A DNA stretch of 64,000 bases from Gammaproteobacteria bacterium (GCA_032250735.1 JAVVEP010000008.1:1775-65774); one strand, 5' to 3'; shown: positions 1 through 64,000, numbered from the stretch's first letter. Numbers and translations: made by a program. Notes: generated by a model from the sequence alone, not told the origin.

Positions 1-1398
1 GCCGGCACTGGTGACTCGCACAAATTCCGGCGTAGTGCGCATCTTGTCAATCGTCGCGCAGCCGGTATAACCCATGCTGGAACGAATACCGCCGAGCAGC
101 TGATGGACCACCGGCGCCAGCGGGCCCTTGAAGGGCACGCGGCCTTCAATACCTTCTGGCACCAGCTTGTCGGCCTTGCTGCCTTCCTGGAAATAACGGT
201 CGCTGGAGCCCTCGGCACCGGTCATGGCCCCCAGCGATCCCATCCCACGATAGGATTTGTAGGAACGCCCCTGAAACAGCTCCACCTCACCCGGCGCCTC
301 CTCGGTGCCCGCAAACATGCTGCCGATCATGATGGAATAGGCGCCGGCCACCAGGGCCTTGGCTACATCGCCGGAGTAGCGGATACCACCGTCGGCGATC
401 AGGGGCACGCCGGTGCCGATCAGCGCAGTCGCCACGTTGTCGATCGCGGTGATCTGCGGTACGCCGACGCCGGCCACGATACGGGTGGTGCAGATGGAAC
501 CGGGACCAATGCCCACCTTCACACCGTCGGCGCCGGCCGCCACCAGGGCCCTGGCCGCATCAGCGGTGGCGATATTGCCGCCGATCACCTGCACCTGCGG
601 GAAATTCTTCTTGACCCAGCTGACGCGATCCAGCACGCCCTGCGAATGACCGTGGGCGGTGTCCACCACCACCACGTCCACCCCGGCCTCGACCAGGGCC
701 GCAACGCGCTCTGCGGTGCCGTCGCCGGTACCCACCGCCGCGCCCACCCGCAGCCGGCCCTGGCTGTCCTTGCAGGCATTGGGATATTCCGAGGCCTTCT
801 GGATGTCCTTGACGGTGATCAGGCCGCGCAGCCGAAAATTATCATCGACCACCAGCACCTTCTCTATGCGGTAATTGTGCAGCAGGGCCAGCACTTCGTC
901 GTTAGTGGCCCCCTCTTTTACCGTCACCAGTTTGTCTTTACCGGTCATGATGCTGGAAACGGGGCTGTCGAAGCGGGTCTCGAAGCGCAGATCACGCCCG
1001 GTGACGATACCGACCAGTTCCTCGCCATCCACCACCGGCACGCCGGAGATATTGTGGGCGCGGGTCAGGGCCAGTACGTCACGGATACTGGCATTGGGGT
1101 TCACCGAAATGGGGTCCTTGATCACCCCGCTCTCGTATTTCTTCACCAGCCGCACCTGTTCCGCCTGCTGCTCGCCGGTCATATTTTTGTGAATGATGCC
1201 GATACCGCCCTCCTGCGCCATGCTGATGGCCAGGCGTGCCTCGGTCACAGTGTCCATGGCGGCGGAAATCAGCGGAATATTCAGGGTGATCTCCCGTGTC
1301 AGTTGGGTGACCAGGCTCACTTCCTTGGGCATGACGGTAGAATGGGCGGGAATCAGTAAAACATCATCGAAAGTAAGGGCTTCTTGAGCTATACGCAT
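1..1398 (-). CDS. guaB: IMP dehydrogenase (3' end runs off window start)
   Basis: Minus-strand translation from ATG at 1398 reads [24 protein letters not shown]...[10 protein letters not shown]...CBS region...[15 protein letters not shown], typical IMPDH. The listed + ORF 103..1359 (G/A/H-rich) is its antisense shadow. Confidence 0.9.
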
Positions 1399-1644
1399 GA
1401 GCGGGATTCCAAATAGGGCCAGAAGTGGGTGGGGCGCAGATTATATAAGCTGGATGGGTAGCGGGCAAACTACTCGGCCCGTTAGGCCCGTTTCAGGCTT
1501 GATCTGCGCAGGGGTTGTGTGATTAAGTAGCGCTCGTGTATAAGAATTACCTACAATCTCAAGGTAACAGCTAGTGATAACACGCCGTTTTCCGCTTCAG
1601 GCAACCGTCTGGAAGGAAAGTAAATACGCATCGGAGGAGGAATA

Positions 1645-1968
1645 ATGAACAAATCTTTGATTTTTGGTGCCCTGATCTTCGCCCTCAGTGGTTGCTCAAT
1701 GTTTAGCGGTGGCGACTCTGCAGGTTCCGCTAACGCCGCTGCCGCCAATTCGGCTATCGCCGCTGCTGAGGCCGCGCTGGAAAAGGCCCGTGGCGTTGAG
1801 GGTGAATGGCGTGATGCCGACAAGAAGATGCTCAAGGCCGCCAAGGCTGCTGCCAGCAAGGGTGAGTTTGAAGAGGCGATCAAGCTGGCCGACAAGGCCA
1901 AGTTTGAGGGCGAAATGGGCTACACACAGGCCATGCAACAGAAGGACGCTGGACCCTGGTTGTTCTAA
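1645..1968 (+). CDS. small lipoprotein (Ala/Lys-rich, helical)
   Basis: GGAGGAGG SD 6 nt upstream. N-terminus MNKSLIFGALIFALSGCS is a lipobox signal peptide. Followed by a strong hairpin terminator. Confidence 0.6.
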   Translation: MNKSLIFGALIFALSGCSMFSGGDSAGSANAAAANSAIAAAEAALEKARGVEGEWRDADKKMLKAAKAAASKGEFEEAIKLADKAKFEGEMGYTQAMQQKDAGPWLF

Positions 1969-2048
1969 CGCCGGTTTTTTGGGGACGGCCTTAGCGTAAC
2001 GGTACTATCAGTACCGGCCCCGTTGTCGGCCCGCTCTAAAAGATCACC

Positions 2049-2086
2049 AAAAAGGCAGACTGCCCCGGCAGACTGCCTTTTTTTAT
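2049..2086 (+). terminator. intrinsic terminator (A-run/GC hairpin/T-run)
   Basis: aaaaaggcagactgccccggcagactgccttttttt: near-perfect inverted arms followed by T7 run, directly downstream of lipoprotein gene. Confidence 0.8.
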
Positions 2087-2127
2087 GCCTCACGTTCGCG
2101 ACAGCCTTCAACCACCAAAATCACGCA

Positions 2128-2300
2128 GATCGGGATACACTATGCCCATGCCGCAGACGCCAGCCCCAGAATTGACCCACGCACCCGAGCGCAAGATATA
2201 CAGCGTTTCGATGCTGATTTACCCCGTGCCGGTGCAAGGGGCGGAGGCGCCACCCTCCATCGTCGAGGCCATGCACCGCCATTTTCATCTCAGACAATGA
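2128..2300 (+). pseudogene. xseA remnant (5' end fused to an internal xseA piece; mosaic, non-functional)
   Basis: 2128-2212 is ~90% identical to the xseA start region at 8442-8530 (MPQTPAPE..EREIYSVSML). 2213-2285 matches xseA 8990-9060 (LIYPVPVQGVEAPPAIVEA). The reading frame ends in TGA overlapping the ATG of the next gene (ATGA at 2297-2300). Confidence 0.8.
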
Positions 2301-3139
2301 AAATCGCATACTGCGGCTATGACTTCTTCAGCGAGTGTCTGCAGGCATTATTGTCCAGGGGCGACGATGTCTATCGCGTGTTCACCTTCGAGTGCGATAA
2401 CCGTTTTGATTTCAATCACAACATAACCGAAATCAGCCGGCAATATTCTCTGCCGTTAACGGATCGACCAATCGGCAAAAACGACCTGGAACAATTGCGG
2501 CAGGAAGGTTGCGAGCTGGTGATCACCGCAGGCTACCGCTACAAGGTTCCGGACTTGTCCTCAGTCGGTATCAAAGGCATCAATATCCACCCCACTCTGT
2601 TGCCGGTGGGCAGGGGACCCTGGCCGCTTCCGTGGACGATTTTATCCGGCCAGCAACGCAGTGGCGTGACGATACACAAACTGACTCCGGACTTTGATGC
2701 GGGCGACATCCTGGTGCAGCGCGAGTTTGCGCTGGAAGCCAATGAAAACCTTGAGTCTCTCAGCGCCAAAACCCAACTCCAGGCCAAGGCGATGCTGACC
2801 GATCTCATGGATAATTTTACGGACGCGTGGCAAAGCGCCCGGCCGCAGGGGGAGGAATACAGTGCCTGGCCACGGCCTTCCATCGCCGATCGCACCCTGG
2901 ATTGGAATGCCGGCGTGGCGAAGCTGGATACCCTCTGCCGGGCTTTCGGCAAAATGGGATGTTATGGAAAATTCGATGGCAAAATCTGGATTGTCTACAG
3001 GCTCGTCGCCTGGCCGGCCCATCACGATTACGAGAGCGGCGCGGTCGTGCACCAGACGAACACAGAAATGATCGTGGCGGCCGCTGAAGGCCTTGTCAGC
3101 CTTCAGTATTTTGAACCTGCATCGTTGATAGCAGGCTAG
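2297..3139 (+). CDS. formyltransferase-family protein (Fmt/ArnA-N-like catalytic domain, no Fmt C-terminal domain)
   Basis: 280 aa with HPTLLPVGRGPWPLPWTILSG...GVTIHKLTPDFDAGDIL, the formyl-transferase SLLP/His/Asp catalytic signature. Lower GC than flanks. Confidence 0.75.
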   Translation: MKIAYCGYDFFSECLQALLSRGDDVYRVFTFECDNRFDFNHNITEISRQYSLPLTDRPIGKNDLEQLRQEGCELVITAGYRYKVPDLSSVGIKGINIHPTLLPVGRGPWPLPWTILSGQQRSGVTIHKLTPDFDAGDILVQREFALEANENLESLSAKTQLQAKAMLTDLMDNFTDAWQSARPQGEEYSAWPRPSIADRTLDWNAGVAKLDTLCRAFGKMGCYGKFDGKIWIVYRLVAWPAHHDYESGAVVHQTNTEMIVAAAEGLVSLQYFEPASLIAG

Positions 3140-3153
3140 CGGCCAGTGGTGCA

Positions 3154-4929
3154 ATGACTCATAAATTTGAACGATACCTGGCGTGGCAGAAACGGATCGC
3201 GCGGTTTTTTCTGCCCTATTTAAAGCCGGACCATACCAAGCTGTATCTCCTGAGCGCCTTCAGCCTGCTCATGACCGCCACCAATGCCTTCTTGATCTGG
3301 AAACTCGGCACGGCCGTGTCGCAGATCAGCGGAGGAGAATTCGGCCAGCTGAATAATACCTTGCTGATGATCGCCGCGCTGGCTTTGCTTAACCAGGTGC
3401 TACGTATTGCCTACGCGTATGTCTACCAGCGCCTAAGCCTCGCCTTCGTCGACAGGCTCAGGGGCAAAATGTTCGAGCACATCATGGAGGTTTCGGTTCC
3501 CATTCTGCAGCGCTTCAAGAAGGGCGACTTGATGGCCCGACTGAGCAGCGATGTGGACCGTGCCCTGACCTATGTGATTAATCTGCCACTCAACCTATTT
3601 GAGAACATCACTGTATTTGTTGCCTATGCCGTTGTGCTGCTATGGATCGACTGGAAGTTATCTCTGATTGCGCTGACCATGGCCCCCCTCTTTTTTCTGT
3701 CCCAGTTATATGTGGCGCCAAAAAGCGGCGAAATTTCCCGCCAATTCACCAAGGAACGGGTCGAGCTGGCCAACATCGAGGAGCAGACGCTGAGTAATTT
3801 GCGGGGCATCAGCACCTTCAATAGCGAGCTGTTCATGCGCGATACGCACAAGACCCAGTTTGATAGCGCGCGGAAGTGGGCGTTGAAAACCAGAGAGATT
3901 CAGATTCTCTATAACTCCCTGTTTACCGCGCTACTGTATTTTGCGGGTGTCGTAGTCGTCTACAGCGGCATCGCGGAAATCGAGTCGGGACAATTAGCCA
4001 TTGGTGCGCTGGTCAGCTTTCTGATTTATATCCGCAACATCACCGGGCCCATTCGCACCCTGGCGCGCATACCGATTACGTTGCAATCCGACCGCGTTGC
4101 GGCGGAGCGTCTGATGGAAATCCTGGCAATGGAGCCCGCCGTCGAGGACAGAGAAAGCGGCCGGTCGCTGCGTGTGCCGCACGGTGACATTCTGTTCAAG
4201 GATGTGTCGTTCACCTACCCGAATCAGGACCGGCCGGTATTTTCCCGGCTTTCCGCTCAGATCCGTGCCGGTGAATCCGTTGCCCTGGTCGGGCCGAGCG
4301 GGGCCGGCAAGTCTACCTTTGCCGGTTTGTTGTTACGCTTCCATGATCCACAGCAGGGATCCATCTGCATCGACGGCGTGGACATCAAGTCCGTCAGCCT
4401 GCGATCGCTGCGCAATCAGATCTCCATCGTCTGGCAGGAACCGTTTTTGGTCAACGGCAGCATTCGGCAGAATTTTTACCTGGCAAAACCGGATGCGACG
4501 GAAGCGCAGATGCAGGATGCCTGCAACTCCAGTTATGCCTGGGAATTCGTCGCCGGCCTGGAGCATGGTTTGGACACTGTCATCGGCGCCAACGGCATTG
4601 AGTTATCGGCCGGGCAACGGCAACGTCTGGCCATTGCCCAGGCCTTTCTGCGTGATACGCCGCTATTGATTCTGGATGAGGCCTCATCCGCGCTCGACAG
4701 CCGATCCGAGCAAATGGTTGCGGACGCCTTGCAGGCCCTGCGCAAGCAACGCACCACGGTGATTATCGCCCATCGCTTTTCTTCCATCCGCAGTGTGGAC
4801 AGGATTCTCTATATCGATGGAAAGGGTTGCCTGACAGTGGGCACGCACCAGGAGTTACTTGATCAGCATAGTGAATACAAGGCTGCCGTCGATTGGCAAA
4901 TGGCGGAGCGGCCAGGGGATGTCGGTTAA
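3154..4929 (+). CDS. ABC exporter, fused permease-ATPase (MsbA/ABCB type), no peptidase domain
   Basis: 591 aa. N-terminal 6-TM region, then Walker A GPSGAGKST, signature LSAGQRQRLAIAQAF, Walker B LLILDEASSALD. 15 nt downstream of formyltransferase (same operon). Confidence 0.9.
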   Translation: MTHKFERYLAWQKRIARFFLPYLKPDHTKLYLLSAFSLLMTATNAFLIWKLGTAVSQISGGEFGQLNNTLLMIAALALLNQVLRIAYAYVYQRLSLAFVDRLRGKMFEHIMEVSVPILQRFKKGDLMARLSSDVDRALTYVINLPLNLFENITVFVAYAVVLLWIDWKLSLIALTMAPLFFLSQLYVAPKSGEISRQFTKERVELANIEEQTLSNLRGISTFNSELFMRDTHKTQFDSARKWALKTREIQILYNSLFTALLYFAGVVVVYSGIAEIESGQLAIGALVSFLIYIRNITGPIRTLARIPITLQSDRVAAERLMEILAMEPAVEDRESGRSLRVPHGDILFKDVSFTYPNQDRPVFSRLSAQIRAGESVALVGPSGAGKSTFAGLLLRFHDPQQGSICIDGVDIKSVSLRSLRNQISIVWQEPFLVNGSIRQNFYLAKPDATEAQMQDACNSSYAWEFVAGLEHGLDTVIGANGIELSAGQRQRLAIAQAFLRDTPLLILDEASSALDSRSEQMVADALQALRKQRTTVIIAHRFSSIRSVDRILYIDGKGCLTVGTHQELLDQHSEYKAAVDWQMAERPGDVG

Positions 4930-4972
4930 TCAAGCAAGAGCAGAAAATCCGCTCCGTTGACGAGGCAAATAA

Positions 4973-5000
4973 AAAGGGCATTGCCTTGGCAATGCCCTTT
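4973..5000. terminator. bidirectional hairpin terminator between convergent genes
   Basis: aaagggcattgccttggcaatgcccttttg: 11-bp perfect stem flanked by A-run and T-run. A second hairpin ctcagcgg...ccgctgag lies at 5010-5040. Confidence 0.7.
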
Positions 5001-5076
5001 TGTGGACGCTCAGCGGACTAACTGAAATCTACCGCTGAGTGTGGTGCATCACGCGCTAATGCGTGATGCGGGCCGG

Positions 5077-5289
5077 TTAGGCGCCACCGCCCATACCACC
5101 ACCCATACCGCCGCCCATACCACCAGCGGCTGCGGCTGGTGCCGGGGCTGGTGCTGGAGCTGGTGCCGGAGCTGCTGCAGCGGGTGCCGGAGCGGCGGCC
5201 ATGCCGCCCATACCACCACCCATGCCACCACCCATGCCACCCCCCATACCGCCGCCCATACCACCACCGCCTCCCATTCCTCCACCCAT
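5077..5289 (-). CDS. 70-aa low-complexity protein composed only of Gly, Met, Ala, Pro: (MGGG)7-AAAPAPAAAAPAPAPAPAPAPAAAA-(GGM..MGGG)3-A
   Basis: AAGGAGAG SD 5 nt upstream of the ATG at 5289; TAA at 5077 followed by a hairpin. Third-position variation among GGN and GCN/CCN codons is synonymous in this frame but nonsynonymous in the opposite-strand His/Thr frame. A longer GTG start at 5424 would add a 45-aa non-repetitive N-terminal extension. Confidence 0.5.
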   Translation of the reverse strand: MGGGMGGGGGMGGGMGGGMGGGMGGGMGGMAAAPAPAAAAPAPAPAPAPAPAAAAGGMGGGMGGGMGGGA

Positions 5290-5913
5290 AACGCTCTCCT
5301 TTGCAATATCCGAATATTGATTAAGTATGTGTTTCACGTTCATGACCGAGTATCCGTGGCCTGTGAAACACGGCTCCTGATTGCCGATTTTATTGCTGAT
5401 TGATTGGTCGGCAATCGCGCGCACGAGACCACGCGCTTCCGGAGACTAGGATATTTATGTCCAATGGTCAACATTTGATGGTCAAAATCCACGATAAAGC
5501 GGTCGGCCTAATACCGGTATTTTTTCGATGCTTATAACCCGGCAATAGCCCGGCAATCACTCAGGGGCGATGATGTTGCGAGCGAGACGTGGGTACAACA
5601 GTGTGATTATTAAAGTATTTTAGTCCTGCACCGGCTTTCGTCAGCGCTATCTCGTTGTACCGGCCAGTTGTGCCTACCAATTGTGCCGGCCAAATTCACC
5701 CATTCTCATCTCCGACTGTTATTCTGGCCTGTGTGAAATTACATTATGATTTTTCTAGCTCTGGCCGGACTTTCCGGCTTTGTGCAGAACCGAGGGGGAA
5801 TTTGCTGGCTTGCCGGACCTGCTTCGCATACCATTTTTATGGTTATAGGGGTGCGCACAATGGCGAGTTAGGAAGGCATATCCCATCGAATCCACACGCA
5901 AAGGTCTTCACTC

Positions 5914-6711
5914 ATGTCAATTGGAATAGAAACGGCCGGACGCCCGGCGCCACTCATTCTTCCCACCACCGAACCCGTGGCGGATTTTCATCCCGAGCCC
6001 GACGATTTCTGCTTCTGTAACAGCGGCAAGCGATTCGGTGGTTGTTGCGGATCCACCGACCTGGTGCGCCCGCCGCCTTATGGGCTGTTCATGTTCGAAA
6101 ATTTTCTCGATCCCAAGCAGGCCCGGGAGTTGACCGACTATGCCGAGCAGTGCGAGGGCGAGCGCCTGATGGTGATCGATAATATACAGTCCACCCCCGA
6201 CAACATCGTCAAGGTGGAAGACCCGCGGCGTATTACCGAACGGGTCAAGTTGGGTGCCAGACGCAAGGAAATCCAGGCGATGATGGGGCGGGCTTTTATC
6301 GATCTGGCGCAACGGTGTGTCGGCGCCAAACTGGATTGGTACGAGCTGCCCGATTTGATGCGGTACCGGCAAGGGGGATTTTATGTCCGGCACGCCGACA
6401 GCCAGAACAAGGATGAGGCGACCAACACGTGGCGCAAGGTGATCGATCGTGATCTCAGCATGCTCATCTACTTAAACGATGGCTATGAAGGCGGCGAGCT
6501 GAGCTTTTACAAATTCAATTATCAGATCCGGCCGCGGGCCGGTGCGGCGGTCCTGTTCCCCTCGGACCATCGCTATTTGCACCAGGCCGAAACCCTTAAA
6601 AGCGGTGTCCGCTATGCCCTGGTTAGCTGGGCCTCCGTGCAAGGGGTGCCGAAGATTGCGTCGCAGCCGCCCCAATGCGCCGTGCCTGTGGAATATAAGC
6701 CGGGTCAATAG
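5914..6711 (+). CDS. SEC-C motif / 2OG-Fe(II) oxygenase (PKHD/prolyl-4-hydroxylase-like)
   Basis: N-terminal CFCNSGKRFGGCCGS is a SEC-C zinc motif. C-terminal HADSQ...GGELSF...VLFPSDHRYLHQAETLKSGVRYALVSW matches the HxD...H...R facial triad/2OG-binding pattern of the P4H/PKHD hydroxylase fold. Confidence 0.8.
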   Translation: MSIGIETAGRPAPLILPTTEPVADFHPEPDDFCFCNSGKRFGGCCGSTDLVRPPPYGLFMFENFLDPKQARELTDYAEQCEGERLMVIDNIQSTPDNIVKVEDPRRITERVKLGARRKEIQAMMGRAFIDLAQRCVGAKLDWYELPDLMRYRQGGFYVRHADSQNKDEATNTWRKVIDRDLSMLIYLNDGYEGGELSFYKFNYQIRPRAGAAVLFPSDHRYLHQAETLKSGVRYALVSWASVQGVPKIASQPPQCAVPVEYKPGQ

Positions 6712-7889
6712 CCCAGCAAATCGCCGGGCAGTCCGTCCTCGGGGTAATCTGCTGCCAAAAGTTTTCGCGCCAATTCCTCCGCCGCCGCCAGCTCCGCCTG
6801 ATGTGCGGACAATAGTGCTGTTATTTCTCCGTCCCGTTGTTGCGGGCTGTAGGTGAATTTACTGTTCTTGGAATAGACGCCGAGCAGCGGCGCCATGGCC
6901 TGCTCAAGCGTTGTCCCCTCGATCGGCATCAAACCGAACCAGTCTGCGCATCGTGCAACGGCGGTGTAGGGATTGGCGAGCATGTGATTGAACTCGAGAC
7001 TGCGTACGCGGGCCGGCATGCTGCGGTAGGCCTTGTGGAACAGTGCGATGTTGTACGACCAATACAATGCCGCCAGTTCCCCATAGGCGTCCTCGGCCAC
7101 CGTGAAGTCCGGGCCGAGCCCCAGCAGTTGATTGATGGGCTGGCGCAACGCGGCGTAGCGCTGCGCGATCCACTGCTTGCGGTTATTCGCCTTGAGGCAG
7201 CCGGCGAGAAATTCTTGCAGCGGGGTGTGCATAAACAGCAGAGGGGCGTCCGCATGCCGCTCGATCATGGCCAGCATGAGGGGGTTGGCATAATCGTTGG
7301 CCTTGACCACCGCCATCTGCTGCGCATCAAAACGGCGTGACAACAATGCCATGACGCGCCGGTACCAGGCATCTTTATCCTGGGGGGAATTGGCCGGATT
7401 GCGCAGATATGCCAGCAGGTTGCCCAGCAGTTCCGGCTCGCGGATCGGCAGCGTGTGATACGCCGCGTCGAGGGCCTGGGACATGAGTGTTGAACCGCAA
7501 AAGGCGGTGTGAAAGATGAAGGCGGTTTGTTGACCGGCGATTTTGTCACAGGCCGACCGTAGCCATGCCAGGTCAGTTTGGATAATGCAGCTACCTTTGA
7601 TGCGTCCCGGGTCCATAAACACGCTGTCCCGATACGTCTGCGGCGACATCATGATGAAGTAGCTCTGGTATTCGGCAAAATTTACCCGCGCCGGAAACAG
7701 GGCGGGGCTGGCATCGATGTGCTCCAGCGCCTCCTGCAATTGCGCAGTCAGCGGCTCGTCTGCGACAACACCTTCGGTGGTTATAGCGGCCACGATGTGG
7801 GGCTGCGAGCGCTCGGCCTTGCCGCAACAGGCTCCGTAGACCAGGCCGCTGCCGCACGGGCAAGGCATCTCACTCGATTCGATATCCAT
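6705..7889 (-). CDS. SEC-C motif protein with ~370-aa C-terminal domain of unknown function (possibly P-loop/sulfotransferase-like; unverified)
   Basis: True start MDIESSEMPCPCGSGLVYGACCGK (ATG 7889, SD AAGGGAGA). The ORF-track N-terminal extension to 8144 is read-through. Converges on and overlaps the previous gene by 7 nt. HTAFCGST resembles a PAPS-binding loop, but only weakly. Confidence 0.6.
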   Translation of the reverse strand: MDIESSEMPCPCGSGLVYGACCGKAERSQPHIVAAITTEGVVADEPLTAQLQEALEHIDASPALFPARVNFAEYQSYFIMMSPQTYRDSVFMDPGRIKGSCIIQTDLAWLRSACDKIAGQQTAFIFHTAFCGSTLMSQALDAAYHTLPIREPELLGNLLAYLRNPANSPQDKDAWYRRVMALLSRRFDAQQMAVVKANDYANPLMLAMIERHADAPLLFMHTPLQEFLAGCLKANNRKQWIAQRYAALRQPINQLLGLGPDFTVAEDAYGELAALYWSYNIALFHKAYRSMPARVRSLEFNHMLANPYTAVARCADWFGLMPIEGTTLEQAMAPLLGVYSKNSKFTYSPQQRDGEITALLSAHQAELAAAEELARKLLAADYPEDGLPGDLLGY

Positions 7890-7921
7890 TGTTATTCTCC
7901 CTTCTCTATCCTGGCGAGCCG

Positions 7922-8340
7922 TCAATAGCCCAGGTTCGGCGCCAGCCAATACTCCGCGAACATGCGCGTCATGTCCTTGCGTTGCGCGTAGTCGTCGACC
8001 TGATCCTGGTTGATTTTGCCTACCGTGAAATAGGCGGCCTCGGGGTGCGAAAAATAGAAACCGCTGACGGCGGCGGTGGGCAACGAGGCCATGGCCTCGG
8101 CGAACCAGCTGCCGGTGCTTTCCTTCACCGCCATGAGATCCCACAGCAGGTTCTTTTCGGTGTGCTCGGGGCAGGCAGGATAACCGGGCGCGGGGCGAAT
8201 GCCCTGGTATTTCTCATAGATGAGATCGGTGTTGTCGAAGTACTCGTTCGGCGCGTAGCCCCAGATCTCCCTGCGCGCCTTCCGGTGCAAAAGTTCAGCG
8301 AAGCTCTCGGCGAAACCGCGAGGAAGTATAAACCCCCTGT
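7922..8340 (-). pseudogene. methionine synthase (metH) C-terminal fragment, ~139 codons, 5' truncated
   Basis: Translation ...HRKARREIWGYAPNEYFDNTDLIYEKYQGIRPAPGYPACPEHTEKNLLWDLMAVKE...VSGFYFSHPEAAYFTVGKINQDQVDDYAQRKDMTRMFAEYWLAPNLGY* is the conserved reactivation-domain C-terminus of B12-dependent MetH. Similarity stops abruptly near 8340, where lipoprotein-like sequence begins. Confidence 0.75.
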
Positions 8341-8365
8341 TCGCTCTAAAACCACCCCGGACCAC

Positions 8366-8440
8366 GCTGAAAAGGCCCGTGGCGTTAAGGGTGAATGGCG
8401 TAATGCCGACAAGGCCAAGTTTGAGGGCGAAATAGGCTAC
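8366..8440 (+). pseudogene. remnant of the lipoprotein gene (internal and 3' deletions) abutting xseA
   Basis: EKARGVKGEWRNADKAKFEGEIGYA corresponds to lipoprotein residues at 1778-1935, with the ~100 nt between two gccgacaag repeats deleted. Confidence 0.7.
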
Positions 8441-8455
8441 GCATCGCGATACACT

Positions 8456-9829
8456 ATGCGCATGCCGCAGACACCAGCCCCTGAATCGACCCTTGCACCC
8501 GAGCGCGAGATCTACAGCGTTTCGATGCTGAACAATGCCGCGCGCGACCTGTTGGAGCGGGAATTTCCGCTGATCTGGGTGGAGGGTGAGATCTCCAACC
8601 TCGCCCGCCCCGCCTCCGGCCACCTCTATTTCAGCCTCAAGGATGCCGACGCCCAGCTGCGCTGCGCCATGTTCAAGCTGCGCAACCGGCTGGTGGGTTT
8701 CCGCCCCGACAATGGTCAGCAGGTACTGGTGCGCGGACGGCTCAGCCTCTATCCGGCGCGGGGTGACTACCAGCTCATTGTCGAACACATGGAAGAGGCC
8801 GGCGACGGCGCCCTGCGCCGCCAGTTCGAGCTACTCAAACAACGCCTGGGTCACGAAGGCCTGTTCGATGCCGGGAGCAAACAACCCCTACCGGCCCTGC
8901 CCCGCCGACTGGGGGTGATCACCTCACCCAGCGGGGCGGCCATCCGCGACATCCTCAGCGTGCTCAGGCGGCGCTTTCCAAGCATCCCGGTGCTGATTTA
9001 CCCCGTGCCGGTGCAAGGGGTGGAGGCGCCACCCGCCATCGTCGAGGCGCTGCGGACGGCGAATACCCGCCGGGAATGCGATCTGCTGATCCTGGCCCGC
9101 GGCGGTGGCTCACTGGAAGACCTGTGGGCCTTCAACGACGAGGCGGTGGCCCGCGCCATCCACGCCAGCACCCTTCCGGTGGTCTGCGGCGTGGGCCATG
9201 AGGTCGACGTCACCATCGCCGATTTTGTGGCCGATGTGCGTGCGCCCACGCCCTCGGCGGCGGCCGAGCTGGTCAGCCCGGATCGCAACGAGTGGCTGGA
9301 CAGTTTTGCGGCCTGGCAGCAGCGCCTGACACGCAGTTGGCAGACCCAGCTGGCCCGGCGTCAGCAACACCTGGACTGGCTACGCCGGCAACTGAAACAC
9401 CCGGGACAGCGACTGCGTGAACGGGCCCAACGGCTGGATGAGCTGGAGCAGCGTCTCAGGCTGGCGCGGCTGGGCCGACTGCGCCAGCTGCAGGCCCGGC
9501 TGAACACCCTGCGCGCGCGGCTGTATGGCCACTCGCCGGTGCAGCCGCTGCGCGCGACCCGCCTGCGACTGGACAGCCTGCAGCACCGCAGTCAGCGCGC
9601 CATTCGCGCCAGACTGACCCAACAGCGCGCCCGGCTTGGCAATCTCAGCCGGGCGCTGGATGCGGTCAGCCCGCTGGCCACCCTCGGCCGCGGCTACGCC
9701 ATCGTGCAGAAACCCGACGGCAAGGTCGTGCGCCGCGTCGACGAGGTGTGCGTGGGGGAGCGCATCAACACCCGGCTCGGTAGCGGCCGTCTCGACTGTC
9801 GTGTCGAGGCCGTGCACGGGGAGGATTGA
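8456..9829 (+). CDS. xseA: exodeoxyribonuclease VII large subunit
   Basis: MRMPQTPAPE...IWVEGEISNLARPASGHLYFSLKDADAQLRCAMF (OB fold)...GVITSPSGAAIRD...ARGGGSLEDLWAFNDE, then coiled-coil Arg/Gln-rich tail. ORF-track start at 7889 is upstream read-through. Confidence 0.9.
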   Translation: MRMPQTPAPESTLAPEREIYSVSMLNNAARDLLEREFPLIWVEGEISNLARPASGHLYFSLKDADAQLRCAMFKLRNRLVGFRPDNGQQVLVRGRLSLYPARGDYQLIVEHMEEAGDGALRRQFELLKQRLGHEGLFDAGSKQPLPALPRRLGVITSPSGAAIRDILSVLRRRFPSIPVLIYPVPVQGVEAPPAIVEALRTANTRRECDLLILARGGGSLEDLWAFNDEAVARAIHASTLPVVCGVGHEVDVTIADFVADVRAPTPSAAAELVSPDRNEWLDSFAAWQQRLTRSWQTQLARRQQHLDWLRRQLKHPGQRLRERAQRLDELEQRLRLARLGRLRQLQARLNTLRARLYGHSPVQPLRATRLRLDSLQHRSQRAIRARLTQQRARLGNLSRALDAVSPLATLGRGYAIVQKPDGKVVRRVDEVCVGERINTRLGSGRLDCRVEAVHGED

Positions 9830-9835
9830 AGGCCT

Positions 9836-10738
9836 GTGAATACCGCCATCAAATGGCTGATTTACTTTGGCCTGCTGCTCACCACCGGCCTGCCGGCGAT
9901 CGCCCTGGCGGCAACGCCCGCTGCCAGCCCCCTGCCCCAGACCGCGGCCGTGCCCGGCGGTATCGTCACGCTGAATCTGGGCCCCGCCGAGGGCCCGGCG
10001 CCGGTGGTGCATTACCAGCAGCGGCGGGTGATGGTGGTGCAGGCCGACGGGCACTGGCAGGCGGTGGTCGGCATCCCCCTCACTGCCCGCAGTGGCCCGC
10101 AGAACCTCAGGCTGGCCGGTCGCAGCCAGACCGTGGAGTTTGAGGTCCAGGCCAAGGACTATGCCGAGCAGCGACTCACCATCAAAGACAAACGCAAGGT
10201 CAATCCCAACCCGGATGACCTGACCCGCATTCGTGGCGAACGGGGGCGCATTGTTAACGCGCTACGTCACTGGCAATTTCAGGATAGCGTGGACACCCGC
10301 TTCATCCTGCCGGTGACAGGCCGACTCAGCAGCCCCTTCGGCCTGCGGCGTTTTTTCAACGAGCAACCCCGCAAACCCCACAGCGGCATCGATATCGCCG
10401 CGCCGGAGGGCACGCCCATTGTCGCCCCCGCCGCCGGGCGCATCATCGAAACCGGGGACTTTTTCTTCAACGGCAACTCGGTGTTCATCGACCATGGCCA
10501 GGGGCTGGTGACGATGTACTGCCACATGAGTCGGGTGGAGGTGAAGGCCGGACAGCGGGTCGCGCGTGGCGAGGCCATCGGCGCCGTGGGCCAGACCGGT
10601 CGCGTCACCGGCCCGCACCTGCACTGGAGTGTCAGCCTCAACGATGCGCGGGTGGATCCGGGCCTGTTTTTCGAGGATCTCGAGACACTGCTCACGCCCG
10701 CCGCGGCCCCGCTGAGCGAGGCCCGCAGCGCCCCCTGA
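9836..10738 (+). CDS. M23 family metallopeptidase (LytM/NlpD-like), membrane anchored
   Basis: N-terminal TM segment; HSGIDIAAPEGTPIVAPAAGRI...GPHLHWSV are the HxxxD and HxH M23 motifs. Confidence 0.85.
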   Translation: MNTAIKWLIYFGLLLTTGLPAIALAATPAASPLPQTAAVPGGIVTLNLGPAEGPAPVVHYQQRRVMVVQADGHWQAVVGIPLTARSGPQNLRLAGRSQTVEFEVQAKDYAEQRLTIKDKRKVNPNPDDLTRIRGERGRIVNALRHWQFQDSVDTRFILPVTGRLSSPFGLRRFFNEQPRKPHSGIDIAAPEGTPIVAPAAGRIIETGDFFFNGNSVFIDHGQGLVTMYCHMSRVEVKAGQRVARGEAIGAVGQTGRVTGPHLHWSVSLNDARVDPGLFFEDLETLLTPAAAPLSEARSAP

Positions 10739-10811
10739 TCCCCCTTGCGCCGACGCAGGCGGGCCGGTAAGGTTGCGCGCCACAGCAACTCACACGAACC
10801 ACGCAGTCACC

Positions 10812-11609
10812 ATGAAAAAATTTGCCCAAACCCTGGTCGAAAAAACCGCCTTTGAATATTTCATCGTCGGACTCATCCTGTTCAACGCCGTGATCCTCGG
10901 CCTGGAGACCTCGCCCGAAATTGTCGCCGAGTACGATAGCTGGCTGCACTTTGGCAATCAGTTTATCCTCGCCATCTTTATCCTCGAGGCGGCACTGAAG
11001 ATCATCGCCGTCGCACCCCGGCTCAGGCTCTATTTCGGCAACGGCTGGAACCTGTTCGACTTCACCGTGGTGGTGCTCTCGCTGATTCCCGCCAGCGGCG
11101 AATACGCGATGATCGCCCGCCTGGCACGGCTGCTGCGGGTCGCGCGGCTGATCTCTACCATCCCCGAGCTGCGGTTGATCATTTCCACCCTGGTGCGCTC
11201 CATCCCCAGCATGGGCCACGTGCTGATGTTGATGGGGGTAATCTTCTACATCTACGCGGTGGCTGGCTATCACCTGTTCCACGAACACGATCCTGAACAC
11301 TGGCGCAATCTGGGTATGTCGTTGCTCACCCTGTTCCGCGTCGTTACCCTCGAAGACTGGACCGACGTGATGTACACCGCCATGGAGATGCACTACCTGA
11401 GCTGGATGTACTTCGTCAGCTTCGTGGTGGTGGGTACCTTCGTGGTCATCAACCTGTTCATCGCCGTGGTGCTCAACAACCTCGAGGAGGCCAAACAGGA
11501 ACAACTGGCGGCGCTACAGACACCGGCCAGCAAGGACGAGATCCTCAAGGAATTGCAGCAGACACAGGAAGCGCTCAGGCGACTCCAGGCGAGGTTGGAA
11601 AAACAGTGA
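10812..11609 (+). CDS. bacterial voltage-gated ion channel (BacNav/NaChBac family), pore filter TLEDWTD
   Basis: 266 aa. S4 segment with Arg every third residue (RLARLLRVARLIS). Pore helix FRVVTLEDWTDVMY. Single 6-TM domain. Confidence 0.85.
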   Translation: MKKFAQTLVEKTAFEYFIVGLILFNAVILGLETSPEIVAEYDSWLHFGNQFILAIFILEAALKIIAVAPRLRLYFGNGWNLFDFTVVVLSLIPASGEYAMIARLARLLRVARLISTIPELRLIISTLVRSIPSMGHVLMLMGVIFYIYAVAGYHLFHEHDPEHWRNLGMSLLTLFRVVTLEDWTDVMYTAMEMHYLSWMYFVSFVVVGTFVVINLFIAVVLNNLEEAKQEQLAALQTPASKDEILKELQQTQEALRRLQARLEKQ

Positions 11610-12025
11610 GCCGCGATACCATCAGCAACCGCATCGACATCAGCCTGGAGTTCTATTTCAAGGGGGAACGCTATACGCCCACCGCCAGCATCGAGCTGGA
11701 TGGGCTCATCGGCAACGACGACGGCCTGCCCTCGTTTCACCAGATCCTGGCCAGGCGCAACGATATCGACCTGCTTTCCTACCACTATGAGATCATGCTG
11801 GAGGAGCCGGTGCGGGTCACCGGCGCAGAGGGCCTGGTGGCAGACTATGTGACCGATGGCCGGCTGGATGAGGCGGGTTTTCTACAGGCCTGGCGCGAAC
11901 AGGGGATGTCGGCGCAACTGCAGGCCATCGCCCAACAGTATTTAGCGATCGATGATTTGCAGAAAAACCCAGCATTGAAAGATGCCTTAACCGCCGCTTT
12001 TCAACTTGGCAGAGAGATCGGCTAA
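11606..12025 (+). CDS. hypothetical protein translationally coupled to the channel gene
   Basis: Start overlaps the channel stop (GTGA). 139 aa, no recognisable motif. Confidence 0.5.
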   Translation: MSRDTISNRIDISLEFYFKGERYTPTASIELDGLIGNDDGLPSFHQILARRNDIDLLSYHYEIMLEEPVRVTGAEGLVADYVTDGRLDEAGFLQAWREQGMSAQLQAIAQQYLAIDDLQKNPALKDALTAAFQLGREIG

Positions 12026-12041
12026 AACCCCGCTCGCTGCG

Positions 12042-13148
12042 TTAGTCCTCCGCACCCATGGCCTTCGCCCGCGCCTGCCGCGCGGCATTTTCCGCCTCGT
12101 GTTGCGCGGCATTCCAGTCCGGCTCCGCTTCCGGCCAGCCCGCCAGGTGTTTTTGCACCAGGGCCGACAGGGCCTTGATGTGGTCCGGCCGGTCATTCAG
12201 CGCGGGAATGTAGTGAAACTGCTCGCCGCCGGCGTCGAGATAGGCGTGCTTGTTTTCCACCGTGATCTCTTCCAGGGTTTCCAGGCAGTCCGCCGAAAAC
12301 CCGGGGCAGATGATGTCCACCGATTTCACCCCGGCGGCGCCCAGCTCCCGCAGGGTCTCGATGGTGTAGGGCTGTAGCCACTCCTCACGACCAAAGATGG
12401 ACTGAAAGGTCAGCTGCCAGCGGTCAGCTGCCAGGCCCAGACGTTCGGCCACCAGCCGCGCGGTCTTCTGGCAATGGCAGTGATAGGGATCGCCTTCGGT
12501 GAGAAAACGCCGGGGGGTGCCGTGAAAGGAGAACAGCAATTTCTGCGGCGGCTCGCGTCCGCTCCAGGACTCCCGAATGCTGGCGGCCAGCGCCTCAATA
12601 TAACCGGTCTCATCGTGATATTGATTGACGAAGCGCAGCTCCGGCATCCAGCGCCAGTGGGCCATCTCCGCGGCAATGGCATCAAAGGTGGAGGCCGTGG
12701 TACTGCACGAATACTGCGGATACAGCGGCAGCACCAGGATGCGACGCGCACCGGCGTCGCGCAATTTTTGCATCGCCGAGGCCAGCGAAGGGTTGCCGTA
12801 ACGCATGCCCAGCTCCACCACCACCGGGCCGGGCAGACGCTGCGCCAGTTCGGTGCGCAGGGCCTCCAGCTGGCGTCGGGCGATCGCCAGCAGCGGCGAG
12901 CCGTCCTCGGTCCAGATACTGGCGTAGGCCCGGGCCGAACGCGCCGGCCGGATGCGCAGAATCACCCCGTGTAGAATCAGCCACCAAAGGGGGCGCGGCA
13001 GGTTGTCCACAATGCGCGGGTCCCACAGGAACTCCCCCAGATAACGACGCAAGGCCCCCGCAGTGGGGGCATCCGGCGTACCCAGATTGGTGATGAGCAC
13101 ACCGGTGGTCATCTGACTGTCGTGGCTAAAACGGGTGCTGGTCGACAT
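12042..13148 (-). CDS. hemH: ferrochelatase
   Basis: GVLITNLGTPDAPT...RYLGEFLWDPRIV...VLPLYPQYSCSTT...HGTP signature. The N-terminal 12 aa may be an extension; the alternative start is the Met of MTTGVL. Confidence 0.9.
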   Translation of the reverse strand: MSTSTRFSHDSQMTTGVLITNLGTPDAPTAGALRRYLGEFLWDPRIVDNLPRPLWWLILHGVILRIRPARSARAYASIWTEDGSPLLAIARRQLEALRTELAQRLPGPVVVELGMRYGNPSLASAMQKLRDAGARRILVLPLYPQYSCSTTASTFDAIAAEMAHWRWMPELRFVNQYHDETGYIEALAASIRESWSGREPPQKLLFSFHGTPRRFLTEGDPYHCHCQKTARLVAERLGLAADRWQLTFQSIFGREEWLQPYTIETLRELGAAGVKSVDIICPGFSADCLETLEEITVENKHAYLDAGGEQFHYIPALNDRPDHIKALSALVQKHLAGWPEAEPDWNAAQHEAENAARQARAKAMGAED

Positions 13149-13379
13149 GTTTTCCCCTGTTTTTTTTGTAATCCGGCTAGCTCATGCCTTCGCGTAGTGC
13201 GCGCGTGGCCGCCTGGTTCCACCGGCAGCCGGCTGCGACAAACTGCCGCAGCGCATAAGCAGCACATAAAAAGACCCGTAGTATAAACCGCTCACGGGGA
13301 ATTATCGTGCGATAATCACCACATGTTCTTACCCGCACCAAGCAATACATTTGCGCGCCCCAAGGCCTCGTACTGAGCA

Positions 13380-14030
13380 ATGAGCAAAACCCTGAAAGTG
13401 GCCCTCGGCCTGGGCTTCGCCATGTTGCTCATCGGCATCGCCATCAGCTTCACGCAACGAGGATCCGTTGCCACGGACAATGACGATGCGGTGCTAGCGG
13501 ATGCGCGTCTTGCCACACCCAGACCGCTGACCGCCTTTGCGCTGACGGCCCACGATTCAAGGCCGCTCGACCGGGAGCGGTTGCGGGGCCGATGGACGCT
13601 GCTGTTTTTCGGCTATACCCACTGCCCCGATGTCTGCCCGATCACCCTCAGCGAACTGGCGGGCATGGCCAGAACGCTGGAACCGACGCTACGGGACGAC
13701 ACCCAGTTTGTGTTTGTCTCGGTGGATCCACAACGGGACACACCCGAGTCACTGGGGGACTACGTCCGCTATTTTGACGAGCGCTTTTTAGGTGCAACGG
13801 GCAGCATCGAGGCGTTGACCTCACTCGCCCGGCAACTGGACTCCCGGTTCAGCCTGGAGACCGATCCCGCCGGTGAACCCGTCGTCAACCATTCCAGCGC
13901 CATGTTGTTGATCGACCCCCAGGTCCGGTATTATGCCCGCCTCAAGGCACCGCACTATGCCGAGCAGATTCGCACGCAGTATCTGGCCCTACGGGCGGAA
14001 TACCAACAGTTTCAATCCAGTCGCCCATAA
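13380..14030 (+). CDS. SCO1/SenC family copper chaperone (thioredoxin fold)
   Basis: N-terminal TM anchor; LLFFGYTHCPDVCP CxxxC copper-binding motif. Confidence 0.85.
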   Translation: MSKTLKVALGLGFAMLLIGIAISFTQRGSVATDNDDAVLADARLATPRPLTAFALTAHDSRPLDRERLRGRWTLLFFGYTHCPDVCPITLSELAGMARTLEPTLRDDTQFVFVSVDPQRDTPESLGDYVRYFDERFLGATGSIEALTSLARQLDSRFSLETDPAGEPVVNHSSAMLLIDPQVRYYARLKAPHYAEQIRTQYLALRAEYQQFQSSRP

Positions 14031-14085
14031 ATCCGGCGCCGCAATCAACATCACCATCACATTTTTCCACAATCCCGAGACGCCC

Positions 14086-14619
14086 ATGAAGCCTACCAGA
14101 GCATTAGCAATAATTTTCGTTCTACTGTCTTTGATCACCGCAGCAACCGGCGCCACAGCAGGCAAGCTTGAGATACACGACGCCTGGGCGCGCGAGGCGC
14201 CACCGAATGCGGCGGTCATGGCGGCCTATCTGACCCTGCACAATCACTCTGAGCAGACCTACACCCTGGTCAGCGCCGCTTCACCTGACTTTGAGCGCGT
14301 TGAAATACACCGTACGCAACAGCGGGATGGCATGACAACGATGACCCCCGTCTCGCGCGTCATGCTGAGCGCGAACGGCAGTGTCAGCTTTCAACCCGGT
14401 GGCCTGCATCTGATGTTGATGCAAGCCAAAAAACCGCTCAAGGCCGGCGATGCTGTTACACTGCGCCTGTTTTTTAGCGACGAAAGTTCGCTGTCGATTT
14501 CCGCTCCGGTCAAAAAGGCCGCGCCGGGCAATGGACACGCCATGCAGCATGGCGAACACGAAACCCAGCATGACAGCCCGCACAATGCACACGACAAAGA
14601 TCACCACTCTTCACACTAA
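14086..14619 (+). CDS. periplasmic copper chaperone PCu(A)C (DUF461)
   Basis: Signal peptide; H(x)nM...HLMLM Met/His Cu(I) motif; His-rich tail. Confidence 0.8.
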   Translation: MKPTRALAIIFVLLSLITAATGATAGKLEIHDAWAREAPPNAAVMAAYLTLHNHSEQTYTLVSAASPDFERVEIHRTQQRDGMTTMTPVSRVMLSANGSVSFQPGGLHLMLMQAKKPLKAGDAVTLRLFFSDESSLSISAPVKKAAPGNGHAMQHGEHETQHDSPHNAHDKDHHSSH

Positions 14620-14650
14620 ACTCAACACAGAGCCCAACACAGAGTCAGCC

Positions 14651-15541
14651 ATGTCAACCCCTCCTGCACAACGCGCCGCCAGCCTGCTCGACTACCTGAA
14701 GGCATGGCCAACCTATCTGCTGCCACTGCATGCCTTATCGCGCATCATGCACAGGCTTACCCGCAGTGAAATTCGCTGGTGGAAGACGGCCTTCACGCGT
14801 TGGTTCGTCAAGCAATTCAATGTCGACATGGGCCTGGCGCAGGAACCCGATCTGGACCGCTATCCGAGCTTTAATGCCTTTTTCACCCGCGCGCTGCATG
14901 CCAGGGCACGACCTGTGGTGGTCGATGAAAACCTGCTTGCCAGTCCGGTGGACGGGGCAATAAGCCAGCTGGGAAACATCGAAAACGGCCGTATTTTTCA
15001 GGCCAAAGGGCGTGACTACACCCTGTTAGAACTGTTGGGCAACGACGCCGAAAAGGCGCGCCAGTTTGAAGATGGCCGTTTTGCGACCCTGTATCTTTCA
15101 CCGCGTGATTACCATCGCATCCACCTACCCATCGATGGAAAACTGACCGCCATGGCGCATATTCCAGGCCGACTATTCAGCGTTAGCCCTGCCACGGCCC
15201 GCGCCATCCCGCGTCTGTTCGCGCGCAATGAACGGGTTGTTGCCTATTTTGAAACGGAGCTGGGACCGATGGCGATGGTGCTGGTGGGGGCAATCTTTGT
15301 CGCCAGCATCGAAACGGTCTGGGCCGGTGAGGTCACCCCACCGGCAGGCCGGACGATCCGTCACTGGGAATACGATCCCGCGGCCCCGGCCCATCAATTC
15401 CGCAAGGGTGATGAAATCGGCCGCTTTAATATGGGCTCGACCGTGATCTTATTACACGCCAAAGACCGTATCGAATGGCTGGACAGCCTCCATCCGGCGG
15501 ACAGCGTCCAGATGGGTCAGGCCATCGCCCGGCGTCACTGA
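14651..15541 (+). CDS. psd: phosphatidylserine decarboxylase proenzyme
   Basis: DYHRIH...FNMGSTV (LGST-type autocleavage site) near the C-terminus. ORF-track start at 14450 is an extension; ATG at 14651. Confidence 0.85.
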   Translation: MSTPPAQRAASLLDYLKAWPTYLLPLHALSRIMHRLTRSEIRWWKTAFTRWFVKQFNVDMGLAQEPDLDRYPSFNAFFTRALHARARPVVVDENLLASPVDGAISQLGNIENGRIFQAKGRDYTLLELLGNDAEKARQFEDGRFATLYLSPRDYHRIHLPIDGKLTAMAHIPGRLFSVSPATARAIPRLFARNERVVAYFETELGPMAMVLVGAIFVASIETVWAGEVTPPAGRTIRHWEYDPAAPAHQFRKGDEIGRFNMGSTVILLHAKDRIEWLDSLHPADSVQMGQAIARRH

Positions 15542-15620
15542 TCCTTGGTCTCACAGGCTCTCGGATCTGTGGCTCAGGCCAAACTGGGCTATGCTTGGAA
15601 TGGTCTGTTGAGATGAGGTA

Positions 15621-15860
15621 TTGGACATGTCTACAAAAGCACACCCCGCAGGAAAACCCACCCCCGAAGAACCCGACAAGATCGCCTGTAGTGTCTGTCT
15701 GGCGGAAATCCCCGAATCCGTCGCTGTCAGCCGTGAGGCCGATGACTACACCCATCACTTCTGTGGCCTAGCCTGTTATAACCGCTGGCGCGACGAAAAC
15801 AGCCACGCCGATGGTCAGGCAACGCACACAACAACGCACACAACAAAAGGGAATACCTGA
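15621..15860 (+). CDS. YHS/TRASH-domain small metal-binding protein
   Basis: CSVCLAEIPESVAVSREADDYTHHFCGLAC: CxxC-x20-FCxxxC spacing of the YHS/TRASH domain. Adjacent to copper chaperones. Confidence 0.55.
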   Translation: MDMSTKAHPAGKPTPEEPDKIACSVCLAEIPESVAVSREADDYTHHFCGLACYNRWRDENSHADGQATHTTTHTTKGNT

Positions 15861-16012
15861 ACAACCCCTACCGGGTTTTGTTGACGTGCATTTCAGATGC
15901 CAGGGCTATGAAAAGAGGCCGCCCGAAATGCCGGCGGGGAAAGCTGGAAGGACTGGAAGGCCAGTCGAAGGATAACCGCGGTCGGGATAAAAACGATCGC
16001 GGGTAGAGGTGA

Positions 16013-16369
16013 TCAGTGCACGCCTTCGCGGGTGCTGGATTCAGGGGTTGATGGGCGCTTGTACAACATAATTTCCTGCAAGGAGCGGAACACGCCGGTG
16101 TCAAAGTTACAAAACTTGAACCCGATACCGCCATCCGCAATACGCGTCACCCTGGCATGCACGTTGTGCCGGGTTCCCTGGTCCTGGGATAGCAGGCGAA
16201 ACACCAGATCAACATCCTCATCCTTGTGGAGGCTCAGCGGTTCGGCTGTCGACAGAAAGGTGCCGCCGAGGCCGATATCGGACGAATGGCAGGAGCCGAG
16301 CAGCGCGCCGTGCTGATAGACATCAACGTCAACGTCCAGCTCTTTTCGTTCACTCCAGCGCTTTTCCAT
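16013..16369 (-). CDS. PilZ-domain c-di-GMP binding protein (standalone)
   Basis: MEKRWSERKELDVD (RxxxR) ... DIGLGG (DxSxGG) canonical PilZ motifs. ATG 16369. Confidence 0.7.
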   Translation of the reverse strand: MEKRWSERKELDVDVDVYQHGALLGSCHSSDIGLGGTFLSTAEPLSLHKDEDVDLVFRLLSQDQGTRHNVHARVTRIADGGIGFKFCNFDTGVFRSLQEIMLYKRPSTPESSTREGVH

Positions 16370-16724
16370 ACACCCTCTCCACCCAATATTGACCCAAGAT
16401 AACACCGATAATGGTTCCCTCCAATACTTGACCCCGGTCCGGCTCGCGCTTGTTAACGGCGGTTAATCGCCTGTCTGCGTAAAATCCCTGCTACGCCCAT
16501 TCGACATCCACTTGCGTTTCAATACATTTCAACAGCAATTTACAGGCCAACCATGGCAGTGACTGCGAAATTGATCATAAAATCAGCAGCTTGCATTTGG
16601 AAACATGAGCCAAGCCAGCCATGATCGATACCAAAGACCCGCACCTGTAAAGTTCTTCGACAAACCCCTGGTCCGTATTGCTCACCACTCTTCTGCTGCG
16701 ACGAACGGTGGCGAGCAATGCGGG

Positions 16725-17729
16725 CTAGCTCCGCCCGTAGTCAAATGACAGCACCTCTCGCACATGCTGCCCTCCACCCAGCACCATCAGCAACCGATCC
16801 AGGCCCAGTGCAACGCCTGCACAGGCGGGTAGCCCGGCCTCCAGGGCCCCCAATAAACGCTCATCGATCACCATTGGTTCCTGCCCCTCGGCTCGCCGCT
16901 GTGCCAGATCCGCCTCAAACCGGGCCCGCTGTTCAGCGGCGTCCTGCAGCTCATGAAAGCCATTGGCCAGCTCAATGCCATCGATAAACAATTCAAAGCG
17001 TTCGGCAACGGCGGGGGTACCGGGCCGCACCCGGGCCAGGGCCGCCTGGCTCTCAGGATAATCGTAGATAAAACACAGATGGCCGCGCCCCAGCTGGGGC
17101 TGAACACAGAAACTCATCAGCAGGTCCAGCCAGCCATCGCGGTCGTCATCGGCCAATCCGGCCACCCCCGGCAGTCCGGCCTGCGCGGCACCATCCCGCA
17201 ATTGCGCCATCGTGGCCGTGTGGGGATCCAGCCCCAGCTGCTGCTGAAAACAGTCGTGATAGCTCAGATACTGTACCGGGCCGAATTCACGCAGTCCCTC
17301 GGCCAGCTGACTGACCAGGGTGTCCACCTCCTGCATCAGCTGGTGATGATCAAAACCCGGCCGGTACCATTCCAGCAGGCTAAATTCGGGGTTGTGATGC
17401 CGGCCCTGTTCGCCCGCGCGAAATGCCTTGCAGACCTGAAAAATAGGGCCCGCACCAGCCGCCAGCAGGCGCTTCATGGCAAATTCGGGTGAGGTGTTCA
17501 GGTAACGGCGGGGGGGCACAGCAGCCTGCCCCGTTGACGCGGCGCTGTCGGAAAGGCTGAAACTGGGGATGTGGGGGTCGGTCGCCCCGGCGCTGACCAA
17601 CAGGGGGGTCTCGACCTCCAGCACGCCCTGCGCCGCAAAATAGCGGCGCAGGGCGGCCAGCAATTCGGCCCGCTGGCGCAGGCTCGCCAGGCTCGCCGTG
17701 GGCCGCCAGTCGGCGCTGTGTTCTGCCAT
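16725..17729 (-). CDS. epmA: EF-P lysine beta-lysyltransferase (PoxA/GenX)
   Basis: Class II LysRS-like catalytic core (LEVETP...FRAGEQGRHHNPEFSLLEWY...). Located directly downstream of efp. Confidence 0.85.
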   Translation of the reverse strand: MAEHSADWRPTASLASLRQRAELLAALRRYFAAQGVLEVETPLLVSAGATDPHIPSFSLSDSAASTGQAAVPPRRYLNTSPEFAMKRLLAAGAGPIFQVCKAFRAGEQGRHHNPEFSLLEWYRPGFDHHQLMQEVDTLVSQLAEGLREFGPVQYLSYHDCFQQQLGLDPHTATMAQLRDGAAQAGLPGVAGLADDDRDGWLDLLMSFCVQPQLGRGHLCFIYDYPESQAALARVRPGTPAVAERFELFIDGIELANGFHELQDAAEQRARFEADLAQRRAEGQEPMVIDERLLGALEAGLPACAGVALGLDRLLMVLGGGQHVREVLSFDYGRS

Positions 17730-17748
17730 GGCGACGGCCGGCAGGCTC

Positions 17749-18318
17749 CTAGCCCTTCACCCGGCCCACATATTCGCCATTACGGGTATCGACCTTGATC
17801 ATCTCGCCGGTCTCGACAAACAGGGGCACGCGCACCACCGCACCGGTCTCCAGGGTGGCGGGCTTGATGCCCCCCTGCGCGGTATCGCCCTTCAGGCCGG
17901 GATCGGTCTCGGTGATGCGCAACTCGACAAAATTGGGGGTCGCCACGGCGATGGGGCGATCATTCCAGGTGGTGACTTCGCACATATCCTGCTCTTTCAG
18001 CCATTTGTTCTCATCACCCACGGCGGCGGCATCGGCGGCCACCTGCTCGAAGCTGTTGGGGTCCATGAAATACCAGAACTCACCATCGTTGTAGAGATAC
18101 TGCATGGTGGTATCCATCACATCCGCGCCCGGCAGCGATTCACCGGATTTGTAGGTGCGTTCCAGCACGCGCCCGGTAATCAGGTTGCGCATCTTCACGC
18201 GTGTGAAGGCCTGCCCCTTGCCTGGCTTGACCATGTCCACCTCGATCATGGAACAGGGATCATCGTCCACCATCACCTTCAGGCCATTCTTAAATTCGTT
18301 GGTTGAGTAATTAGCCAT
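17749..18318 (-). CDS. efp: elongation factor P
   Basis: [14 protein letters not shown]...[17 protein letters not shown] (acceptor Lys loop KPGKG). 189 codons. ORF-track start 18411 is an upstream extension. Confidence 0.9.
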
Positions 18319-18391
18319 TTCTACCTCGATCTGGGAACATTCTTTCTTTTTGTCTGTTTGTCTGTTGACACTCACACGCGAGAGCCGCCGT

Positions 18392-19462
18392 ATGATACCG
18401 CTTACCGCCAACCTTTGTCAGTCACCCGCCCCTGAAACGGGTGAAATCGCGCCCGATAGCCTTTGGCAACAGGAGCTCGCACAGGCCATCAAATGCCCCG
18501 CCGAGCTGCTCGCCAGGCTAGGGCTCAGCGCCGACGCGATCCCCGCCGGGATTGATCTGGACCAGCCCTTTCCGCTGCGGGTGCCCCGTGGCTATGTGGC
18601 CCGCATGCGGCCGGGGGATCCGCACGATCCCCTGCTGCTGCAGGTTTTACCCCGCCAGCTGGAGGCGGCGCTTCAGCCCGCCTTTCTTCGCGACCCCGTC
18701 GGCGACGCGGCGGCGGTGGCCAGCCCCGGCCTGCTGCACAAATACCATGGCCGGGTGTTGCTGATCACCACCGGCGCCTGTCCCATCCATTGTCGCTACT
18801 GTTTCCGGCGCCATTTTCCCTATGCCGATAATCGGCCGGATGATCGCCATTGGCAGGCCGCCATCGATTACATTGCGCGCCATCCGGACATCAACGAGGT
18901 CATTCTCAGCGGCGGCGACCCGCTGTCCCTGAGCACCCGGCGACTGGCCGACATCAGCACGGCGCTGCGCGATATCCCGCACCTACGGCGGCTACGCATC
19001 CACACCCGCATGCCCATCGTGCTGCCCTCACGAATTGATGACGCGTTTTTGCGGTGGCTGGCCGACCTGCCCTGGCAGACGGTGCTGGTCACCCACTGCA
19101 ATCACGCCAATGAGTTGGGCGACGAGGTGCAATGCGCCCTCGGCAAGATACGCCAGCTCGGCGTCACCCTGCTGAATCAGTCGGTGCTGCTGAGGGCGGT
19201 GAACGACCAGGTCGACCGGCTCTGCGCCCTCAGCGAGGCCCTGTTTGCCTGCGGTGTACTGCCCTATTATTTGCACCTGCTGGACCGGGTGCAGGGTGCC
19301 GCCCATTTTGAGGTCGATGAACCCACCGCCCAGCAGCTGATTGACGGCGTGCGCCGGCGCCTGCCGGGATTCCTGGTGCCGCAGTTAGTGCGCGAAACGG
19401 CGGGCGAACCCTATAAGGTGCCCCTGTATTTATGCCCCGGCGGGGTCACCGAAATAACCTGA
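18392..19462 (+). CDS. epmB: EF-P beta-lysylation lysine 2,3-aminomutase (radical SAM)
   Basis: [11 protein letters not shown] radical-SAM CxxxCxxC. Divergent from efp. Confidence 0.9.
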
Positions 19463-19662
19463 AACAAATCGCCTAAGACACTGAGCCACAACTAAAGTAC
19501 AGTCCGCAATGGCCGCAATGTATTCCGAGAACCGCCGTTTAAAGAGCCGATATCCACATTGGCTCCCGCACGATGGTGTTTTAACGGCGGCATCGTATAC
19601 TCTCGGCCGATATTTATGGCCGGTTTCAGAACATCAACACGTATCATGATTTAGGAGCAGAT

Positions 19663-21534
19663 GTGGCTAGCAACATGCCCGAGGGATTACTCAATATCCC
19701 GGAACAATCCAGGCCCACCGCAGATTCCTTCGAGACGCGCCCCAAACAGGTCGAGGCCTGGATTGCGGCGCTGCCGATGGCGAATACGGGCGAGAGCGCT
19801 CGCCGTATCTATAGCGCCCTGCGTGAAATGAATCGGCTGGTCGTCTCCCCGCAGGATCGTTACAGGACCATGGAGCTGTTACGCGGCCCGGTTCACCAGA
19901 TCACCGAGGTGCTGAAAAAACATTACATCAATCAAAATCTGCCGCTGTCGCCCAAAAATCAGAAAATTGCGGAACTGGCCATCCAGCTCAATTCCGAAAT
20001 GGCCCTGGCCTACAAGATCGTCATCCACGACAAACTGGAGAAAACCTTTTCAAGTCTGAGCAGCAAAACGCTCGCCATGTGCCTGCACCGCGCCATCCGA
20101 TATCTCAGCGACGTCCTGCTCTGCGCCTATAAGATTTATATCCAGCACCCGGAAAATGTCTGGCTGCAGATACACCGCCTGTATCTGTACGCCGAGAGCC
20201 ACAACCTGCACACCCAGCTGATAAAGGATCATGTCGCACCGGAGGTGTTCCGCGACGGCACGATTGCGGATATCTACAAACAGATACTCCTGCTGGCTCT
20301 GGCCGGCCCCTACCGACTCCGTCAGCATGTCACCGAGGCGGTGTACGTTGCGCTGGAAGACTGGGTTTCCACTGCCCGCATATTGCCCTATGGGGAAATA
20401 CAGGACGACACCTACGCCTTCACCATCGGCATGAACACTGACGCCGCACCCGGTTATTTCCGGGATGACGGCACGATCAACCCCGCCTTTTGCCGCACCA
20501 TTGACACCAGCGAACTCGCTCAGAAAGTAACCCAGGCCTTACTGTCTGCAGACAGCCTGTCACAGAAAATACCCGAGGATGTCTTAAAGCGATTATTAAT
20601 GACCTGGAGCGGAAAATCGCATCGCACCTTTCCCCGCACATCAAAAAATAATGAAATTGCGATCACCATGGGGCTGAGCGCAACCCACCATTACATTGAT
20701 GAAATCATTCGCCCGTTATTAAAAGACCCGACAGCCACCTGCCCCTCAGCAACCGACGCCTTGCAGTCCGGACAGTCCATTACCACGGTAACGGATGGAG
20801 AGGAAGACTTCGTGTTAGGCGAACGCGCCCGCTACACCAGCACCCCCGTATTCGGCATCAGCAACCTGGATGACCATACCCCGGATGTCTGGGATCCCGA
20901 CTTCACCTATCGGGTCAATAATCCAATCTATGCCTTCAACAACACGGATACCATTTTACTGAACACCGAGGACAAATCCTCGCTATATGCCTACACCCCC
21001 CTGCCCTGCAAAGGCATCAACGAAAGCGCGGGTGGATATTGCCTACTGGGCTATCTGGTTTATGGAAAAGATTCGCAAAAGGTCCAGGTCGGCGAATTGG
21101 TAGGCATTCGTGACAACCTGGAATCGAACAGCACGCAACTCAGCATCGGGATTATCCGGCGCATCAAAAACTGGAAAAATGGCCTGGAACTTGGCATTCA
21201 GAAGCTTGCGCCCTGCGCAGATGCCATTGCCCTGTCGCCCGTTCCAAAAGGTAATGAAAGCGAGAAATATCAGCGTAGCCTGGTGTTGCCAAAATTATCC
21301 GCCATCGATCAGCCGGCCACCTTGATCACCTACGCCTGGCAACAGACTAACGACAAACTGATCGCCAATGTACACGGCCATCGCACCACCATACAATTGA
21401 CTAAACAATTAGAGAGCACCGGTGTATTCTCACAATTTGAATTCACCGTGCTCGAGAACCAGCAAGACAACAAGAAAAATACTCTGGCAACAGAAACCGG
21501 CGACCAGTTCAACGATGTGTGGAAGCTCATCTGA
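19663..21534 (+). CDS. large hypothetical protein, paralog of 24760..26670, C-terminal PilZ-like NESAGG motif
   Basis: 623 aa. N-terminal region alignable by eye with the other paralog (…R..Y..LRE…ME…I…Y…LP…A..I…MAYK). Lower GC than backbone. Confidence 0.6.
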   Translation: MASNMPEGLLNIPEQSRPTADSFETRPKQVEAWIAALPMANTGESARRIYSALREMNRLVVSPQDRYRTMELLRGPVHQITEVLKKHYINQNLPLSPKNQKIAELAIQLNSEMALAYKIVIHDKLEKTFSSLSSKTLAMCLHRAIRYLSDVLLCAYKIYIQHPENVWLQIHRLYLYAESHNLHTQLIKDHVAPEVFRDGTIADIYKQILLLALAGPYRLRQHVTEAVYVALEDWVSTARILPYGEIQDDTYAFTIGMNTDAAPGYFRDDGTINPAFCRTIDTSELAQKVTQALLSADSLSQKIPEDVLKRLLMTWSGKSHRTFPRTSKNNEIAITMGLSATHHYIDEIIRPLLKDPTATCPSATDALQSGQSITTVTDGEEDFVLGERARYTSTPVFGISNLDDHTPDVWDPDFTYRVNNPIYAFNNTDTILLNTEDKSSLYAYTPLPCKGINESAGGYCLLGYLVYGKDSQKVQVGELVGIRDNLESNSTQLSIGIIRRIKNWKNGLELGIQKLAPCADAIALSPVPKGNESEKYQRSLVLPKLSAIDQPATLITYAWQQTNDKLIANVHGHRTTIQLTKQLESTGVFSQFEFTVLENQQDNKKNTLATETGDQFNDVWKLI

Positions 21535-21575
21535 GGGTCTCCACACAGCCACTACATTATTTTTAGGAGCAGCTA

Positions 21576-23651
21576 TTGGATAACGGGAATGTCATCCGTC
21601 CACTCATTCTGGAAGACTCGGCAAACGAGGCCGAGGCTCTGGCAAGCGCCCTGCGCAACGTAGGCTATGCGGTGCGTTACAAGCACATTGAGGACGCAGA
21701 GGACCTGCAGGAGGCCTTGGAAGCCCAAAGCTGGGATATATTGTTAGCCGCGCAACAGGTCGGCGATTTTACCGCCACCCAGGCCCTGTCCATCATCAAG
21801 CAAAGCGGCAAGGACGTTCCCTGCGTCATCATGGGCAACGAACACGCCGACACTCTCATTACCGAGGCAATGCGCGCCGGTGCTGCCGACTTCGTCTCCA
21901 GCGAGACGCAGGACCACCTGCTGCTCGTTATCGAAAGGGAAATCGCCAATCTGCGCGAACGTCGCGCACATCGCCATTGCAGAGGCCTCTATAACGAAAG
22001 CGAGAAGCGTAACCGTGTGCTACTTGACAGCTCACGCGACCCCATCGCCTACATTCATGAGGGCATGCATATCTATGCCAACCAGAGTTATCAGGAAATC
22101 TTTGGTTATCCCGAGATCGAGGAACTTGAAAGTGTGCCGATCCTGGATCTGATCGCCAGTGATGACCAGCAGAGCTTCAAGGAGGTGCTGCGCAGCATCA
22201 ATAACGACCAGCCCCCGGAAGAGACCATCGAATACCGGGCCGTGCGTGAAGATGGCGAGGTGTTTATCGCCACCATGGGATTCTCCCGCGCCAGCATCGA
22301 TGGCGAATCCTGCACCCAGGTGATGATTCACCGCAAGAACGATAACAAGGCGCTGGAAAACGAGATTCAGCAGTTGCGCCAGCAGGATTTGCTGACCGGC
22401 CTGTACAATCACCAATATTTTATGGAGCAGGTTCAGGCCGCGGTCAACCTCGCCCACCAGAGCGAGGAAAGATGTGCGCTTTTGTATATCGAGCCTGACA
22501 ACTTCAAGGGCATAAAAGACACCCTGGGCATCGCGGAGAGCGACCTTGTATTGACTGACATCGCCGCATTCATTCGTGAAAAAATGCCGGAAGATGCCGT
22601 GATTGCCCGCTATGCCGGCACCATTTTTTCTGTCCTGCTCTGCGGCCCATCCTACAAAAAGGCCGAACAACTCGCCAACAGCATCTGTGCCGGTCTGGCG
22701 GAGAAGATATTCGAGGTCGAAGGAAAGACAGTCACCACCAGCTGTAGCGTGGGCATTTCGACCATCTCCGAAACCACCCCGGACGCCAAAAAGGCCATCG
22801 CGCAAACCGAACTGGCGGCCCAGTCTGCCAAACAGAGCAATGGCAACCAGGTGCATACCTTCACCGTGGAAGATGAGCTCGCCACCCAGGAAGCGGATAA
22901 GCGCGTCATCACGCTGATAAACCTGGCACTCAAGGACAATCGTTTCACCCTGCAGTATCAGCCCATTGTCAGCCTGCACGCCGAACCCGGCGAACGCTAT
23001 GAGGTGTTACTGCGGCTGCTGGACCATGACAACACCCTCATCATGCCTGCCGACTTCATTCCCATCGCCAAACAGGCAGGGATGATGGTGGAAATTGACA
23101 AGTGGGTCATCAAGAGTGCCGCCCGGGCAATGCTGGATAAACGCAAAGTGGGCAAGGAGATCCAGTTCTTTATCAAACTGTCCTCTGACTCCCTGCGCGA
23201 GCCCAGCCTGCTGGTGTGGGTCAGCAAACTATTGCAGGCCGCGCGGCTGCATGGCGACAGTCTGGTATTTGAAGTCAGCGAGCAGGACGTACAGGAAAAC
23301 CTCAAGGCCGCCAAAACCTTTTCGGACGGTCTCAAGCAACTGCACTGCAATCTGGCCATTGACCATGCCGGAAAGGACTCTAGCGACCTGGGCTACATGA
23401 AGCACCTGAACCTGCGTTATCTCAAGATCGATGGCAGCCATATCACCAATGTCACCAGCGAAGAAAGCCAGGAGGTTATCAAGACCATTGCGGAAGTGGC
23501 GCGCAGCAAAAACGTACTGACCATTGCAGAACACGTGCAAGACCCCGCCTGCCTCGCGGTGCTGTGGCAACACGGGGTCAACTTCATTCAGGGACATTAC
23601 CTGCAACACCCTGAAGGCAACCTGAACTATGATTTTTCCAGCAATGAATAG
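21576..23651 (+). CDS. FimX-like REC-PAS-GGDEF-EAL protein with degenerate GGDEF (AGTIF) and EVL-type EAL
   Basis: 691 aa, TTG start. REC N-terminus, PAS, RYAGTIF in place of GGDEF, EAL domain YQPIVSL...ERYEVLLR with IDHAGKDSS in place of DDFGTG. Architecture and degeneracy mirror P. aeruginosa FimX. Confidence 0.8.
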   Translation: MDNGNVIRPLILEDSANEAEALASALRNVGYAVRYKHIEDAEDLQEALEAQSWDILLAAQQVGDFTATQALSIIKQSGKDVPCVIMGNEHADTLITEAMRAGAADFVSSETQDHLLLVIEREIANLRERRAHRHCRGLYNESEKRNRVLLDSSRDPIAYIHEGMHIYANQSYQEIFGYPEIEELESVPILDLIASDDQQSFKEVLRSINNDQPPEETIEYRAVREDGEVFIATMGFSRASIDGESCTQVMIHRKNDNKALENEIQQLRQQDLLTGLYNHQYFMEQVQAAVNLAHQSEERCALLYIEPDNFKGIKDTLGIAESDLVLTDIAAFIREKMPEDAVIARYAGTIFSVLLCGPSYKKAEQLANSICAGLAEKIFEVEGKTVTTSCSVGISTISETTPDAKKAIAQTELAAQSAKQSNGNQVHTFTVEDELATQEADKRVITLINLALKDNRFTLQYQPIVSLHAEPGERYEVLLRLLDHDNTLIMPADFIPIAKQAGMMVEIDKWVIKSAARAMLDKRKVGKEIQFFIKLSSDSLREPSLLVWVSKLLQAARLHGDSLVFEVSEQDVQENLKAAKTFSDGLKQLHCNLAIDHAGKDSSDLGYMKHLNLRYLKIDGSHITNVTSEESQEVIKTIAEVARSKNVLTIAEHVQDPACLAVLWQHGVNFIQGHYLQHPEGNLNYDFSSNE

Positions 23652-23710
23652 GGCGGGATTATAGAGATAGGAACCGCAGGCCAACCGCTATAACCAGCCG
23701 CTATAAACAA

Positions 23711-23746
23711 AGGCGCCAACTCGATGAGCTGGCGCCTTTTTTGATA
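23711..23746. terminator. bidirectional intrinsic terminator
   Basis: aaaggcgccaactcgatgagctggcgccttttttga between convergent fimX-like and htpX. Confidence 0.75.
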
Positions 23747-23813
23747 TTCAGGAAACGATTTTCAGCGGCCTGTTTTCAGTGACCAGAGCAGTGCAGGCCT
23801 GCCTGCCTGCCGC

Positions 23814-24698
23814 TTATAGCTGGTTGCGTAACGCCGCAATGCGCTCTTCCAGAGGCGGGTGCGACATAAACAGACGGCTCAGTCCACGACCCACACCACC
23901 GGAGATACCGAAGGCCGCCAGCTGATCGGGAAGATGCGGCTGATTCACACCCTGGCGCAACTTTTCCAGCGCGGCGATCATTTTCTGCGGACTGCTTAAT
24001 TGCGCACTGCCGGCATCTGCGCGGAATTCCCGCTTGCGGCTGAACCACATCACGATAATGCTGGCCAGGATGCCCAGCACCATCTGCGCCACAATGGTGG
24101 TGATCCAGAATGCCGGACCATGACCACGCTCGGACTTGAACACCACCCGATCCACCAGGTGGCCAATCACCCGTGACAGGAAAATCACAAAGGTGTTAAC
24201 AACGCCCTGTATCAGCGCCAGCGTGATCATGTCGCCATTGGCCACATGGCTGACCTCATGCGCCAGCACTGCCTCCGCCTCATCCTCGCTCATGGCATTT
24301 AACAGCCCGGTACTCACGGCCACCAGGGCATTGTTGCGGGACATGCCCGTGGCAAAGGCATTGACGTCGGCGGCGTCATAGATCGCCACTTCCGGCATGC
24401 CGATACCGGCCGCCCGCGCCTGACGGGCCACCGTCTCCACCAGCCAGCGTTCCCGCGCATTGGCCGCCTGGGTAATGACCCGCGCGCCCGTGAAACGTTT
24501 GGCCGTCCATTTTGAAATGGCCAGCGACAACAGCGAACCGCCAAAGCCGAAGATAGCGGAAAACACCAGCAGGTTGTTGATATCCAGGCCAACCCCCTGC
24601 TCGTCCAGGATGCGGTCAACACCAAACAGGTGCAGGACGATACTCAGCACAAAAACAATCGCCAGGTTGGTGGCAAGGAACAAAAAAATGCGCTTCAT
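23814..24698 (-). CDS. htpX: zinc metalloprotease HtpX (M48)
   Basis: TM N-terminus; [12 protein letters not shown]xxH. Confidence 0.9.
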
Positions 24699-24759
24699 AA
24701 TGAAGACTCCAGGGTATCAGTTTATTGACAGCGTATTAGTGGGATTCATCCGGAGGATT

Positions 24760-26670
24760 TCAAGTGGGCGACCCCACAGAGAGAGACTCGCCAGCGTGGC
24801 CATGGTTCAGTCGATAGATCACGAATTCGCGCTGCAACTGCACCAGTTCGGCGATTTCGGTGGCCTGCCGGTTTTCACCCGATTCGACCTGAATCGCGGT
24901 CCCCGGCGACAGTCGATGACTGTGGTGCAAAATCAGCTGCGAGGTCTTGCCATCGGCATGTCCGGCATCGGCTCGCTTTTCCACGCGACTGTGCAGCAGG
25001 ATCGCCGGCAGGGCCATATCGTTTTTGCTGAGAAAGTCGCTCTGCACCGCGGTAGCCTCCGCTTGGTGGGAGAGGATACGAATCGTGACCTCGATCTCCT
25101 TATTGAGCTTGCGATGCAGACGCACCACATAACCCAGTGTCGGCTTTTTCAGTGCCTCGCGCGAAAACCCAAAAGCCACCAGCTGACCGATGAACAGCGC
25201 GGTAGTGAACTGGGATTCCCGCGTCTTCATATGCACGCCGCCGGCACTCTTGTCCATCACAAACCACTGACCGAATTCACTCGCCTCAAGGTCCGACGCA
25301 ATCAGGGCTGAACGGCCGGCCAGGGCATCACGCAGATCATGTCCCTCTACTGGCACATCAGTGGCTTCAATCTCCTGCGCGGCCATATCCACCAGCAACT
25401 TGTAGACCGACATGAAACCGTTATACACATACAGTATTTTCTGACCGATGGTGTATTCGCGCGGTTGTTTGCGCTGCTTCAACTGCATGCCGTCACACAT
25501 GGCATCGATCGTCAGCAGGTTGGTTAAATCATCCTGATCCGTGACCTTGCCGCTGGCTTTTTCATCGTCCTCAACGACGGTGGACGCCTCCAGACGTTTC
25601 AACAGCTTCTGGTGTTCCGCCAGCAACACTGCATCCAGCGGCGAGACATCGACAATAATCGCCCGCAGGTCCCCGGTCGTTAAGGCGGCTGCCGCTGCCT
25701 CTCCCCCATGCTCCGCCAGCCCTTTCTGTTGCAGCGCAAGATAACGGGCATCCTGACGTTTAAAATAGGCGGGACAGTCCTGGCCGAAATAGATGAGTAT
25801 TTTACCGCGGGCCAGTTGCTTTCCATGATCGGGAATAATCGTAATCGAGTCGACCACGCGGGCGATCTGCGCGTCCACTACATGCAGTTTTTGCGAGGAG
25901 ATCGTATTGCTGTCCAGCAGGCCGTTAATCTGGATCGAGAGATAGACAATGTTCATCGACACCATGGTCGGCACGCGTCGCTCCAGCGCATTGGCCTTTC
26001 TATCCAGCGTCAGCTGCAGGCAATCCAGGGCCTGGTACTGGGCGTCCATGTCTTCGCACTGCGACACGGCGAAAAATATCCGGTTACAGTCCCGCCATGC
26101 CCTGGCCGGCAGCTTCTGATAGCGCATGGCGCGCAGGCGCTGTTCCATGCGGATCAATTCCAGCACCCGCAGGGCCTGTTGCCGGACCCGCTCCCGCACG
26201 CGGACATAACGCGCGTCGGACAGGGCAAAATCCAGATTCAACTGACGCTTGTAGGCCATCCCCAATTGGCCACACACATTAATCGCCGCCACCAGGCCTT
26301 CACGCCGGTCGTGCGGTTCCGGCAGGGCCTCGGTTTTATAATATTCCGAATAGATTTTGCGGATCGCCGGGCAGGCATACTGCATCACAGACTCCACCCA
26401 TTGCCGACGTTTGCTGTCGGCGACACGTTCGTTATTGATACGCTGCAAATAACGGTCAATTTCGCGCAGCAACTCGATGGGGTGGTCATTCAACTCACGC
26501 CAGCTGTCCGGCGGAGCGTCCAGTTTATCCGTCTGCGAAAGCAGGCGTCGGCGACTGGCGCGCAACACAGGTACCTCTAACTTTAATTCGATCGTACGAG
26601 GCGCAACGGTTTCCCCCTTGCTTTCCGCAAGCGACAGCCAGCTGCGCCATTGGGACCAGTCATACGTCAT
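24760..26670 (-). CDS. large hypothetical protein, paralog of 19663..21534, C-terminal PilZ-like DKSAGG motif
   Basis: 636 aa. ...RDALAGRSALIASDLEASEFGQWFVMDKSAGGVHMK... aligns with the NESAGG region of the paralog. Starts 10 nt downstream of the parC stop. Confidence 0.6.
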   Translation of the reverse strand: MTYDWSQWRSWLSLAESKGETVAPRTIELKLEVPVLRASRRRLLSQTDKLDAPPDSWRELNDHPIELLREIDRYLQRINNERVADSKRRQWVESVMQYACPAIRKIYSEYYKTEALPEPHDRREGLVAAINVCGQLGMAYKRQLNLDFALSDARYVRVRERVRQQALRVLELIRMEQRLRAMRYQKLPARAWRDCNRIFFAVSQCEDMDAQYQALDCLQLTLDRKANALERRVPTMVSMNIVYLSIQINGLLDSNTISSQKLHVVDAQIARVVDSITIIPDHGKQLARGKILIYFGQDCPAYFKRQDARYLALQQKGLAEHGGEAAAAALTTGDLRAIIVDVSPLDAVLLAEHQKLLKRLEASTVVEDDEKASGKVTDQDDLTNLLTIDAMCDGMQLKQRKQPREYTIGQKILYVYNGFMSVYKLLVDMAAQEIEATDVPVEGHDLRDALAGRSALIASDLEASEFGQWFVMDKSAGGVHMKTRESQFTTALFIGQLVAFGFSREALKKPTLGYVVRLHRKLNKEIEVTIRILSHQAEATAVQSDFLSKNDMALPAILLHSRVEKRADAGHADGKTSQLILHHSHRLSPGTAIQVESGENRQATEIAELVQLQREFVIYRLNHGHAGESLSVGSPT

Positions 26671-26680
26671 TCACTAAGTC

Positions 26681-28972
26681 TCATTCACCGGTTGACGTTG
26701 CATCAGTCACCGCATTGGCCGCAAGGTTGGCCGACAAACCATCCACGCGCTGGAACCCCCGCGGCAGTTTCGCGCCGCGCCGGCCACGCTCCCCGGCATA
26801 ATGTTCAAGATCTTTCGGCTTGAGGGTCAGATGACGCTTGCCGGAATGAATCGTCAGACTGCCGCCGAGCGGCACCACGGCCATGCCCACCACAAACTCC
26901 TCGCGCGTCGCCACCTTGGCCGGCGGGATGCCGATAATCCTGTTGCCTTTACCCTTGGCCATCTCCGGCAGTTCCTGCAAGGGGATCATCAACATGCGCC
27001 CCTCGGTGGTCACCGCCACAATACGATCCGTCGCGACATCGGTCACCGCGCCGGCCGGCAAGACCCGCGCCCCCTTGGGCAGGTTCAGCAGCGCCTTGCC
27101 CGACTTGTTTTTCGCGTACATATTTTCCAGCTGGGTGACAAAGCCATAACCGGCATCGCTGGCCAGCAGATAACGGTCACTGCCCTTGCCGGCCAATACA
27201 TCGACAAAACCTGCCGCATCCGGTGGGGTGACGCGCCCTGTCAACGGTTCACCCTGGCCGCGCGCCGATGGCAGTGTGTGCGCGGCTATGGAATACGAAC
27301 GCCCGCTGGCATCGAGGAACACCACCAGCTGATTACTGCGCCCGCAGGCCGCGGCCCTGAAGTCGTCGCCGGACTTGTAGTTCAGCGCTCGGCCATCCAC
27401 ATCGTGGCCCTTGGCGGCACGTATCCAGCCCTTCTCCGACAGCACCACGGTGACCGGTTCCGCGCTGATCAAGGCGGTCTCGTCCAGCGCCTGCGCCGCC
27501 TCACGCGCAACGATGGGCGAACGCCGCTCGTCGCCGTACTCCTCTGCATCGGCGATCAGCTCCTTGCGCACCAGGGTTTTCAGTCGTGCACTGGAGCCCA
27601 GGGTCTTTTCCAGTTGGTCACGTTCCGCCGCCAGCTCTTCCTGCTCGGCGCGAATCTTCATCTCTTCCAGCCGCGCCAGCTGCCGCAACTTGGTATCGAG
27701 GATATATTCCGCCTGCTCCTCGCTGAGCTTGAAGCGCTTGATCAGCACCGGCTTAGGTTCGTCCTCGCTGCGGACGATACGGATCACCTCGTCCAGATTG
27801 AGGAAGGCGATTAGCAAGCCATCCAGCAGGTGGAGCCGACGAATGACCTTCTCCAGGCGGTATTCCAGACGACGACGCACCGTGTCGGTACGGAACACCA
27901 GCCATTCCTTCAGCAGCGTGCGCAGGTCCTTCACCTGCGGCCGACCGTCCAGGCCGATGACGTTCATGTTGACGCGATAGGTCCGTTCAAGATCCGTGGT
28001 GGCGAACAGATGCGCCATCAGCTCATCCAGATCGATGCGGTTGGAACGCGGCACGATCACCAGCCGGGTGGGATTTTCGTGATCGGACTCGTCACGCAGG
28101 TCTTCCACCATCGGCAGCTTCTTGGCGTTCATCTGCGCCGCAATCTGTTCCAGCACCCGGTTGCCCGACACCTGATGCGGCAGTGCCGTCACCACCACCG
28201 CGCCATCCTCCTTGATCCACACCGCCCGCATACGCACCGATCCGCCGCCCTTCTCGTACATGGCCTGCAACTCGCTGCGCGGAGTGATGATCTCCGCCTC
28301 GGTCGGATAATCCGGTCCCTGCACATGCTCACACAGTTCCGCCAGCGAGGCCTTGGGTTCATCCAGTAGATGCACGCAGGCGCTCACCACCTCGCGCAGA
28401 TTGTGCGGCGGGATATCCGTCGCCATACCCACAGCGATGCCAGTAGTCCCGTTCAACAACAGATTCGGCACCCGCGCCGGCAACATCGCCGGCTCTTCCA
28501 GGGTAGCGTCAAAATTCGGCACCCAGTCCACCGTACCCTGCCCCACTTCACTGAGCAGCAGATCCGCATAGCGGGCCAGACGTGACTCCGTGTAACGCAT
28601 CGCCGCGAAAGACTTGGGATCATCCTGCGCACCCCAGTTACCCTGACCGTCCACCAGCGGGTAACGGTAGGAGAACGGCTGCGCCATCAACACCATCGCC
28701 TCGTAACAGGCCGAGTCGCCGTGCGGGTGGAACTTGCCCAGCACGTCACCCACGGTACGCGCGGATTTTTTATACTTCGCCCCCGCCTTCAGACCCAGCT
28801 CGGACATGGCATAAATGATGCGCCGCTGCACCGGCTTCAGGCCGTCGCCGATGTGCGGCAGGGCGCGATCCAGGATCACGTACATGGAGTAGTTGAGGTA
28901 GGCGTTCTCAGTGAAGATGCTGAGGGGTTGTTGTTCGACGCCTTCGTAGTTTAGTTCTGTTGTTTCTGTCAT
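26681..28972 (-). CDS. parC: DNA topoisomerase IV subunit A
   Basis: 763 aa. [12 protein letters not shown]...HPHGDSA...MRYTE active-site Tyr region. Length fits ParC rather than GyrA. Confidence 0.9.
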
Positions 28973-29061
28973 TGTTTGATCTTTCGTTGGAAGCGGCAGG
29001 CAAATTCATTCTGCCCCGATAATTTTTTGATTTTCTTTCGATTCATTTAAAAAACAAACAA

Positions 29062-29448
29062 TCAAATTTTTCTGATGCTTTCTCTCACCCAGGGATGCAA
29101 GTGTTCTAAATCACAGGTATTAGAATCAAACAAACCCATCAAGAATCGGTGGGCGGCCTTTGCTTCAAGCTGAAATTTATATCCATTCATGCGGAGAAAT
29201 ACATCCGTCGCAAAAAAAGCGACTCGTTTGTTTCCATCAACAAAGGGATGATTCTTAATGAGAGACTCAAACATGGCCGCCGCCATTTCAACCAGGTCTT
29301 CATAGTAACCCGTTTGTGGTCGGTACAACGCGCTTTCAAGCAAGCCAAAATCACGCACCCCTGGCGGGCCGCCGAATCTTTCAATCAACACCACATGGAT
29401 TTCAACCACCTCATCCACGGATAAAAACTGAACAGACTTACTTGGCAA
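29062..29448 (-). CDS. Doc/Fic-family toxin
   Basis: HPFVDGNKR Fic motif. AT-rich cassette. Confidence 0.8.
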   Translation of the reverse strand: MPSKSVQFLSVDEVVEIHVVLIERFGGPPGVRDFGLLESALYRPQTGYYEDLVEMAAAMFESLIKNHPFVDGNKRVAFFATDVFLRMNGYKFQLEAKAAHRFLMGLFDSNTCDLEHLHPWVRESIRKI

Positions 29449-29650
29449 GAAGTTTACCTAATTCTTCATTTTCACGAATAGAATTATTGAGATGTGATTT
29501 AACAACCGGACGAACACGGCGACGACGAAGGTATTCGCTAATCGCCTCTGTCAGAAGACCCGAGACATTCTGATGGGATTCCCTGGCAACCGCCTTTAGC
29601 TCATCCCATACGGCCTCTTCGACTTTTGAACTGATTTTAATAGAAGGCAT
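29438..29650 (-). CDS. cognate antitoxin (Phd/RHH-like), overlaps toxin start
   Basis: 70 aa, overlaps doc by 11 nt. Basic C-terminus LRRRRVRPVV. Confidence 0.6.
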   Translation of the reverse strand: MPSIKISSKVEEAVWDELKAVARESHQNVSGLLTEAISEYLRRRRVRPVVKSHLNNSIRENEELGKLLAK

Positions 29651-29775
29651 CACGCAATCCTAGATACAGAGTATTGACATGTCAAGATATCAGAAATAAT
29701 CACTTTATAAACAGTCTGTTACACAAAACCAATAAAGGAAGCCTTGGGAGATGTAAGAGCTTCGATTTCTTTAGT

Positions 29776-29862
29776 TGAGCCAGGCGTTCTCCGTGAAGAT
29801 GCTGAGGACTTGTTGTTCGACGCCTTCGTAGTTTAGCTCTGTTGTTTCCGTCATTGCTCTGC
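29776..29862. repeat. ~87-bp duplicate of the parC 5' end (start codon plus first ~25 codons and RBS)
   Basis: gccaggcgttctccgtgaagatgctgaggacttgttgttcgacgccttcgtagtttagctctgttgtttccgtcat versus 28886-28972 at ~92% identity. Flanks the TA cassette as a direct repeat. Confidence 0.85.
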
Positions 29863-29865
29863 TTT

Positions 29866-29951
29866 TTGTAGGGTGGGCATTGCCCACCATTGCACAACAC
29901 CAATCATTACCTTATTGGTGGGCTATGCCCACCCTACAAAAACAGGTGCTT
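29866..29951. repeat. REP palindromes (inverted pair) upstream flank of RAYT
   Basis: gtagggtgggcattgcccacc ... ggtgggctatgcccaccctac. Confidence 0.7.
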
Positions 29952-30497
29952 TTACTCGCCAAATCCTTCATTCGGCGCATTGAACTCGCCACCCCAATTC
30001 TCGCTGTAAATGCCTTCTTTAACATACTGATGAAACGTGGAATGTGGCCATGCATTTACCTGCTCCACCAATCCATGTTTTACGGGGTTGAAATGGATGT
30101 AATCCGCGCGGCGTTGAAAATCTACCTCATCCCTGATGAGGTGCTCCCAAAACCGACGTTGCCAAATGGTGCTTTCTCTGTGCCGTTGCTTTGATGTATT
30201 CATCTCAGCATCACAATGAAAAAGCGGCTTTGCCTGTTTCGTAAATCCCGCCTTTATCATTCCCCATCGTTTTGAATAATTCGCATCACCTTCTGGCAAC
30301 GTCCACATGCAATGTAAATGGTCCGGTAACAAAACCCAGGCATCAACACTAAACGGATGTTGTTGCCTTACTTCATCAATCACCCGTCGCAATATCTGCC
30401 GGCTTTCTGGCTTGTCCAATATTGATTGACGCCGATGGGTTACTACGGTGAAAAAATACGTTGCACCTTTTACTATTGATCGACGGTAGTTTGGCAT
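29952..30497 (-). mobile_element. REP-associated tyrosine transposase (RAYT, IS200/IS605 Y1 HUH family)
   Basis: VLLPDHLHCMW HuH motif plus downstream catalytic Tyr region. Flanked on both sides by REP palindromes. Confidence 0.85.
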
Positions 30498-30504
30498 AAG
30501 CGCT

Positions 30505-30635
30505 TTTATTACAATTTCTGGTGGGCAGTGCCCACCCTACTAACTAACTGGTGGTCATTGCCCACCATTGCACAAAACCCAACGATGCCGGATTGGTGGG
30601 CGGTGCCTTTATGCCCTGTGGGTACACCCTACTCA
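30505..30635. repeat. REP palindromes (three copies) downstream flank of RAYT
   Basis: ggtgggcagtgcccaccctac, ggtggtcattgcccaccattgcacaa, ggtgggcggtgcc... Confidence 0.7.
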
Positions 30636-30676
30636 AATCAGCCGCCAGTGTACCAAACCTCACCCACCCTGGCTTA

Positions 30677-33600
30677 TTACTCATGGTTTACCAAAACCGT
30701 CGCATCCCGAAAATGCATCATCCGATAAATGGCCGGCACCAGCACCAGACTCACCAGCATCGAGAAACTCAGACCCCACACAATCACCACCGCCAGCGGT
30801 TGCAGCATCTCCGAGCCTTCGCCGAAACCGATGGCCAGCGGCAGCATGCCCACCACCGTGGTGAGCGAGGTCATGAGGATGGGCCGCAATCGTAACCGTG
30901 CGCCCTCGACGATGGCCTCGATGAAAGCCAGGCCCCGCTCGCGTTCCACCTCCACCTGCTCCACCAGCACGATGGCGTTGTTGACCACGATGCCGGCGAG
31001 CATGATCAGCCCCAGCCAGATGGGCATGGAGATGGGGATGGCCAGCCAGGAGATGCCGGCGGCGACGCCGATCACGGTGAAGGGAATGCTGAGCAGGATC
31101 ACCAGCGGGTTGCGCAGGGATTCGTACTGCACCGCCATCACCACGAACACCAGGAATATCGCCAGGCCCAGCAGCACATAGCCCATGCTGCGCCCCTCTT
31201 TCAGGGTCTTGGCCTCGCCGCCGTCGTAGAGGCTGTAGCCCTCGGGGATGGCCAGATCCGCGAGCTGCTGATGCACCTTGCTCATGGCCTGCTCCGGGCC
31301 GAAGTCAGGCGACAGCGAGGCGGTGACCTCGACGATGCGACGCTGGTTGTCGCGCAGGATGCTGGCGGGGGCGGCAGTAAAGCTCACCGTCGCCACGCTG
31401 CGCAGGCGCACCGGCTGGCCCTGATGCAGGCCGACCAGGATGTTGCCCAGGTCATCGGGCGAGGTGAAGGCGGTGCGCGGCAGGCGCAGGCGCACGTCGT
31501 ACTGGCGGTCACCGTCGATGAAGTCGGAGACCACGATACCGTCCAGCGCGGCGCGCAGGGCGCGGCCGATGTCGTCGACGCGGATACCCAGATCGGCGGC
31601 GCGCTGACGATCCACGCTCACCGCCACCTCGTTACGCGTCTCTTCATAGCTGTGACGCAGGTTGCTGAGGCCCTCGACATTGCGCAGCCGACTGGTGATC
31701 TCCTCACCCAGTTCGCGCAGCACCTCGGTGTCCGGCCCCTGCACGCGGATGCTCAGGTCGTCGTCGCCGGAGCTGATGCGCACGCCGCGGATGCCGCGCA
31801 CCCGCATGCGGATGTTGGTGCCGGTCAGGCCCAACTGCTTCACCGCCTTTTGCATGTCTTTCACCCAGTCCTCGCTGCCGCGACTACGCTGGGTGGCGGG
31901 CACCAGCTGTACCTTGATGTCACCCGAATTGCTGGACTGGTATTCCGAACGCCCGAACACCCGGCCGCCGGAGGTGGTGAACACGGTGAGCACGTCCGGC
32001 TGTTGCAGGAACAGGTCCTCCAGCCGGGTAATGACGTCATCGGTCTCGTCCAGACGCATGCCCGCCTCGCCGGCGATGCTCACCGAGATCTCGCCCTCGT
32101 CCATCGGCGGCATAAAGATCTGTTTGCCGCCAAAGAACACCGGCACCGCCAGCGCCAGCGCCGGCAACAGCACCAGCAGCGGCAGCCAGGGGAAGCGCAG
32201 CAGGAGGCGGGTCAGCCGGACATAGCCGCGTTGCAGGATGGTCAGCAGCCCGTCCATGGCGCGTTGCACCGGGTTGGCGCCCGAGTCGTGCACCCGTGCG
32301 CCCCAGGCCGGGACCAGGGTCAGGGCCACCACCAGGGAGGCGACGATGGCGGCGGAGATGGTGATGATCAGCTCGCTGAACAGCAGGCCCACCAGCCCGC
32401 CGATAAACAGGAAGGGCAGCACCGCCGCCAGGTTGGTCGAGGTGGAGGCGGCGATGGCGCTGTTGACCTCGCGCGCGGCGTTCACCGGCGCCTCCAGATC
32501 ACCCTCCCCCTGGCGCTGGTGACGGGCGATGTTCTCCAGCATGACGATGGTGTTGTCCACCAGCAGGCCGACGCCCAGCGCCAGGCCGCCGAGGGTCATG
32601 ATATTCAGCGTGAGGCCGCCCAGATCCATGATCACAAAGGTCACCAGGATCGCCAGCGGAATGGCGGTGCCGATGATCAGGGTGCGGCGAATACTGCCCA
32701 GAAACAGGAACACCACCAGCATCGCCAGGGCCGCGCCGGACAGCGCCGCCATGGAGGCGTTGCGCAGGGCGTGGCGCACATAGGTGGACTGGTCGCCGAC
32801 CCGGTCCACGTGCACATCATCGGGGACCAGGCCCTGCGCGCGCAGCCATTGCAGGCGCTCCATCACCACATCCACCACCGCCACGGTGTTGGCCGCCGGC
32901 TGCTTCTGAATAGAGAGCTTGATGCCCGGCACGCCGTCGAGGCGGATGCGCAGCTTTTCGTCTTCGTGGATATCCAGCACCTGGGCCACATCGCCGAGGC
33001 GGATCATGGTATCGGCGCTGGCGCTCTCCCCCTTCCACAGCGGCATGGCCGCCAGCTCCCCGGCGTTCTGAAAGCGTCCGGTGGCGCGGGCGCTGATCTC
33101 GCGATTGGCGGTGTGCAGGCGGCCGCCGGGGCTGTCCTGATTTTCCTCGCCCAGGGCGGTGGCGACGTCCTCGATGGTAAAGCCCAGGGCGCTGAGGCGC
33201 TCCTGATCCACCACCACCTGAATCTCGCGGGCCAGGCCGCCACCCACCTCGGCAGCGGCCACCCCGGGCAGGTTGAGGAACCACTTGGCGAAGGTGTAAT
33301 CCACCCAGGTGCGCAGCTCCACCGGGCCGCGGTCCGGCGAGCTCACCACCATCTCCAGCACCGGGATCTGCGAGGGATCGCGCTTGAAGATTGTCGGCGG
33401 GTCGATGGTGTCGGGCAGGAATCGCTTGGCGCGATCCAGCCGGGTGCTGGCGTCACGCAGGGCAATGTCGATATCCGAACCGTAGGGAAAGCTCAGGTCC
33501 ACCGAACTGCGGCCCTCGGTGGTATTGGACTGCACCTGCACGGCGCCCTCGGTGATCGCCAGCTGCTCTTCCAGCTGGCGGGTGATGCGGTCTTCCATGA

Positions 33601-33802
33601 TGCGCGCCGGCACCCCCGGGTCGACGATGCGCACCCGCACCTCGGGATAGATGATGTCCGGCAGCAGGTTGATGCCCAGCCGCTCCAGCGAGCCCAGTCC
33701 CAGCACCACCACCGACAGGGCCAGCATGGTGACGCCGACCGGATGGCGGATGGACCACGCCGCCAGCCCGCCACTACGAAAGCGCTGCTGCATCGTGGCC
33801 AT
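30677..33802 (-). CDS. RND efflux transporter permease (AcrB/HAE-type)
   Basis: 1041 aa, 12-TM RND with large periplasmic loops. Start overlaps the MFP stop (TAATG). Confidence 0.9.
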   Translation of the reverse strand: MATMQQRFRSGGLAAWSIRHPVGVTMLALSVVVLGLGSLERLGINLLPDIIYPEVRVRIVDPGVPARIMEDRITRQLEEQLAITEGAVQVQSNTTEGRSSVDLSFPYGSDIDIALRDASTRLDRAKRFLPDTIDPPTIFKRDPSQIPVLEMVVSSPDRGPVELRTWVDYTFAKWFLNLPGVAAAEVGGGLAREIQVVVDQERLSALGFTIEDVATALGEENQDSPGGRLHTANREISARATGRFQNAGELAAMPLWKGESASADTMIRLGDVAQVLDIHEDEKLRIRLDGVPGIKLSIQKQPAANTVAVVDVVMERLQWLRAQGLVPDDVHVDRVGDQSTYVRHALRNASMAALSGAALAMLVVFLFLGSIRRTLIIGTAIPLAILVTFVIMDLGGLTLNIMTLGGLALGVGLLVDNTIVMLENIARHQRQGEGDLEAPVNAAREVNSAIAASTSTNLAAVLPFLFIGGLVGLLFSELIITISAAIVASLVVALTLVPAWGARVHDSGANPVQRAMDGLLTILQRGYVRLTRLLLRFPWLPLLVLLPALALAVPVFFGGKQIFMPPMDEGEISVSIAGEAGMRLDETDDVITRLEDLFLQQPDVLTVFTTSGGRVFGRSEYQSSNSGDIKVQLVPATQRSRGSEDWVKDMQKAVKQLGLTGTNIRMRVRGIRGVRISSGDDDLSIRVQGPDTEVLRELGEEITSRLRNVEGLSNLRHSYEETRNEVAVSVDRQRAADLGIRVDDIGRALRAALDGIVVSDFIDGDRQYDVRLRLPRTAFTSPDDLGNILVGLHQGQPVRLRSVATVSFTAAPASILRDNQRRIVEVTASLSPDFGPEQAMSKVHQQLADLAIPEGYSLYDGGEAKTLKEGRSMGYVLLGLAIFLVFVVMAVQYESLRNPLVILLSIPFTVIGVAAGISWLAIPISMPIWLGLIMLAGIVVNNAIVLVEQVEVERERGLAFIEAIVEGARLRLRPILMTSLTTVVGMLPLAIGFGEGSEMLQPLAVVIVWGLSFSMLVSLVLVPAIYRMMHFRDATVLVNHE

Positions 33803-34914
33803 TACTTGCTGTTAGCCTCGGCGGCGGCCTTGTCGTCGGTCGTCGCCGCATTCACCACCCGCACCGGGCTGTCGGCCCGCAGGCCGAGAAAGCCCTTGCT
33901 CACCACCCGGTCGCCGTCGGCCAGGCCCTCGAGGATCTCCACCTGCTCGCCGAATTGCAGGCCGCTGCGTACGCCAACGCGCCGGGTCCTGGTCTGCTCA
34001 TCCAGGCGATACACATGGGCGCCCTGGGCGTCATATTGCAGGGCATTGAGGGGGATGGTGCGGCGGGGCATTTCCGGCGTCGCCAGGCTGACACGGCACA
34101 GCTGACCGGGCCGGGCGCCGGCTGGCACCGGTTGCAGGCGCACCTCCACCGTACCCTGGCGGGTGGCGGGATCGATCATGGGATGCACCCGCAGCACCTC
34201 GCCGGCAAAGTCCCGATCACCCAGGCTGTCGATACGCACCTGCACCGCATCGCCCACCACCACCTGGCTGAGCAACTGCTCCGGCACCCGCACCGTGGCG
34301 GTGATCAGGCCCGGATCAAACAGGGTCAGGATGTGCTCATTCAGTGGCACCACGTCGCCGAGTTCCTTGAGGCGGGCGCTGATCAGCCCGGCAAAGGGCG
34401 CCTGGATCACGGTACGCGACAGCTGGGTGCGTTGCAGGCTCTCGGCGGCACGGGCCAGCTCCAGCGCGGTGTGGGCGCGGGCCAGTTCATCCTCGCTGGC
34501 GAGCTTTTTGGGCACCAGGTTTTGCAACCGCTGCAGGTCCACCTCCGCCTGCTTGCGCGTCGCTACCGCCATATCCAGCTCGGCGCGGATCAGGGCATCG
34601 TCCAGCCGCACCAGGGCCGCCCCCGCCGCCACCCGGTCACCCTCGTAAAAGGGCAGCTCCATGATGCGCCCGGCCCGTTCACTGTGGACATGCACCGTGC
34701 GCGGCGCCTCCAGGGTACCTGTGAGGGTGCGCGTGATGCGCATGGGTCGCTGCGAAACGGTAATGACCTCCACCGCGTGGGCGGGGCGACTCTTGTCCTT
34801 TTTGTCCGCCGTTTGGGCATCATCAGGCCCCTGGCTGCACGCGTTGAGCCACAGGACGCAGCAGACAATAGTGGCAATGGCAGAGAGGGTTTTTCGAGTC
34901 AGTTTTGGACGCAT
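33802..34914 (-). CDS. RND membrane fusion protein (HlyD/AcrA family) lipoprotein
   Basis: Start MRPKLTRKTLSAIATIVCCVLWLNACSQ (lipobox), ATG 34914. Coiled-coil/beta-barrel MFP body. Confidence 0.85.
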   Translation of the reverse strand: MRPKLTRKTLSAIATIVCCVLWLNACSQGPDDAQTADKKDKSRPAHAVEVITVSQRPMRITRTLTGTLEAPRTVHVHSERAGRIMELPFYEGDRVAAGAALVRLDDALIRAELDMAVATRKQAEVDLQRLQNLVPKKLASEDELARAHTALELARAAESLQRTQLSRTVIQAPFAGLISARLKELGDVVPLNEHILTLFDPGLITATVRVPEQLLSQVVVGDAVQVRIDSLGDRDFAGEVLRVHPMIDPATRQGTVEVRLQPVPAGARPGQLCRVSLATPEMPRRTIPLNALQYDAQGAHVYRLDEQTRTRRVGVRSGLQFGEQVEILEGLADGDRVVSKGFLGLRADSPVRVVNAATTDDKAAAEANSK

Positions 34915-35581
34915 CTGGATGTGACACCTAACAATAGATAATGTTTCGCACTTTAGGGGTGGGGAGATGTTTTGTGCAAGGGGTATTCTGTGCCTCAGAC
35001 CGTAGGTTGGGGGGAGTGAAGTAAATCCCAACAATTATCAAAACGTCTGCGTGGTTCCGCAGCTAATCGTTCGGTTGTCTTATTTTTTCCTGGCGGAAGA
35101 TGACGGGAATTAACGGCGTCGTAGATTCCGAAGAAATAGTTTACTCCTTCTCCCCTTGAGGGGAGAAGGTTGGGATGCCAACAGTAGGCGCTTTAGGCGA
35201 GGGGTGGAACGCTCAGAAGTTGTTTCATGAACCCTCTCCCAGTTTTGGGAGAGGGGATAAACAACCTCAGATTTTGAATCTGTGGTTTTGACCTACCCTC
35301 ACGCCATCCCTCGCTTGCGATCCTCGGCATTTTGCGATGAAGCGAGCGGTGTTTGAGGAAGCGCAGCGACCGAGTTTAGCTCGCGCGCAGAATACCGAGG
35401 AGCGCAAGAGACCGCGCAACGCGCGGCGAGGGATCCGGGTGCTCTTTCTTTTGGTTACTTTACTTTGAGCACGCAAAGAAAAGTGACTCGCAGCCTTCCG
35501 CAGGAAATAAAGTAAACCACCGTGTCATCAAGGCTGGGAAACCGCGCACAAACTGCCCAATGCGCATTCCCAAAACCCAAC

Positions 35582-37471
35582 TCAAACCTCCGCCAAATCC
35601 CCCTTCGTCTCCAACCACGCCTTGCGATCCGCTGCCCGTTTCTTCGCCAGCAACATATCCATCATCTGATGCGAGGTATCACCCGCGGCAATCGTCAGCT
35701 GCACCAGGCGTCGCGAGTCCGGCGACAGGGTGGTCTCACGCAACTGCTTGGGATTCATTTCGCCCAAACCCTTGAAGCGTTGTACCGTGACCTTGCCACG
35801 CAGCTTTTCGGCGGCGATACGATCAAGTATGCCCTGCTTCTCGGCATCGTCTAACGCGTAATAGGCGTCTTTGCCGATGTCGATGCGATACAGCGGCGGC
35901 ATGGCGATGTACACGTTGCCTGCGGCGACCAGTGGTTTGAAATGGCGCAGGAACAAGGCACACAACAGGGTGGCGATGTGGGCGCCGTCGGAGTCGGCAT
36001 CGGCCAGCACGCAGATCTTGCCGTAGCGCAGCCCGTCGAGGTTGTCGGAGCCGGGATCGACACCGATGGCGACGGCGATGTCGTGCACCTCCTGCGAGGC
36101 CAGCACCTCGCTGGGGTCCACTTCCCAGGTGTTGAGGATCTTGCCGCGCAGCGGCATGATCGCCTGGTATTCCTTGTCGCGGGCCTGCTTGGCCGAACCT
36201 CCGGCGGAGTCACCCTCCACCAGGAACAGCTCGCCGCGGGCGGGATCGGAAGACGAACAGTCCGCCAGCTTGCCGGGCAGGGCCGGTCCCTGGGTAATCT
36301 TTTTGCGCACCACCTTTTTGCCGGCGCGCAGACGACTCTGGGCACTGGAGATGGCCAGTTCGGCCAGCGCCTCACCCACCTCGGTGTTCTGGTTGAGCCA
36401 CAGCGAAAACGCATCCTTCACCACCCCGGAGACAAACGGTGCGCACTCCCGCGAGGACAGGCGCTCCTTGGTCTGCCCGGAAAAGGCCGGGTCGGCCATC
36501 TTCACCGAGAGGATGTAACTGACCCGGTCCCACACGTCGTCCGGCGCCAGCTTGACGCCGCGCGGCAGCAGATTGCGAAACTCGCAGAACTCGCGCATGG
36601 CCTCGGTGAGGCCGGTGCGCAGACCGTTGACATGGGTGCCGCCCTGGGCGGTGGGCACCAGGTTGACGTAGCTCTCGGCCACCGACTCCCCGCCCTCGGG
36701 CAGCCACAGCACCGCCCATTCGGCGGCCTCTGCGTTGCCCGCAAATTTGCCCATGAAGGGCTCGGCCGGCAGGGTGGGCAGACCGTGCAACTCGTCCATC
36801 AGGTAATCGCGCAGGCCGTCTTCGTAGTACCAGTTGGTGGTCTCATCGCTGGCCTCATCGTAGAAGCTAACTTTCAGACCCGGGCACAACACGGCCTTGG
36901 CGCGCAGCACGTGCTTGAGCCGGGGCACGGAGAATTTCACCGAATCAAAGAATTGCGGATCGGGCCAGAAGCGCAGCGTGGTGCCGGTGTTGCGCTTGCC
37001 GACGCTGCCGACCTCTTCCAGATCGGAGATCTTGTTGCCGTCGGCGAAGGCGATGTTGTATTCCGTACCGTTACGTCGCACCCAGACCTCGAGATGCTTG
37101 GACAGGGCGTTGACCACGGAGATGCCCACGCCGTGCAGGCCGCCGGAGAATTCGTAGTTTTTGTTGGAGAACTTGCCGCCAGCATGCAGCTTGGTGAGGA
37201 TCACCTCCACCCCGGGAACGCCCTCCTGCGGGTGGATATCCACCGGCATGCCACGGCCGTCGTCACTGACTTGCAGGGAGCCGTCCTTGCTGAGGATCAC
37301 ATCAATGGTGGTGGCGTGACCGGCAATGGCCTCGTCGACGCTGTTGTCGATGACTTCCTGCGCCAGATGATTGGGGCGCTCGGTCTGGGTATACATGCCC
37401 GGGCGTTTGCGCACCGGCTCCAGGCCACTCAATACCTCGATGGAGGCGGCATCGTACAGATTACTCATCAC
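35582..37471 (-). CDS. parE: DNA topoisomerase IV subunit B
   Basis: 629 aa. GHKL ATPase EVIDNSVDEA, TOPRIM EGDSAGG. Lacks the GyrB insertion. Confidence 0.9.
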   Translation of the reverse strand: MMSNLYDAASIEVLSGLEPVRKRPGMYTQTERPNHLAQEVIDNSVDEAIAGHATTIDVILSKDGSLQVSDDGRGMPVDIHPQEGVPGVEVILTKLHAGGKFSNKNYEFSGGLHGVGISVVNALSKHLEVWVRRNGTEYNIAFADGNKISDLEEVGSVGKRNTGTTLRFWPDPQFFDSVKFSVPRLKHVLRAKAVLCPGLKVSFYDEASDETTNWYYEDGLRDYLMDELHGLPTLPAEPFMGKFAGNAEAAEWAVLWLPEGGESVAESYVNLVPTAQGGTHVNGLRTGLTEAMREFCEFRNLLPRGVKLAPDDVWDRVSYILSVKMADPAFSGQTKERLSSRECAPFVSGVVKDAFSLWLNQNTEVGEALAELAISSAQSRLRAGKKVVRKKITQGPALPGKLADCSSSDPARGELFLVEGDSAGGSAKQARDKEYQAIMPLRGKILNTWEVDPSEVLASQEVHDIAVAIGVDPGSDNLDGLRYGKICVLADADSDGAHIATLLCALFLRHFKPLVAAGNVYIAMPPLYRIDIGKDAYYALDDAEKQGILDRIAAEKLRGKVTVQRFKGLGEMNPKQLRETTLSPDSRRLVQLTIAAGDTSHQMMDMLLAKKRAADRKAWLETKGDLAEV

Positions 37472-37726
37472 GGGGACTCATACGGCAGGGCCGGCTGGCA
37501 TTACTGACTGAAGTGACTGGCATGCATCGAAATCCTGGAAAATCATGGTCGAAAAGGGGGCAGTTTACCCGCCCGGGGTCCTAGTGGCGAGGCCCGCGTT
37601 TTTGTCGGCTCCCGGAACCGTCAATCCCCCTACGCAACCCCTGCGCAGGCCGCCAGAAGTCCCTAAAGTTCCCCCTGGCTCTGCCGATAAGCGGTTAAGA
37701 TTTAACGACTTACCGAGCATTCCAGA

Positions 37727-40351
37727 ATGGACGAACCGACCGAGAATACGCCGCCTGGCTCCGCCGCAGGCACCACGCCCGACGCGCCCCCGGGCGCCGA
37801 CTCGCATACCCCGCCGCACACCACCAAAGGGCTCTCTGTCCGCCAGAAAATCGGTATCGGTTTTGGTGGCCTGATCCTGTTGATGACCATCAGCATCGGC
37901 ATCACCCTGGTGAAACTGACCGACGTCGCCGACGCGACCCATTCGGTGATCGAGGAACGTCAGCCCGCCGCCAACCTGTTTCAGCGCCTGGCCCAGGACC
38001 TGAATCTGGCGACTACCTTGTTGCACAGCTACCTGCAAACGGGCGAGCCCGCGCACCGCAAGGACTTTGCGATCGTTGAGCAGGACATCATGGAGGGCAT
38101 CACCACTGGGCACAGCCTGAAGATCGTCCATGAGAATGGCGGCAAGGCCCGTAAACAGCTCCTGGACGCCGAACAGCTGTTTGTGAAATTCCGCGACTAT
38201 GCGGCCCGGCTCTATGCGCTACGCGACAACAACGCCAATAACCGCGGGCTGCTCCTGGCGCAGAACACGGTGCAACCCCTCGCGGCGGAGTTTCTTGGGG
38301 TGATCAACCTCCTGCTCAGCTCCGAAGACATAGACCCCCGCGACCCGAAGAAACTGGTGGCCTACACCACACTACAGGAACTGCGCTATGTCTGGGTGCA
38401 GATGATGAGCAGCCTGCGGCTGTTCATCGTCACCCAGGGGGTCAATGATCGCGCCAACTTTGACACCTTTAATGACCATGCCGGACAGCTGTTAGACGAA
38501 CTCACCGCCATGGATGTCGACCTTGGCTTTGGCGAACTGCAACAGCTGGTAACGCTGCGCGAGGCCTATGTCAGCAATCTGCAGCCCGTTTTTGACCTGT
38601 TCGCCACCGACAACTGGCGCGCCGATGCCTATCTCATCAAAACCGAGGTCAATCCCCTGCTGGAAGAGCTGCGCGGCATCTTTGAGGGCATCGCGGATGA
38701 GCAACTGCACCAGGCCAGCAACAGCGGTGAGGTGTTGACCGAGGTCAATCAGCAGATCCAGCTCTCCACCATCATCATCCTGGTGGTGGCATTGGTGCTT
38801 GGGGTGCTGCTGGCGGTGCGCATCACCGGCGGCATCGTCCCGCCCATCCAGCGACTGATGGCCGCCGCCGAGGGCGTTGCGCATGGTGACCTCAATGCCG
38901 AGGTCATGGTCACCAGCAATGATGAGATAGGCCAACTCGGAAGGTCCTTTAATGCCATGGTCAACGATCTGCGTAATGCCGCCTTAAAGGAACAGACGAT
39001 TCTCGATGAATTGCAAGACCTTAATCAGCAACTCGAATCCCGCGTCCAGGCGCGCACCCGGGATCTCGAACAGAGCGAGATCAAGATTCGCGCCATTCTC
39101 GACAACATCGGCGAAGGCATTGTCGTGCTCGATGAAAATGGCACCATTGAATCGCTCAACCCGGCCGCAGAAAACATCTTTGCGATGAAAGAGGCAAACG
39201 CCATCGGCCTCCACAGCGCCCTGCTGATCGCCAACAGCGAGGCCGACGATGCCGCCGATTCCGATCACTACAACGATGAGACCGACGGGGCGTTCAGAAG
39301 TAGCAGTAACCAGCAGCCCAAGGAGTATCAGGGGCTGCGCGCGGACGGCAGCACCTTCCCCCTGGAATTTGTGGTCTCGGCGATGAAGGTGGGCGACAAG
39401 CGCCTGCGGGTGTGCATCCTGCGCGACGTGAGCGTGCGTAAAGAGACCGAAGCGACCCTGGCCGATGCCCAGGGTCAGCTGGTAGATGCCGCGCACAAAT
39501 CCGGCATGGCCGATATGGCAACCGGCGTGCTGCACAACATCGGCAACATCCTCAATAGCGTCAATCTGGCCGGCGAAGAGATTCATCGCATTTCATCCGC
39601 CAGCAAGATCAGCGGCCTGTTAAAGGCCAACGACCTGCTACTGCAGCACCAGGAAGACCGTGGAGAATTCCTGACCCAGGACCCACGCGGCCAGAAATTA
39701 CCCGACTATTTCATCACGATGGGCAAGGTGCTGAGTGATGAGATCAACGAAATCAATAAGGAATCGAAAGAGCTCATCAAAAAGACCACGATGATGAAAG
39801 AGGTCATCAGCACCCAGCAGGCCTATGCAAAATCCGGTTTCCACAGCGAACAGCTGAATCTTTCCCAGCTGGTAGAAGACGCGCTGAAAATCCAGGAGGC
39901 CTCGCTCAAAAAGTGGGGCGTCAAGCTCGAGAAGAACTACGCCGACATTCCCGAATGCACCGGACAAAAATCCAAGCTGCTGCAGGTGATCACCAACCTG
40001 GTCAAGAATGCCAAAGAGGCCATGAATGACAATGACCAATACAACCGTCCCAAGGAAATGCGCATTGAGATCGGCATGAATAACGACAAGACGGTGTATC
40101 TCACCATCAAGGACAATGGCTGCGGCATTAATGAACAGCAGCTCACCAAGATTTTCAACCACGGCTTTACCACCAAGGAAACAGGGCACGGTTTCGGACT
40201 GCACACCTGCGCCAATGCCATGACCGAGATGAAAGGCGCGCTAAAGGTAGAGAGCGAGGGGGTCCAGAAAGGCGCCACCTTTACCGTTATCATACCGGTG
40301 GACAATCCCGCAACAAAAGCCGCAACAAAATCAACATCAAAAGTGGCATAG
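37727..40351 (+). CDS. sensor histidine kinase (periplasmic/4-helix sensor, HAMP, PAS, HisKA, HATPase)
   Basis: TM1, ~300-aa sensor, TM2; HAMP with NAMVNDL; PAS; H-box GVLHNIGNIL; N/G boxes NLVKNAKEA...DNGCGI...GHGFGL. Confidence 0.85.
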   Translation: MDEPTENTPPGSAAGTTPDAPPGADSHTPPHTTKGLSVRQKIGIGFGGLILLMTISIGITLVKLTDVADATHSVIEERQPAANLFQRLAQDLNLATTLLHSYLQTGEPAHRKDFAIVEQDIMEGITTGHSLKIVHENGGKARKQLLDAEQLFVKFRDYAARLYALRDNNANNRGLLLAQNTVQPLAAEFLGVINLLLSSEDIDPRDPKKLVAYTTLQELRYVWVQMMSSLRLFIVTQGVNDRANFDTFNDHAGQLLDELTAMDVDLGFGELQQLVTLREAYVSNLQPVFDLFATDNWRADAYLIKTEVNPLLEELRGIFEGIADEQLHQASNSGEVLTEVNQQIQLSTIIILVVALVLGVLLAVRITGGIVPPIQRLMAAAEGVAHGDLNAEVMVTSNDEIGQLGRSFNAMVNDLRNAALKEQTILDELQDLNQQLESRVQARTRDLEQSEIKIRAILDNIGEGIVVLDENGTIESLNPAAENIFAMKEANAIGLHSALLIANSEADDAADSDHYNDETDGAFRSSSNQQPKEYQGLRADGSTFPLEFVVSAMKVGDKRLRVCILRDVSVRKETEATLADAQGQLVDAAHKSGMADMATGVLHNIGNILNSVNLAGEEIHRISSASKISGLLKANDLLLQHQEDRGEFLTQDPRGQKLPDYFITMGKVLSDEINEINKESKELIKKTTMMKEVISTQQAYAKSGFHSEQLNLSQLVEDALKIQEASLKKWGVKLEKNYADIPECTGQKSKLLQVITNLVKNAKEAMNDNDQYNRPKEMRIEIGMNNDKTVYLTIKDNGCGINEQQLTKIFNHGFTTKETGHGFGLHTCANAMTEMKGALKVESEGVQKGATFTVIIPVDNPATKAATKSTSKVA

Positions 40352-40402
40352 ACTTACAGTTATACAATTCACATCATTACAAACGGCAGAACAGAGGCCA
40401 TT

Positions 40403-41557
40403 ATGGAACACAACACGCGCATACTTATCGTTGATGACAACGAGTCCATCCACGAAGATTTTCGCAAGGTATTGATTCACGAAAAGAATGAAGACCATGC
40501 CGCACTGGATGATCTGGAGGCCGAGCTGTTTGGCGAGGACGAGGCCAAAACCGCGGCTGCCAACATTGTCGAAACCCTGGCCTATGAAGTCGACTCCGCC
40601 ATGCAGGGTCAGGAGGCGCTGGCCATGGTCGACAAGGCCGCGGAAGAAGGCCGGCCCTACGCCCTCATTTTTATGGATGTGCGCATGCCGCCCGGCTGGG
40701 ATGGTATCGAAACCATCAGTCGTATCTGGATCAAACACCCCTACGCCGAGATGGTGCTGTGCACCGCCTATTCCGATTACACCTGGGATGACATCGTGGC
40801 CAAGCTGGGCAGTTCCGATAAGCTGCTGTTTCTGCGTAAACCATTTGACGCCGTCGCCGTACAGCAGATGGCGCTGAGCCTGATCAAAAAATGGAACCTG
40901 GGCGAACAGGCCAGGCACTATGTGAAGAACCTGGAAAAAGAGGTACAGCAGCGCACCCTGCAATTAAACAATCTGCTCGCCGAGCTCGAATCAAAAAATG
41001 CCGAGCTGGCCAGCAGCAATGATCAGCTCAAGCATGCGGCCCTGCACGACTCACTCACCGGCCTGCCCAACCGCATCCTTTATCATGACCGACTGGAACA
41101 GGCGATCAGGCTCGCCAAACGCAACAAGACCCAATTTGCGGTGGCCCTGATGGACCTCAACGGGTTCAAGGACATCAATGATCAGCGCGGACATCTGGCC
41201 GGGGACTATGTGCTCAAGACCGTCGCCACCCGTGTCGAGGCCGCGCTGCGTGCCAGCGACACCGTTGCCCGGCTGGGCGGCGATGAGTTTGCCTTTGTGC
41301 TGCCCACCGTGGACAGGGAATCCCCCTCCGTCGCCGCGGAAAAGATTATGGCCATCTTCCATGAGCAGGTCGTCATGGATAGTGATGGTGAAATGATCAG
41401 TGTCAGTGGCAGTATCGGTATCGCCCTCTACCCCGACCATGGCACCGATATCGACGCCCTGATCGGCAAGGCCGATGCGGCCATGTACGTAGCCAAACGC
41501 GCGGGCAATGGCATCTGCGTGCATAGCGAAGCGGCGGACAAGGCGGCCGACGCTTAG
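40403..41557 (+). CDS. response regulator REC-GGDEF diguanylate cyclase
   Basis: REC (ILIVDDN...FMDVRMP), then RLGGDEFAFVL GGDEF and RxxD-like I-site region. Confidence 0.9.
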   Translation: MEHNTRILIVDDNESIHEDFRKVLIHEKNEDHAALDDLEAELFGEDEAKTAAANIVETLAYEVDSAMQGQEALAMVDKAAEEGRPYALIFMDVRMPPGWDGIETISRIWIKHPYAEMVLCTAYSDYTWDDIVAKLGSSDKLLFLRKPFDAVAVQQMALSLIKKWNLGEQARHYVKNLEKEVQQRTLQLNNLLAELESKNAELASSNDQLKHAALHDSLTGLPNRILYHDRLEQAIRLAKRNKTQFAVALMDLNGFKDINDQRGHLAGDYVLKTVATRVEAALRASDTVARLGGDEFAFVLPTVDRESPSVAAEKIMAIFHEQVVMDSDGEMISVSGSIGIALYPDHGTDIDALIGKADAAMYVAKRAGNGICVHSEAADKAADA

Positions 41558-41753
41558 TCTTTTTCTCATCCCCGCGTTCGACACCTCACCCCGGCCCTGC
41601 CGGGGTGAGCTCGTTCTGGGGCTGGATTTCAGGCCGGTGGCCTTTGTCCATGAATCACGGAACGCGTGCCATGACCCGCAACGGGCCGCCTCGGTTGACC
41701 CGGCCGGAAGCCCTGGGTTAACGTACCGGCCAACATCGATCAGGTAGAAAACC

Positions 41754-41990
41754 ATGGCAAAAAGACAGCAGAAGACCCCGGACTTTGAGACCGCCCTGAA
41801 GGAACTGGAGACCCTGGTGGAACGCATGGAGGCCGGCGAGACCTCGCTGGAGGAGTCGCTCAAAGACTTCGAGCGCGGCATCGAACTCACCCGCAGCTGC
41901 CAGACCGCCCTGACCGAGGCCGAGCAGAAGGTGGAAATCCTGCTGAAAAAGGACGGAGAACCCGAGGCCTTTGAACCGGCCGCCGAATAA
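41754..41990 (+). CDS. xseB: exodeoxyribonuclease VII small subunit
   Basis: 78 aa. [40 protein letters not shown] matches the XseB helical hairpin. First gene of xseB-ispA-dxs. Confidence 0.85.
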
Positions 41991-42067
41991 GGCCACGCCT
42001 GCCTGCTGCCCTACCCATCCCCTATCGCCTGCCACTGACGGCACTGCCGTCGTTATCGATCGCCACT

Positions 42068-42976
42068 GTGACAGAAGGAAATCCCGTGTCCCTGACCACC
42101 CTGCTGCATACCTACCAGGCCCGTACCGAACAGGCGCTTGAGCGCTGGTTGCCCACCGCCACTATCCATCCAAGCCCGCTGCACACCGCCATGCGCTACA
42201 GCTGCCTCGGGGGCGGCAAACGGGTACGGCCGCTGCTGGTCTATCTCACCGGCCAGATGCTGGGCGTCGACCCCCGCACCCTGGACGGCCCCGCCTGTGC
42301 GCTGGAGCTGATCCACGTCTATTCCCTGATCCACGATGACCTGCCGGCCATGGACGACGACGAGCTGCGCCGCGGCAAGCCCACCTGCCACATCCAGTTT
42401 GATGAGGCCACCGCCATCCTCGCCGGTGACGCCCTGCAATCGCTGGCCTTCTACATCCTCGCCCACGACCCGGCCATGGTGGACGACGCCGGGCTGCGCC
42501 TGAAAATGGTGGAGACCCTGGCCCTCGCCAGCGGCTCTCGCGGCATGGCGGGGGGTCAGGCCATTGATCTCGCGGCGGTGGGCACGGCGATGAATCTCGC
42601 CGAACTGGAAAACATGCACATCCACAAAACCGGCGCGCTGATCCACGCCAGCGTGCGGCTGGGCGCCCTCAGCCAGCCCGGCGTGCCGCCGACCCAGCTG
42701 GACCGGCTGGAGCACTTCGCCCGCTGTATGGGACTGGCCTTTCAGATCCGTGACGACATCCTGGACGTGGAAGGCAGCACCGAAATACTGGGCAAACCCC
42801 AGGGCTCCGATCAGGCCCGCAATAAACCCACCTATCCCGCGCTGCTGGGCCTGTCCGAGGCCCGACGCCGCGCCGATGAGCTGCATCAGGAGGCGATCGA
42901 CAGCCTGGCGGAATGGGGCGACGCGGCCCAGCCCCTGCGCGACATCGCCGGGTACATCATCCACCGGCAAAGCTGA
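42068..42976 (+). CDS. ispA: farnesyl diphosphate synthase
   Basis: LIHDDLPAMDDDELRRG (FARM) and FQIRDDILD (SARM). Confidence 0.9.
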   Translation: MTEGNPVSLTTLLHTYQARTEQALERWLPTATIHPSPLHTAMRYSCLGGGKRVRPLLVYLTGQMLGVDPRTLDGPACALELIHVYSLIHDDLPAMDDDELRRGKPTCHIQFDEATAILAGDALQSLAFYILAHDPAMVDDAGLRLKMVETLALASGSRGMAGGQAIDLAAVGTAMNLAELENMHIHKTGALIHASVRLGALSQPGVPPTQLDRLEHFARCMGLAFQIRDDILDVEGSTEILGKPQGSDQARNKPTYPALLGLSEARRRADELHQEAIDSLAEWGDAAQPLRDIAGYIIHRQS

Positions 42977-43107
42977 TATAATCGCCTCCCCTTTTTGTAA
43001 TCGTTTTTTGTTATCGCTTTTTATTATCAAGAATGCGGAAGCAGGATCGGCCCGTGGGCCGTTCATGCCCCCACCGACAAACCCAAGGCCAGGCCAAGAC
43101 AAACCCG

Positions 43108-45006
43108 ATGTCCGACTCATGTGCATTCCCCCTGCTGGAGAGTATTCAGCTTCCCGATGATGTCCGTCAGCTGGACCCCCACCAGCTCAAGCAGCTGGCC
43201 GATGAGCTGCGCGCCTTCCTGATCCAGACCGTGGGACAAACCGGCGGCCACCTCGCCTCCGGCCTGGGTACGGTGGAGCTGACCGTCGCCCTGCACTACG
43301 TCTTCAACACCCCGCAGGACAAGCTGGTGTGGGATGTGGGTCATCAGAGTTACCCGCACAAGATTCTCACCGGCCGCCGGGAGCAAATGCACAGCCTGCG
43401 CCAACAGGGCGGCCTCGCCGGTTTTCCCAAACGCAGCGAAAGCCCCTACGACACCTTCGGGGTCGGCCATTCCAGCACCTCCATCAGCGCCGCCCTGGGC
43501 ATGGCCATCGCCGCCCGGCACAAGGGCGATGCCAGCACCAAGGTGGTGGCGGTGATCGGTGACGGCGCCATGACCGCGGGCATGGCCTTCGAGGCACTGA
43601 ACCATGCCGGCTCGCTGGATGCCAACCTGCTGGTGGTGCTCAATGACAACGAGATGTCCATCTCACCCAACGTCGGCGGCCTCTCCAATTACCTGGCGCG
43701 CATCCTCTCCGGCAAGCTGTACCTCACCGCCCGTGAGGGCTCAAAGAAGGTGCTCAGCCAGATCCCCAACATGTGGGAGCTGGCCAAACGGGTGGAGGAA
43801 CACGCCAAGGGCATGGTGATCCCCGGCACCCTGTTTGAGGAACTGGGCTTCAACTACATCGGCCCCATCGATGGCCATGACATGGACACCCTGGTGAAGA
43901 CCCTGGGGAACCTAAAATCCCTCGACGGGCCGCAGTTTCTGCACATCGTCACCAAGAAGGGCAAAGGCTTCACCCCGGCGGAGGAAAACCCCTGCGCCTT
44001 CCATGGTGTCGGCAGCTATGATCCCGACACGGGCGAGGCACTCTCGGGCAGCAAGGCCCGCACCGGCCCCAGCTACACCCAGGTGTTTGGTGACTGGCTC
44101 TGCGACATGGCCGCCGAGGACAAAGACCTCATGGGCATCACCCCCGCCATGCGCGAGGGCTCCGGCATGGTGGCATTTTCCGAGCGCTATCCCGAGCAGT
44201 ATTTTGACGTCGGCATCGCCGAGCAGCACGCCGTCACCCTCGCTGCCGGCATGGCCTGCGACGGCCTGCGGCCGGTGGTAGCCATCTATTCCACGTTCCT
44301 GCAACGCGCCTACGATCAACTGATCCACGACGTCGCGATCCAGAACCTGCCGGTGCTGTTCGCCATCGACCGGGCCGGGCTGGTCGGCGCCGATGGCCCC
44401 ACCCATGCCGGCACCTTTGATCTCAGTTACCTGCGCTGCATCCCCAATATGGTGGTGATGGCCCCGTCCGACGAGAACGAGTGTCGCCAGATGCTCACTA
44501 CCGGTTACCGGCACAACGGCCCCAGCGCCGTGCGTTACCCGCGCGGCTTCGGTCCGGGGATGGCGCCGATCGCCGATTTCACCACCCTGCCCGTGGGCAA
44601 GGCGGAGTTGCGGCTGAGCGGCCAACGCGTCGCCATCCTCGCCTTCGGCAGCATGCTGGCCCCGTCCATTGCCGCCGCCGAGGCGCTGGGCGCGACCGTG
44701 GTGAACATGCGTTTCGTCAAGCCGCTGGATGAGGCCCTGATCCTGGCCATGGCCGAGCAGCACGAGCTGCTGGTCACGGTGGAGGAAAATGCCCTCGCCG
44801 GTGGCGCGGGCAGTGGCGTCAATGAGTGCCTGGCCGCCCATGGCGTCACTCTCCCCGTACACAATCTGGGGCTGCCGGATCGCTTTGTGGAGCACGGAGA
44901 ACATGCCGCCCTGCTCAGCCAGTGCGGCCTCGACGCCAGGGCCATCCAGGCCAGCATCACCCAGTGGCTGGAGCACGCCGGCACGCATGCGCGTGTTGCT
45001 AAATAA
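43108..45006 (+). CDS. dxs: 1-deoxy-D-xylulose-5-phosphate synthase
   Basis: [21 protein letters not shown]...[13 protein letters not shown]...[21 protein letters not shown]-binding signature. ATG at 43108. Confidence 0.95.
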
Positions 45007-45064
45007 GGCTTAATACCTTAGTCTTTTCATCAACTATTTATTCCAGTCCCTTATCAGAACCCTC

Positions 45065-45448
45065 ATGGCCGTAAAATACACACTCAAAGTGGTTAGCGAT
45101 TTCGCCTCCGCCCACACCCTGCGCGATTATCCCGGCGCCTGCGCCCGCATGCATGGCCATAACTGGAAGGTCGAGGCCGAGGTCGAGGCCAGCCAACTGA
45201 ATGCGGTAGGTATGGCGATCGATTTCAAGGCCATCCGCCAGCAGGTGCGGGAATTGACCGATCGGCTGGATCACCGTTATCTCAACGAGATCGAGCCCTT
45301 TGATCAGATCAATCCCACCGCGGAAAATATCGCGGCCTTTATTTTCAACGGGCTGTCGACGGCCCTCAACGACGACCATGTTCGCGTCAAGGCGATCACC
45401 CTGTGGGAAACGGAGCGTGCCTGTGTGCGCTTTACAGACAGTGACTAG
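45065..45448 (+). CDS. queD: 6-carboxy-5,6,7,8-tetrahydropterin synthase
   Basis: 127 aa PTPS fold with CxxxHGH zinc motif (CARMHGHNW). Confidence 0.85.
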   Translation: MAVKYTLKVVSDFASAHTLRDYPGACARMHGHNWKVEAEVEASQLNAVGMAIDFKAIRQQVRELTDRLDHRYLNEIEPFDQINPTAENIAAFIFNGLSTALNDDHVRVKAITLWETERACVRFTDSD

Positions 45449-45493
45449 GGGCGAGTAACTCGCCCCTGGATACTTAATTAAAAAGGTACCATT

Positions 45494-46297
45494 GTGACTA
45501 CGACCACCAATACCACCGATACCATCGCCGACGTACAAAATTCGCAGGACACACGCCAACTGGCCATCAACAAGGTGGGCATCAAGGATATCCGCCACCC
45601 GGTACGGATTCGTGACCGCACCGGCGGCGAGCAGCACACCATCGCCAACTTCAACATGTATGTGAATCTGCCGCACAATTTCAAGGGCACCCACATGTCG
45701 CGTTTTGTGGAGATACTCAACCAGCACGAACGCGAGATCTCCGTGCAGTCTTTCAAGCACATGCTGGCGGAAATGACCGAGCGGCTGGAGGCCGAGTCAG
45801 GCAACATCGAAATGGCCTTCCCCTATTTCGTCAACAAGACCGCGCCCGTTTCCGGCGTGCAGAGCCTGCTGGATTACGACGTCACCTTTATTGGCGCCAG
45901 CTGCAAGGGTAAACACGAAACCACGCTCAAGGTGGTGGTGCCCGTGACCAGCCTCTGCCCCTGCTCCAAGAAAATCTCGGAGCGTGGCGCGCACAATCAG
46001 CGCTCACATGTCACCGTGACCATAAAGACTGATGAATTTGTCTGGATTGAAGACATCATTGATGTCGTCGAGGCGATGGCCTCTTGCGAACTGTACGGCC
46101 TGCTGAAACGCCCGGATGAAAAATATGTCACCGAACGCGCCTATGACAATCCCAAGTTCGTGGAAGATATGGTGCGCGATGTCGCCGCGGCCCTGAACAA
46201 GGACAAACGCATCCGGGCCTACATTGTGGAATCAGAAAACTTCGAATCCATCCACAACCATTCGGCCTATGCGTTGATCAAGAAAAACATGGACTAG
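45494..46297 (+). CDS. folE2: GTP cyclohydrolase FolE2/MptA (type IB)
   Basis: 267 aa; the conserved ...[25 protein letters not shown]... core of GCH IB. Confidence 0.85.
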
Positions 46298-46377
46298 GAG
46301 GCTGTCGGATTTAGGATGAATTGGCTGCGGAAGCGGGAGAGCGGCCCACTATCCCCGGACAGTTTCACCAGCAGACA

Positions 46378-46755
46378 TCAGGCCGCCTCACCCAACACCT
46401 CCAGCAAGGCCTTGCGCAGCTCCTGAAGACTGAATGGCTTATTTAGAATAAGGTCGGCGCCGATCAACTTGGCCGTCGGCAAATAGTCAAATGATCCGGT
46501 AATGCCGCCGCCACCAGAAATAGCGATCAGACGTAAATCCGGATAATCCTTTTTCAGTTCCAGAATCATGTCGATGCCGTTCTTGTTGGGCATCACCAGA
46601 TCCGATATCACCAGATCCGGTAGATTTTCCTTATACAACTTGATGCCCTGTTCGCCGTCCTTACCCAGAATGACCTCATGATGATCCTGGGCCAGCATAT
46701 GACTGAGCATTGTTCTCAGTGACGGTTCATCATCCACTACCATAATCTTTGCCAT
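46378..46755 (-). CDS. single-domain CheY-like response regulator
   Basis: MVVDDEPS...DLVISDLVMP...K; 125 aa. Confidence 0.85.
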   Translation of the reverse strand: MAKIMVVDDEPSLRTMLSHMLAQDHHEVILGKDGEQGIKLYKENLPDLVISDLVMPNKNGIDMILELKKDYPDLRLIAISGGGGITGSFDYLPTAKLIGADLILNKPFSLQELRKALLEVLGEAA

Positions 46756-46769
46756 TAAAATTCGCTCAA

Positions 46770-47996
46770 CTAGAATAATTCAATATCGCCACTCGCCATG
46801 TCCTGCTGACTAACCGGCGATGACCTGTGTGTGCTTGCCGCTTGTTTGTCCTGCCCGCCGGCCGATGCCGTCGAGCCGGTTGTGCGGGTCGACGAAACGG
46901 TCGCCCCTGCATCAGAATGGCTGGCAACCGACGACTGCGACGGCGCACTGTCCCCTGCCACCAATGTCTGCACCGCATCGATACGTCGCCCCATGTGCTC
47001 GATCAGCTGCCGCGTCATATCTTCAAACTGCAGTGAGCGTACCGCCGTGGAGACATCCTGATTGATACGCTCGGATATCATTGAAACATTGTGTAATTGC
47101 ACTTCTACATTTTTATTGATGGCATCGGCCTCATCCATCAGTTCGATAACCCGGTTCTTGGAGTTCATCGTCATATCCATATCCCGCGAGGCCATTTTTC
47201 CGACCACGTTCGCCGCATTCTGTATGCTTTTCTCCATGAGTCCATATTGCTCACGGATTTTGTCACTGAAATGATTGCTGCGTTGCGAGAGTGCACGCAC
47301 CTCATCGGCCACAACGGCAAAGCCACGGCCCGCCTCTCCCGCCCGCGCCGCCTCAATAGCCGCATTGAGCGCCAGCAGATTGGTTTGCGAACTGATGCCA
47401 TCTATCTCGCCCAACAGTTTATTGACGGACTTGATCTGCTTGCCCATTCCATTCAGGCACTCGACCAGTTCATTGCTGCTCTCCCGCATGGCAAAAATGC
47501 TGTCAATAAACAACTGAATAATCGTGGTGGCCTCCTTGGTGAGGTTATTGATGCCTTCACCACCCGCCGCATCCCGCGTGACGCAATCCAGTGTTCCCCG
47601 CACCACTTGCTCCTGACTGCGTGACTGCTCCTCCAGGCCAATAAAACTCGTCATCAGACCGCCAATGGCGGTCGCCAATATATCCAACAATTGATCCAGC
47701 TCGCCCCGGAACAGGTCGAGTTGCTGCTGTATCTCCGCATCGCTGCTTTCATGGTCCTGCTGTTCGTCCTGGAGCTGGCTCGCGTCGCTCTCGGCCATCG
47801 CAGCAAGCCACTGCGATTGACGGCGGCGAACACCCTGCAGGCTGCTGACCCAGGCACCGCTCAGCACCAGGATCGACACCAACATAACGGGAAGTATCGG
47901 CCAGAGCCAGACGCTAAGCAGCGCCACCGGCAGCAAGGCTGCCGGCCAATAGATCCTGGCTATCGATCCACCCTCCAGCATTTCGACGTTTCTCAT
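46770..47996 (-). CDS. methyl-accepting chemotaxis protein (short sensor)
   Basis: Two TM segments, then MCP signalling domain [36 protein letters not shown]. Confidence 0.85.
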
Positions 47997-48234
47997 TGCG
48001 CGTTCATTCCACAGTCCTTGCCAAAATCATAAAGTTATACCTGTGTGCATCCCTACTCGGCAGATAATCACCACCCTGGATAACCCGGGTTATGCAACGC
48101 CCGTCCTCAGAGCCTGTGACGGTGCAAGAGCACTCGGCAGACGCCCCCGCTCTGCCTATGCCCTTAAGATTTCGACACAATCCGCGAATACTTTAGCGCC
48201 CTAAACCTGGAGTTGCTGACTTAAGCCGCTGTGA

Positions 48235-49002
48235 TCAAAAGGTTTTTTTCAGGTGCAGCACACCCCCCTCGCGCTGCATCTCCAGCTGCCCGAGGAAGGT
48301 CATACCCAGCAGCACCTGGGCGGGAAAATCACCATCCATGACCACGGCGGTGACATTGCGCAGCGTGATCTCGCCTACCGACACCCTGTCCAGGGTGACC
48401 CGGTAGGCCCGGGTCACGCCGGATGCGGTCCCCACAAGGATGGGATTGCCCTTCACCCGAAAATCGATGGCCAGGCGTTTGGCGTGTTGTTTATTCATTG
48501 CCACCGTGGTGGCCCCGGTATCCACCAGAAAACTCACCGGCAGGCCATTGATACTGCCGACCGTGCTATACATGCCGCGCCGGTCGCGGGAAATGGTCAC
48601 CGCCACCGACTCGCGTTCCCGGTATGGCCCGGTTACCGTATGACTGTCCCCCAGGCCCAGGCGGCGAGGCTGCCCGTCAATGCTGACCTCCACCGCATCC
48701 GCCTCAATCCGCAGCACACGCACCCCGGATGTCGAGACCTCACCCACCGACAGGAGATGACGCTCGCCATCCACCAACAACAGGGCCTTGCTGCCGAGTA
48801 CGCCCTGCAGGGCCGCCTGCCGCGGCGGCGGTCGTCCATCCTCCTGAGGTGACGGGTCAGCCGGGTCATTGACCGAATCACTGGCCGAATCATCGCCTGG
48901 ATCACTGGCTAGCGCTGCCGTCATACACACGCCGGAAAAGGCTGATAACATAGCCAGCAGACACCCTTGCATACACCCTCTGGAAACGAGCTTTCTCATC
49001 AT
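48235..49002 (-). CDS. retropepsin-like (clan AA) aspartic protease, secreted/periplasmic
   Basis: Signal-peptide-like N-terminus; FLVDTGATTVAMN DTGA catalytic motif; TIGR02281-type bacterial retropepsin. Confidence 0.7.
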   Translation of the reverse strand: MMRKLVSRGCMQGCLLAMLSAFSGVCMTAALASDPGDDSASDSVNDPADPSPQEDGRPPPRQAALQGVLGSKALLLVDGERHLLSVGEVSTSGVRVLRIEADAVEVSIDGQPRRLGLGDSHTVTGPYRERESVAVTISRDRRGMYSTVGSINGLPVSFLVDTGATTVAMNKQHAKRLAIDFRVKGNPILVGTASGVTRAYRVTLDRVSVGEITLRNVTAVVMDGDFPAQVLLGMTFLGQLEMQREGGVLHLKKTF

Positions 49003-49720
49003 GAAACCTGTCCGTATTTTTCGTCACATTGCCTGCGAAGGCCCAGGCTACCTGGCCACTTTTCTCGAAAAGAATAACATCCCCTACGAACTGGTGCGTA
49101 TCGATGCCGGCGAAACACCGCCGCCACAAATCGATGATGTCAGTGGCCTGGTTTTTATGGGTGGGCCCATGAGCGTCAACGATGATCTTGGCTGGATTCA
49201 GCAGGAGCTTGCGCTCATACAAATGGCGATTGACGCCGACCTGCCGGTACTGGGGCACTGCCTTGGCGGGCAGCTGATCAGCAAGGCGCTGGGTGGAACG
49301 GTGAGCGCCAACCCGGTCAAGGAGATCGGCTGGCTGCCCGTCCAGAAACTACCCAACAGGGTGGCGGATGAGTGGCTGCCTACCCCCGGCATTGACCGTC
49401 TGGCCTTTCACTGGCACGGGGAAACCTTCTCCATCCCCGCCGGGGCGACGGCCATTCTCGAGAGTCGGCACTGCGCACATCAGGGTTTCGTGGTCGGCAA
49501 CACGCTGGCCTTGCAATGCCATATCGAGATGACGGATGGGATGGTGCGGGAATGGGCCAGCCTTTACAAAGACGAGCTTGTCACCCCTTCCGAAACAGTA
49601 CAGAGTCAGGCGGCCATGACCGAAGACCTGGACGACCGGATCCGGCAATTGCAGCAAACCGCAGATGCCTTATACGGGCACTGGCTGCGGCCTGTCATTA
49701 GTTCCAAGGGTGGGAAATAG
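49001..49720 (+). CDS. class I glutamine amidotransferase-like protein (GATase1 domain only)
   Basis: LPVLGHCLGGQL Cys nucleophile elbow; His/Glu downstream. ATG 49001 overlaps the divergent protease start on the other strand. Confidence 0.8.
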   Translation: MKPVRIFRHIACEGPGYLATFLEKNNIPYELVRIDAGETPPPQIDDVSGLVFMGGPMSVNDDLGWIQQELALIQMAIDADLPVLGHCLGGQLISKALGGTVSANPVKEIGWLPVQKLPNRVADEWLPTPGIDRLAFHWHGETFSIPAGATAILESRHCAHQGFVVGNTLALQCHIEMTDGMVREWASLYKDELVTPSETVQSQAAMTEDLDDRIRQLQQTADALYGHWLRPVISSKGGK

Positions 49721-49768
49721 CCGCTGCAAGGCGGCGGGGTTAGCGAGGGGTGACGAGCGTTTCGCCGG

Positions 49769-49833
49769 GATCTATTGTGGGTACCTACTGCGGATACCTA
49801 TTGCGGGTACCTATTGCGGGTGCCTATTGCGAG
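49769..49833. repeat. 13-bp tandem repeat x5 (tacctattgcggg)
   Basis: gatctattgtggg/tacctactgcgga/tacctattgcggg/tacctattgcggg/tgcctattgcgag. Confidence 0.85.
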
Positions 49834-50072
49834 AAATAACGCGCCTGGATATTGGCGGGCGAGCCGTAGGCAGCCGACCTTGCGCCCTTGTGTAGCGTTT
49901 GTTGACCCCGATTCTGCGCCGGTGCGGCAGCGGCCTGTTTTTCAATCGTATTCGCCGTCACCGAAACCCTGTCCACAGCGGCAATACTATTCTGCGACAG
50001 CATCGTGACCACAACGCCAAGCGCCACCACCACCATCAGCACCGTCATCGGATCAAGTTTTGACAATTTCAT
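49824..50072 (-). CDS. small single-TM hypothetical protein
   Basis: AGGTGGA SD; MKLSKLDPMTVLMVVVALGVVVTMLS TM segment; 82 aa. Confidence 0.4.
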   Translation of the reverse strand: MKLSKLDPMTVLMVVVALGVVVTMLSQNSIAAVDRVSVTANTIEKQAAAAPAQNRGQQTLHKGARSAAYGSPANIQARYFSQ

Positions 50073-50356
50073 TTCATCCACCTGTACTTTATTACCTGTA
50101 CTTTTCAAAAACAGCCTCGTCAAAAATAACCTCGGCCACTCACACGGCTGTCATCGGCCAAATTCAGTTGAAGCTTCATCATTCCCGTGCGTTCGACCAT
50201 CGTTGAATCCGCATCTGGCATCCTCCGCATCGACCTGGCCAGCACCGCCTTTGTGAGACTATCGACCGCTGGCATTGCTGTCTGTAGTGCAGATTCGGTT
50301 AACTATGAGTGTTGTAGAATAATCATGCCGGCACAGCGACCTGTGGCACAGACTAT

Positions 50357-50374
50357 CTGTGACCCGCCTCACAG
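50357..50374. promoter_or_regulatory. CRP/Vfr-type site TGTGA-N6-TCACA
   Basis: ctgTGTGAcccgccTCACAg: perfect consensus half-sites with 6-bp spacer in an intergenic region. Confidence 0.4.
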
Positions 50375-50413
50375 ATCTGCACAATACCCCGTACTGATAA
50401 AGGCGACAGCCGC

Positions 50414-51475
50414 CTAGCCCGCATTTCGACCCGCATCCGGCCAGCCGGCCGCCACCACAAATCCGCGCGCCACCTCCAGCCAACCGTCGGCGCCGGGCCG
50501 CAGCTCCGCCAGCAACAGCGCAGAACGGTGATGCAGGAAATGTTGCGCGCAATATTGCTCCGCCTCGGCATCGCTCAACAGGCCGGCGGATTTCTCATCG
50601 GCGCAGCAGGCGGTTGAGAGCCAGCTCAACTTTGTCAGAACCCACCAGCGAGAATCGGCACATCGCTTCGGCAGTGCGGTCTCGCCATGGCGCAGCCACC
50701 AGCCCCGCAGATGCGCCGGTGAAATAGCGAACGCCGAATGCGGGCTTGCGCCAGTGTGTTTTGAGTGCACCTCGGTCTCGCGGTCCAGCGGGTAAAACAG
50801 ATAACCCTTGATGAAGGCGGAGGCATTGACCGCTAGCGCCGAAAAGCGCTCGGCCACGACGCTACCCTCTGCGGTCTCTGCGAGCCGTAACTGATGCTCA
50901 AACATGCGGCGCAGTTTGAGATCCAGTCGATCCTGGCTCGCCGGCCCCAGCCAGCGCGCCTCACCGGCCTCACTTTCACAGTACAGGTAAAATTTAACCG
51001 TGGCCTCCCAGTGCTGAAGAAGGGGACGATCCTGGTGGGCAAATAAAAAGTCAAATTCCCCCAGGGTCTTGCGGCCGGTAACTTTCAGTGTCTGGAAGAC
51101 TGGGACGTTCATGCAAAAGGGATCTGCTTGCAGGATACGTTCAAGCCAATAGGCCAGCAGCCTCTCGAAATAGAAACCCAGGCGGTGGCTTTTTTGCGCG
51201 GCAAGATAGCGGTGCAAGGGCTCGGGGTTTTCATCCAGCCGATGCAGGACGTGTTCATGTGCAGCATAGGTCTGCTGACACCAGTCATCCGAGACCAGAT
51301 GGCAGGCACCGGTGGACGCCTCCATCAGACCGGGGCTCAGCATGACCCAGGCAAGATCTCGCACCGCTGCCTGTTTAAAGGCCGATATTGTAAGGGCCGG
51401 TGTCTGCACTGTTGTGATTCTCACCATGGTTGGTAGCGTTCTCGACAAGCCTGGCACGGCCAGAACCGCTGTCAT
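50414..51475 (-). CDS. conserved hypothetical protein (resembles DUF1853 family)
   Basis: Long ORF with backbone-like GC content and no catalytic motif recognised. Start may be the internal MVRITTV. Confidence 0.5.
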   Translation of the reverse strand: MTAVLAVPGLSRTLPTMVRITTVQTPALTISAFKQAAVRDLAWVMLSPGLMEASTGACHLVSDDWCQQTYAAHEHVLHRLDENPEPLHRYLAAQKSHRLGFYFERLLAYWLERILQADPFCMNVPVFQTLKVTGRKTLGEFDFLFAHQDRPLLQHWEATVKFYLYCESEAGEARWLGPASQDRLDLKLRRMFEHQLRLAETAEGSVVAERFSALAVNASAFIKGYLFYPLDRETEVHSKHTGASPHSAFAISPAHLRGWWLRHGETALPKRCADSRWWVLTKLSWLSTACCADEKSAGLLSDAEAEQYCAQHFLHHRSALLLAELRPGADGWLEVARGFVVAAGWPDAGRNAG

Positions 51476-51524
51476 GATTAACGGGACAGGCCAAGATTTC
51501 TTCCACGTTTTTTTCCGCTTTTGC

Positions 51525-52790
51525 TTACGAAGGCGACGCCAGTTTCAGACCCAGCATCAGATCCATCACATTGGTCCCCGTGGGTCCGGTGCGAATCAGG
51601 TCGCCACTCGCCGCCAGAAAATTTCCCGCATCGGCCTCGCGCAGGGCCTGCGCCGGATCAAGCCCGGACCGGCGAGCGCGTGCGATGCTCTGCGCATCCA
51701 CCAGGGCGCCTGCATCCTGCGTCGGCCCATCCGTACCATCGGTGCCCGCCGCCAGAAAATAACACGCCGACCGACCCACGAGGGCGGACGCGACAACCAG
51801 GGCCATGTGCTGATTGCGCCCCCCGCGCCCGGGTTGTGGGGGCAGGCAAAGACTGGTCTCTCCACCCCAGATGTGAAACGCGGGCTTTGTATCACACAAC
51901 TGTTGTGCCAGATGACGCCCCACCATCTCGGTATCGCCGCTGATCATCGGTCGATGCCGGATCACCGCATAGCCCAATGCCTTCGCTGCATCGGCGGCCG
52001 CCTGTGTTGCGTCATCCAGACAGGCAATAATTTTCGCATCGAGCGTATCAAAACAGGCGTCCCCATTCCGTGGCGCGGGCGGCGCTGGCGGCAGTGCCGT
52101 TATCCATGCCGGCAGGTCTGTATACGCATCACCATCATGCGGATCCGCATCGCCATCGGCGAACAGCAGTCCGGAGCCGATCATCTCCGGGCGATCGCCC
52201 GGCACATCGGAGATCAGCAGACAGGTCGCCTTGCGGCCTTTCAGCCAGCGGGCCAGACGCCCCCCCTTGATACACGACAGACGCTGGCGAACACGGTTCA
52301 TGGCGGCAATGCCCCAGCCATTGGACAGCAGCCAGTGATTCACCCGCTGCAGCTGATCGAGTGACACGCCCTCAGGCAGCACCTCCACCAGGGAAGAGGC
52401 TCCCCCCGATATCAGGAACACGAACTGCACCTGTGGCGGCTGATCGTCCATGAAGGCCAGTAACGTCCCGCCCGCCGCCAGACTGTGCTGATCAGGGAGC
52501 GGATGCCCCGCCGTCATCACCACCAACTTGTCGTGGGCGAGGGCCTCGCCACGCGCATCATGCTGCTTGGTAATCACCAGGCCCGCAACCATCCGCTCAC
52601 CCAGCACCGACAAGGCACCCCGCATCATGCTCTCCGCCGCCTTGCCGATGGCGACCACCGCCAGCGGGTGCGCGGCGGGCCATGCCGTCAGGCCCATTTC
52701 CAACAAGGCCTGACGTGTCCGCTCCTCACCCCGCACGGCCAAAAGCGCCTGGCGGTAAACCGCCAGCAGATGATCTCGTGGTGAGGTCAT
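51525..52790 (-). CDS. glycerate 2-kinase (GckA/TtuD, MOFRL family)
   Basis: Start MTSPRDHLLAVYRQALLAV (ATG 52790; ORF-track extension to 53096 rejected). DUF4147 + MOFRL domains. Confidence 0.8.
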   Translation of the reverse strand: MTSPRDHLLAVYRQALLAVRGEERTRQALLEMGLTAWPAAHPLAVVAIGKAAESMMRGALSVLGERMVAGLVITKQHDARGEALAHDKLVVMTAGHPLPDQHSLAAGGTLLAFMDDQPPQVQFVFLISGGASSLVEVLPEGVSLDQLQRVNHWLLSNGWGIAAMNRVRQRLSCIKGGRLARWLKGRKATCLLISDVPGDRPEMIGSGLLFADGDADPHDGDAYTDLPAWITALPPAPPAPRNGDACFDTLDAKIIACLDDATQAAADAAKALGYAVIRHRPMISGDTEMVGRHLAQQLCDTKPAFHIWGGETSLCLPPQPGRGGRNQHMALVVASALVGRSACYFLAAGTDGTDGPTQDAGALVDAQSIARARRSGLDPAQALREADAGNFLAASGDLIRTGPTGTNVMDLMLGLKLASPS

Positions 52791-52924
52791 GTCCGGTCTA
52801 ATAGCCCTCCGAGCCTGTAAAAAATCGCCAGTCGACGCAAGGCCAGCAGCCTTGCCGAATGTCGGTAGTCTGGGTATCCTGAATCGCAGGATCCCACAAT
52901 AACAACGCCAAAGATGATTCTGCC

Positions 52925-55900
52925 ATGGACTGCAAGCAATGTGGATTTCAAAACCCCGGTGGCATGCGCTTCTGCGGGCAATGCGCCTCCCCCCTGCAGA
53001 TCGCCTGTCCCCGGTGCCGGTTTGACAACCCCTTCGACTTTGAATACTGCGGACAGTGCGCCGCGCGTCTATCGCCATTATCCGACTATCCCGCACCGGC
53101 CGCGGCGCCCGGTGCGATCCGCGAATCCACTACCCGCCTTCCCCGCACCGAACCCGCCAGTCTAAAACCGAAGGAGGCAGAACGCCGCCAGCTCACCGTA
53201 CTGTTTTGCGACATGGTGGGCTCCTCATCCCTGTCATCCCGCATCGATCCGGAAGAACTGCGCGACATCATGCGCGACTACCGCATTACCTGCAGCGAGA
53301 TCATCAGTCGTTACGACGGCCACGTTGCCCAGTACCTGGGCGACGGCGTGCTGGTCTATTTTGGTTACCCTCACGCCCACGAAGACGACGCGCAGAGAGC
53401 GACCCACGCCGCACTGGAAATCACCAAACGCATCCCACAACACACGTATCCGCTACAGCATCGCGCCGAGGTACAACTCGCCGTACGCGTCGGCGTACAC
53501 ACCGGCCTGGTGGTGGTCGGCGGGATCGGTGCCGGCGACAAACGCTCGATGGCGCTGGGCGAGACACCCAACATCGCCGCCCGCATCCAGGACCACGCCG
53601 CAGAAAATACCGTGGTAGTGAGCGAAAACACGCGCCAGCTACTGGGTGAACGCTTTGATTATGAAACCCAGGGTGAGCATCGGCTGAAGGGATTCTCCCA
53701 GCCGCTGGAACTGTTCTCCATTACCGGCGTACGGGTACAGAAAAACCGATTCTCCGCCAGACAGCAGCACAGTCAGGCCAGACTCATCGGCCGTGAACAG
53801 GAAACGGACCTGTTGCGTGAGCGACTCGCCCAGGCACGCAAAGGCGTCGGCCAGATTGTGTTACTCAACGCCGATCCCGGCCTTGGAAAGACCCGCATGG
53901 TCGAGGCCGTGTGTGATTGGGCCAGGGATGAGCCCTGCATTGTTCTGGATTGCTGCGGCGCACCCTACTATAAAAATAGTTTTTTATACCCGGTAATCGA
54001 CCTGCTAAAACGCATCACCGGCCTGTGCGACATACCCGATGCACACCAACAACGTGCGCGTATTGAAAAAATTATCGCCAGCCTGGGTATGGAGACAGAA
54101 ACCGTTACGCCGGTCCTGGCGGATCTGCTTTCCATCCCCTTATCCGGCACGGACACCGAACCTACCGACAAGAGCATCTTCACACCGCACCAGAAAAAAC
54201 TCCAAATCCTGGACACACTGGCGGCACTGTTAAAAACATTGGCACAACAGCGTTTCGTGTTGCTGGTCGTGGAAGACCTGCACTGGGTGGATCCCTCCAC
54301 CATCGAATTACTTTCGCAACTCGTCAATCAACCGGGGCTGAGCAATATTTTCGCCCTGTTTAGCTTCCGCAATGACTTCACCTCCCCCTGGCAGGCCCGC
54401 GCCAACCTGACACAGATCACCCTGAACCGTCTCACCCGGAAACAGTCCGGCAGCATGATCCGGCAGCTATGCCAGGGCAAAACCCTGCCGATGGAGGTCT
54501 TTTCGGAAATCATCAACAAGACCGACGGCATACCCTTATTCGTCGAAGAGCTGACCAATACGGTATTACGCTCCACACTATTAGTCGAAAAAGGGGAGCA
54601 TTTCGCACTCACCACCGGCATGGAAAGGCTAGGCATTCCGGCAACACTAAAAGACTCCCTTATGTCACGCCTGGATCACCTGGGTGATGACAAGGAGCTG
54701 GCACAGCTCGGCGCCACCCTGGGGCGCGAATTCAGTCACCAGCTATTGAGCGCGGCCACCATGCAGGACGAGAGCGAACTGCAATCCGCCATTAACCGGT
54801 TGATCAATGCCGGGCTATTATCCCAGCGTGGGCAACCGCCGCAGGTGCATTATCGATTCCAGCACGCCCTGTTGCGTGAAGCGGCCTACCACTCACTATT
54901 GAAAAAGACCCGCCAACAATATCACCAGCGGGTTTCTGTTCTGATCAAAGAAAAATTTCCAGACATCATCACCGGCAATCCCGAGATTATCGCCCATCAC
55001 TGCACCAGGGCAGGCAACCATAGCGATGCCCTGCACCATTGGCTTGCGGCCGGTCGTTACGCCATACAGCGATCCGCCAATATTGAAGCTGCGGCGCATC
55101 TGCGCAATGGGCTTGATGTGCTCAAAAACATTCCCCCCACCTCCCAGACCCATTTACATGAACTCGCCCTGCAGACCTCGCTCGGTCTTGCGGTAATGAT
55201 CAGCAAGGGTTACGCAGCGCCAGAGGTCGAAGAGGCCTACGCCCGGGCCCATGAGCTGTGCAAAAGCATTAGCGATGAAAATACGGTATTCCCGGTTTTA
55301 TGCGGCCTGTGGGAGTTTTACATTGTCCGCGCAGATCTGGACAAGGCCTCCAGACTCGCCAACGAATTGCACAAGATGGCCGCATCGTCAAAGCTGCACT
55401 GTATTTCACAGGAGGCACATCGCGCACTGGGAACCACCCAGTTCTGGAAAGGTGAATTTTCCGCGGCATTAGACAATCTCCAGTTACCGTTAGGTACGGA
55501 GACAGACAACGCCACCTTCCCTTCGACGCTGGTATCCTACAGCCAGGATGCGCGTGTAGCTGCCCACGCCAGCGCCAGCTGCGTACTCTGGCTACTCGGC
55601 CGCCCCGAACAGGCCATCGCACGCGGTCAACATGCACTGCACCTCGCCAAGGGACTCGCCCACCCCTTTAGCCAGGCCTACGCCTTAAATTTCCTGGGAA
55701 CACTGTCACAGCTTTGCGGCGATCATTCGCTGACCTATCAATACGCCGATGCACAGATTGCCCTGGCCGAAACCTACGGCTTCCCATTCTGGGTCGCGAC
55801 AGGAAAAATGTTAAAGTCCTGGGCAGAGTCTCCAACACAGACGCCGGAGCTTACCTGTGAGACCTTTCAACAGGCACTTACCGATTACGAGAATTCAGGC

Positions 55901-56389
55901 AACCGTCTGGCACGTCCCTATTTCCAGGCGATCCTTATCGGCCTGTTGCAGAATGCCGGACAGGTTGCACTGGCCGAACATTGCGTCGAAACGGCGCTGC
56001 AGGAAACCGCACACAATGGCGAAACATTTTTTGACGCGGAGCTCTTACGCCTAAAGGGTGAACTGGCGCTGACACAGAATCCCCCGGACATCAGCGCCGC
56101 CGAAGGCCTCTTCATCCAGGCCTATGAATATGCCCGTCAGCAGGCAGCAAATGCCCTCGCACTGCGGGCAATGACCAGCCTGACACGGTTACTTTGCACC
56201 GGGCCAACAGACAACCATCGCAGCATGGATTTTGAAACCTCCCTGGAAAATGCCGGCAACCAGCTAGCACAGCTTCTCGCCTCGTTTTCGGATAACCGTC
56301 GCACGGCGGATATCCTGGTTGCCGAGCAATTACTGGCCTCCCTGCAAAACGAGGTTGCCACGCACCCTTCCACTGACTTTTCCACTTAA
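52925..56389 (+). CDS. double zinc-ribbon / class III nucleotidyl cyclase / STAND P-loop NTPase / TPR protein
   Basis: N-terminal CKQCGF...CGQC...CPRCRF...CGQC; cyclase domain LTVLFCDMVGSS...VRVGVHTG; Walker A LLNADPGLGKTRM; C-terminal ~500 aa TPR-like helical repeats. Low GC. Confidence 0.8.
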   Translation: MDCKQCGFQNPGGMRFCGQCASPLQIACPRCRFDNPFDFEYCGQCAARLSPLSDYPAPAAAPGAIRESTTRLPRTEPASLKPKEAERRQLTVLFCDMVGSSSLSSRIDPEELRDIMRDYRITCSEIISRYDGHVAQYLGDGVLVYFGYPHAHEDDAQRATHAALEITKRIPQHTYPLQHRAEVQLAVRVGVHTGLVVVGGIGAGDKRSMALGETPNIAARIQDHAAENTVVVSENTRQLLGERFDYETQGEHRLKGFSQPLELFSITGVRVQKNRFSARQQHSQARLIGREQETDLLRERLAQARKGVGQIVLLNADPGLGKTRMVEAVCDWARDEPCIVLDCCGAPYYKNSFLYPVIDLLKRITGLCDIPDAHQQRARIEKIIASLGMETETVTPVLADLLSIPLSGTDTEPTDKSIFTPHQKKLQILDTLAALLKTLAQQRFVLLVVEDLHWVDPSTIELLSQLVNQPGLSNIFALFSFRNDFTSPWQARANLTQITLNRLTRKQSGSMIRQLCQGKTLPMEVFSEIINKTDGIPLFVEELTNTVLRSTLLVEKGEHFALTTGMERLGIPATLKDSLMSRLDHLGDDKELAQLGATLGREFSHQLLSAATMQDESELQSAINRLINAGLLSQRGQPPQVHYRFQHALLREAAYHSLLKKTRQQYHQRVSVLIKEKFPDIITGNPEIIAHHCTRAGNHSDALHHWLAAGRYAIQRSANIEAAAHLRNGLDVLKNIPPTSQTHLHELALQTSLGLAVMISKGYAAPEVEEAYARAHELCKSISDENTVFPVLCGLWEFYIVRADLDKASRLANELHKMAASSKLHCISQEAHRALGTTQFWKGEFSAALDNLQLPLGTETDNATFPSTLVSYSQDARVAAHASASCVLWLLGRPEQAIARGQHALHLAKGLAHPFSQAYALNFLGTLSQLCGDHSLTYQYADAQIALAETYGFPFWVATGKMLKSWAESPTQTPELTCETFQQALTDYENSGNRLARPYFQAILIGLLQNAGQVALAEHCVETALQETAHNGETFFDAELLRLKGELALTQNPPDISAAEGLFIQAYEYARQQAANALALRAMTSLTRLLCTGPTDNHRSMDFETSLENAGNQLAQLLASFSDNRRTADILVAEQLLASLQNEVATHPSTDFST

Positions 56390-56805
56390 GAAACGCACAC
56401 CCACGATTCCGCCCAACCCCCGGCAGCACAGTCAAGCTACCGACCCTGTCCAGAAAAACACCCGTAGCGCGATGTTTTATCTGGTTTTTATTTTTCTCTC
56501 GCCCGCCGCAATCCATTGACCGGTTATTGTAACTACCGAGAAGAACAGTAACCCCGCAACAAATCGCGCCATTCCGCTCGCTTTTTCCATCCGCTGGTTG
56601 CAGACAATCCTTTCAGCAGCGCCCTTTCAGCAAGCACTGGCTGATAAATAAAAATTTAAAGCGCCACATTGATTGGACGATATCCACATCAAGAGGCATA
56701 GAGAAGCAAGACCATCGTCGGTTTATTGCGAGTCTAATCACCGGGCATCTTAATCAATGGCCGTAATGTTTCACATTGAGAAAGAAGTGATTCAGGCCCA
56801 GTGAA

Positions 56806-58248
56806 ATGGCATGGGTTGATGAAAAGGGCGACGAAAAGGCGATGAAAAGGACAATGAAAAATTCCACAACCAGTGATAGCCGCAGGAACACAGCCGCGTT
56901 CTCGCCATCCGCTAAATCATCCGCAGTGACATCACTTGCCATTCGGCCAGCAGCGAATCGCTTATATTTACTGGTTGTCTATTTTCTTGCGCTTAATTTT
57001 CTTATTCTTGGCACCAGTCATGCCGCCATAAACAGCATAGCGGATCCGGCAACTATTGATCAGCGCGCAACCCTACGCTCATTCAACGAAATCACCCCCG
57101 TTGCTGAAGACCTATGGACAAACCTCACTATCCATTTCGTCACGCTCTATGAACAGGGCGAATACCAGGCGGCATTGCGCACTGCGGAACAGACCCACAA
57201 GATTGCCCTCAATAATTTTGGCATTGATGATGTCAATACCGCCGACACATTACTGAAGCTTGGCATCATCAATCAGACACTCGGTAGGTTATCGGTAGCG
57301 GAAGACCATCTGCTTGGCTCGCTGGTGATATTAGAGCAACAGCTCAGCCCGGATCATCCCGACGTGGCCGTTGCTGCCACCAATCTCGCCAATGTCTACT
57401 TTGACATGAAACGCTTTGCCGATTCTGAACACTATCATCAACAGGCTTTACGCATACGCCAGAATGCCTTTGGCGATACCCATCCGATGGTTGCGCAATC
57501 CATCTACAATCTTGCGGTTCTGTATGAGGGTGAAGAAAAATTCAGCAAGGCCGAATCGTATTACCAACAAGCGATCACCCTATGGACAGAAGGCGAAGGC
57601 CCCTTACATCCCTATGTTGGCAATGCCTTATCCAGCCTGGCAAAGGCGTATATCGCACAAGCAAAATTCCAGCAGGCGGAAGATACGCTGAAACAGGTGC
57701 TGACTTACAAAAAGGCGGTTTTGGGTGTTCAGCATGAGGAAGTTGCGCAGACCCTCGTCAACCTCGGCAGCACCTACCTGGAACAGGGAAAATTTAATCG
57801 CGCCAGCAGGGCCTATGCTGAGGCGCTGAGTATAGCCCAGGGTTTACTGTCCTCTTCCGACCCTCAGCTCGCCCTGTTGATGTATACGCTGGCCAATATC
57901 TACCACATGCAGGCACGCGTAGGCGCAGACAATAGCAGCTTTACGAGCCGTGCCGTTGCGAACAGTGGAAGCACCACGAAAGATGAAAAGCCTGTAGACC
58001 AGCCGAGCGACATTGCGACCGCTGATGAGGCCGGGGTGGAAAAAACCGATACCGCGACAAGGCAATCGACGGCCCTGTTTGAACAGGCATTACCACTTTA
58101 CAAACAGGCGGCCGAAATCCTGGATCGCGAGCACGACAAAAATGGCTCGACACTGGAGGTGGTGCTCACCGAACTTGCCATGCTCTACAAGGCAATCGGC
58201 AATAACGACATGGCCACCGCCACCGAGTCACGCCTCTTGAGGCGCTAG
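56806..58248 (+). CDS. TPR-repeat protein (TPR_10/12-like), N-terminal TM
   Basis: Multiple 34-aa repeats with A/Y/L pattern (…AQSIYNLAVLYEGEEKFSKAESYYQQAI…). Start codon uncertain (56806/56845/56857). Confidence 0.7.
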   Translation: MAWVDEKGDEKAMKRTMKNSTTSDSRRNTAAFSPSAKSSAVTSLAIRPAANRLYLLVVYFLALNFLILGTSHAAINSIADPATIDQRATLRSFNEITPVAEDLWTNLTIHFVTLYEQGEYQAALRTAEQTHKIALNNFGIDDVNTADTLLKLGIINQTLGRLSVAEDHLLGSLVILEQQLSPDHPDVAVAATNLANVYFDMKRFADSEHYHQQALRIRQNAFGDTHPMVAQSIYNLAVLYEGEEKFSKAESYYQQAITLWTEGEGPLHPYVGNALSSLAKAYIAQAKFQQAEDTLKQVLTYKKAVLGVQHEEVAQTLVNLGSTYLEQGKFNRASRAYAEALSIAQGLLSSSDPQLALLMYTLANIYHMQARVGADNSSFTSRAVANSGSTTKDEKPVDQPSDIATADEAGVEKTDTATRQSTALFEQALPLYKQAAEILDREHDKNGSTLEVVLTELAMLYKAIGNNDMATATESRLLRR

Positions 58249-58251
58249 CAC

Positions 58252-59442
58252 TCAGAGCAGATCCAGGCCGCGTGCCAGATCGGCCTTGATATCCTCAATA
58301 TCTTCCAGCCCTACCGCGATACGCACCAGACCATCACTGACCCCTGCCTCGGCGCGCAGCTGAGGATCAACCCGACCGTGTGTGGTCGTGGCGGGATGCG
58401 TGATGGTGGTTTTTGTGTCGCCAAGATTGGCGGTGATCGACAATAACCGGGTATTGTCGATCACCTTCCAGGCCGCCGCCTGCCCACCGTTAAGCTCAAA
58501 AGACAGCACACCCCCTGCGCCGCTTTGTTGCTGTGCAGCCAGGGCATATTGGGGATGCGAGACCAGTCCGGGGTAGTTGACGCGAGTTACCGCGGCTTGC
58601 GACTCCAGCCATTCCGCCAGCAGCTGTGCATTTCGACAATGCGCCTCCATGCGAATACGCAGCGTTTCCAGACCTTTCAGAAATACCCAGGCATTAAACG
58701 GGCTCATGTTGGTGCCGCCAGTGCGCACCACACCATAGATATCACCGCCGACACATTCCTCGCTGCCCACAATGGCACCGCCAATACAGCGCCCCTGGCC
58801 ATCCAGATATTTGGTGGCGGAATGAATGACGATGTCCGCACCAAACTCCAGTGGCCGCTGTAATGCCGGCGTGCAGAAGCAATTATCCACCACCAGTTGG
58901 CAGCCATGAGCATGGGCCAGCTCCGCCATGGCCCGAATATCGGCAATCTCGGTCACCGGGTTCGAGGGCGTCTCCAGGAATAACAATTTGGTGTTGGGGC
59001 GAATCGCCGCCTCCCATGCGGCCAGATCCGTCAACGGCACGTACGAGGTTTCCACCCCAAAGCGGGCAAGGATGTTGTTAAACAAGACGACGGTCGTGCC
59101 AAAGATAGCCCGCGATGAAACAATATGGTCACCGGCTTTCAGCAGCCCCAGACAGGTCGTCAGGATCGCGCCCATGCCCGAGGCTGTTGCCACGCAGCGT
59201 TCTCCACCCTCCAGCGCCGCCAGCCGTTTTTCAAAGGTGCGCACAGTGGGATTGGTGAAGCGTGAATAGATATTGCCCGGTTCTTCACCGGAAAACCGTG
59301 CCGCCGCCTGTGCCGCGCTGCTATACACATAACTGGAGGTGGTGAAAATCGCTTCGCCCTGCTCGCCTTCATTGGTACGCTCATGCCCGGCGCGTACCGC
59401 CAGGGTATCAAACCCGAAGGGTGTTTCATCTTCATGTGACAT
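58252..59442 (-). CDS. metZ: O-succinylhomoserine sulfhydrylase / cystathionine gamma-synthase family (PLP)
   Basis: FDTLAVRAGH...IFTTSSYVY...SATKYLDG PLP-lysine motif. ATG 59442 (MSHEDET); alternative GTG at 59457. Confidence 0.85.
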   Translation of the reverse strand: MSHEDETPFGFDTLAVRAGHERTNEGEQGEAIFTTSSYVYSSAAQAAARFSGEEPGNIYSRFTNPTVRTFEKRLAALEGGERCVATASGMGAILTTCLGLLKAGDHIVSSRAIFGTTVVLFNNILARFGVETSYVPLTDLAAWEAAIRPNTKLLFLETPSNPVTEIADIRAMAELAHAHGCQLVVDNCFCTPALQRPLEFGADIVIHSATKYLDGQGRCIGGAIVGSEECVGGDIYGVVRTGGTNMSPFNAWVFLKGLETLRIRMEAHCRNAQLLAEWLESQAAVTRVNYPGLVSHPQYALAAQQQSGAGGVLSFELNGGQAAAWKVIDNTRLLSITANLGDTKTTITHPATTTHGRVDPQLRAEAGVSDGLVRIAVGLEDIEDIKADLARGLDLL

Positions 59443-59669
59443 TGTTTTGCCTCGCACTGTCTATGTCTGTACATCCACTATCAATCTGGCACGCATAATC
59501 TGGCACGCACAAAAAAACCCGCTCAGCTGATGCCAAAGCAGGTCTCCGTAGTTCACGTCAACTCGCTTTAGCCGTATTTGTTACGCGCCCGCAAGCTGAA
59601 TCAAATCGGCGCAGGGACCAGACTAGTAAAGTCAGCTGGTCCCGTCAAGCATTCATACTCGGTCTGATA

Positions 59670-61178
59670 TTACGGTGAATTGTGCAGCTCAATGACCGCC
59701 TCATCACCATCCTGGGCACTACGCGCACCGTCATTTCGCTTGCTCTCGACGAAGTCCAGATAATCCTGGGTAATATCGCCGGTAACGTACTTGCCATCAA
59801 ACACGGAGGTGTCGAAATTTTCCACCGCGGACTTACCGTGGCGCGTGGTCTCGATCAGATCTTCCAGATCCTGATAAACCAGCCAGTCGGCGCCAATCAC
59901 CTCCGCAATCTGTTTTTCATCGCGATCATGCCCCACTAGCTCGGCCACCGAGGGCATATCGATGCCATAAACATTCGGGTAACGAACCGGCGGCGCGGCA
60001 GAGGCAAAGTACACCTTGTTGGCGCCGGCGTGACGCGCCATCTGAATAATCTGTTGTGAGGTGGTGCCACGCACGATGGAGTCGTCCACCAGCAGGACGT
60101 TCTTCCCCTTGAACTCCAGCTCAATGGCATTCAATTTCTGGCGTACGGATTTTTTACGCTGCTTTTGACCGGGCATGATGAAGGTACGGCCAATGTAGCG
60201 GTTCTTGATGAAGCCCTCCCGGTAGACCACGTCCAGCTCATACGACAACTGCAGTGCCGAGGTGCGACTGGTGTCGGGAATGGGAATCACCACATCAATA
60301 TCGTGATCCGGATACACGCGTTTAATCTTCTTGGCCAGCATCTCGCCCATGCGCAGGCGCGCCTTGTAAACCGAAATGCCGTCGATGATGGAATCGGGGC
60401 GGGCGAAATAGACATGCTCAAAAATACAGGGAGAGGCCTTGGGATTATCGGCGCATTGACGGGTGCTGAGATTGCCTTTCACATCAATGAATATTGCCTC
60501 ACCTGGCGCAATGTCACGCACCAGATCAAAACCCAGTGAATCAATGGCAACGCTTTCGGAGGCCACCACGTATTCGTCGCCACGCGGTGTTTCGCGCTTG
60601 CCGAATACCACCGGACGAATACCGTGGGGATCACGGAATGCCACAATGCCGTAACCGGTGATCATCGCCACCACCGCATAGGCGCCCCGGCAACGACGAT
60701 GCACGGCGGTCACGGCCTCAAACACATCATTGGCATCCAGTGTCAGTTTGCCGACGTGTTGCAGCTCGTGGGCGAACACATTGAGCAGCACCTCGGAATC
60801 AGAATCGGTATTGATGTGACGACGATCGGCGCGAAACAGATCGCGTTTGAGCTCGGCGGCATTGGTGAGATTGCCGTTGTGCGCCAGCGAAATACCAAAC
60901 GGCGAGTTCACATAAAAGGGTTGCGCCTCCGCCGAGGAAAAGCAGCCTGCGGTCGGGTAACGCACGTGGCCAATACCCATTGAACCCTGCAGGCGCAGCA
61001 TATGCTGGGTGTGAAACACATCGCGCACCAGGCCGTTATCCTTACGCATATACAGCCGGCGCTGATGACAGGTGACGATACCTGCCGCATCCTGTCCACG
61101 GTGTTGCAATACCGTTAAACCGTCGTACAAATTCTGGTTAACATTTTCTGTTCCGACGATACCGATTATGCCGCACAT
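59670..61178 (-). CDS. purF: amidophosphoribosyltransferase
   Basis: [10 protein letters not shown]-terminal nucleophile Cys; PRT domain. Confidence 0.95.
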
Positions 61179-61241
61179 CTGAGATACCTCATTTAATCAC
61201 CCAAAAGCCCAATCATCGACTACAGATCATTGGCTAAAAAA

Positions 61242-61736
61242 TCACTTGCCAGGAATAGCGCCGCCGCTCAGTTCCGGCGCAACGGTATAGCGCAGCCACA
61301 GGGCCAGCTTATGGAACACGTCGATCAACACCGACTGTTGCCACCAGGGGTCCTGCGGCAGGGTGGTCAGTCCCGCCAGCAGTACCAGCACCGACACCAC
61401 CACCACGCCGCGGGCGATGCCGAAAATCATGCCGATCATACGATCGGTGCCACTCAATCCCGTTCTCGACACCAACTGGCCCGCGAGACGGTTGAGCAAG
61501 GCGGTGATCACCAGTGTCACCACAAACAGGATGGTGAATGACACCACCATCCGCAACGATGGGGCGGAAATTCCCGCCAGCAACAGCTCGGCGAAATCCT
61601 TCGCAAAGGTCAGCGCCACCCAGAAGGCCGCCACCCAACCTGCCAGTGAAAGGGCTTCACGCACAAAACCCCGCATCAAACTGAACAATGCGGAAATCGC
61701 GATGATGCCCGGGATAACAATATCAACCCAGATCAT
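61242..61736 (-). CDS. cvpA: colicin V production membrane protein
   Basis: 4-TM, 164 aa, conserved position between dedD and purF. Confidence 0.85.
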   Translation of the reverse strand: MIWVDIVIPGIIAISALFSLMRGFVREALSLAGWVAAFWVALTFAKDFAELLLAGISAPSLRMVVSFTILFVVTLVITALLNRLAGQLVSRTGLSGTDRMIGMIFGIARGVVVVSVLVLLAGLTTLPQDPWWQQSVLIDVFHKLALWLRYTVAPELSGGAIPGK

Positions 61737-61806
61737 CGGTATATTCCTTCACACGGGTACCGTTGCATGACTATAGATACCGCGACCGACACCGGCCAGT
61801 CTCTGC

Positions 61807-62424
61807 TCACGGGTAGGCCTGCACCAGCCCCTGCAGGCCGATCACATCCAGCAATTTCTGCCGCATCTTGTCGGCCGTAGCACGGCTCACCGTCGGCCCG
61901 ACGCGCACACGATAGACCGCATCCGCTGACGCCTGCACCGCCTCCACAAAACAGGCATAGCCCTGCTTGCGTAATTTCTCGCACAGCGCTTTGGCATTGG
62001 GCTGGCTGGAAAAACTACCCACCTGCACCACCCAGCCACTGGCCTGGGGCGATTTTTCGCTCAGCGCGACCGACGGTGCGGCCTTGATTGGTGCGGCTTT
62101 AGGCGTGGTGGCCTTTTTTGCGGGGCTCGCCTTTGGCGGCTCGGTGACGACCGGCGACGGCTTCACCGATGAGACAGGCGGCGCGTCCGGGGCCTCGTCC
62201 ATAGAGAGGTCGTCCACCGGCAGGCTGGGTGCAGCCGCCATCGGTGGCGCCTCGGGCGCCGGAACCGGGGCAGAAAAACGATAATCCGGCTCGGGCGGGA
62301 TATTACTGCCATCGATACCCCTGGAAAGGTCGCCCTTGCCCGGCAACAGCATGGGGATAAATATGACCGCCAGTGCGACCAGCACTACCGCCCCCACCAA
62401 TCGCTGTTTGAGTTGACTATTCAC
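61807..62424 (-). CDS. dedD: SPOR-domain cell-division protein DedD
   Basis: N-terminal TM, Pro/Ala-rich linker, C-terminal SPOR domain (GWVVQVGSFSSQPNAKAL...YRVRVGP). Confidence 0.75.
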   Translation of the reverse strand: MNSQLKQRLVGAVVLVALAVIFIPMLLPGKGDLSRGIDGSNIPPEPDYRFSAPVPAPEAPPMAAAPSLPVDDLSMDEAPDAPPVSSVKPSPVVTEPPKASPAKKATTPKAAPIKAAPSVALSEKSPQASGWVVQVGSFSSQPNAKALCEKLRKQGYACFVEAVQASADAVYRVRVGPTVSRATADKMRQKLLDVIGLQGLVQAYP

Positions 62425-62466
62425 AAAATGCCTCTGGACAGAATCGGAGGAATTATCAAAGGATGA

Positions 62467-63762
62467 TTATACTGTGTCGCCCAGTACCGCGGCTACCGTG
62501 TGGAACGATCCGCACACCACGACAAGGTCCTGTGGCTCGCTCGCCGCCAACGCCGCCCGATGGGCCGCCGTCACGCTCGCAAACACCTCGGTTGTCTCAT
62601 CGCCAAAGGCGGCCTGCAATTGTGACAGGGGTGCGGCACGGGGTACGTCCAGTGGCGCCAGATACCAGACATCCACCAGCGCCGTTAGATGCCCCACCAC
62701 GCTGGCAATATCCTTATCGGTCAGCATCGCCAACACGACTCGGGTACGGCCAGCACGCGGCAGGCAGCGCAGATTCTCCGCCAGGGCCTGCGCGCTCTGC
62801 GCGTTGTGGGCCACATCCAGAATCTGCATCGGCAAGCCCTCCAGCACCTGAAATCGCCCCGGCAAACGGACCGTCTTCAGGCCCTGGCAGATAGCGGCCT
62901 GATCGAGCGGAAAATCCGCCGCCAGTGCCGCCAGCGCGGCCAACACCCCTGCCGCATTGCGCAGCTGAAAGGCCCCCGGCAAGGCGGGTATCGGCAGCTG
63001 TCGCCACGCCTGACCGGCCCCCTGCCAGTCCCAGCATCCTTCCTGCCCCTCTGGCCGGGTGATGAAAAAATCACGCGCCAGCAGTGACAACGGGGTCGCC
63101 AGTTGGGCGGCGTACGCCAGCAGGGAGGAAGGCGGCGAAGGGTCCGCACACACCGCAGGACGCCCGCTGCGCAGGATGCCGGCCTTTTCCCGCGCGATGG
63201 TCTCGCGGTCCGCGCCCAACCAGTCCACGTGATCCACATCGATGGCGGTGATCAGCGCCACATCGGCATCCAGTACGTTGACCGCATCCAGCCGCCCCCC
63301 CAGCCCCACTTCGAGAATCGCGATATCCACCCCGGCGCGCTGCAGGATATCGATCGCCGCAAGGGTGCCGAATTCAAAATAGGACAGGGACACTGTGGCC
63401 GCGTCGCTTGCCCCGGCGCCTGAGACCTTGCCGAGGCGGGCCGCATCGATGCGGGAAAAAGCGGCGCACAGCGTGGCGTCATCCACCGGCCGACCATCGA
63501 CCTTGATCCGTTCGTTGTAGCGCAGCAGGTGCGGCGAGGTATAGCTGCCGACATGGTAACCCGCGGCCAGCAGAATGGCCTCAAGCATCGCCACGCTGGA
63601 GCCCTTGCCATTGGTGCCGGCCACGGTGATCAATTTAAAGTTAGGCCGGGTCAGCTCGAGCCGCAGCAGTACCTCGCCGACACGCTCCAGACCCAGCTCA
63701 ATCTCGCGCGGGTGCAGGGACTCCTGCCAACGTAGCCATTCGGGGAGAGTGTTAAAGCGCAT
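62467..63762 (-). CDS. folC: dihydrofolate synthase / folylpolyglutamate synthase
   Basis: VAGTNGKGS P-loop; Mur ligase fold. Confidence 0.9.
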   Translation of the reverse strand: MRFNTLPEWLRWQESLHPREIELGLERVGEVLLRLELTRPNFKLITVAGTNGKGSSVAMLEAILLAAGYHVGSYTSPHLLRYNERIKVDGRPVDDATLCAAFSRIDAARLGKVSGAGASDAATVSLSYFEFGTLAAIDILQRAGVDIAILEVGLGGRLDAVNVLDADVALITAIDVDHVDWLGADRETIAREKAGILRSGRPAVCADPSPPSSLLAYAAQLATPLSLLARDFFITRPEGQEGCWDWQGAGQAWRQLPIPALPGAFQLRNAAGVLAALAALAADFPLDQAAICQGLKTVRLPGRFQVLEGLPMQILDVAHNAQSAQALAENLRCLPRAGRTRVVLAMLTDKDIASVVGHLTALVDVWYLAPLDVPRAAPLSQLQAAFGDETTEVFASVTAAHRAALAASEPQDLVVVCGSFHTVAAVLGDTV

Positions 63763-63949
63763 GGACCACAGTTTCGAGCTTCTAGGAGCGAGTATCGAGG
63801 GAAAGCCCCGAGATAATATTTATTCGTCATCCCGGCGAAAGCCGGGATCCAGAGGATGTATCGACATTCTAGATTCCGGCAATCGCCGGAATGACGGTAA
63901 GGGAAGTATTGCCGGTTTCCTAGTCACTCACCACTAGTCACTGAAGTTA

Positions 63950-64000
63950 AGGCGCCGGCTGCCCGGTCAGCATGGCCAGCAGGCTGGCAATACGGTCGCG
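63950..64000 (-). CDS. accD: acetyl-CoA carboxylase carboxyltransferase beta subunit, extreme 3' end only
   Basis: Minus-strand reading ...RDRIASLLAMLTGQPAP* ends at TAA 63947-63949. Position upstream of folC matches conserved accD-folC synteny. Only 17 codons visible. Confidence 0.55.

What the first reader, a model, noticed from the sequence alone, without database searches (positions are those of the whole stretch)
5914..7889. Two convergent, 3'-overlapping genes both starting with a SEC-C zinc motif
SEC-C (CxCxSG...CC) is the SecB/ribosome-binding zinc finger of the SecA C-terminus and YecA-type proteins. Here it is fused N-terminally to a P4H-fold oxygenase (5914..6711) and to a ~370-aa domain of unknown function (6705..7889) on the opposite strand, the stops overlapping by 7 nt. 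Shared targeting modules on two different enzymes suggests both are delivered to the same partner or substrate, for example a nascent chain or SecB-like chaperone client. The unknown domain has a weak P-loop/sulfotransferase-like FCGST motif, which would fit a second modification step, but this is speculative.
Basis: partly seen in the sequence, partly recalled or inferred. Interest (0 to 1): 0.55.

Follow-up and report, generated by a model that had tools for sequence, protein, structure and literature searches.

The report
Paired zinc-knuckle enzymes beside Gly/Met–Ala/Pro peptide
Two tail-to-tail genes, a prolyl-hydroxylase-type oxygenase and an unusual sulfotransferase-fold protein that both start with a SecA-type zinc knuckle, form a conserved uncharacterised pair that here sits beside a tiny Gly/Met- and Ala-Pro-repeat peptide gene and an ABC exporter, which suggests a new peptide-modification and export system.

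Summary
ORF1 (5914-6711, +) and ORF2 (6705-7889, -) are real convergent genes whose stops overlap by 7 nt. Each starts with a CxCxSGx3[FY]x2CC SEC-C knuckle. That motif occurs only twice in all six frames of the 64 kb window.

ORF1 is a prolyl-hydroxylase-type Fe/2OG oxygenase with an intact HxD...H...R site. ORF2's unknown domain is a confident sulfotransferase fold, but it lacks the canonical PAPS-binding Arg/Lys and the 3'-phosphate motif. It belongs to a large family that has no Pfam or NCBIfam model.

The pairing is strongly conserved. 27 of 30 non-redundant relatives with enough flank carry the oxygenase, always convergent. The overlap itself is not conserved.

In about half of the loci the pair adjoins an ABC exporter and a leaderless 60-90 aa gene encoding M(GGGM)n-(AP)n-(GGGM)n. 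In the window this gene is at 5077-5289 (-). Some loci also carry an Fmt-like formyltransferase.

My best reading is a two-enzyme modification module. Prolines of Ala-Pro repeats are hydroxylated, a second group transfer follows, and the product is exported. Delivery to SecB or to nascent chains is untested.

I found no matching description in the searched literature. Interest is moderately high.

The parts
5914..6711 (+). ORF1, 265 aa: N-terminal SEC-C knuckle plus a prolyl-hydroxylase-type Fe(II)/2-oxoglutarate oxygenase (H160-x-D162...H223...R233).
   Evidence: PF13640, 6.5e-16. (invariant residues in 40 orthologs). (AF2 pLDDT 92.3). (best structural and sequence relatives are PBCV-1 P4H, P. 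putida PPHD, Cr-P4H, BaP4H and P3H1, then PiuC/YbiX).
6010..6048 (+). SEC-C motif of ORF1 (CFCNSGKRFGGCC, aa 33-45).
   Evidence: The family profile also hits the YchJ C-terminal knuckle (E 0.006).
6705..7889 (-). ORF2, 394 aa: N-terminal SEC-C knuckle, a small alpha/beta domain (aa ~30-115), and an atypical sulfotransferase-fold domain (aa ~122-394). The signature is H127-x-A-F-C131-G-S133-T134-L, E151-P, K196 and Y-S-K341.
   Evidence: (AF2 pLDDT 93.1, pTM 0.92). (top 50 PDB hits are all sulfotransferase-fold enzymes, nearly all PAPS sulfotransferases). (hhalign against canonical sulfotransferase domains: prob 83%, E 8.5e-6). (broad family).
7824..7862 (-). SEC-C motif of ORF2 (CPCGSGLVYGACC, aa 10-22).
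   Evidence: PF02810, 20.9-23.7 bits. (the profile hits the YchJ and SecA metal-binding domains). (invariant C10, C12, S14, C21, C22).
6705..6711 (.). 7-nt overlap of the two stop regions. It is real, but it is not conserved among relatives.
5077..5289 (-). Leaderless 70-aa gene: MGGGMGGGGGMGGGMGGGMGGGMGGGMGGM-AAAPAPAAAAPAPAPAPAPAPAAAA-GGMGGGMGGGMGGGA (G33 A18 M11 P8). AAGGAG lies 7 nt upstream of the ATG. It is the candidate substrate or product.
   Evidence: sequence. (equivalent genes at the same position in related loci). ((AP)>=4 is absent from 1.59 Mb of control loci). (12-nt periodic DNA).
4971..5000 (.). Perfect 10-bp GC-rich hairpin (GGGCATTGCC-AA-GGCAATGCCC) flanked by an A-run and a T-run. 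It lies between the convergent ABC and peptide genes and is probably a bidirectional terminator.
   Evidence: Read from the sequence. The simple terminator scan did not list it, because the 2-nt loop is outside its rules.
3154..4929 (+). ABC half-transporter exporter of MsbA/BmrA/ABCB type, 591 aa, with no peptidase domain.
   Evidence: Homologs at 50-82% identity lie next to the pair in 13 of 24 non-redundant loci with enough flank.
2297..3139 (+). Fmt/ArnA-like formyltransferase with N and C domains, 280 aa. It is an accessory member of the cluster.
   Evidence: It is present in L009, L010, L012/L093, L013, L086, L165 and L167.
7922..8314 (-). 3' fragment of metH (activation domain only), directly upstream of ORF2. 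It is a remnant carried in with the cluster.
   Evidence: PF02965, positions 160-272 only. (in L165 an intact metH ends 20 nt before the ORF2 homolog).

Best explanation
The two genes encode a conserved two-enzyme protein/peptide-modification module.

Shown:
- ORF1 has the fold and the complete Fe/2OG site of a peptidyl-prolyl hydroxylase.
- ORF2 is a member of a large, undescribed branch of the sulfotransferase fold. It keeps the P-loop Ser-Thr, a Glu at the position of the TPST catalytic base, and two invariant Lys. It lacks the canonical PAPS Arg/Lys and the 3'-phosphate motif.
- The two genes are almost always convergent neighbours.
- In about half of the lineages, the window included, they sit next to a leaderless gene for a Gly/Met-rich, Ala-Pro-repeat peptide and an ABC exporter.

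Inferred:
- ORF1 hydroxylates prolines of the (Ala-Pro)n stretch in this peptide. In genomes without the peptide gene it would act on Ala-Pro-rich secreted proteins.
- ORF2 then acts on the same substrate. Most likely it transfers a group onto the new hydroxyl. The donor could be a sulfuryl or another phospho-linked donor, possibly APS rather than PAPS.
- The ABC transporter exports the product.
- The two SecA-type Cys4 knuckles are a shared docking or structural module that brings both enzymes to the same partner. That partner could be the substrate, each other, or the ribosome.
For: (1) Pairing.
- The P4H-type gene is present in 27 of 30 non-redundant loci with at least 900 nt of flank.
- It is convergent in 34 of 34 loci where both genes are seen.

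(2) The ORF2 fold family is linked to Fe/2OG oxygenases four independent ways.
- A P4H-type neighbour in this clade.
- A P4H-type neighbour in Planctomycetota (L052).
- A divergent TPR-AspH-type neighbour in 44 of 122 distant loci.
- A direct fusion to a TauD-type oxygenase in P0285.

(3) ORF1.
- Its best relatives are peptidyl-prolyl hydroxylases. They include PBCV-1 vCPH (TM 0.70) and algal Cr-P4H, solved with a (Ser-Pro)5 peptide.
- H160, D162, H223 and R233 are invariant.

(4) Peptide gene.
- An M(G/M)n-(A/P)n[-(G/M)n] ORF with its own SD lies between the oxygenase and ABC genes in the window, L002/3, L004/15, L006, L007/91, L008, L009, L010, L012/93, L013, L092 and L167. In L088/89 it lies just beyond the oxygenase gene, with the ABC gene on the other side of ORF2.
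- All 10-11 non-redundant peptide-bearing loci also carry the ABC gene.
- (AP)>=4 in any frame occurs 0 times in 1.59 Mb of control loci and once in the window.
- The window peptide contains only G, A, M and P. A hydroxyl must therefore be installed before any O-linked transfer.

(5) Pair-only loci can carry Ala-Pro proteins nearby.
- L105 has a lipoprotein with about 140 aa of AP/GP repeats, divergent from ORF2.
- L014 has a secreted S8 protease ending in a TP/AP linker plus a GGM tail.

(6) ORF2.
- Its fold matches peptide- and hydroxyl-directed sulfotransferases (TPST2, CurM-ST).
- S133, T134, E151, K196 and K341 are invariant across 76 representatives at 21-46% identity. This argues for an active enzyme.

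(7) SEC-C.
- The knuckles have the Cys, Ser and aromatic signature of SecA-like metal-binding domains. Such domains also occur on ribosome-associated methionine aminopeptidases (bioRxiv 10.1101/613315).
Against: - Eleven of 24 non-redundant loci with enough flank have the pair but no ABC gene and no peptide gene.
- The closest relatives (L165/L086, 76-77% identity) have ABC and Fmt genes but only about 130 nt between the oxygenase and ABC genes, so no peptide gene fits there.
- ORF2 lacks the canonical PAPS-binding residues. Phe130 replaces the Arg/Lys, and Met220-His221...Gly230 replace R-R...S. Sulfation is therefore doubtful and the donor is unknown.
- In Sphingomonadales the ORF2-like gene coexists with a canonical sulfotransferase, so it is probably not simply a sulfotransferase.
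- The four genes alternate strands, so there is no operon evidence.
- No biochemical data exist, and no paper describes the system.
- In this window ORF2 is preceded by a metH fragment, so its expression here is uncertain.
Confidence: 0.45

Rival explanations
1. Translation-machinery modification. The SEC-C knuckles dock both enzymes on the ribosome, as for the SecA, YecA and YchJ metal-binding domains. ORF1 hydroxylates a ribosomal protein or EF-Tu, as Pseudomonas PPHD does, or it modifies nascent chains in general. The neighbouring peptide and ABC genes would be an unrelated add-on.
For: - SecA-like metal-binding domains bind ribosomes and occur on methionine aminopeptidases.
- P. putida PPHD in complex with EF-Tu is among the best structural matches (TM 0.68).
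- About half of the loci have the pair alone.
Against: - ORF2's knuckle lacks the basic residues of the SecA motif (alignment).
- The SEC-C motif is restricted to this clade, while ORF2-like/oxygenase pairs without it exist elsewhere.
- The tight and specific association with Ala-Pro/Gly-Met peptide genes goes unexplained.
- No ribosomal or EF-Tu genes are conserved nearby.
Confidence: 0.15
2. ORF2 is a non-catalytic partner of the hydroxylase. It would be a peptide-binding scaffold or chaperone built on a degenerate sulfotransferase fold, analogous to the role of PDI in collagen P4H. The only chemistry would be hydroxylation.
For: - The PAPS-binding signature residues are lost.
- TPST-like folds bind extended peptides.
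- ORF2-like genes are constantly adjacent or fused to oxygenases.
Against: - S133, T134, E151, K196 and K341 are invariant across a family of more than 450 clusters at E<=1e-30. This is the pattern of a catalytic or cofactor site, not a scaffold.
- The domain also occurs fused to a GT41 glycosyltransferase and to nucleotidyltransferases.
Confidence: 0.15
3. Small-molecule pathway. The oxygenase, the sulfotransferase-fold enzyme, the formyltransferase and the ABC exporter make and export a metabolite, for example a modified amino acid or a siderophore-like compound. The knuckles would be structural metal sites and the low-complexity ORF would be incidental.
For: - ORF1 also resembles PiuC/YbiX-type hydroxylases, which are linked to iron uptake.
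- TonB-dependent receptors lie next to some close loci (L004) and many distant loci.
- The L165/L086 clusters lack the peptide gene.
- A TauD fusion exists.
Against: - No NRPS, PKS or other scaffold-building genes are conserved.
- The closest relatives of ORF1 by both sequence and fold are protein prolyl hydroxylases.
- The associated enzymes in distant loci carry TPR domains, which are protein-binding modules.
- The peptide gene is conserved in position and composition across divergent DNA.
Confidence: 0.15

Closest known systems
Peptidyl-prolyl 4-hydroxylases of the P4Hc/PHD group (PBCV-1 vCPH, Chlamydomonas Cr-P4H-1, B. anthracis P4H, Pseudomonas PPHD)
   Same: - It shares the double-stranded beta-helix fold.
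- It has the HxD...H iron triad and the 2OG-binding Arg.
- The best Foldseek and HMM matches are to this group.
- From my own knowledge, the viral and algal enzymes act on Pro-Ala/Ser-Pro repeat peptides, which resemble the (Ala-Pro)n block of the neighbouring gene.
   Different: - ORF1 has an N-terminal Cys4 SEC-C knuckle and a conserved RPPP linker.
- Identity to these enzymes is only 16-20%.
- Substrate and regiochemistry are untested.
- It is obligatorily paired with a sulfotransferase-fold gene.
PAPS-dependent sulfotransferases acting on peptides or activated hydroxyls (TPST1/2, bacterial RaxST, CurM/OLS sulfotransferase domains)
   Same: - The overall fold matches.
- The P-loop-like G-S-T, a Glu about 20 residues downstream, and a Lys in the 'DK-P-N' strand align with the TPST-type catalytic elements.
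- The genomic logic resembles RaxX/RaxST/RaxB: a peptide, a modifying enzyme and an ABC exporter.
- It also resembles the hydroxyl-then-sulfate activation logic of CurM.
   Different: - The PSB-loop Arg/Lys is replaced by Phe130.
- An almost invariant Cys131 takes the place of the Ser.
- The 3'-phosphate-binding Arg and Ser are absent.
- The Pfam Sulfotransfer_3 score is below threshold (16.8 vs 27 bits).
- The candidate substrate has no Tyr, Ser or Thr.
- ORF2 has an extra N-terminal domain and a SEC-C knuckle.
SecA-like metal-binding domains (SEC-C motif, PF02810) of SecA, YecA and YchJ
   Same: - The CxCx8CC spacing matches, with the conserved Ser and aromatic residue.
- The ORF2 profile hits the YchJ and SecA domains at E 0.003-0.03.
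   Different: - The motif is at the N-terminus rather than the C-terminal tail.
- The basic KKxK residues are missing in ORF2 and reduced in ORF1.
- The motif is attached to enzymes of two different folds.
- Binding to SecB, ribosomes or metal was not tested.
Leaderless peptides exported by dedicated ABC transporters (leaderless bacteriocins, staphylococcal PSMs with Pmt), and RiPP clusters in general
   Same: - A small ribosomal peptide without a signal or leader sequence is encoded next to an ABC exporter and tailoring enzymes.
   Different: - The peptide has extreme low complexity (only G, M, A and P).
- There is no leader or core architecture, no protease, and no RRE-type recognition domain.
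- The enzyme pair also exists without the peptide gene.

Membership tests
SEC-C / SecA-like metal-binding domain (PF02810) | CxCx8C[C/H] metal ligands with the conserved Ser after the second Cys and an aromatic residue. | tested here: met
   ORF1 has C33, C35, S37, F41, C44 and C45. ORF2 has C10, C12, S14, Y18, C21 and C22. The Cys and Ser are invariant in 40 and 46 orthologs respectively.
SEC-C / SecA-like metal-binding domain (PF02810) | Score above the Pfam gathering threshold (20.4 bits). | tested here: inconclusive
   ORF2 scores 20.9-23.7 bits and passes. ORF1 scores 12.6 bits (E 0.13) and fails, although some orthologs carry precomputed PF02810 hits.
SEC-C / SecA-like metal-binding domain (PF02810) | Basic residues that contact SecB or the ribosome, and actual binding of SecB, ribosome, or Zn/Fe. 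| not testable with these tools
   By sequence, ORF2 has L-V-Y-G-A where SecA has K-K-Y-K-Q, and ORF1 has K-R-F-G-G. Binding needs experiments.
Fe(II)/2-oxoglutarate peptidyl-prolyl hydroxylase (P4Hc / PF13640) | DSBH fold with the HxD...H triad and a basic residue for the 2OG C5 carboxylate. | tested here: met
   PF13640 scores 59.5 bits against a cut-off of 27. H160, D162, H223 and R233 are invariant. The fold matches P4Hs at E 1e-9 to 1e-10.
Fe(II)/2-oxoglutarate peptidyl-prolyl hydroxylase (P4Hc / PF13640) | Hydroxylation of peptidyl proline. | not testable with these tools
   Only indirect support is available. The nearest solved relatives are P3H1, vCPH and BaP4H, ahead of PiuC, and an Ala-Pro-repeat gene lies adjacent.
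PAPS-dependent sulfotransferase superfamily | Sulfotransferase alpha/beta fold. | tested here: met
   The AF2 model has pLDDT 93. All top 50 PDB matches are sulfotransferase-fold enzymes, nearly all of them PAPS sulfotransferases. hhalign against canonical sulfotransferase domains gives prob 83%.
PAPS-dependent sulfotransferase superfamily | 5'-phosphosulfate-binding loop with a catalytic Lys/Arg (P-K/R-S/T-G-T-T). | tested here: not met
   The loop aligns as T-A-F-C-G-S-T-L against L-P-R-S-G-T-T-L. Phe130 sits at the Arg position and Cys131 at the Ser position. Position 130 is F/H/Y/N in 75 of 76 family representatives.
PAPS-dependent sulfotransferase superfamily | 3'-phosphate-binding motif (Arg ... 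Ser, e.g. RRDPRD..S). | tested here: not met
   The aligned residues are M220, H221 ... G230/C231 in the window protein. They are L/M and Y in most of the family.
PAPS-dependent sulfotransferase superfamily | Pfam family score above threshold. | tested here: not met
   Sulfotransfer_3 scores 16.8 bits (E 0.008) against a cut-off of 27. Distant members hit no Pfam or NCBIfam model.
RiPP-like cluster (ribosomal peptide + tailoring enzymes + exporter) | A short peptide gene co-located with modifying enzymes and a transporter, conserved across genomes. | tested here: inconclusive
   This arrangement is present in 10-11 of 13 non-redundant ABC-bearing loci. It is absent from 11 pair-only loci and from L165/L086. 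No leader peptide, protease or RRE domain was found.

The most novel reading that the evidence does not exclude
This is a previously unrecognised class of exported, leaderless, ultra-low-complexity ribosomal peptides of the form (GGGM)n-(AP)n-(GGGM)n.
- Their prolines are hydroxylated by a bacterial P4H.
- They are then O-derivatised by a new branch of the sulfotransferase fold that has given up the PAPS 3'-phosphate site. It may use APS or a different donor, or it may activate the hydroxyl for elimination as CurM does.
- Both enzymes are recruited by SecA-type zinc/iron knuckles, possibly at the ribosome, so that modification is co-translational.
- More generally, the 'HxAFCGSTL' family would be a dedicated second-step partner of protein-hydroxylating Fe/2OG oxygenases across Proteobacteria and Planctomycetota.
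Probability: 0.25. Interest if true: 0.8.

Novelty: new variant of a known kind. Interest (0 to 1): 0.62.

Why it matters
Bacterial protein prolyl hydroxylation is rare and poorly understood. A hydroxylase paired with a dedicated second enzyme and a plausible Ala-Pro-repeat substrate would give a directly testable bacterial counterpart of eukaryotic Hyp-rich secreted proteins.

The ORF2 family is large: about 2,800 clusters at 50% identity with E<=1e-3. It has no Pfam or NCBIfam model. It is repeatedly linked or fused to three different Fe/2OG oxygenase families. Working out its chemistry would annotate thousands of proteins and may reveal a non-PAPS use of the sulfotransferase fold.

It would also be a case of SecA-type knuckles serving as a shared module on modifying enzymes. 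That bears on the open question of what these domains do outside SecA.

Tried and rejected
- Rfam, relaxed threshold, on window 1-12000: nothing relevant.
- Promoter and terminator scans: no signal above shuffles that helps.
- NCBIfam: no model for ORF2 or for the peptide. Pfam gives no domain for ORF2 beyond SEC-C and a sub-threshold Sulfotransfer_3 hit.
- Sequence profile of ORF2 against the PDB: only the knuckle matches, so the fold assignment rests on AF2 plus Foldseek and on hhalign.
- Six full-text literature searches found no description of this pair, the peptide or the ORF2 family. Two further queries failed on syntax.
- Conserved 3' overlap as a regulatory feature: rejected, because stop-to-stop distances vary from -21 to +423 nt.
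- The only Gly-Met repeat found in the 1.59 Mb of distant control loci (L052) is the ordinary GroEL C-terminal tail, not a peptide gene.
- ORFs in the other frames of the repeat region (5041-5403 +, His/Thr/Cys-rich; 5049-5306 -, Trp/Val-rich): rejected as by-products of the 12-nt periodic DNA. Only the G/M-A/P frame has an SD plus ATG and is conserved in composition across loci.
- Gene clustering around the close loci found no further universally conserved neighbour beyond the oxygenase, ABC and Fmt genes.
- The longer GTG-initiated ORF2 (to 8144): rejected from homolog N-termini.
- I could not inspect model coordinates or PAE, so I cannot say whether the knuckles pack on the catalytic domains.
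Full report
**Observation**

The window contains ORF1 at 5914-6711 (+, 265 aa) and ORF2 at 6705-7889 (-, 394 aa).
- ORF1 ends CAA TAG at 6706-6711. ORF2's TGA is the reverse complement of 6705-6707, so the two genes overlap by 7 nt.
- ORF2's start at the ATG at 7889 (AAGGGAGA upstream) agrees with a 100%-identical database protein and with the N-termini of its homologs. The mechanical GTG ORF to 8144 is an over-extension into a metH remnant.
- ORF1 carries CFCNSGKRFGGCC (aa 33-45). ORF2 carries CPCGSGLVYGACC (aa 10-22).
- CxCx8C[CH] occurs only twice in all six frames of the 64 kb window, in exactly these two ORFs. This is not a chance pattern.
- Pfam SEC-C is just above threshold for ORF2 (20.9-23.7 bits against 20.4) and below it for ORF1 (12.6 bits).
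- The four Cys, the Ser and the aromatic residue define SecA-like metal-binding domains (bioRxiv 10.1101/613315). The Cys and Ser are invariant in 40 ORF1 orthologs and 46 ORF2 orthologs.

**What the two proteins are**

ORF1:
- It matches PF13640 (6.5e-16) and has invariant H160-x-D162, H223 and R233.
- An AlphaFold2 model (pLDDT 92.3) has peptidyl-prolyl hydroxylases as its best PDB matches: PBCV-1 vCPH (TM 0.70), P. putida PPHD with EF-Tu, Chlamydomonas P4H with (Ser-Pro)5, PHD2 and B. anthracis P4H. PiuC/YbiX-type enzymes also match.
- The family profile ranks P3H1, vCPH and BaP4H ahead of PiuC by sequence as well.

ORF2:
- It has more than 150 full-length homologs.
- Its model is very confident (pLDDT 93.1, pTM 0.92).
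- All 50 best PDB matches are sulfotransferase-fold enzymes, nearly all PAPS-dependent sulfotransferases: CurM-ST, TPST2, Stf9, 3-OSTs.

Limits of the sulfotransferase assignment:
- A profile-profile alignment to canonical TPR-sulfotransferase domains (prob 83%, E 8.5e-6) places T-A-F-C-G-S-T-L on L-P-R-S-G-T-T-L. The catalytic Arg/Lys is Phe130 and the Ser is Cys131.
- The 3'-phosphate motif RRDPRD..S aligns with M220-H221...G230.
- Across 76 representatives at 21-46% identity, the invariant residues are S133, T134, E151, K196 and K341.
- So this is a conserved, probably catalytic, but non-canonical branch of the fold.
- It has no Pfam or NCBIfam model.
- It is large: 2,835 clusters at 50% identity with E<=1e-3, and 458 with E<=1e-30.

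**Conservation of the pair**

I gathered 167 related loci.
- Among close relatives (at least 34% identity, all uncultured Gammaproteobacteria), 27 of 30 non-redundant loci with at least 900 nt of downstream flank carry the P4H-type gene.
- It is convergent in all 34 loci where both genes are seen.
- The stop-to-stop distance ranges from -21 to +423 nt, with one outlier at 2806 nt. Nine of the 34 loci overlap. The tail-to-tail arrangement is conserved. The overlap is not.

- Between the oxygenase gene and the next gene, an MsbA/ABCB-type ABC exporter at 3154-4929, lies a small gene at 5077-5289 (-).
- It has AAGGAG 7 nt before its ATG, and a perfect 10-bp hairpin follows it at 4971-5000.
- It encodes MGGGMGGGGGMGGGMGGGMGGGMGGGMGGM-AAAPAPAAAAPAPAPAPAPAPAAAA-GGMGGGMGGGMGGGA. 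That is 70 residues made only of G, A, M and P.
- ORFs of the same design, M(G/M)n-(A/P)n with or without a second (G/M)n block, lie next to the oxygenase gene in L002/3, L004/15, L006, L007/91, L008, L009, L010, L012/93, L013, L088/89, L092 and L167. In all but L088/89 they lie between the oxygenase and ABC genes. The DNA is divergent.
- Of 24 non-redundant loci with at least 3.5 kb of flank, 13 have the ABC gene and 10-11 have the peptide gene. Every peptide-bearing locus also has the ABC gene.
- As a control, (AP)>=4 in any frame is absent from 1.59 Mb of distant loci and occurs once in the whole window.
- An Fmt/ArnA-like formyltransferase (2297-3139) is an accessory member. Three of the loci with it have an extra M(GGGM)n-only gene.
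- The four core genes alternate strands in a conserved order: ORF2 forward, oxygenase reverse, peptide forward, ABC reverse.

**Limits of the peptide link**

- Eleven non-redundant loci have the pair alone.
- The closest relatives (L165/L086, 76-77% identity) keep the ABC and Fmt genes but have only about 130 nt between the oxygenase and ABC genes.
- Two pair-only loci do carry suggestive proteins. L105 has a lipoprotein with about 140 residues of AP/GP repeats, divergent from ORF2. L014 has a secreted S8 protease ending in a TP/AP linker plus a GGM tail.

**Wider family context**

- Distant ORF2-like proteins (25-34% identity, no SEC-C) in Sphingomonadales and other groups sit between a divergent TPR-aspartyl/asparaginyl beta-hydroxylase (44 of 122 loci) and a convergent TPR-containing canonical sulfotransferase with a PRSGTT loop (40 of 122). 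TonB-dependent receptors are often nearby.
- In Planctomycetota (L052) an ORF2-like gene is followed by a P4H-type gene.
- Fusion proteins exist: ORF2-like with a TauD-type oxygenase (P0285), with TPR plus GT41 (P0269), and with NTP_transf_5 (P0284, P0370).
- The fold family is thus tied to Fe/2OG protein hydroxylases of three different families, and to protein-binding modules.
- Where a canonical sulfotransferase is also present, the ORF2-like protein is unlikely to be a redundant one.

**Mechanism**

Shown:
- A P4H-type oxygenase with a complete active site.
- A conserved non-canonical sulfotransferase-fold partner.
- Conserved adjacency of the two genes.
- Frequent co-location with a leaderless G/M-A/P peptide gene and an ABC exporter.

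Inferred:
- The oxygenase hydroxylates prolines in the Ala-Pro block. The peptide has no other hydroxyl to work on.
- ORF2 acts on the same substrate, most simply by transferring a group to the new hydroxyl from a donor that is not bound like PAPS.
- The ABC transporter exports the product.
- The two knuckles are a shared docking or structural module.

I put this reading at about 0.45.

Rivals, each at about 0.15:
- Ribosome- or EF-Tu-directed modification through the knuckles.
- ORF2 as a non-catalytic partner of the hydroxylase (set).
- A small-molecule pathway.

**Comparison with known systems**

- The system works like a RiPP or leaderless-peptide cluster such as RaxX/RaxST/RaxB, and like eukaryotic Hyp-rich secreted proteins. 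It fails key membership tests for canonical sulfotransferases, and it has no leader peptide, protease or RRE domain.
- No paper in the searchable library describes the pair, the peptide or the ORF2 family.
- I rate it a new variant of a known kind: a ribosomal peptide with tailoring enzymes and an exporter. It contains a new enzyme family and an unusual shared module.

**Genomic setting**

- The cluster sits in an island among housekeeping genes: xseA, an M23 peptidase, an ion channel, hemH, SCO1, PCuAC and psd.
- It is flanked by scrambled, roughly 90%-identical duplicates of the lipoprotein-xseA junction (1780-2274 against 8369-9053).
- It carries a metH 3' fragment (7922-8314). This fragment matches the intact metH that directly precedes ORF2 in L165.
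- This points to acquisition by recombination from a donor in which the cluster lies next to metH.

Noticed in passing
window 1780-2274, 7922-8314, 8369-9053: The five-gene cluster lies in an island. Scrambled, roughly 90%-identical duplicates of the small-lipoprotein/xseA junction flank it (repeat families D2-D5). A metH 3' fragment (activation domain only) sits right upstream of ORF2. In relative L165 an intact metH ends 20 nt before the ORF2 homolog, so the fragment probably came in with the cluster by recombination or HGT.
   Followed up: partly
L023, L031, L034, L037, L044, L045, L053, L063, L064, L072-L077, L083, L085 and others (around the match, e.g. L031 8546-12429): Distant ORF2-like genes in Sphingomonadales sit in a different conserved cluster. 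It has a divergent TPR + Asp_Arg_Hydrox (PF05118) hydroxylase, a convergent TPR + canonical Sulfotransfer_3 enzyme (PRSGTT loop), a TonB-dependent receptor, and two small secreted proteins. I found no published description in my searches.
   Followed up: partly
proteins P0285, P0269, P0284, P0370: Fusions of the ORF2-like domain exist with a TauD-family Fe/2OG oxygenase, with TPR + GT41 (OGT-like glycosyltransferase), and with PF14907 nucleotidyltransferases. They suggest the domain works on protein or peptide substrates alongside other modifying enzymes.
   Followed up: partly
L009 8547-8693, L010 8091-8204, L013 5920-6042: Three of the loci that carry the Fmt-like gene have a second tiny gene encoding only M(GGGM)n (about 29-32 aa from its first Met). 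It is convergent with the formyltransferase gene. Their main peptide is bipartite (G/M then A/P), not tripartite as in the window.
   Followed up: no
L105 6587-7834 (-); L014 1557-4154 (+): In pair-only loci, two nearby proteins stand out. One is a lipoprotein with about 140 residues of AP/GP repeats, divergent from the ORF2 homolog. The other is a secreted subtilisin-like protease ending in a TP/AP linker plus a (GGGGM)n tail. Both have signal peptides, so they may be alternative Sec-exported substrates.
   Followed up: partly
L052 1577-3388 (-): The only Gly-Met repeat in 1.59 Mb of distant loci is the normal GroEL C-terminal GGM tail. The small peptides resemble free-standing, much longer versions of that tail. 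I do not know whether this means anything.
   Followed up: no
window 5041-5403 (+) and 5049-5306 (-): The 12-nt periodic DNA of the peptide gene opens long ORFs in other frames (His/Thr/Cys-rich and Trp/Val-rich). These look like artefacts of the repeat and could mislead gene callers. In L004 the database gene call for this spot is in the wrong frame.
   Followed up: yes
window 5290-5913: A 624-nt, low-GC (0.49-0.52) spacer separates the divergent peptide and oxygenase genes. It has no Rfam hit and no ORF with support. It may hold the promoters or regulatory sites for both genes.
   Followed up: partly
window 13380-14619: Adjacent SCO1/SenC and PCu(A)C copper-chaperone genes lie about 5.5 kb from the cluster, among housekeeping genes (xseA, M23 peptidase, ion channel, hemH, psd). 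A Met-rich exported peptide could in principle bind Cu(I), but no related locus shows this linkage.
   Followed up: no

Follow-up and report, generated by a model that had tools for sequence, protein, structure and literature searches.

A fimW-fimX gene pair and a second, strongly diverged FimW-type protein in a gammaproteobacterial locus

The region analyzed here very probably comprises the orthologs of Pseudomonas aeruginosa PA4958-PA4959, arranged as a fimW-fimX pair, together with a second, strongly diverged FimW paralog. The pair itself is an already known system. What the locus adds to it is a new, uncharacterized FimW variant.

All open reading frames of the original prediction were recovered with identical coordinates in the window, the whole 64-kb stretch of DNA that was analyzed. 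The region starts with the gene of a small PilZ-domain protein (118 aa, 16013..16369, minus strand; Pfam PilZ match). It is followed by the ORFs of the EF-P modification module (16725..19462), epmA (minus), efp (minus) and epmB (plus), names which we assume from resemblance and established knowledge. On the plus strand, the FimW ortholog (623 aa, GTG start, 19663..21534) and fimX (691 aa, 21576..23651) are separated by only 41 bp. The gene htpX (23814..24698, minus strand), encoding an M48 membrane protease (Peptidase_M48, E=1.4e-38), is convergent with fimX and closes a minus-strand run that also contains parC (26681..28972, topoisomerase IV subunit A) and the gene of the divergent 636-aa FimW paralog (24760..26670). 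The ORF is called parC for its sequence resemblance and because its surroundings are syntenic with the parC region of P. aeruginosa.

The gene order epmA-efp-epmB-fimW-fimX is kept across the related loci L001-L080 (tblastn); epmA/efp/epmB is a conserved upstream neighbor of fimW in this lineage and stands outside the c-di-GMP system. A GC content lower than that of the backbone had been pointed out for the FimX-like gene and the large gene before it. This dip is real (0.533, 0.553 and 0.572, for a gene mean of 0.597 and an SD of 0.046) but small, within about 1.4 SD, and amounts to normal variation; other genes of the window are equally low. As the gene order is common to 80 related genomes, the dip is no sign of recent acquisition. 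No pilus structural genes were found in the 64-kb window.

The 623-aa protein, judged by its sequence, is a full-length FimW ortholog: BLASTP aligns its residues 1-621 with residues 1-605 of PA4958 (E=1e-65, 27% identity). The P. aeruginosa locus was recognized by its FimX, which is 100% identical to the sequence of crystal structure 4j40, and L081:3336-5159 served as the PA4958 reference sequence. The family, for which the original prediction had found no name, is large (4893 clusters at 50% identity, E<=1e-3) and does carry a name, FimW, described in 2019. According to the passages of PMC11656802 and PMC10212136 that cite Laventie et al. 2019, FimW is a type IV pilus c-di-GMP effector. In P. 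aeruginosa, FimW is PA4958; this c-di-GMP receptor is encoded together with FimX, and normal surface piliation depends on it (PMC11656802, PMC10335732, PMC10212136, PMC6581867). Experiments in this species have shown c-di-GMP binding, polar localization and promotion of type IV pilus assembly (PMC11656802, PMC10212136). The early suggestion of large c-di-GMP effectors partnered with FimX in type IV pilus control agrees well with this literature (PMC11656802, PMC10212136, PMC12564702).

In the AlphaFold2 model of the FimW ortholog (pLDDT 76.9, pTM 0.78), a helical domain (~27-237) precedes an alpha/beta region (~239-352) that holds the RxxxR motif and strand beta1. A low-confidence insertion (~375-443) is then followed by a beta-barrel (~447-526) carrying the NxSxxG motif, by another beta domain (~536-596) and by a conserved tail with the invariant W620. 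The RxxxR motif reads RTFPR (R321 and R325; 20623..20637, plus strand), corresponding to ERTFQRT in PA4958, and both arginines are invariant in 75/75 family members. The second motif, NESAGG (N453, S455, G458; 21019..21036, plus strand), lies on a modeled beta-hairpin (strands 447-455 and 460-466). Its asparagine is found in 74/75 members (D in 1/75) and its serine and glycine in 75/75 each; the PA4958 counterpart is VNHSPGG.

The identity of the 691-aa protein as a FimX ortholog is clear at the sequence level. It has the REC-PAS-GGDEF-EAL architecture (Pfam) and is 38% identical over its full length to P. aeruginosa FimX (PA4959; E=7e-165), both proteins being 691 aa long. Among solved structures, the top five matches are all FimX chains, from 1e-86 (4j40) to 1.8e-53; the first non-FimX structure is PA0861 (5.9e-52), and the remainder score 1e-40 or weaker. 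The degenerate motifs AGTIF and EVL, from which a FimX-like receptor had been predicted, are present and align with GDSIF and EVL of P. aeruginosa FimX. The REC domain is degenerate as well, and DDFGTG has become DHAGKD.

The 636-aa protein is a full-length, strongly diverged FimW homolog, a relationship recognizable in profile comparisons. The anticipated pairwise similarity between the two large proteins was not recovered (BLASTP, best E=2.2), and the comparison with PA4958 was equally without significance (best E=3.7). At the profile level, on the contrary, the 636-aa family and a broad FimW profile were aligned by hhalign with a probability of 98.3% (E=1.5e-14) over 508 collinear columns, FimW residues 10-598 being matched to residues 31-625. 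In hmmsearch, the FimW HMM scored 35-77 bits against ORFs of the 636-aa type, and the two families have the precomputed Pfam family PF27104 in common. Paralogy, which had been proposed from N-terminal similarity, therefore holds at the profile level but extends over the whole length and not the N-terminus alone. It is scarcely credible that this similarity stems artefactually from composition or short motifs, the 636-aa family being unrelated. The BLASTP results would fit such an artefact, as would a first, shallower profile comparison that reached only 72% probability. Against it stand the deeper profile and the hmmsearch and PF27104 results, and a column-reversed hhalign control gave only E=0.44 over 48 columns. 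Moreover, the order of predicted secondary-structure elements is identical in the FimW model and in that of the 636-aa protein (pLDDT 80.7, pTM 0.83).

Both large proteins carry, as far as motifs and predicted models can tell, an interrupted PilZ module in which the two motifs are split by a partly disordered insertion of 69-128 residues. The C-terminal xSAGG signature noticed earlier is real, as NESAGG in FimW and as DKSAGG in the paralog (D473, S475, G478; 25237..25254, minus strand). The RxxxR motif, believed to be atypical or absent, is in fact present and invariant in 75/75 members of each large-protein family; in the paralog it reads RKQPR (R400 and R404; 25459..25473, minus strand). In the hhalign alignment, R400/R404 correspond to R321/R325 of FimW, and DKSAGG to N453/S455/G458. 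The paralog's second motif keeps D in 72/75 members (N in 3), S in 70/75 and G in 71/75. In ordinary PilZ domains, RxxxR and [D/N]xSxxG are the motifs through which c-di-GMP is bound, and they are about 25 residues apart. Here RxxxR sits 128 (FimW) and 69 (paralog) residues upstream of [D/N]xSxxG, and this wide gap explains why Pfam PilZ misses both proteins. The HMM search proposed for the two large ORFs indeed returned no Pfam PilZ match, whether the sequences were left intact or spliced to remove the insertion. Among their relatives, the one weak match that recurs is to Pfam PilZ, and it remains sub-threshold: 4/75 and 7/75 intact members of the two large families are matched, and 19/38 (best 1.8e-5) and 8/22 (best 1.8e-4) after removal of the insertion. 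Sequence matches to MotI and Alg44 in the PDB, not significant by themselves (E=0.6-1.7), place RxxxR and DxSxxG in register. In the models, six strands follow the insertion (447-526 in FimW, 469-544 in the paralog), and the first hairpin bears the motif. The best Foldseek matches include VCA0042 (prob 0.87), PP4397 (0.96), MrkH, BcsA and MotI. Across all PilZ matches the probabilities were 0.35-0.96, none had E<0.03, and the use of whole multi-domain models as queries kept the TM-scores low.

As VCA0042, PP4397 and MotI are two-domain PilZ proteins, the large proteins might be taken for flagellar brakes of the YcgR/FlgZ type (PilZN plus PilZ) instead of pilus regulators, a very improbable reading. 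The proposed YcgR/PilZN search gave no match at E<=1 in the 150 members scanned. Both proteins are about 400 residues longer than the YcgR/FlgZ type, their N-terminal half is helical, and the extra beta domain comes after the PilZ-like barrel and not before it. Furthermore, the 623-aa protein is clearly orthologous to FimW, whose published phenotype is pilus-related (PMC11656802). An unlikely, though less remote, alternative concerns the paralog alone, which could be a FimW-derived scaffold that has lost c-di-GMP sensing and has an unrelated role tied to its neighbors parC, which serves chromosome decatenation, and htpX, which serves the quality control of membrane proteins. Its gene stands apart from fimW-fimX, and all 18 loci having the paralog keep it in the same place, between fimX/htpX and parC on the opposite strand. 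It also diverges faster than FimW (24-26% vs. 32-37% identity at comparable distances) and lacks the FimW C-terminal tail and PF27125. However, no member has lost RxxxR, and 70-72/75 members retain DxSxxG even though overall identity drops to 25%. Such conservation makes a ligand-free explanation difficult, and adjacency to parC by itself does not demonstrate a functional link.

The paralog family consists of about 100 clusters, all without a name. The 80 metagenome loci retrieved with P. aeruginosa FimX (L081-L160) all lack the protein, and its occurrence is limited to a small set of marine gammaproteobacteria of the sulfur type. The large proteins had been described as flanking FimX. Their positions are right, but only fimW is adjacent to and co-oriented with fimX; a functional flanking by the paralog is contradicted by its strand and by its place behind htpX and downstream of parC. 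The gaps are short, 10 bp from the parC stop to the paralog start and 61 bp between the paralog and htpX, which suggests that the paralog is probably co-transcribed with parC and htpX and not with fimX. A promoter and terminator scan gave a result no better than chance. The parC of the window is 85-90% identical to the corresponding neighbor gene in the closest loci and adjoins the paralog every time.

The small PilZ protein had been called canonical. A PilZ domain is present (Pfam E=5.6e-9, 36.7 bits for a cut-off of 22.5) and RxxxR reads RWSER, but the protein is only near-canonical: the second motif is D-I-G-L-G-G, with its serine replaced by glycine, also in 20/20 orthologs from related loci. 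No match to solved PilZ structures was obtained at E<=1; sequence matches of this kind thus lend no support to a function as the PilZ protein that binds PilB and FimX. Its subfamily profile showed no similarity to either large-protein family (E=0.35-0.57).

By analogy with P. aeruginosa, a rise in c-di-GMP, for example upon surface contact, would lead FimW to bind the nucleotide and self-associate. FimW would then gather at the cell poles and promote type IV pilus assembly. In FimX, an EAL domain devoid of catalytic activity would bind c-di-GMP, and FimX would act on the extension ATPase PilB. The paralog is probably a second c-di-GMP receptor, equipped with the binding module found in FimW. 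An output different from that of FimW is probable, since its conserved N-terminal residues are not the same, the Trp tail is missing and co-transcription with parC and htpX is likely. It is tentatively proposed, as a rather speculative idea, that FimW-type receptors have a second class, restricted to one lineage and founded by the 636-aa protein, in which the PilZ module is kept and the output rewired. If so, the paralog might be an antagonist of FimW at the pole or a partner of different affinity. Another option would be a link between c-di-GMP and the parC/htpX operon, through which the signal might reach the segregation of chromosomes or the quality control of the envelope.

Compared with the known system, the 691-aa protein shares with PA4959 its domain order, a degenerate GGDEF, EVL in place of EAL and the loss of the DDFGTG metal site. 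An alanine presumably occupies the phospho-acceptor aspartate site of REC, as in FimX, the position being judged by the CheY fold. Unlike in PA4959, the GGDEF remnant is AGTIF and not GDSIF. In contrast to the situation of Xanthomonas citri FimX, a PilB/FimX-binding PilZ protein of the Xanthomonas type was not identified nearby. The 623-aa protein resembles PA4958 in size (623 vs. 607 aa), in gene position, co-oriented with fimX and directly ahead of it, and in having RxxxR, NxSxxG and the C-terminal Trp motif. It is only 27% identical, and its gene is preceded by epmA-efp-epmB, whereas psd directly precedes fimW in P. aeruginosa.

As in canonical PilZ domains (PF07238; Alg44, MotI/DgrA, YcgR, PlzD/VCA0042), RxxxR stands directly before a beta strand in both large proteins, and [D/N]xSxxG is on a beta-hairpin. 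Unlike those domains, the module is set within a protein of ~620 aa, whose N-terminal half is large and helical and whose C-terminal part contains an additional beta domain. The paralog differs from FimW in a shorter motif spacing (69 vs. 107-128 residues), in lacking the Trp-containing C-terminal tail and the Pfam N-terminal family PF27125, and in not being encoded beside fimX on the same strand. At the profile level, its domain order agrees with that of FimW, and both candidate binding motifs are shared.

The genes between psd (~14.6-15.5 kb, + strand) and parC (26681-28972, - strand) form a real and coherent c-di-GMP neighbourhood, as the original prediction had proposed, and their function had been well guessed. 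All ORFs were recovered by an ORF listing at the positions predicted for them. After psd come the gene of a small, 118-aa PilZ protein (16013-16369, -; also recognized by Pfam PilZ), epmA (16725-17729, -), efp (17749-18318, -) and epmB (18350-19462, +). They are followed by the genes of a 623-aa protein with a GTG start (19663-21534, +) and of a 691-aa protein (21576-23651, +), by htpX (23814-24698, -; Pfam Peptidase_M48) and by the gene of a 636-aa protein (24760-26670, -). With Rfam, no RNA family was found anywhere in the window.

The 691-aa protein is the FimX ortholog. Its Pfam domains are REC-PAS-GGDEF-EAL, and its five best matches among solved structures are all FimX chains (4j40, E = 1e-86, then 3hv8, 3hv9, 4afy and 7lkq), the first non-FimX structure appearing at E = 5.9e-52. 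The P. aeruginosa FimX sequence, taken from the 4j40 alignment, was used to scan metagenome contigs and retrieved P. aeruginosa loci at 100% identity (L081, L082 and L085). The window protein and the complete FimX from L081, each 691 aa long, share 38% identity across 687 residues (E = 7e-165). The AGTIF motif of the window protein aligns with GDSIF of P. aeruginosa FimX and its EVL with EVL, and the DDFGTG metal site is lost in both, reading DHAGKD in the window and SQFGCS in P. aeruginosa. Hence, the prediction of a degenerate GGDEF-EAL protein of the receptor type was right.

In the P. aeruginosa locus L081, a 607-aa ORF (3336-5159) lies directly upstream of fimX, after psd; from this position between psd (PA4957) and fimX (PA4959), it is PA4958. 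In the literature, PA4958 is FimW, a c-di-GMP-binding regulator "encoded with" FimX. When cells touch a surface, FimW gathers at their poles, dependent on c-di-GMP, and it is needed for normal surface piliation; no mode of action is given for it in these papers (PMC11656802, PMC10335732, PMC10212136, PMC6581867, PMC12564702). The 623-aa protein aligns with PA4958 from end to end (BLASTP, residues 1-621 vs. 1-605, 27% identity, E = 1e-65) and is the FimW ortholog, so that it does belong to a named family, which the original prediction had not found. Two JGI records of close relatives carry the label "cyclic-di-GMP-binding protein". The family is very large and widespread: an exhaustive profile search at E ≤ 1e-3 returned 4893 clusters (50% identity), of which 2273 also pass E ≤ 1e-30; in cluster look-ups, nearly all members were unnamed. 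The full-length profile, searched against all PDB sequences, found no solved structure of any FimW-family member, and the profile of the 636-aa family likewise returned nothing relevant.

For the 636-aa protein, the relationship is more distant. An N-terminal similarity between the two large proteins had been claimed; pairwise, BLASTP gave nothing significant against the 623-aa protein (best E = 2.2) or PA4958 (best E = 3.7), and homology appears at the profile level. Pfam and NCBIfam did not match either intact large window protein. In precomputed annotation, the newer Pfam family PF27104 covers both families and PF27125, also a newer one, the FimW family only; no paper in the literature searched names PF27104, PF27125 or "FimW-like". 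A first comparison, between profiles of 26 and 25 sequences, aligned 486 collinear columns with a probability of 72% (E = 3.5e-5). The FimW profile was then deepened to 220 sequences, PA4958 and representatives of the 50% clusters among them, and hhalign matched it to the paralog family over 508 columns, residues 10-598 vs. 31-625, with a probability of 98.3% (E = 1.5e-14) or, with query and target exchanged, 98.4%; a column-reversed control reached E = 0.44 over 48 columns. In hmmsearch, a broad FimW model scored 35-77 bits against each of the 636-type ORFs of the fetched loci. These three independent lines of sequence evidence (shared PF27104, profile comparison and hmmsearch) identify the 636-aa protein as a distant paralog of FimW. 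The AlphaFold2 models of FimW (pLDDT 76.9, pTM 0.78) and the paralog (pLDDT 80.7, pTM 0.83) have a common order: a helical N-terminal half, a small alpha/beta region, a low-confidence insertion, a six-stranded beta region and a second beta domain.

Both large families carry the two motifs of a PilZ ligand site. The RxxxR motif, earlier described as atypical or absent, is invariant in 75 of 75 members of each family (R321/R325 in FimW, R400/R404 in the paralog). The xSAGG signature was correctly recognized and is a [D/N]xSxxG motif in both: N453, S455 and G458 are present in 74, 75 and 75 of 75 FimW-family members, and D473, S475 and G478 in 72, 70 and 71 of 75 paralog members. The motifs of the two families are aligned to one another by hhalign, PA4958 has ERTFQRT and VNHSPGG, and a strand begins within ~7 residues after RxxxR in both families, as in PilZ. 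The spacing is different: an ordinary PilZ domain has a gap of ~25 residues between the motifs, as in the small PilZ of the window and in MotI, whereas the distance from RxxxR to the [D/N]xSxxG hairpin is 128 residues for the window FimW, 107 for PA4958 and 69 for the paralog. Both models predict most of the stretch between the motifs with low confidence.

An interrupted PilZ module is likely in both large families. Pfam PilZ matches few intact proteins (4/75 of the FimW family, best E = 0.0039; 7/75 of the paralog family, best E = 0.014), and it is the commonest Pfam family among the weak matches of both. Once the insertion is removed, PilZ is matched by 19 of 38 FimW-family members (best 1.8e-5) and 8 of 22 paralog members (best 1.8e-4), and is the only recurrent Pfam family among the spliced members of either. 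Neither large window protein reaches the Pfam PilZ threshold, intact or spliced, and Pfam did not match any C-terminal or spliced construct made from them or from PA4958. The spliced FimW profile aligned weakly, below significance (E = 0.6-1.7), to the MotI and Alg44 PilZ domains, both motifs being in register; a small-PilZ profile (20 orthologs), too narrow to be informative, gave no signal against either large family (hhalign, E = 0.35-0.57). Whole-model Foldseek queries of the PDB returned weak matches, none below E = 0.03, with PilZ proteins well represented at the top: VCA0042 (probability 0.87), PP4397 (0.96) and MrkH for the paralog, and BcsA and MotI for FimW. A long insertion in the PilZ module would explain why standard domain searches miss FimW, and reading the ligand site in this way provides exact residues for mutation. 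Within the low-confidence insertion of FimW, residues 389-413 form a conserved stretch, YTSTPVFGISNLDDHTPDVWDPD, with an invariant W410; at the very C-terminal end of the protein, residues 612-623 form a conserved tail, EFDxVWxLI (DFDSLWKSL in PA4958), with an invariant W620. By their appearance, these are short docking motifs, and both are missing from the paralog.

The paralog family comprises ~100 clusters, the same set whether 5.8 billion proteins are searched with a single sequence or with a profile; all are unnamed and from metagenome-assembled gammaproteobacteria. It was found in 18 of 160 fetched loci, in each case as a minus-strand gene with fimX (or htpX) on one side and parC on the other; where the flank was available, a bona fide fimW-fimX pair always accompanied it. 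None of the 80 loci fetched with P. aeruginosa FimX contains it, and other genes take its position in more distant relatives, such as the Thiogranum MAG L034. In that locus, a 407-aa ORF (12740-13963) stands between fimX and htpX in the place of the paralog, and a 187-aa ORF (9839-10402) is inserted between fimW and fimX. The window paralog is convergent to fimX. Its start lies 10 bp behind the stop of parC, and 61 bp separate its end from htpX, so it is probably transcribed with these two genes; a consensus promoter/terminator scan performed no better than on shuffled sequence. The paralog evolves faster than FimW: in L026, L043 and L068, which carry it, it is 24-26% identical, vs. 32-37% for FimW, ~50% for FimX and 64-70% for ParC. 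Its N-terminal half has invariant residues of its own (P117, E118, R122, E124, E171, Q177, R183 and Y184).

The GC content of fimW (0.533), fimX (0.553) and the paralog (0.572) is below the window gene mean (0.597, SD 0.046), as had been noted for the first two, but several unrelated window genes are equally low. Horizontal transfer, which a low GC might suggest, was rejected, since these values are within the range of other genes and synteny is conserved, which argues against a recent acquisition. The small PilZ protein, predicted to be canonical, is so in part: it matches Pfam PilZ (36.7 bits, cut-off 22.5) and keeps RWSER, but has D-I-G-L-G-G instead of DxSxxG, with Gly for the motif Ser in 20 of 20 orthologs. 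Among its orthologs in L001-L033, the second motif is [DN]-[IV]-G-L-G-G; the gene lies between psd and epmA only in those lineages that are closest to the window. No solved structure is related to the protein at E ≤ 1. Nothing indicates that it belongs with the PilB/FimX-binding PilZ proteins described in Xanthomonas and Pseudomonas.

Just past parC, a low-GC patch (29062-30497; GC 0.435 over 29001-30000) looks like a small mobile insertion before the next large gene. Its genes are those of a Doc/Fic-family toxin (29062-29448, -; Pfam Fic, E = 1.1e-16), of its probable antitoxin, a 71-aa ORF that overlaps the toxin gene start (29438-29653, -), and of an IS200-like Y1 transposase (29952-30497, -; Y1_Tnp, E = 2.3e-6; GC 0.458). 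Some 14 kb from the FimW/FimX genes and adjoining parE (35582-37471, -), the genes of a HAMP-PAS histidine kinase (37727-40351, +) and a REC-GGDEF protein (40403-41557, +; GGDEF, E = 8e-46) lie one directly after the other, likely a two-component diguanylate cyclase. An MCP-domain protein is encoded at 46770-47996 (-). At E ≤ 1e-5, Pfam matches neither of the ORFs at 6705-8144 (-, 479 aa) and 42053-43126 (-, 357 aa).

FimW and FimX are thus present as orthologs, with a FimW paralog, conserved candidate ligand-binding residues and a defined gene arrangement. By analogy with P. aeruginosa, FimW would bind c-di-GMP as its level rises, self-associate, move to the poles and promote pilus assembly, and FimX would bind c-di-GMP at its dead EAL domain and act on PilB. 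The paralog may bind c-di-GMP through the same module and give a different output; binding appears somewhat more likely than not, a pilus-related role less likely than not. The 64-kb window contains no pilus structural genes, and the link to pili in this organism is hence made through orthology only.

The fimW-fimX pair, the centrepiece of the region, is a system already described and alone adds little. The new elements are the lineage-restricted, highly diverged paralog and the interpretation of FimW's ligand site as a probable interrupted PilZ module, which may already stand in the primary FimW paper (Laventie 2019). A few lineages have a second, fast-evolving FimW that kept the candidate ligand residues, lost the tail and moved to another, probable operon. 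With the FimW family profile, 185,579 species genomes were scanned, yielding 250 confirmed loci, of which 80 were kept (L001-L080), all from close lineages and none from Pseudomonas. The order epmA-efp-epmB-fimW-fimX is kept in these 80 loci, to ~31% FimW identity, with the EF-P module epmA-efp-epmB always directly 5' of fimW; in P. aeruginosa (L081), it is psd that occupies this place. The surface-sensing pilus module of Pseudomonas therefore reaches uncultured marine sulfur-type gammaproteobacteria with its gene order conserved. As psd, fimW, fimX and parC are neighbours in both lineages, they represent an old syntenic block with lineage-specific insertions.

Follow-up and report, generated by a model that had tools for sequence, protein, structure and literature searches.

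A Doc-family toxin–antitoxin cassette between two copies of the parC 5′ end marks a recombination scar in the parE–parC interval of a gammaproteobacterium

We analyzed a 64,000-nt stretch of DNA from a Gammaproteobacteria bacterium (GCA_032250735.1, JAVVEP010000008.1:1775-65774), hereafter the window, at the interval between the two topoisomerase IV genes, parE and parC. Next to parC lies a toxin–antitoxin (TA) cassette flanked on one side by the working parC start and on the other by an orphaned copy of that start, which we refer to as the stub. Positions are counted from the first letter of the window, and the loci and lineages compared with it carry L numbers. From parC to parE, the features are as follows.

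26681-28972, minus strand: parC, topoisomerase IV subunit A, functional, 763 aa (ORF; Pfam DNA_topoisoIV, 1.6e-136)
28890-28994, minus strand: repeat copy A, parC -22 to +83, the working start (alignments)
28973-29061, minus strand: spacer sp2, from the doc stop to the parC ATG, 89 nt, AT-rich, containing the -22 box
29062-29448, minus strand: doc toxin, 128 aa, TTG start, with HPFVDGNKR (Pfam, NCBIfam, structures)
29438-29653, minus strand: ribbon-helix-helix (RHH, CopG-like) antitoxin, 70-71 aa, overlapping doc by 11 nt
29654-29771, minus strand: spacer sp1, from the stub to the antitoxin ATG, its 5′ end being the apparently illegitimate junction with parC +81/82
29657-29685, minus strand: predicted TA promoter, TTGACA-17-TAGGAT (consensus scan, 10/12 match)
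29771/29772-29876, minus strand: repeat copy B, the orphaned parC start, with a -22 box and an ATG at 29854-29852 that opens 27 codons closed by a junction TAA
29862-29945, unstranded: REPIN (inverted REP pair) abutting the -22 box of the stub (hairpin -54.1 kcal/mol, z = -7.7)
29952-30497, minus strand: RAYT (REP-associated tyrosine transposase), a neighboring cassette outside the TA insert (NF047646, 1.1e-59; Pfam Y1_Tnp)
30677-35034, minus strand: RND efflux pump and membrane-fusion protein (MFP) genes, older cargo of the parE–parC slot (ORFs)
35027-35581, unstranded: dispersed repeat element of ~550-600 nt that natively follows parE (homologues in relatives)
35582-37471, minus strand: parE, topoisomerase IV subunit B, bounding the variable slot on its left (TIGR01055 parE_Gneg, 1017 bits)

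In this set of uncultured gammaproteobacteria the gap between parE and parC is a hypervariable slot, and every cassette in every variant lies on the strand of parE and parC. No recombinase was found in the interval, whose ORFs and domains comprise only MFP, RND, RAYT (a Y1 HUH enzyme), RHH and Doc. Likewise, no tyrosine integrase was present at the insert end in the window, nor in L005, L176 or L179. The RND/MFP region is 80.6% identical at the nucleotide level to positions 1426-5658 of L001, where Pfam ACR_tran and RND-MFP are on record, and the window keeps ~20 nt of the L001-type spacer just after its own RND stop. Pieces of the dispersed element follow parE in L088 and L094, follow an orphaned parE 3′ end in L001, and occur also in L003, L005 and L179. 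The RAYT gene stands between inverted REP pairs at ~29862-29945 and 30550-30607, the latter being a second copy of the REPIN, which is the organization of a REPIN/RAYT system. A search for known RNA families across 28700-30700 returned only sub-threshold, spurious matches on the REPIN hairpin. GC content is 0.37-0.49 over 28900-30600 and ~0.6 or more on either side. The first-pass annotation of this DNA had described an AT-rich cassette with REP/RAYT sequences beginning directly after the upstream repeat copy, and both descriptions were accurate.

The toxin belongs to the Doc family. Its HPFVDGNKR fits the catalytic motif HxFx(D/N)(A/G)NKR, and it scored 61.9 bits against PF02661 (Fic; 1.1e-16, cutoff 24) and 66 bits against TIGR01550 (3.3e-18, cutoff 38.65), in addition to matching the P1 Doc structures 3k33 and 3dd7 at 1e-9. 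More than 7000 homologues exist, while an exact look-up of the window's own Doc protein returned no record. From what is known of the family, we take Doc to be an EF-Tu kinase. Its partner had been annotated as Phd, an assignment that we replace: there was no Phd/YefM match in Pfam (PhdYeFM) or NCBIfam and no PDB sequence match to Phd. Pfam gave weak RHH_4 and CcdA matches, and a profile built from 18 homologues led to the CopG-family RHH structures 6iya and 7etr (E = 0.003-0.007). This antitoxin is partnered with the same type of Doc in ~48 loci. Together the two genes have a type II TA organization, with a small upstream antitoxin gene that overlaps the toxin gene, a promoter of its own, and an operator-like palindrome. 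Of the 15 differences that separate the doc genes of the window and L005, 12 are third-position changes, a bias that indicates purifying selection on the TA and gives indirect support to a toxicity that the cognate antitoxin would neutralize. In the plasmid collection, the sole matches to the cassette came from Leptospira plasmids and covered 77 nt surrounding the Doc motif; the phage collection held Doc proteins less than 35% identical, and neither contained relatives of the cassette. The TA module itself is ordinary.

The -35 hexamer of the predicted TA promoter lies inside a 12-nt palindrome, TTGACATGTCAA (29674-29685), that is invariant in five cassette copies, differs by one substitution each in L005 and L179, and is also matched in the more distant loci L109 and L113. 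A palindrome at this position is as expected for autoregulation, and we regard it as a putative operator. Of the two spacers, sp1 has a junction sequence common to the window and L005 and a diverged but alignable one in L179 and L176, and in L001 the corresponding sequence comes directly after the RND gene. Only L005/L006 share sp2 (92%), with a longer related version in L179. A consensus scan of sp2 found no promoter-like or terminator-like site, and its predicted RNA fold was unexceptional (z = -0.44). The features of an integron cassette were likewise absent, there being no attC-like structure after doc (z = -0.44), no intI, and no strong hairpins other than the RAYT-associated REPINs. As far as can be read from these 89 nt, nothing separates doc from parC transcriptionally, and parC is probably transcribed by read-through from the upstream genes together with the TA promoter.

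A repeat search returned a single two-copy family at the parC start, consisting of an 85-nt direct repeat (28890-28974 and 29772-29856) with 78/85 identical positions (92%) and a spacing of 882 nt. The pair was recovered by blastn at E = 1e-26, and the 64-kb window contained no third copy. The original reading, a Doc-type cassette bracketed by direct repeats from the start of parC, is borne out, as is the ~92% identity between 28886-28972 and the second copy, which had been estimated by eye. The coordinates given for the upstream copy, 29776-29862, were 4-6 nt too high, the stub ATG being at 29854-29852. In the pairwise alignment both copies run from a few bases 5′ of the ATG to codon 27. Alignment of multiple lineages revealed a conserved box at about -22 to -1 before both copies, although similarity is weaker there. 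Because this box precedes both, the duplicated unit is ~105 nt (28890-28994 and 29772-29876), corresponding to about -22 to +83 of parC. No inverted terminal repeats and no short target-site duplications were seen at the ends of the insert.

Which of the two starts is native can be judged from their surroundings. The stub and the REPIN upstream of it are collinear with the native REPIN–parC junction of L094, a lineage without the TA, and are near-identical to it from -34 to the ATG. A homologous REPIN lies directly upstream of native parC in both L094 and L089, with the REP of L089 at the corresponding position. Copy A, in turn, matches the native start of L087, also without the TA, at every one of 98 nt, and its -22 box is the allele of L005, L088 and L092, whereas copy B has a different allele. 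The sequence context thus suggests that the upstream stub is the resident, original start and that the working copy A was probably imported with the TA genes. This reverses the earlier assignment, in which the copy beside parC was the authentic start and the upstream one a decoy. The insertion point needs revision as well. The cassette had been described as inserted upstream of parC, but by its architecture it entered parC itself, following codon 27/28, and brought a new -22 to +83 segment along.

The product of the working gene is 88-94% identical in amino acid sequence to those of relatives. The stub ORF consists of 27 open codons ended by the TAA at the junction. Each stub has substitutions of its own that no functional copy shares. 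The first-pass annotation had proposed that a short peptide could still be initiated there; the ORF is open in three lineages, and its substitutions, too few for a test, show no sign of purifying selection: changes in the window's stub are three synonymous, one non-synonymous, and Y25W, and those in the stub of L005 are mostly non-synonymous. To judge from these substitutions, the stub is a remnant, undergoing decay, of what was probably the resident start. Its longest perfect match to the working copy is 27 nt.

The combination of stub, TA and parC is common to three metagenome lineages. In L005/L006 and L179 the order is stub, sp1, RHH, Doc, sp2, parC, and in L176 a stub remnant of ~30 nt is joined to sp1. 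The architecture recurs on single contigs of the independent assemblies ERZ25073485, ERZ25073487 and ERR12074392. Relatives with the duplicate but no TA genes, which would have contradicted the first-pass annotation, did not turn up. None of seven TA-less lineages (within L087-L095, ParC 89-94% identical) had the stub; all have a single parC start. RAYT was considered as the agent of the duplication and rejected, since L005 and L179 have the stub but neither REP sequences nor RAYT. More distant comparisons added little: in the GTDB species collection, 80 ParC relatives of no more than 75% identity, too distant to inform, had no Doc, RHH, RAYT, RND or stub near parC.

A sister lineage displays the mirror image of this scar. 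In L001-L004, the RND gene, sp1, RHH and Doc are contiguous, without a stub. Within 3 nt of the doc stop in L001 and L003, the final ~96 nt of parE recur in decayed form with a 36-nt internal deletion, and next to them is the element that natively follows parE. The same TA stands beside an orphaned parC start in some lineages and beside an orphaned parE 3′ end in another. At the xseA island elsewhere in the window, imperfect copies of local sequence of at least 500 nt lie at the flanks and an integrase is absent, in agreement with the first-pass annotation, which had noted the same kind of repeat signature at this large island. Flanking repeats are not general for the TA family, being absent at ~35 other metagenome loci with adequate flanks, none of which is near parC, parE or RND. 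The exceptions are L129, with hairpin-rich dispersed repeats, and the distant L126, with tRNA-end repeats, where the TA alone lies between tRNA-Arg and a 50-nt copy of the tRNA 3′ half with no integrase inside.

These observations identify the structure as a recombination scar and not a transposon footprint. The repeats have arbitrary lengths, and there are no transposon ends and no recombinase. The insertion looks homology-mediated, as proposed earlier, and not the work of a transposase. The alternative offered alongside that proposal, site-directed insertion, is not supported because the parE–parC interval has no recombinase and the repeats vary in length from scar to scar (~105, ~96 and at least 500 nt at the three analogous scars).

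Our preferred reading, to which we assign a probability of roughly 0.55, is that the scar arose from one illegitimate joint plus ordinary homologous recombination, stacking two variants of the slot without an integrase. One variant would have had the order RND, REPIN, RAYT, REPIN, parC, and the other RND, spacer, RHH antitoxin, Doc, spacer, parC. The first would have been connected at parC +81/82, through one illegitimate joint, to a point ~10 nt past the RND stop of the second. The other side would have been resolved inside parC by ordinary homologous recombination, the pattern of homology-facilitated illegitimate recombination. The two cassettes would thereby be stacked rather than swapped, with the resident parC start (-22 to +81) left upstream as an orphaned 27-codon stub and 882 bp of incoming DNA contributing the TA operon and an intact replacement start. 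Because the insert carries that replacement, the essential parC would survive. In favor of this reading are the repeat itself, the native surroundings and decay of the stub, its co-occurrence with the TA, the stub-less RND, sp1, RHH, Doc order of L001-L004, the parE mirror-image scar, the lack of a recombinase, selection on the TA and its own promoter, the uninterrupted doc–parC spacer, and the common orientation of all cassettes.

Maintenance could follow from the same arrangement. Doc and the RHH antitoxin would form an autorepressed addiction module, such that loss of the insert through recombination between the repeats would lead to cell death or arrest, and an imprecise deletion would take away the only working parC start. 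Precise excision would be disfavored, as the decay of the stub has left a longest perfect match of only 27 nt.

Several observations count against this reading of a single joint between two slot variants. Neither predicted parent (RND–TA–sp2–parC without a stub; RND–REPIN–RAYT–REPIN–parC) was found intact among the lineages compared, and halves of both were seen, RND–sp1–TA in L001 and REPIN–parC in L094. The regions upstream of the stub are wholly different among the window, L005 and L179, so the model needs later cassette swaps that resolved inside the stub. On the parC side, the window/L005 type and the L179/L176 type share a junction nucleotide (+81/82), and the first ~55 nt of sp1 are only ~50% alike between the two types. 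Two independent events may have struck this one nucleotide, which would favor a site-specific or circle-based mechanism. The independent scars of L001 and L176 both begin within ~3-10 nt of the doc stop, a precision greater than random fragment ends predict, and this counts against our preferred model.

We also weighed a Campbell-type integration, in which an 882-bp circle of sp1, RHH, Doc, sp2 and ~105 nt of the parC 5′ end entered by a single RecA crossover in the parC start. Excision could proceed in the same way, and the TA would be a recombinase-free mobile cassette that entered lineages independently. Such a circle accounts precisely for the architecture seen, including junctions that are the same in all recipients, and it accommodates the unrelated regions upstream of the stubs. 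Each stub's -22 box follows a differing native allele and that of copy A is constant in the window and L005, again as a circle would have it. Even L179, whose stub has the "canonical" -22 allele and whose functional copy has another, fits a crossover point that differs from one event to the next. Third-position identity between the window and L005 is ~90% for the TA plus copy A and 74% for the body of parC; this extra similarity fits spread of the unit among lineages no less well than one event followed by descent, and is a further point against the single-joint reading. Synonymous-site conservation in parC codons 1-28 is 87%, compared with 57.6% for the rest of the gene and at most 74.9% for any other 28-codon window, which would make a good homology arm. 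However, the same conservation occurs in TA-less lineages and thus may reflect translation-initiation constraints. Moreover, no circle was observed, 105 nt is short for RecA-dependent integration, ~35 other loci of the TA family are without flanking repeats, and one event with upstream cassette swaps accounts for the same data. On balance, we consider integration of a circle unlikely.

A bolder reading would make the orphaned gene ends a functional part of a recombinase-free strategy. The Doc/RHH cassette would carry a spare parC 5′ or parE 3′ end, enter by host homologous recombination and capture the only working gene end, with the stub acting as a decoy homology arm. Since the sole working end would then belong to the cassette, imprecise deletion would be lethal, and later swaps at the hotspot would resolve in the stub rather than replace the TA. 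Expression of parC could also be coupled to the autoregulated TA promoter. If true, such cassettes would represent a new class of selfish element, with RecA for an "integrase" and the synonymously ultra-conserved terminus of an essential gene for an "att site". We give this idea little credence at present.

An integrase could also have been involved and since lost, the locus being the relic of an integrase-driven island at the parC 5′ end from which all but the addictive TA was deleted, or the product of a recombinase encoded elsewhere. Precedent comes from dusA-specific integrase islands, whose own sequence replaces the 5′ end of the target, leaving a remnant 5′ end and imperfect direct repeats (Farrugia et al. 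2015, PMC4482086). That two diverged junction types share one parC nucleotide is in keeping with such an origin, as is L126, where a TA between tRNA-Arg and a 50-nt copy of the tRNA 3′ half amounts to a classic att signature. Nevertheless, neither the four lineages with a stub nor any part of the slot yielded an integrase or a remnant of one, the other slot variants in L087-L095 are without att-like duplicates, the phage and plasmid collections contained no relatives of the cassette, and the analogous scars differ in sequence and length (parE 3′ end, 96 nt; xseA, at least 500 nt). We therefore regard an integrase relic as improbable.

Finally, that the parC start was duplicated in tandem within the genome, or by replication slippage, independently of the arrival of the TA, or that the repeat is an assembly artefact, is scarcely tenable: slippage or unequal sister-chromatid exchange can yield direct repeats, but a duplication was rejected on the sequence upstream of the stub, where it predicts sp2 and the native REPIN context is found, the two copies differ in their -22 allele, stub and TA go strictly together in the lineages compared, and independent assemblies place the architecture on single contigs.

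The locus is a presumed addiction module of an ordinary kind at an unusual and well-preserved recombination scar. Under the preferred reading of stacked slot variants, its value is as a natural, junction-level record of small cassettes accumulating in an essential operon without a dedicated recombinase, in which the functional start of an essential gene in the window is probably an imported copy. It would illustrate how foreign DNA can be locked in by an addiction module together with a captured essential gene end. Should the pattern prove general, pieces of the adjoining core genes could serve to recognize where cassettes begin and end in hotspots without an integrase. There is also a warning for annotation, in that the short "parC-like" ORF upstream of the TA is a relic and not a gene. 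A literature search returned no specific report of TA insertion at parC or of gene-end decoys beside TA modules.

Compared with known systems, the cassette resembles phd-doc of phage P1 in its Fic/Doc fold signature, the HxFx(D/N)GNKR motif, the match to TIGR01550, an overlapping upstream antitoxin, and a promoter palindrome, and it resembles type II Doc-family TA systems in being a small, low-GC, horizontally acquired gene pair. It departs from phd-doc in having an RHH/CopG-like rather than Phd/YefM antitoxin and in its chromosomal location between parE and parC, without phage or plasmid relatives in the collections searched. As with dusA islands, the insert lies in the 5′ part of a conserved gene, supplies a new 5′ end, leaves the remnant of the old one at its far side, and is flanked by imperfect direct repeats. 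In contrast to those islands, there is no integrase, the cargo is less than 0.8 kb, the repeats are ~85-105 nt of gene sequence as opposed to a 21-bp semi-conserved att core, and att duplicates are missing from neighboring slot variants (seven without a duplicate of the parC start).

Integrative elements are known to accrete in tandem at one att site, and TAs to stabilize chromosomal islands or superintegron cassettes. Here, too, cassettes are stacked in a hotspot with fragments of target sequence between them, and an addiction module would oppose loss through recombination between flanking repeats. Unlike tandem accretion and superintegrons, the scars are fragments of flanking core genes and not recombinase sites.

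Homology-facilitated illegitimate recombination and Campbell integration are known mainly from laboratory selections, with deletions typical at the illegitimate joint. Both, the latter as ends-in integration, are described for naturally transformable bacteria (compare PMC3240628). The scar in the window has homology on one side and an apparently illegitimate joint on the other, no recombinase, and an arbitrary repeat length, as in homology-facilitated illegitimate recombination. It differs from that process in that the joint lies in an essential gene and the product has been kept through lineage divergence, being viable only because the donor would bring a spare gene end. Processes of this kind would cover all three scars, at the parC 5′ end, the parE 3′ end and xseA.

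The parC 5' end occurs twice in the window. A repeat search recovered positions 28890-28974 and 29772-29856 as a single two-copy family of 85 nt at 92% identity (blastn E = 1e-26), with no third copy within the window. The first-pass annotation had already described the second copy; it is real, but had been placed 4-6 nt too far right. In a multi-lineage alignment, a conserved box at -22 to -1 (counted from the parC start) precedes every parC start, including orphaned ones, and the duplicated unit is therefore about 105 nt. We refer to the working start (28890-28994) as copy A and to the orphaned start (29771-29876) as the stub. Perfect identity between the two copies extends over at most 27 nt in the window, against 52 nt in L005 and 26 nt in L179, the latter two being metagenome loci from relatives. 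The interval from parE to parC is arranged as follows.

Features from parE to parC, in window positions
37471..35582, minus strand, parE
35581..35027, dispersed repeat element of ~550 nt
35034..30677, minus strand, membrane-fusion protein and RND efflux pump genes
about 30607..30550, REP pair
30497..29952, minus strand, REP-associated tyrosine transposase (RAYT) gene
about 29945..29862, REPIN (inverted REP pair) hairpin
ATG at 29854, minus strand, parC-like stub of 27 codons
29653..29438, minus strand, antitoxin gene, 70/71 aa
29448..29062, minus strand, doc
29061..28973, spacer sp2 of 89 nt
28972..26681, minus strand, parC

GC content is 0.37-0.49 over 28900-30600 versus about 0.6 or higher outside. 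Directly downstream of parC is a 636-aa gene (24760-26670, minus strand) that had no Pfam or NCBIfam match when scanned; for its homologues in relatives, a FimW_N domain is on record as precomputed annotation. A FimW_N plus FimW_C paralogue and a GGDEF/EAL protein are encoded nearby, in conserved synteny.

No close representative of the organism was found among GTDB species genomes, in which ParC is at most 75% identical, and a protein search supplied metagenome relatives with ParC 88-94% identical. Seven of these lineages (L087-L095) have neither the toxin-antitoxin (TA) genes nor a second parC start. The content of their parE-parC gap differs in every case, including a CSD/Excalibur gene, a 162-aa ORF, a ParE-toxin TA with an 83-aa ORF, a RAYT with an LRR protein, and a 113-aa ORF. 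Across these lineages, L176, L179 and 28973-35581 of the window, the cassettes comprise Doc and ParE-toxin TAs, RAYT, LRR, CSD/Excalibur, the RND pump and unassigned ORFs, every one on the parE/parC strand. Since the contents all differ and the cassettes are all co-oriented, the gap is a hypervariable slot that probably lies within a transcription unit running from parE to parC. The variable DNA has a sharp right border at about -22 of parC. The dispersed repeat element, ~550-700 nt long with motifs that include CTTTTCTTTGCACGGCCAAAGAAAAGTAACC, has its native position after parE and is found again at several slot positions. Outside the window it lies at L001 6480-6713, L003 666-1400, L005 1-139, L088 2376-3122, L094 7641-8417 and L179 1-104.

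Comparison with the TA-less lineages indicated which copy is resident. The stub and its upstream REPIN align collinearly with the sequence natively found upstream of parC in L094, almost without differences between -34 and the ATG, and a REP lies at the corresponding position upstream of parC in L089 as well. Upstream of copy A lies sp2, which runs on from the TA without a break, and the -22 box of copy A is a different allele, of the L005/L088/L092 type. Given the native L094-like context of the stub and the contiguity of copy A with the TA, the stub would be the resident start in situ. On this sequence evidence, the stub is probably the resident parC start, and the incoming DNA would be 882 bp, from sp1 (the stub-antitoxin spacer, 29654-29771) to +83. 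This reverses the polarity assumed in the first-pass annotation. The parC repeat is a recombination scar.

The same arrangement recurs in other lineages. L005/L006 (Doc 98% identical) have the order stub, sp1, ribbon-helix-helix (RHH) gene, doc, sp2 and parC, with a 68-aa ORF upstream in place of RAYT. The stub-TA-parC order also occurs in L179 (Doc 91% identical), there downstream of two other small ORFs and with a stub that matches the functional parC start at 87% identity. In L176 (Doc 91% identical), a ~30-nt stub remnant is fused to sp1 downstream of a ParE-toxin TA. The parC homology of the stub stops at +81/82 in all of these loci. Every stub has private substitutions found in no functional copy, which implies that stubs are decaying relics. 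L176 also contains an 85-nt, 87% direct repeat (2736-2819 and 3666-3749) around its Doc TA segment. This repeat begins in the last codons of the upstream ParE-toxin gene and contains a dispersed repeat of hairpin type. The right-hand copy starts about 5-10 nt past the stop codon of doc and is cut off by the end of the contig.

A further group, L001-L004 (Doc 92% identical), has the order parE, membrane-fusion protein, RND pump, sp1, RHH and Doc, without a stub. The window keeps about 20 nt of the post-RND spacer of this type directly after its own RND stop. In L001 and L003, doc is followed, at most 3 nt past its stop, by a decayed duplicate of the final ~96 nt of parE, which has an internal deletion of 36 nt.

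Orphaned parE 3' ends (compared with L001 1299-1394)
L001 6388-6480, orphaned parE 3' end
L003 642-730, orphaned parE 3' end

The orphaned end is followed in turn by the repeat element found natively after parE in the window, L088 and L094. Together, the orphaned copy and the native post-parE element after doc suggest that the old parE end was orphaned by a joined-in block, which in this lineage would have consisted of a fresh parE 3' end, the membrane-fusion protein and RND genes, and the TA. The orphaned parE end mirrors the parC stub. The scars in L001 and L176, which are independent of each other, both begin almost exactly at the doc stop codon.

The scar logic at parC is the same at a ~6-kb island upstream of xseA (about 2297-8369, region 1645-9829), whose flanks are imperfect (89-96%) copies of local sequence including the xseA start. 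On its left are an intact lipoprotein gene and a truncated, internally deleted xseA start; on its right are lipoprotein-gene fragments and intact xseA (ATG at 8456). The island encodes a formyltransferase, an ABC exporter, a 2OG-Fe(II) oxygenase and two SEC-C-motif proteins, with no integrase. It also holds a 115-aa ORF (5077-5424, minus strand) without a Pfam match, ending in long GGGM runs and Ala/Pro-rich repeats of 12-nt periodicity (5083-5314). Because its neighbours are the ABC exporter and modifying enzymes, this ORF may be the precursor of a modified peptide.

All three scars (parC, parE and xseA) could have arisen by one illegitimate joint with ordinary homologous recombination on the other side, a process named homology-facilitated illegitimate recombination. 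The parC event would have stacked two slot variants rather than exchanged them, and the product would be viable only because the incoming DNA supplies an intact gene end. A circular molecule carrying the TA and a parC start would leave the same product through one Campbell-type crossover; we consider this unlikely, even though it is favoured by the unrelated contexts upstream of the stubs, the stub and functional-copy allele patterns that vary among lineages, and the higher third-position identity between the window and L005 in the TA region than in the parC body (about 90% vs 74%). Less likely still is the relic of a dusA-type integrase island (PMC4482086): no variant contains an integrase or a fragment of one, att duplicates are absent from the other slot variants, and the scars differ in length and sequence. 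Two diverged junction types that share one junction nucleotide, and a tRNA-bounded TA islet in L126, nevertheless speak for it. In the distant locus L126 (1359-2500, Doc 65% identical), the RHH/Doc pair stands alone between a tRNA gene and its partial copy.

tRNA features of L126
2424-2500, minus strand, tRNA-Arg(ACG)
1359-1408, copy of the tRNA 3' half, 50 nt, 92%

This layout is att-like and encloses no integrase; the TA may have outlived its island.

By family, motif and structure-sequence matches, the toxin is a bona fide Doc (PF02661, 1.1e-16; TIGR01550 above its cutoff; P1 Doc structures, 1e-9; HPFVDGNKR motif). Its partner, at first called Phd, is not Phd: it matches only RHH_4 and CcdA, weakly. 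The antitoxin sequence had no sequence match in the PDB, and a profile of 18 homologues matched the CopG-family RHH proteins 6iya and 7etr (E = 0.003-0.007). In about 48 loci, this Doc has that same RHH partner. The predicted operon promoter is TTGACA-17-TAGGAT, with its -35 hexamer within the palindrome TTGACATGTCAA; five cassette copies share this palindrome unchanged, and L005 and L179 have one substitution each. Of the 15 doc differences that separate the window from its closest relative, 12 fall at third codon positions, implying purifying selection on doc.

We found no terminator or notable structure between doc and parC and no consensus promoter in sp2, and so propose that transcription of parC probably reads through from the genes upstream and from the putatively autoregulated TA promoter. 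The insert would be hard to lose, as it combines a putative addiction module with the only working parC start while the stub decays. Across seven lineages, synonymous-site conservation is 87% in parC codons 1-28 (28889-28972) versus 57.6% in the rest of the gene, where the remaining 28-codon windows have a mean of 57.3 (sd 7.1, maximum 74.9). The last 14 codons of parE (35582-35626) similarly reach 84% versus 56%. This excess at both gene ends fits frequent recombination resolving in the slot-proximal flanks, and also fits translation-related or mRNA-level constraints; it is not decisive for either. The observation in the first-pass annotation thus holds, and its interpretation holds in part. 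The case is modestly interesting, for specialists in genome plasticity. The TA module is of a known kind, with a non-Phd antitoxin, and the parC insert is a new variant of known recombination processes rather than a new system.
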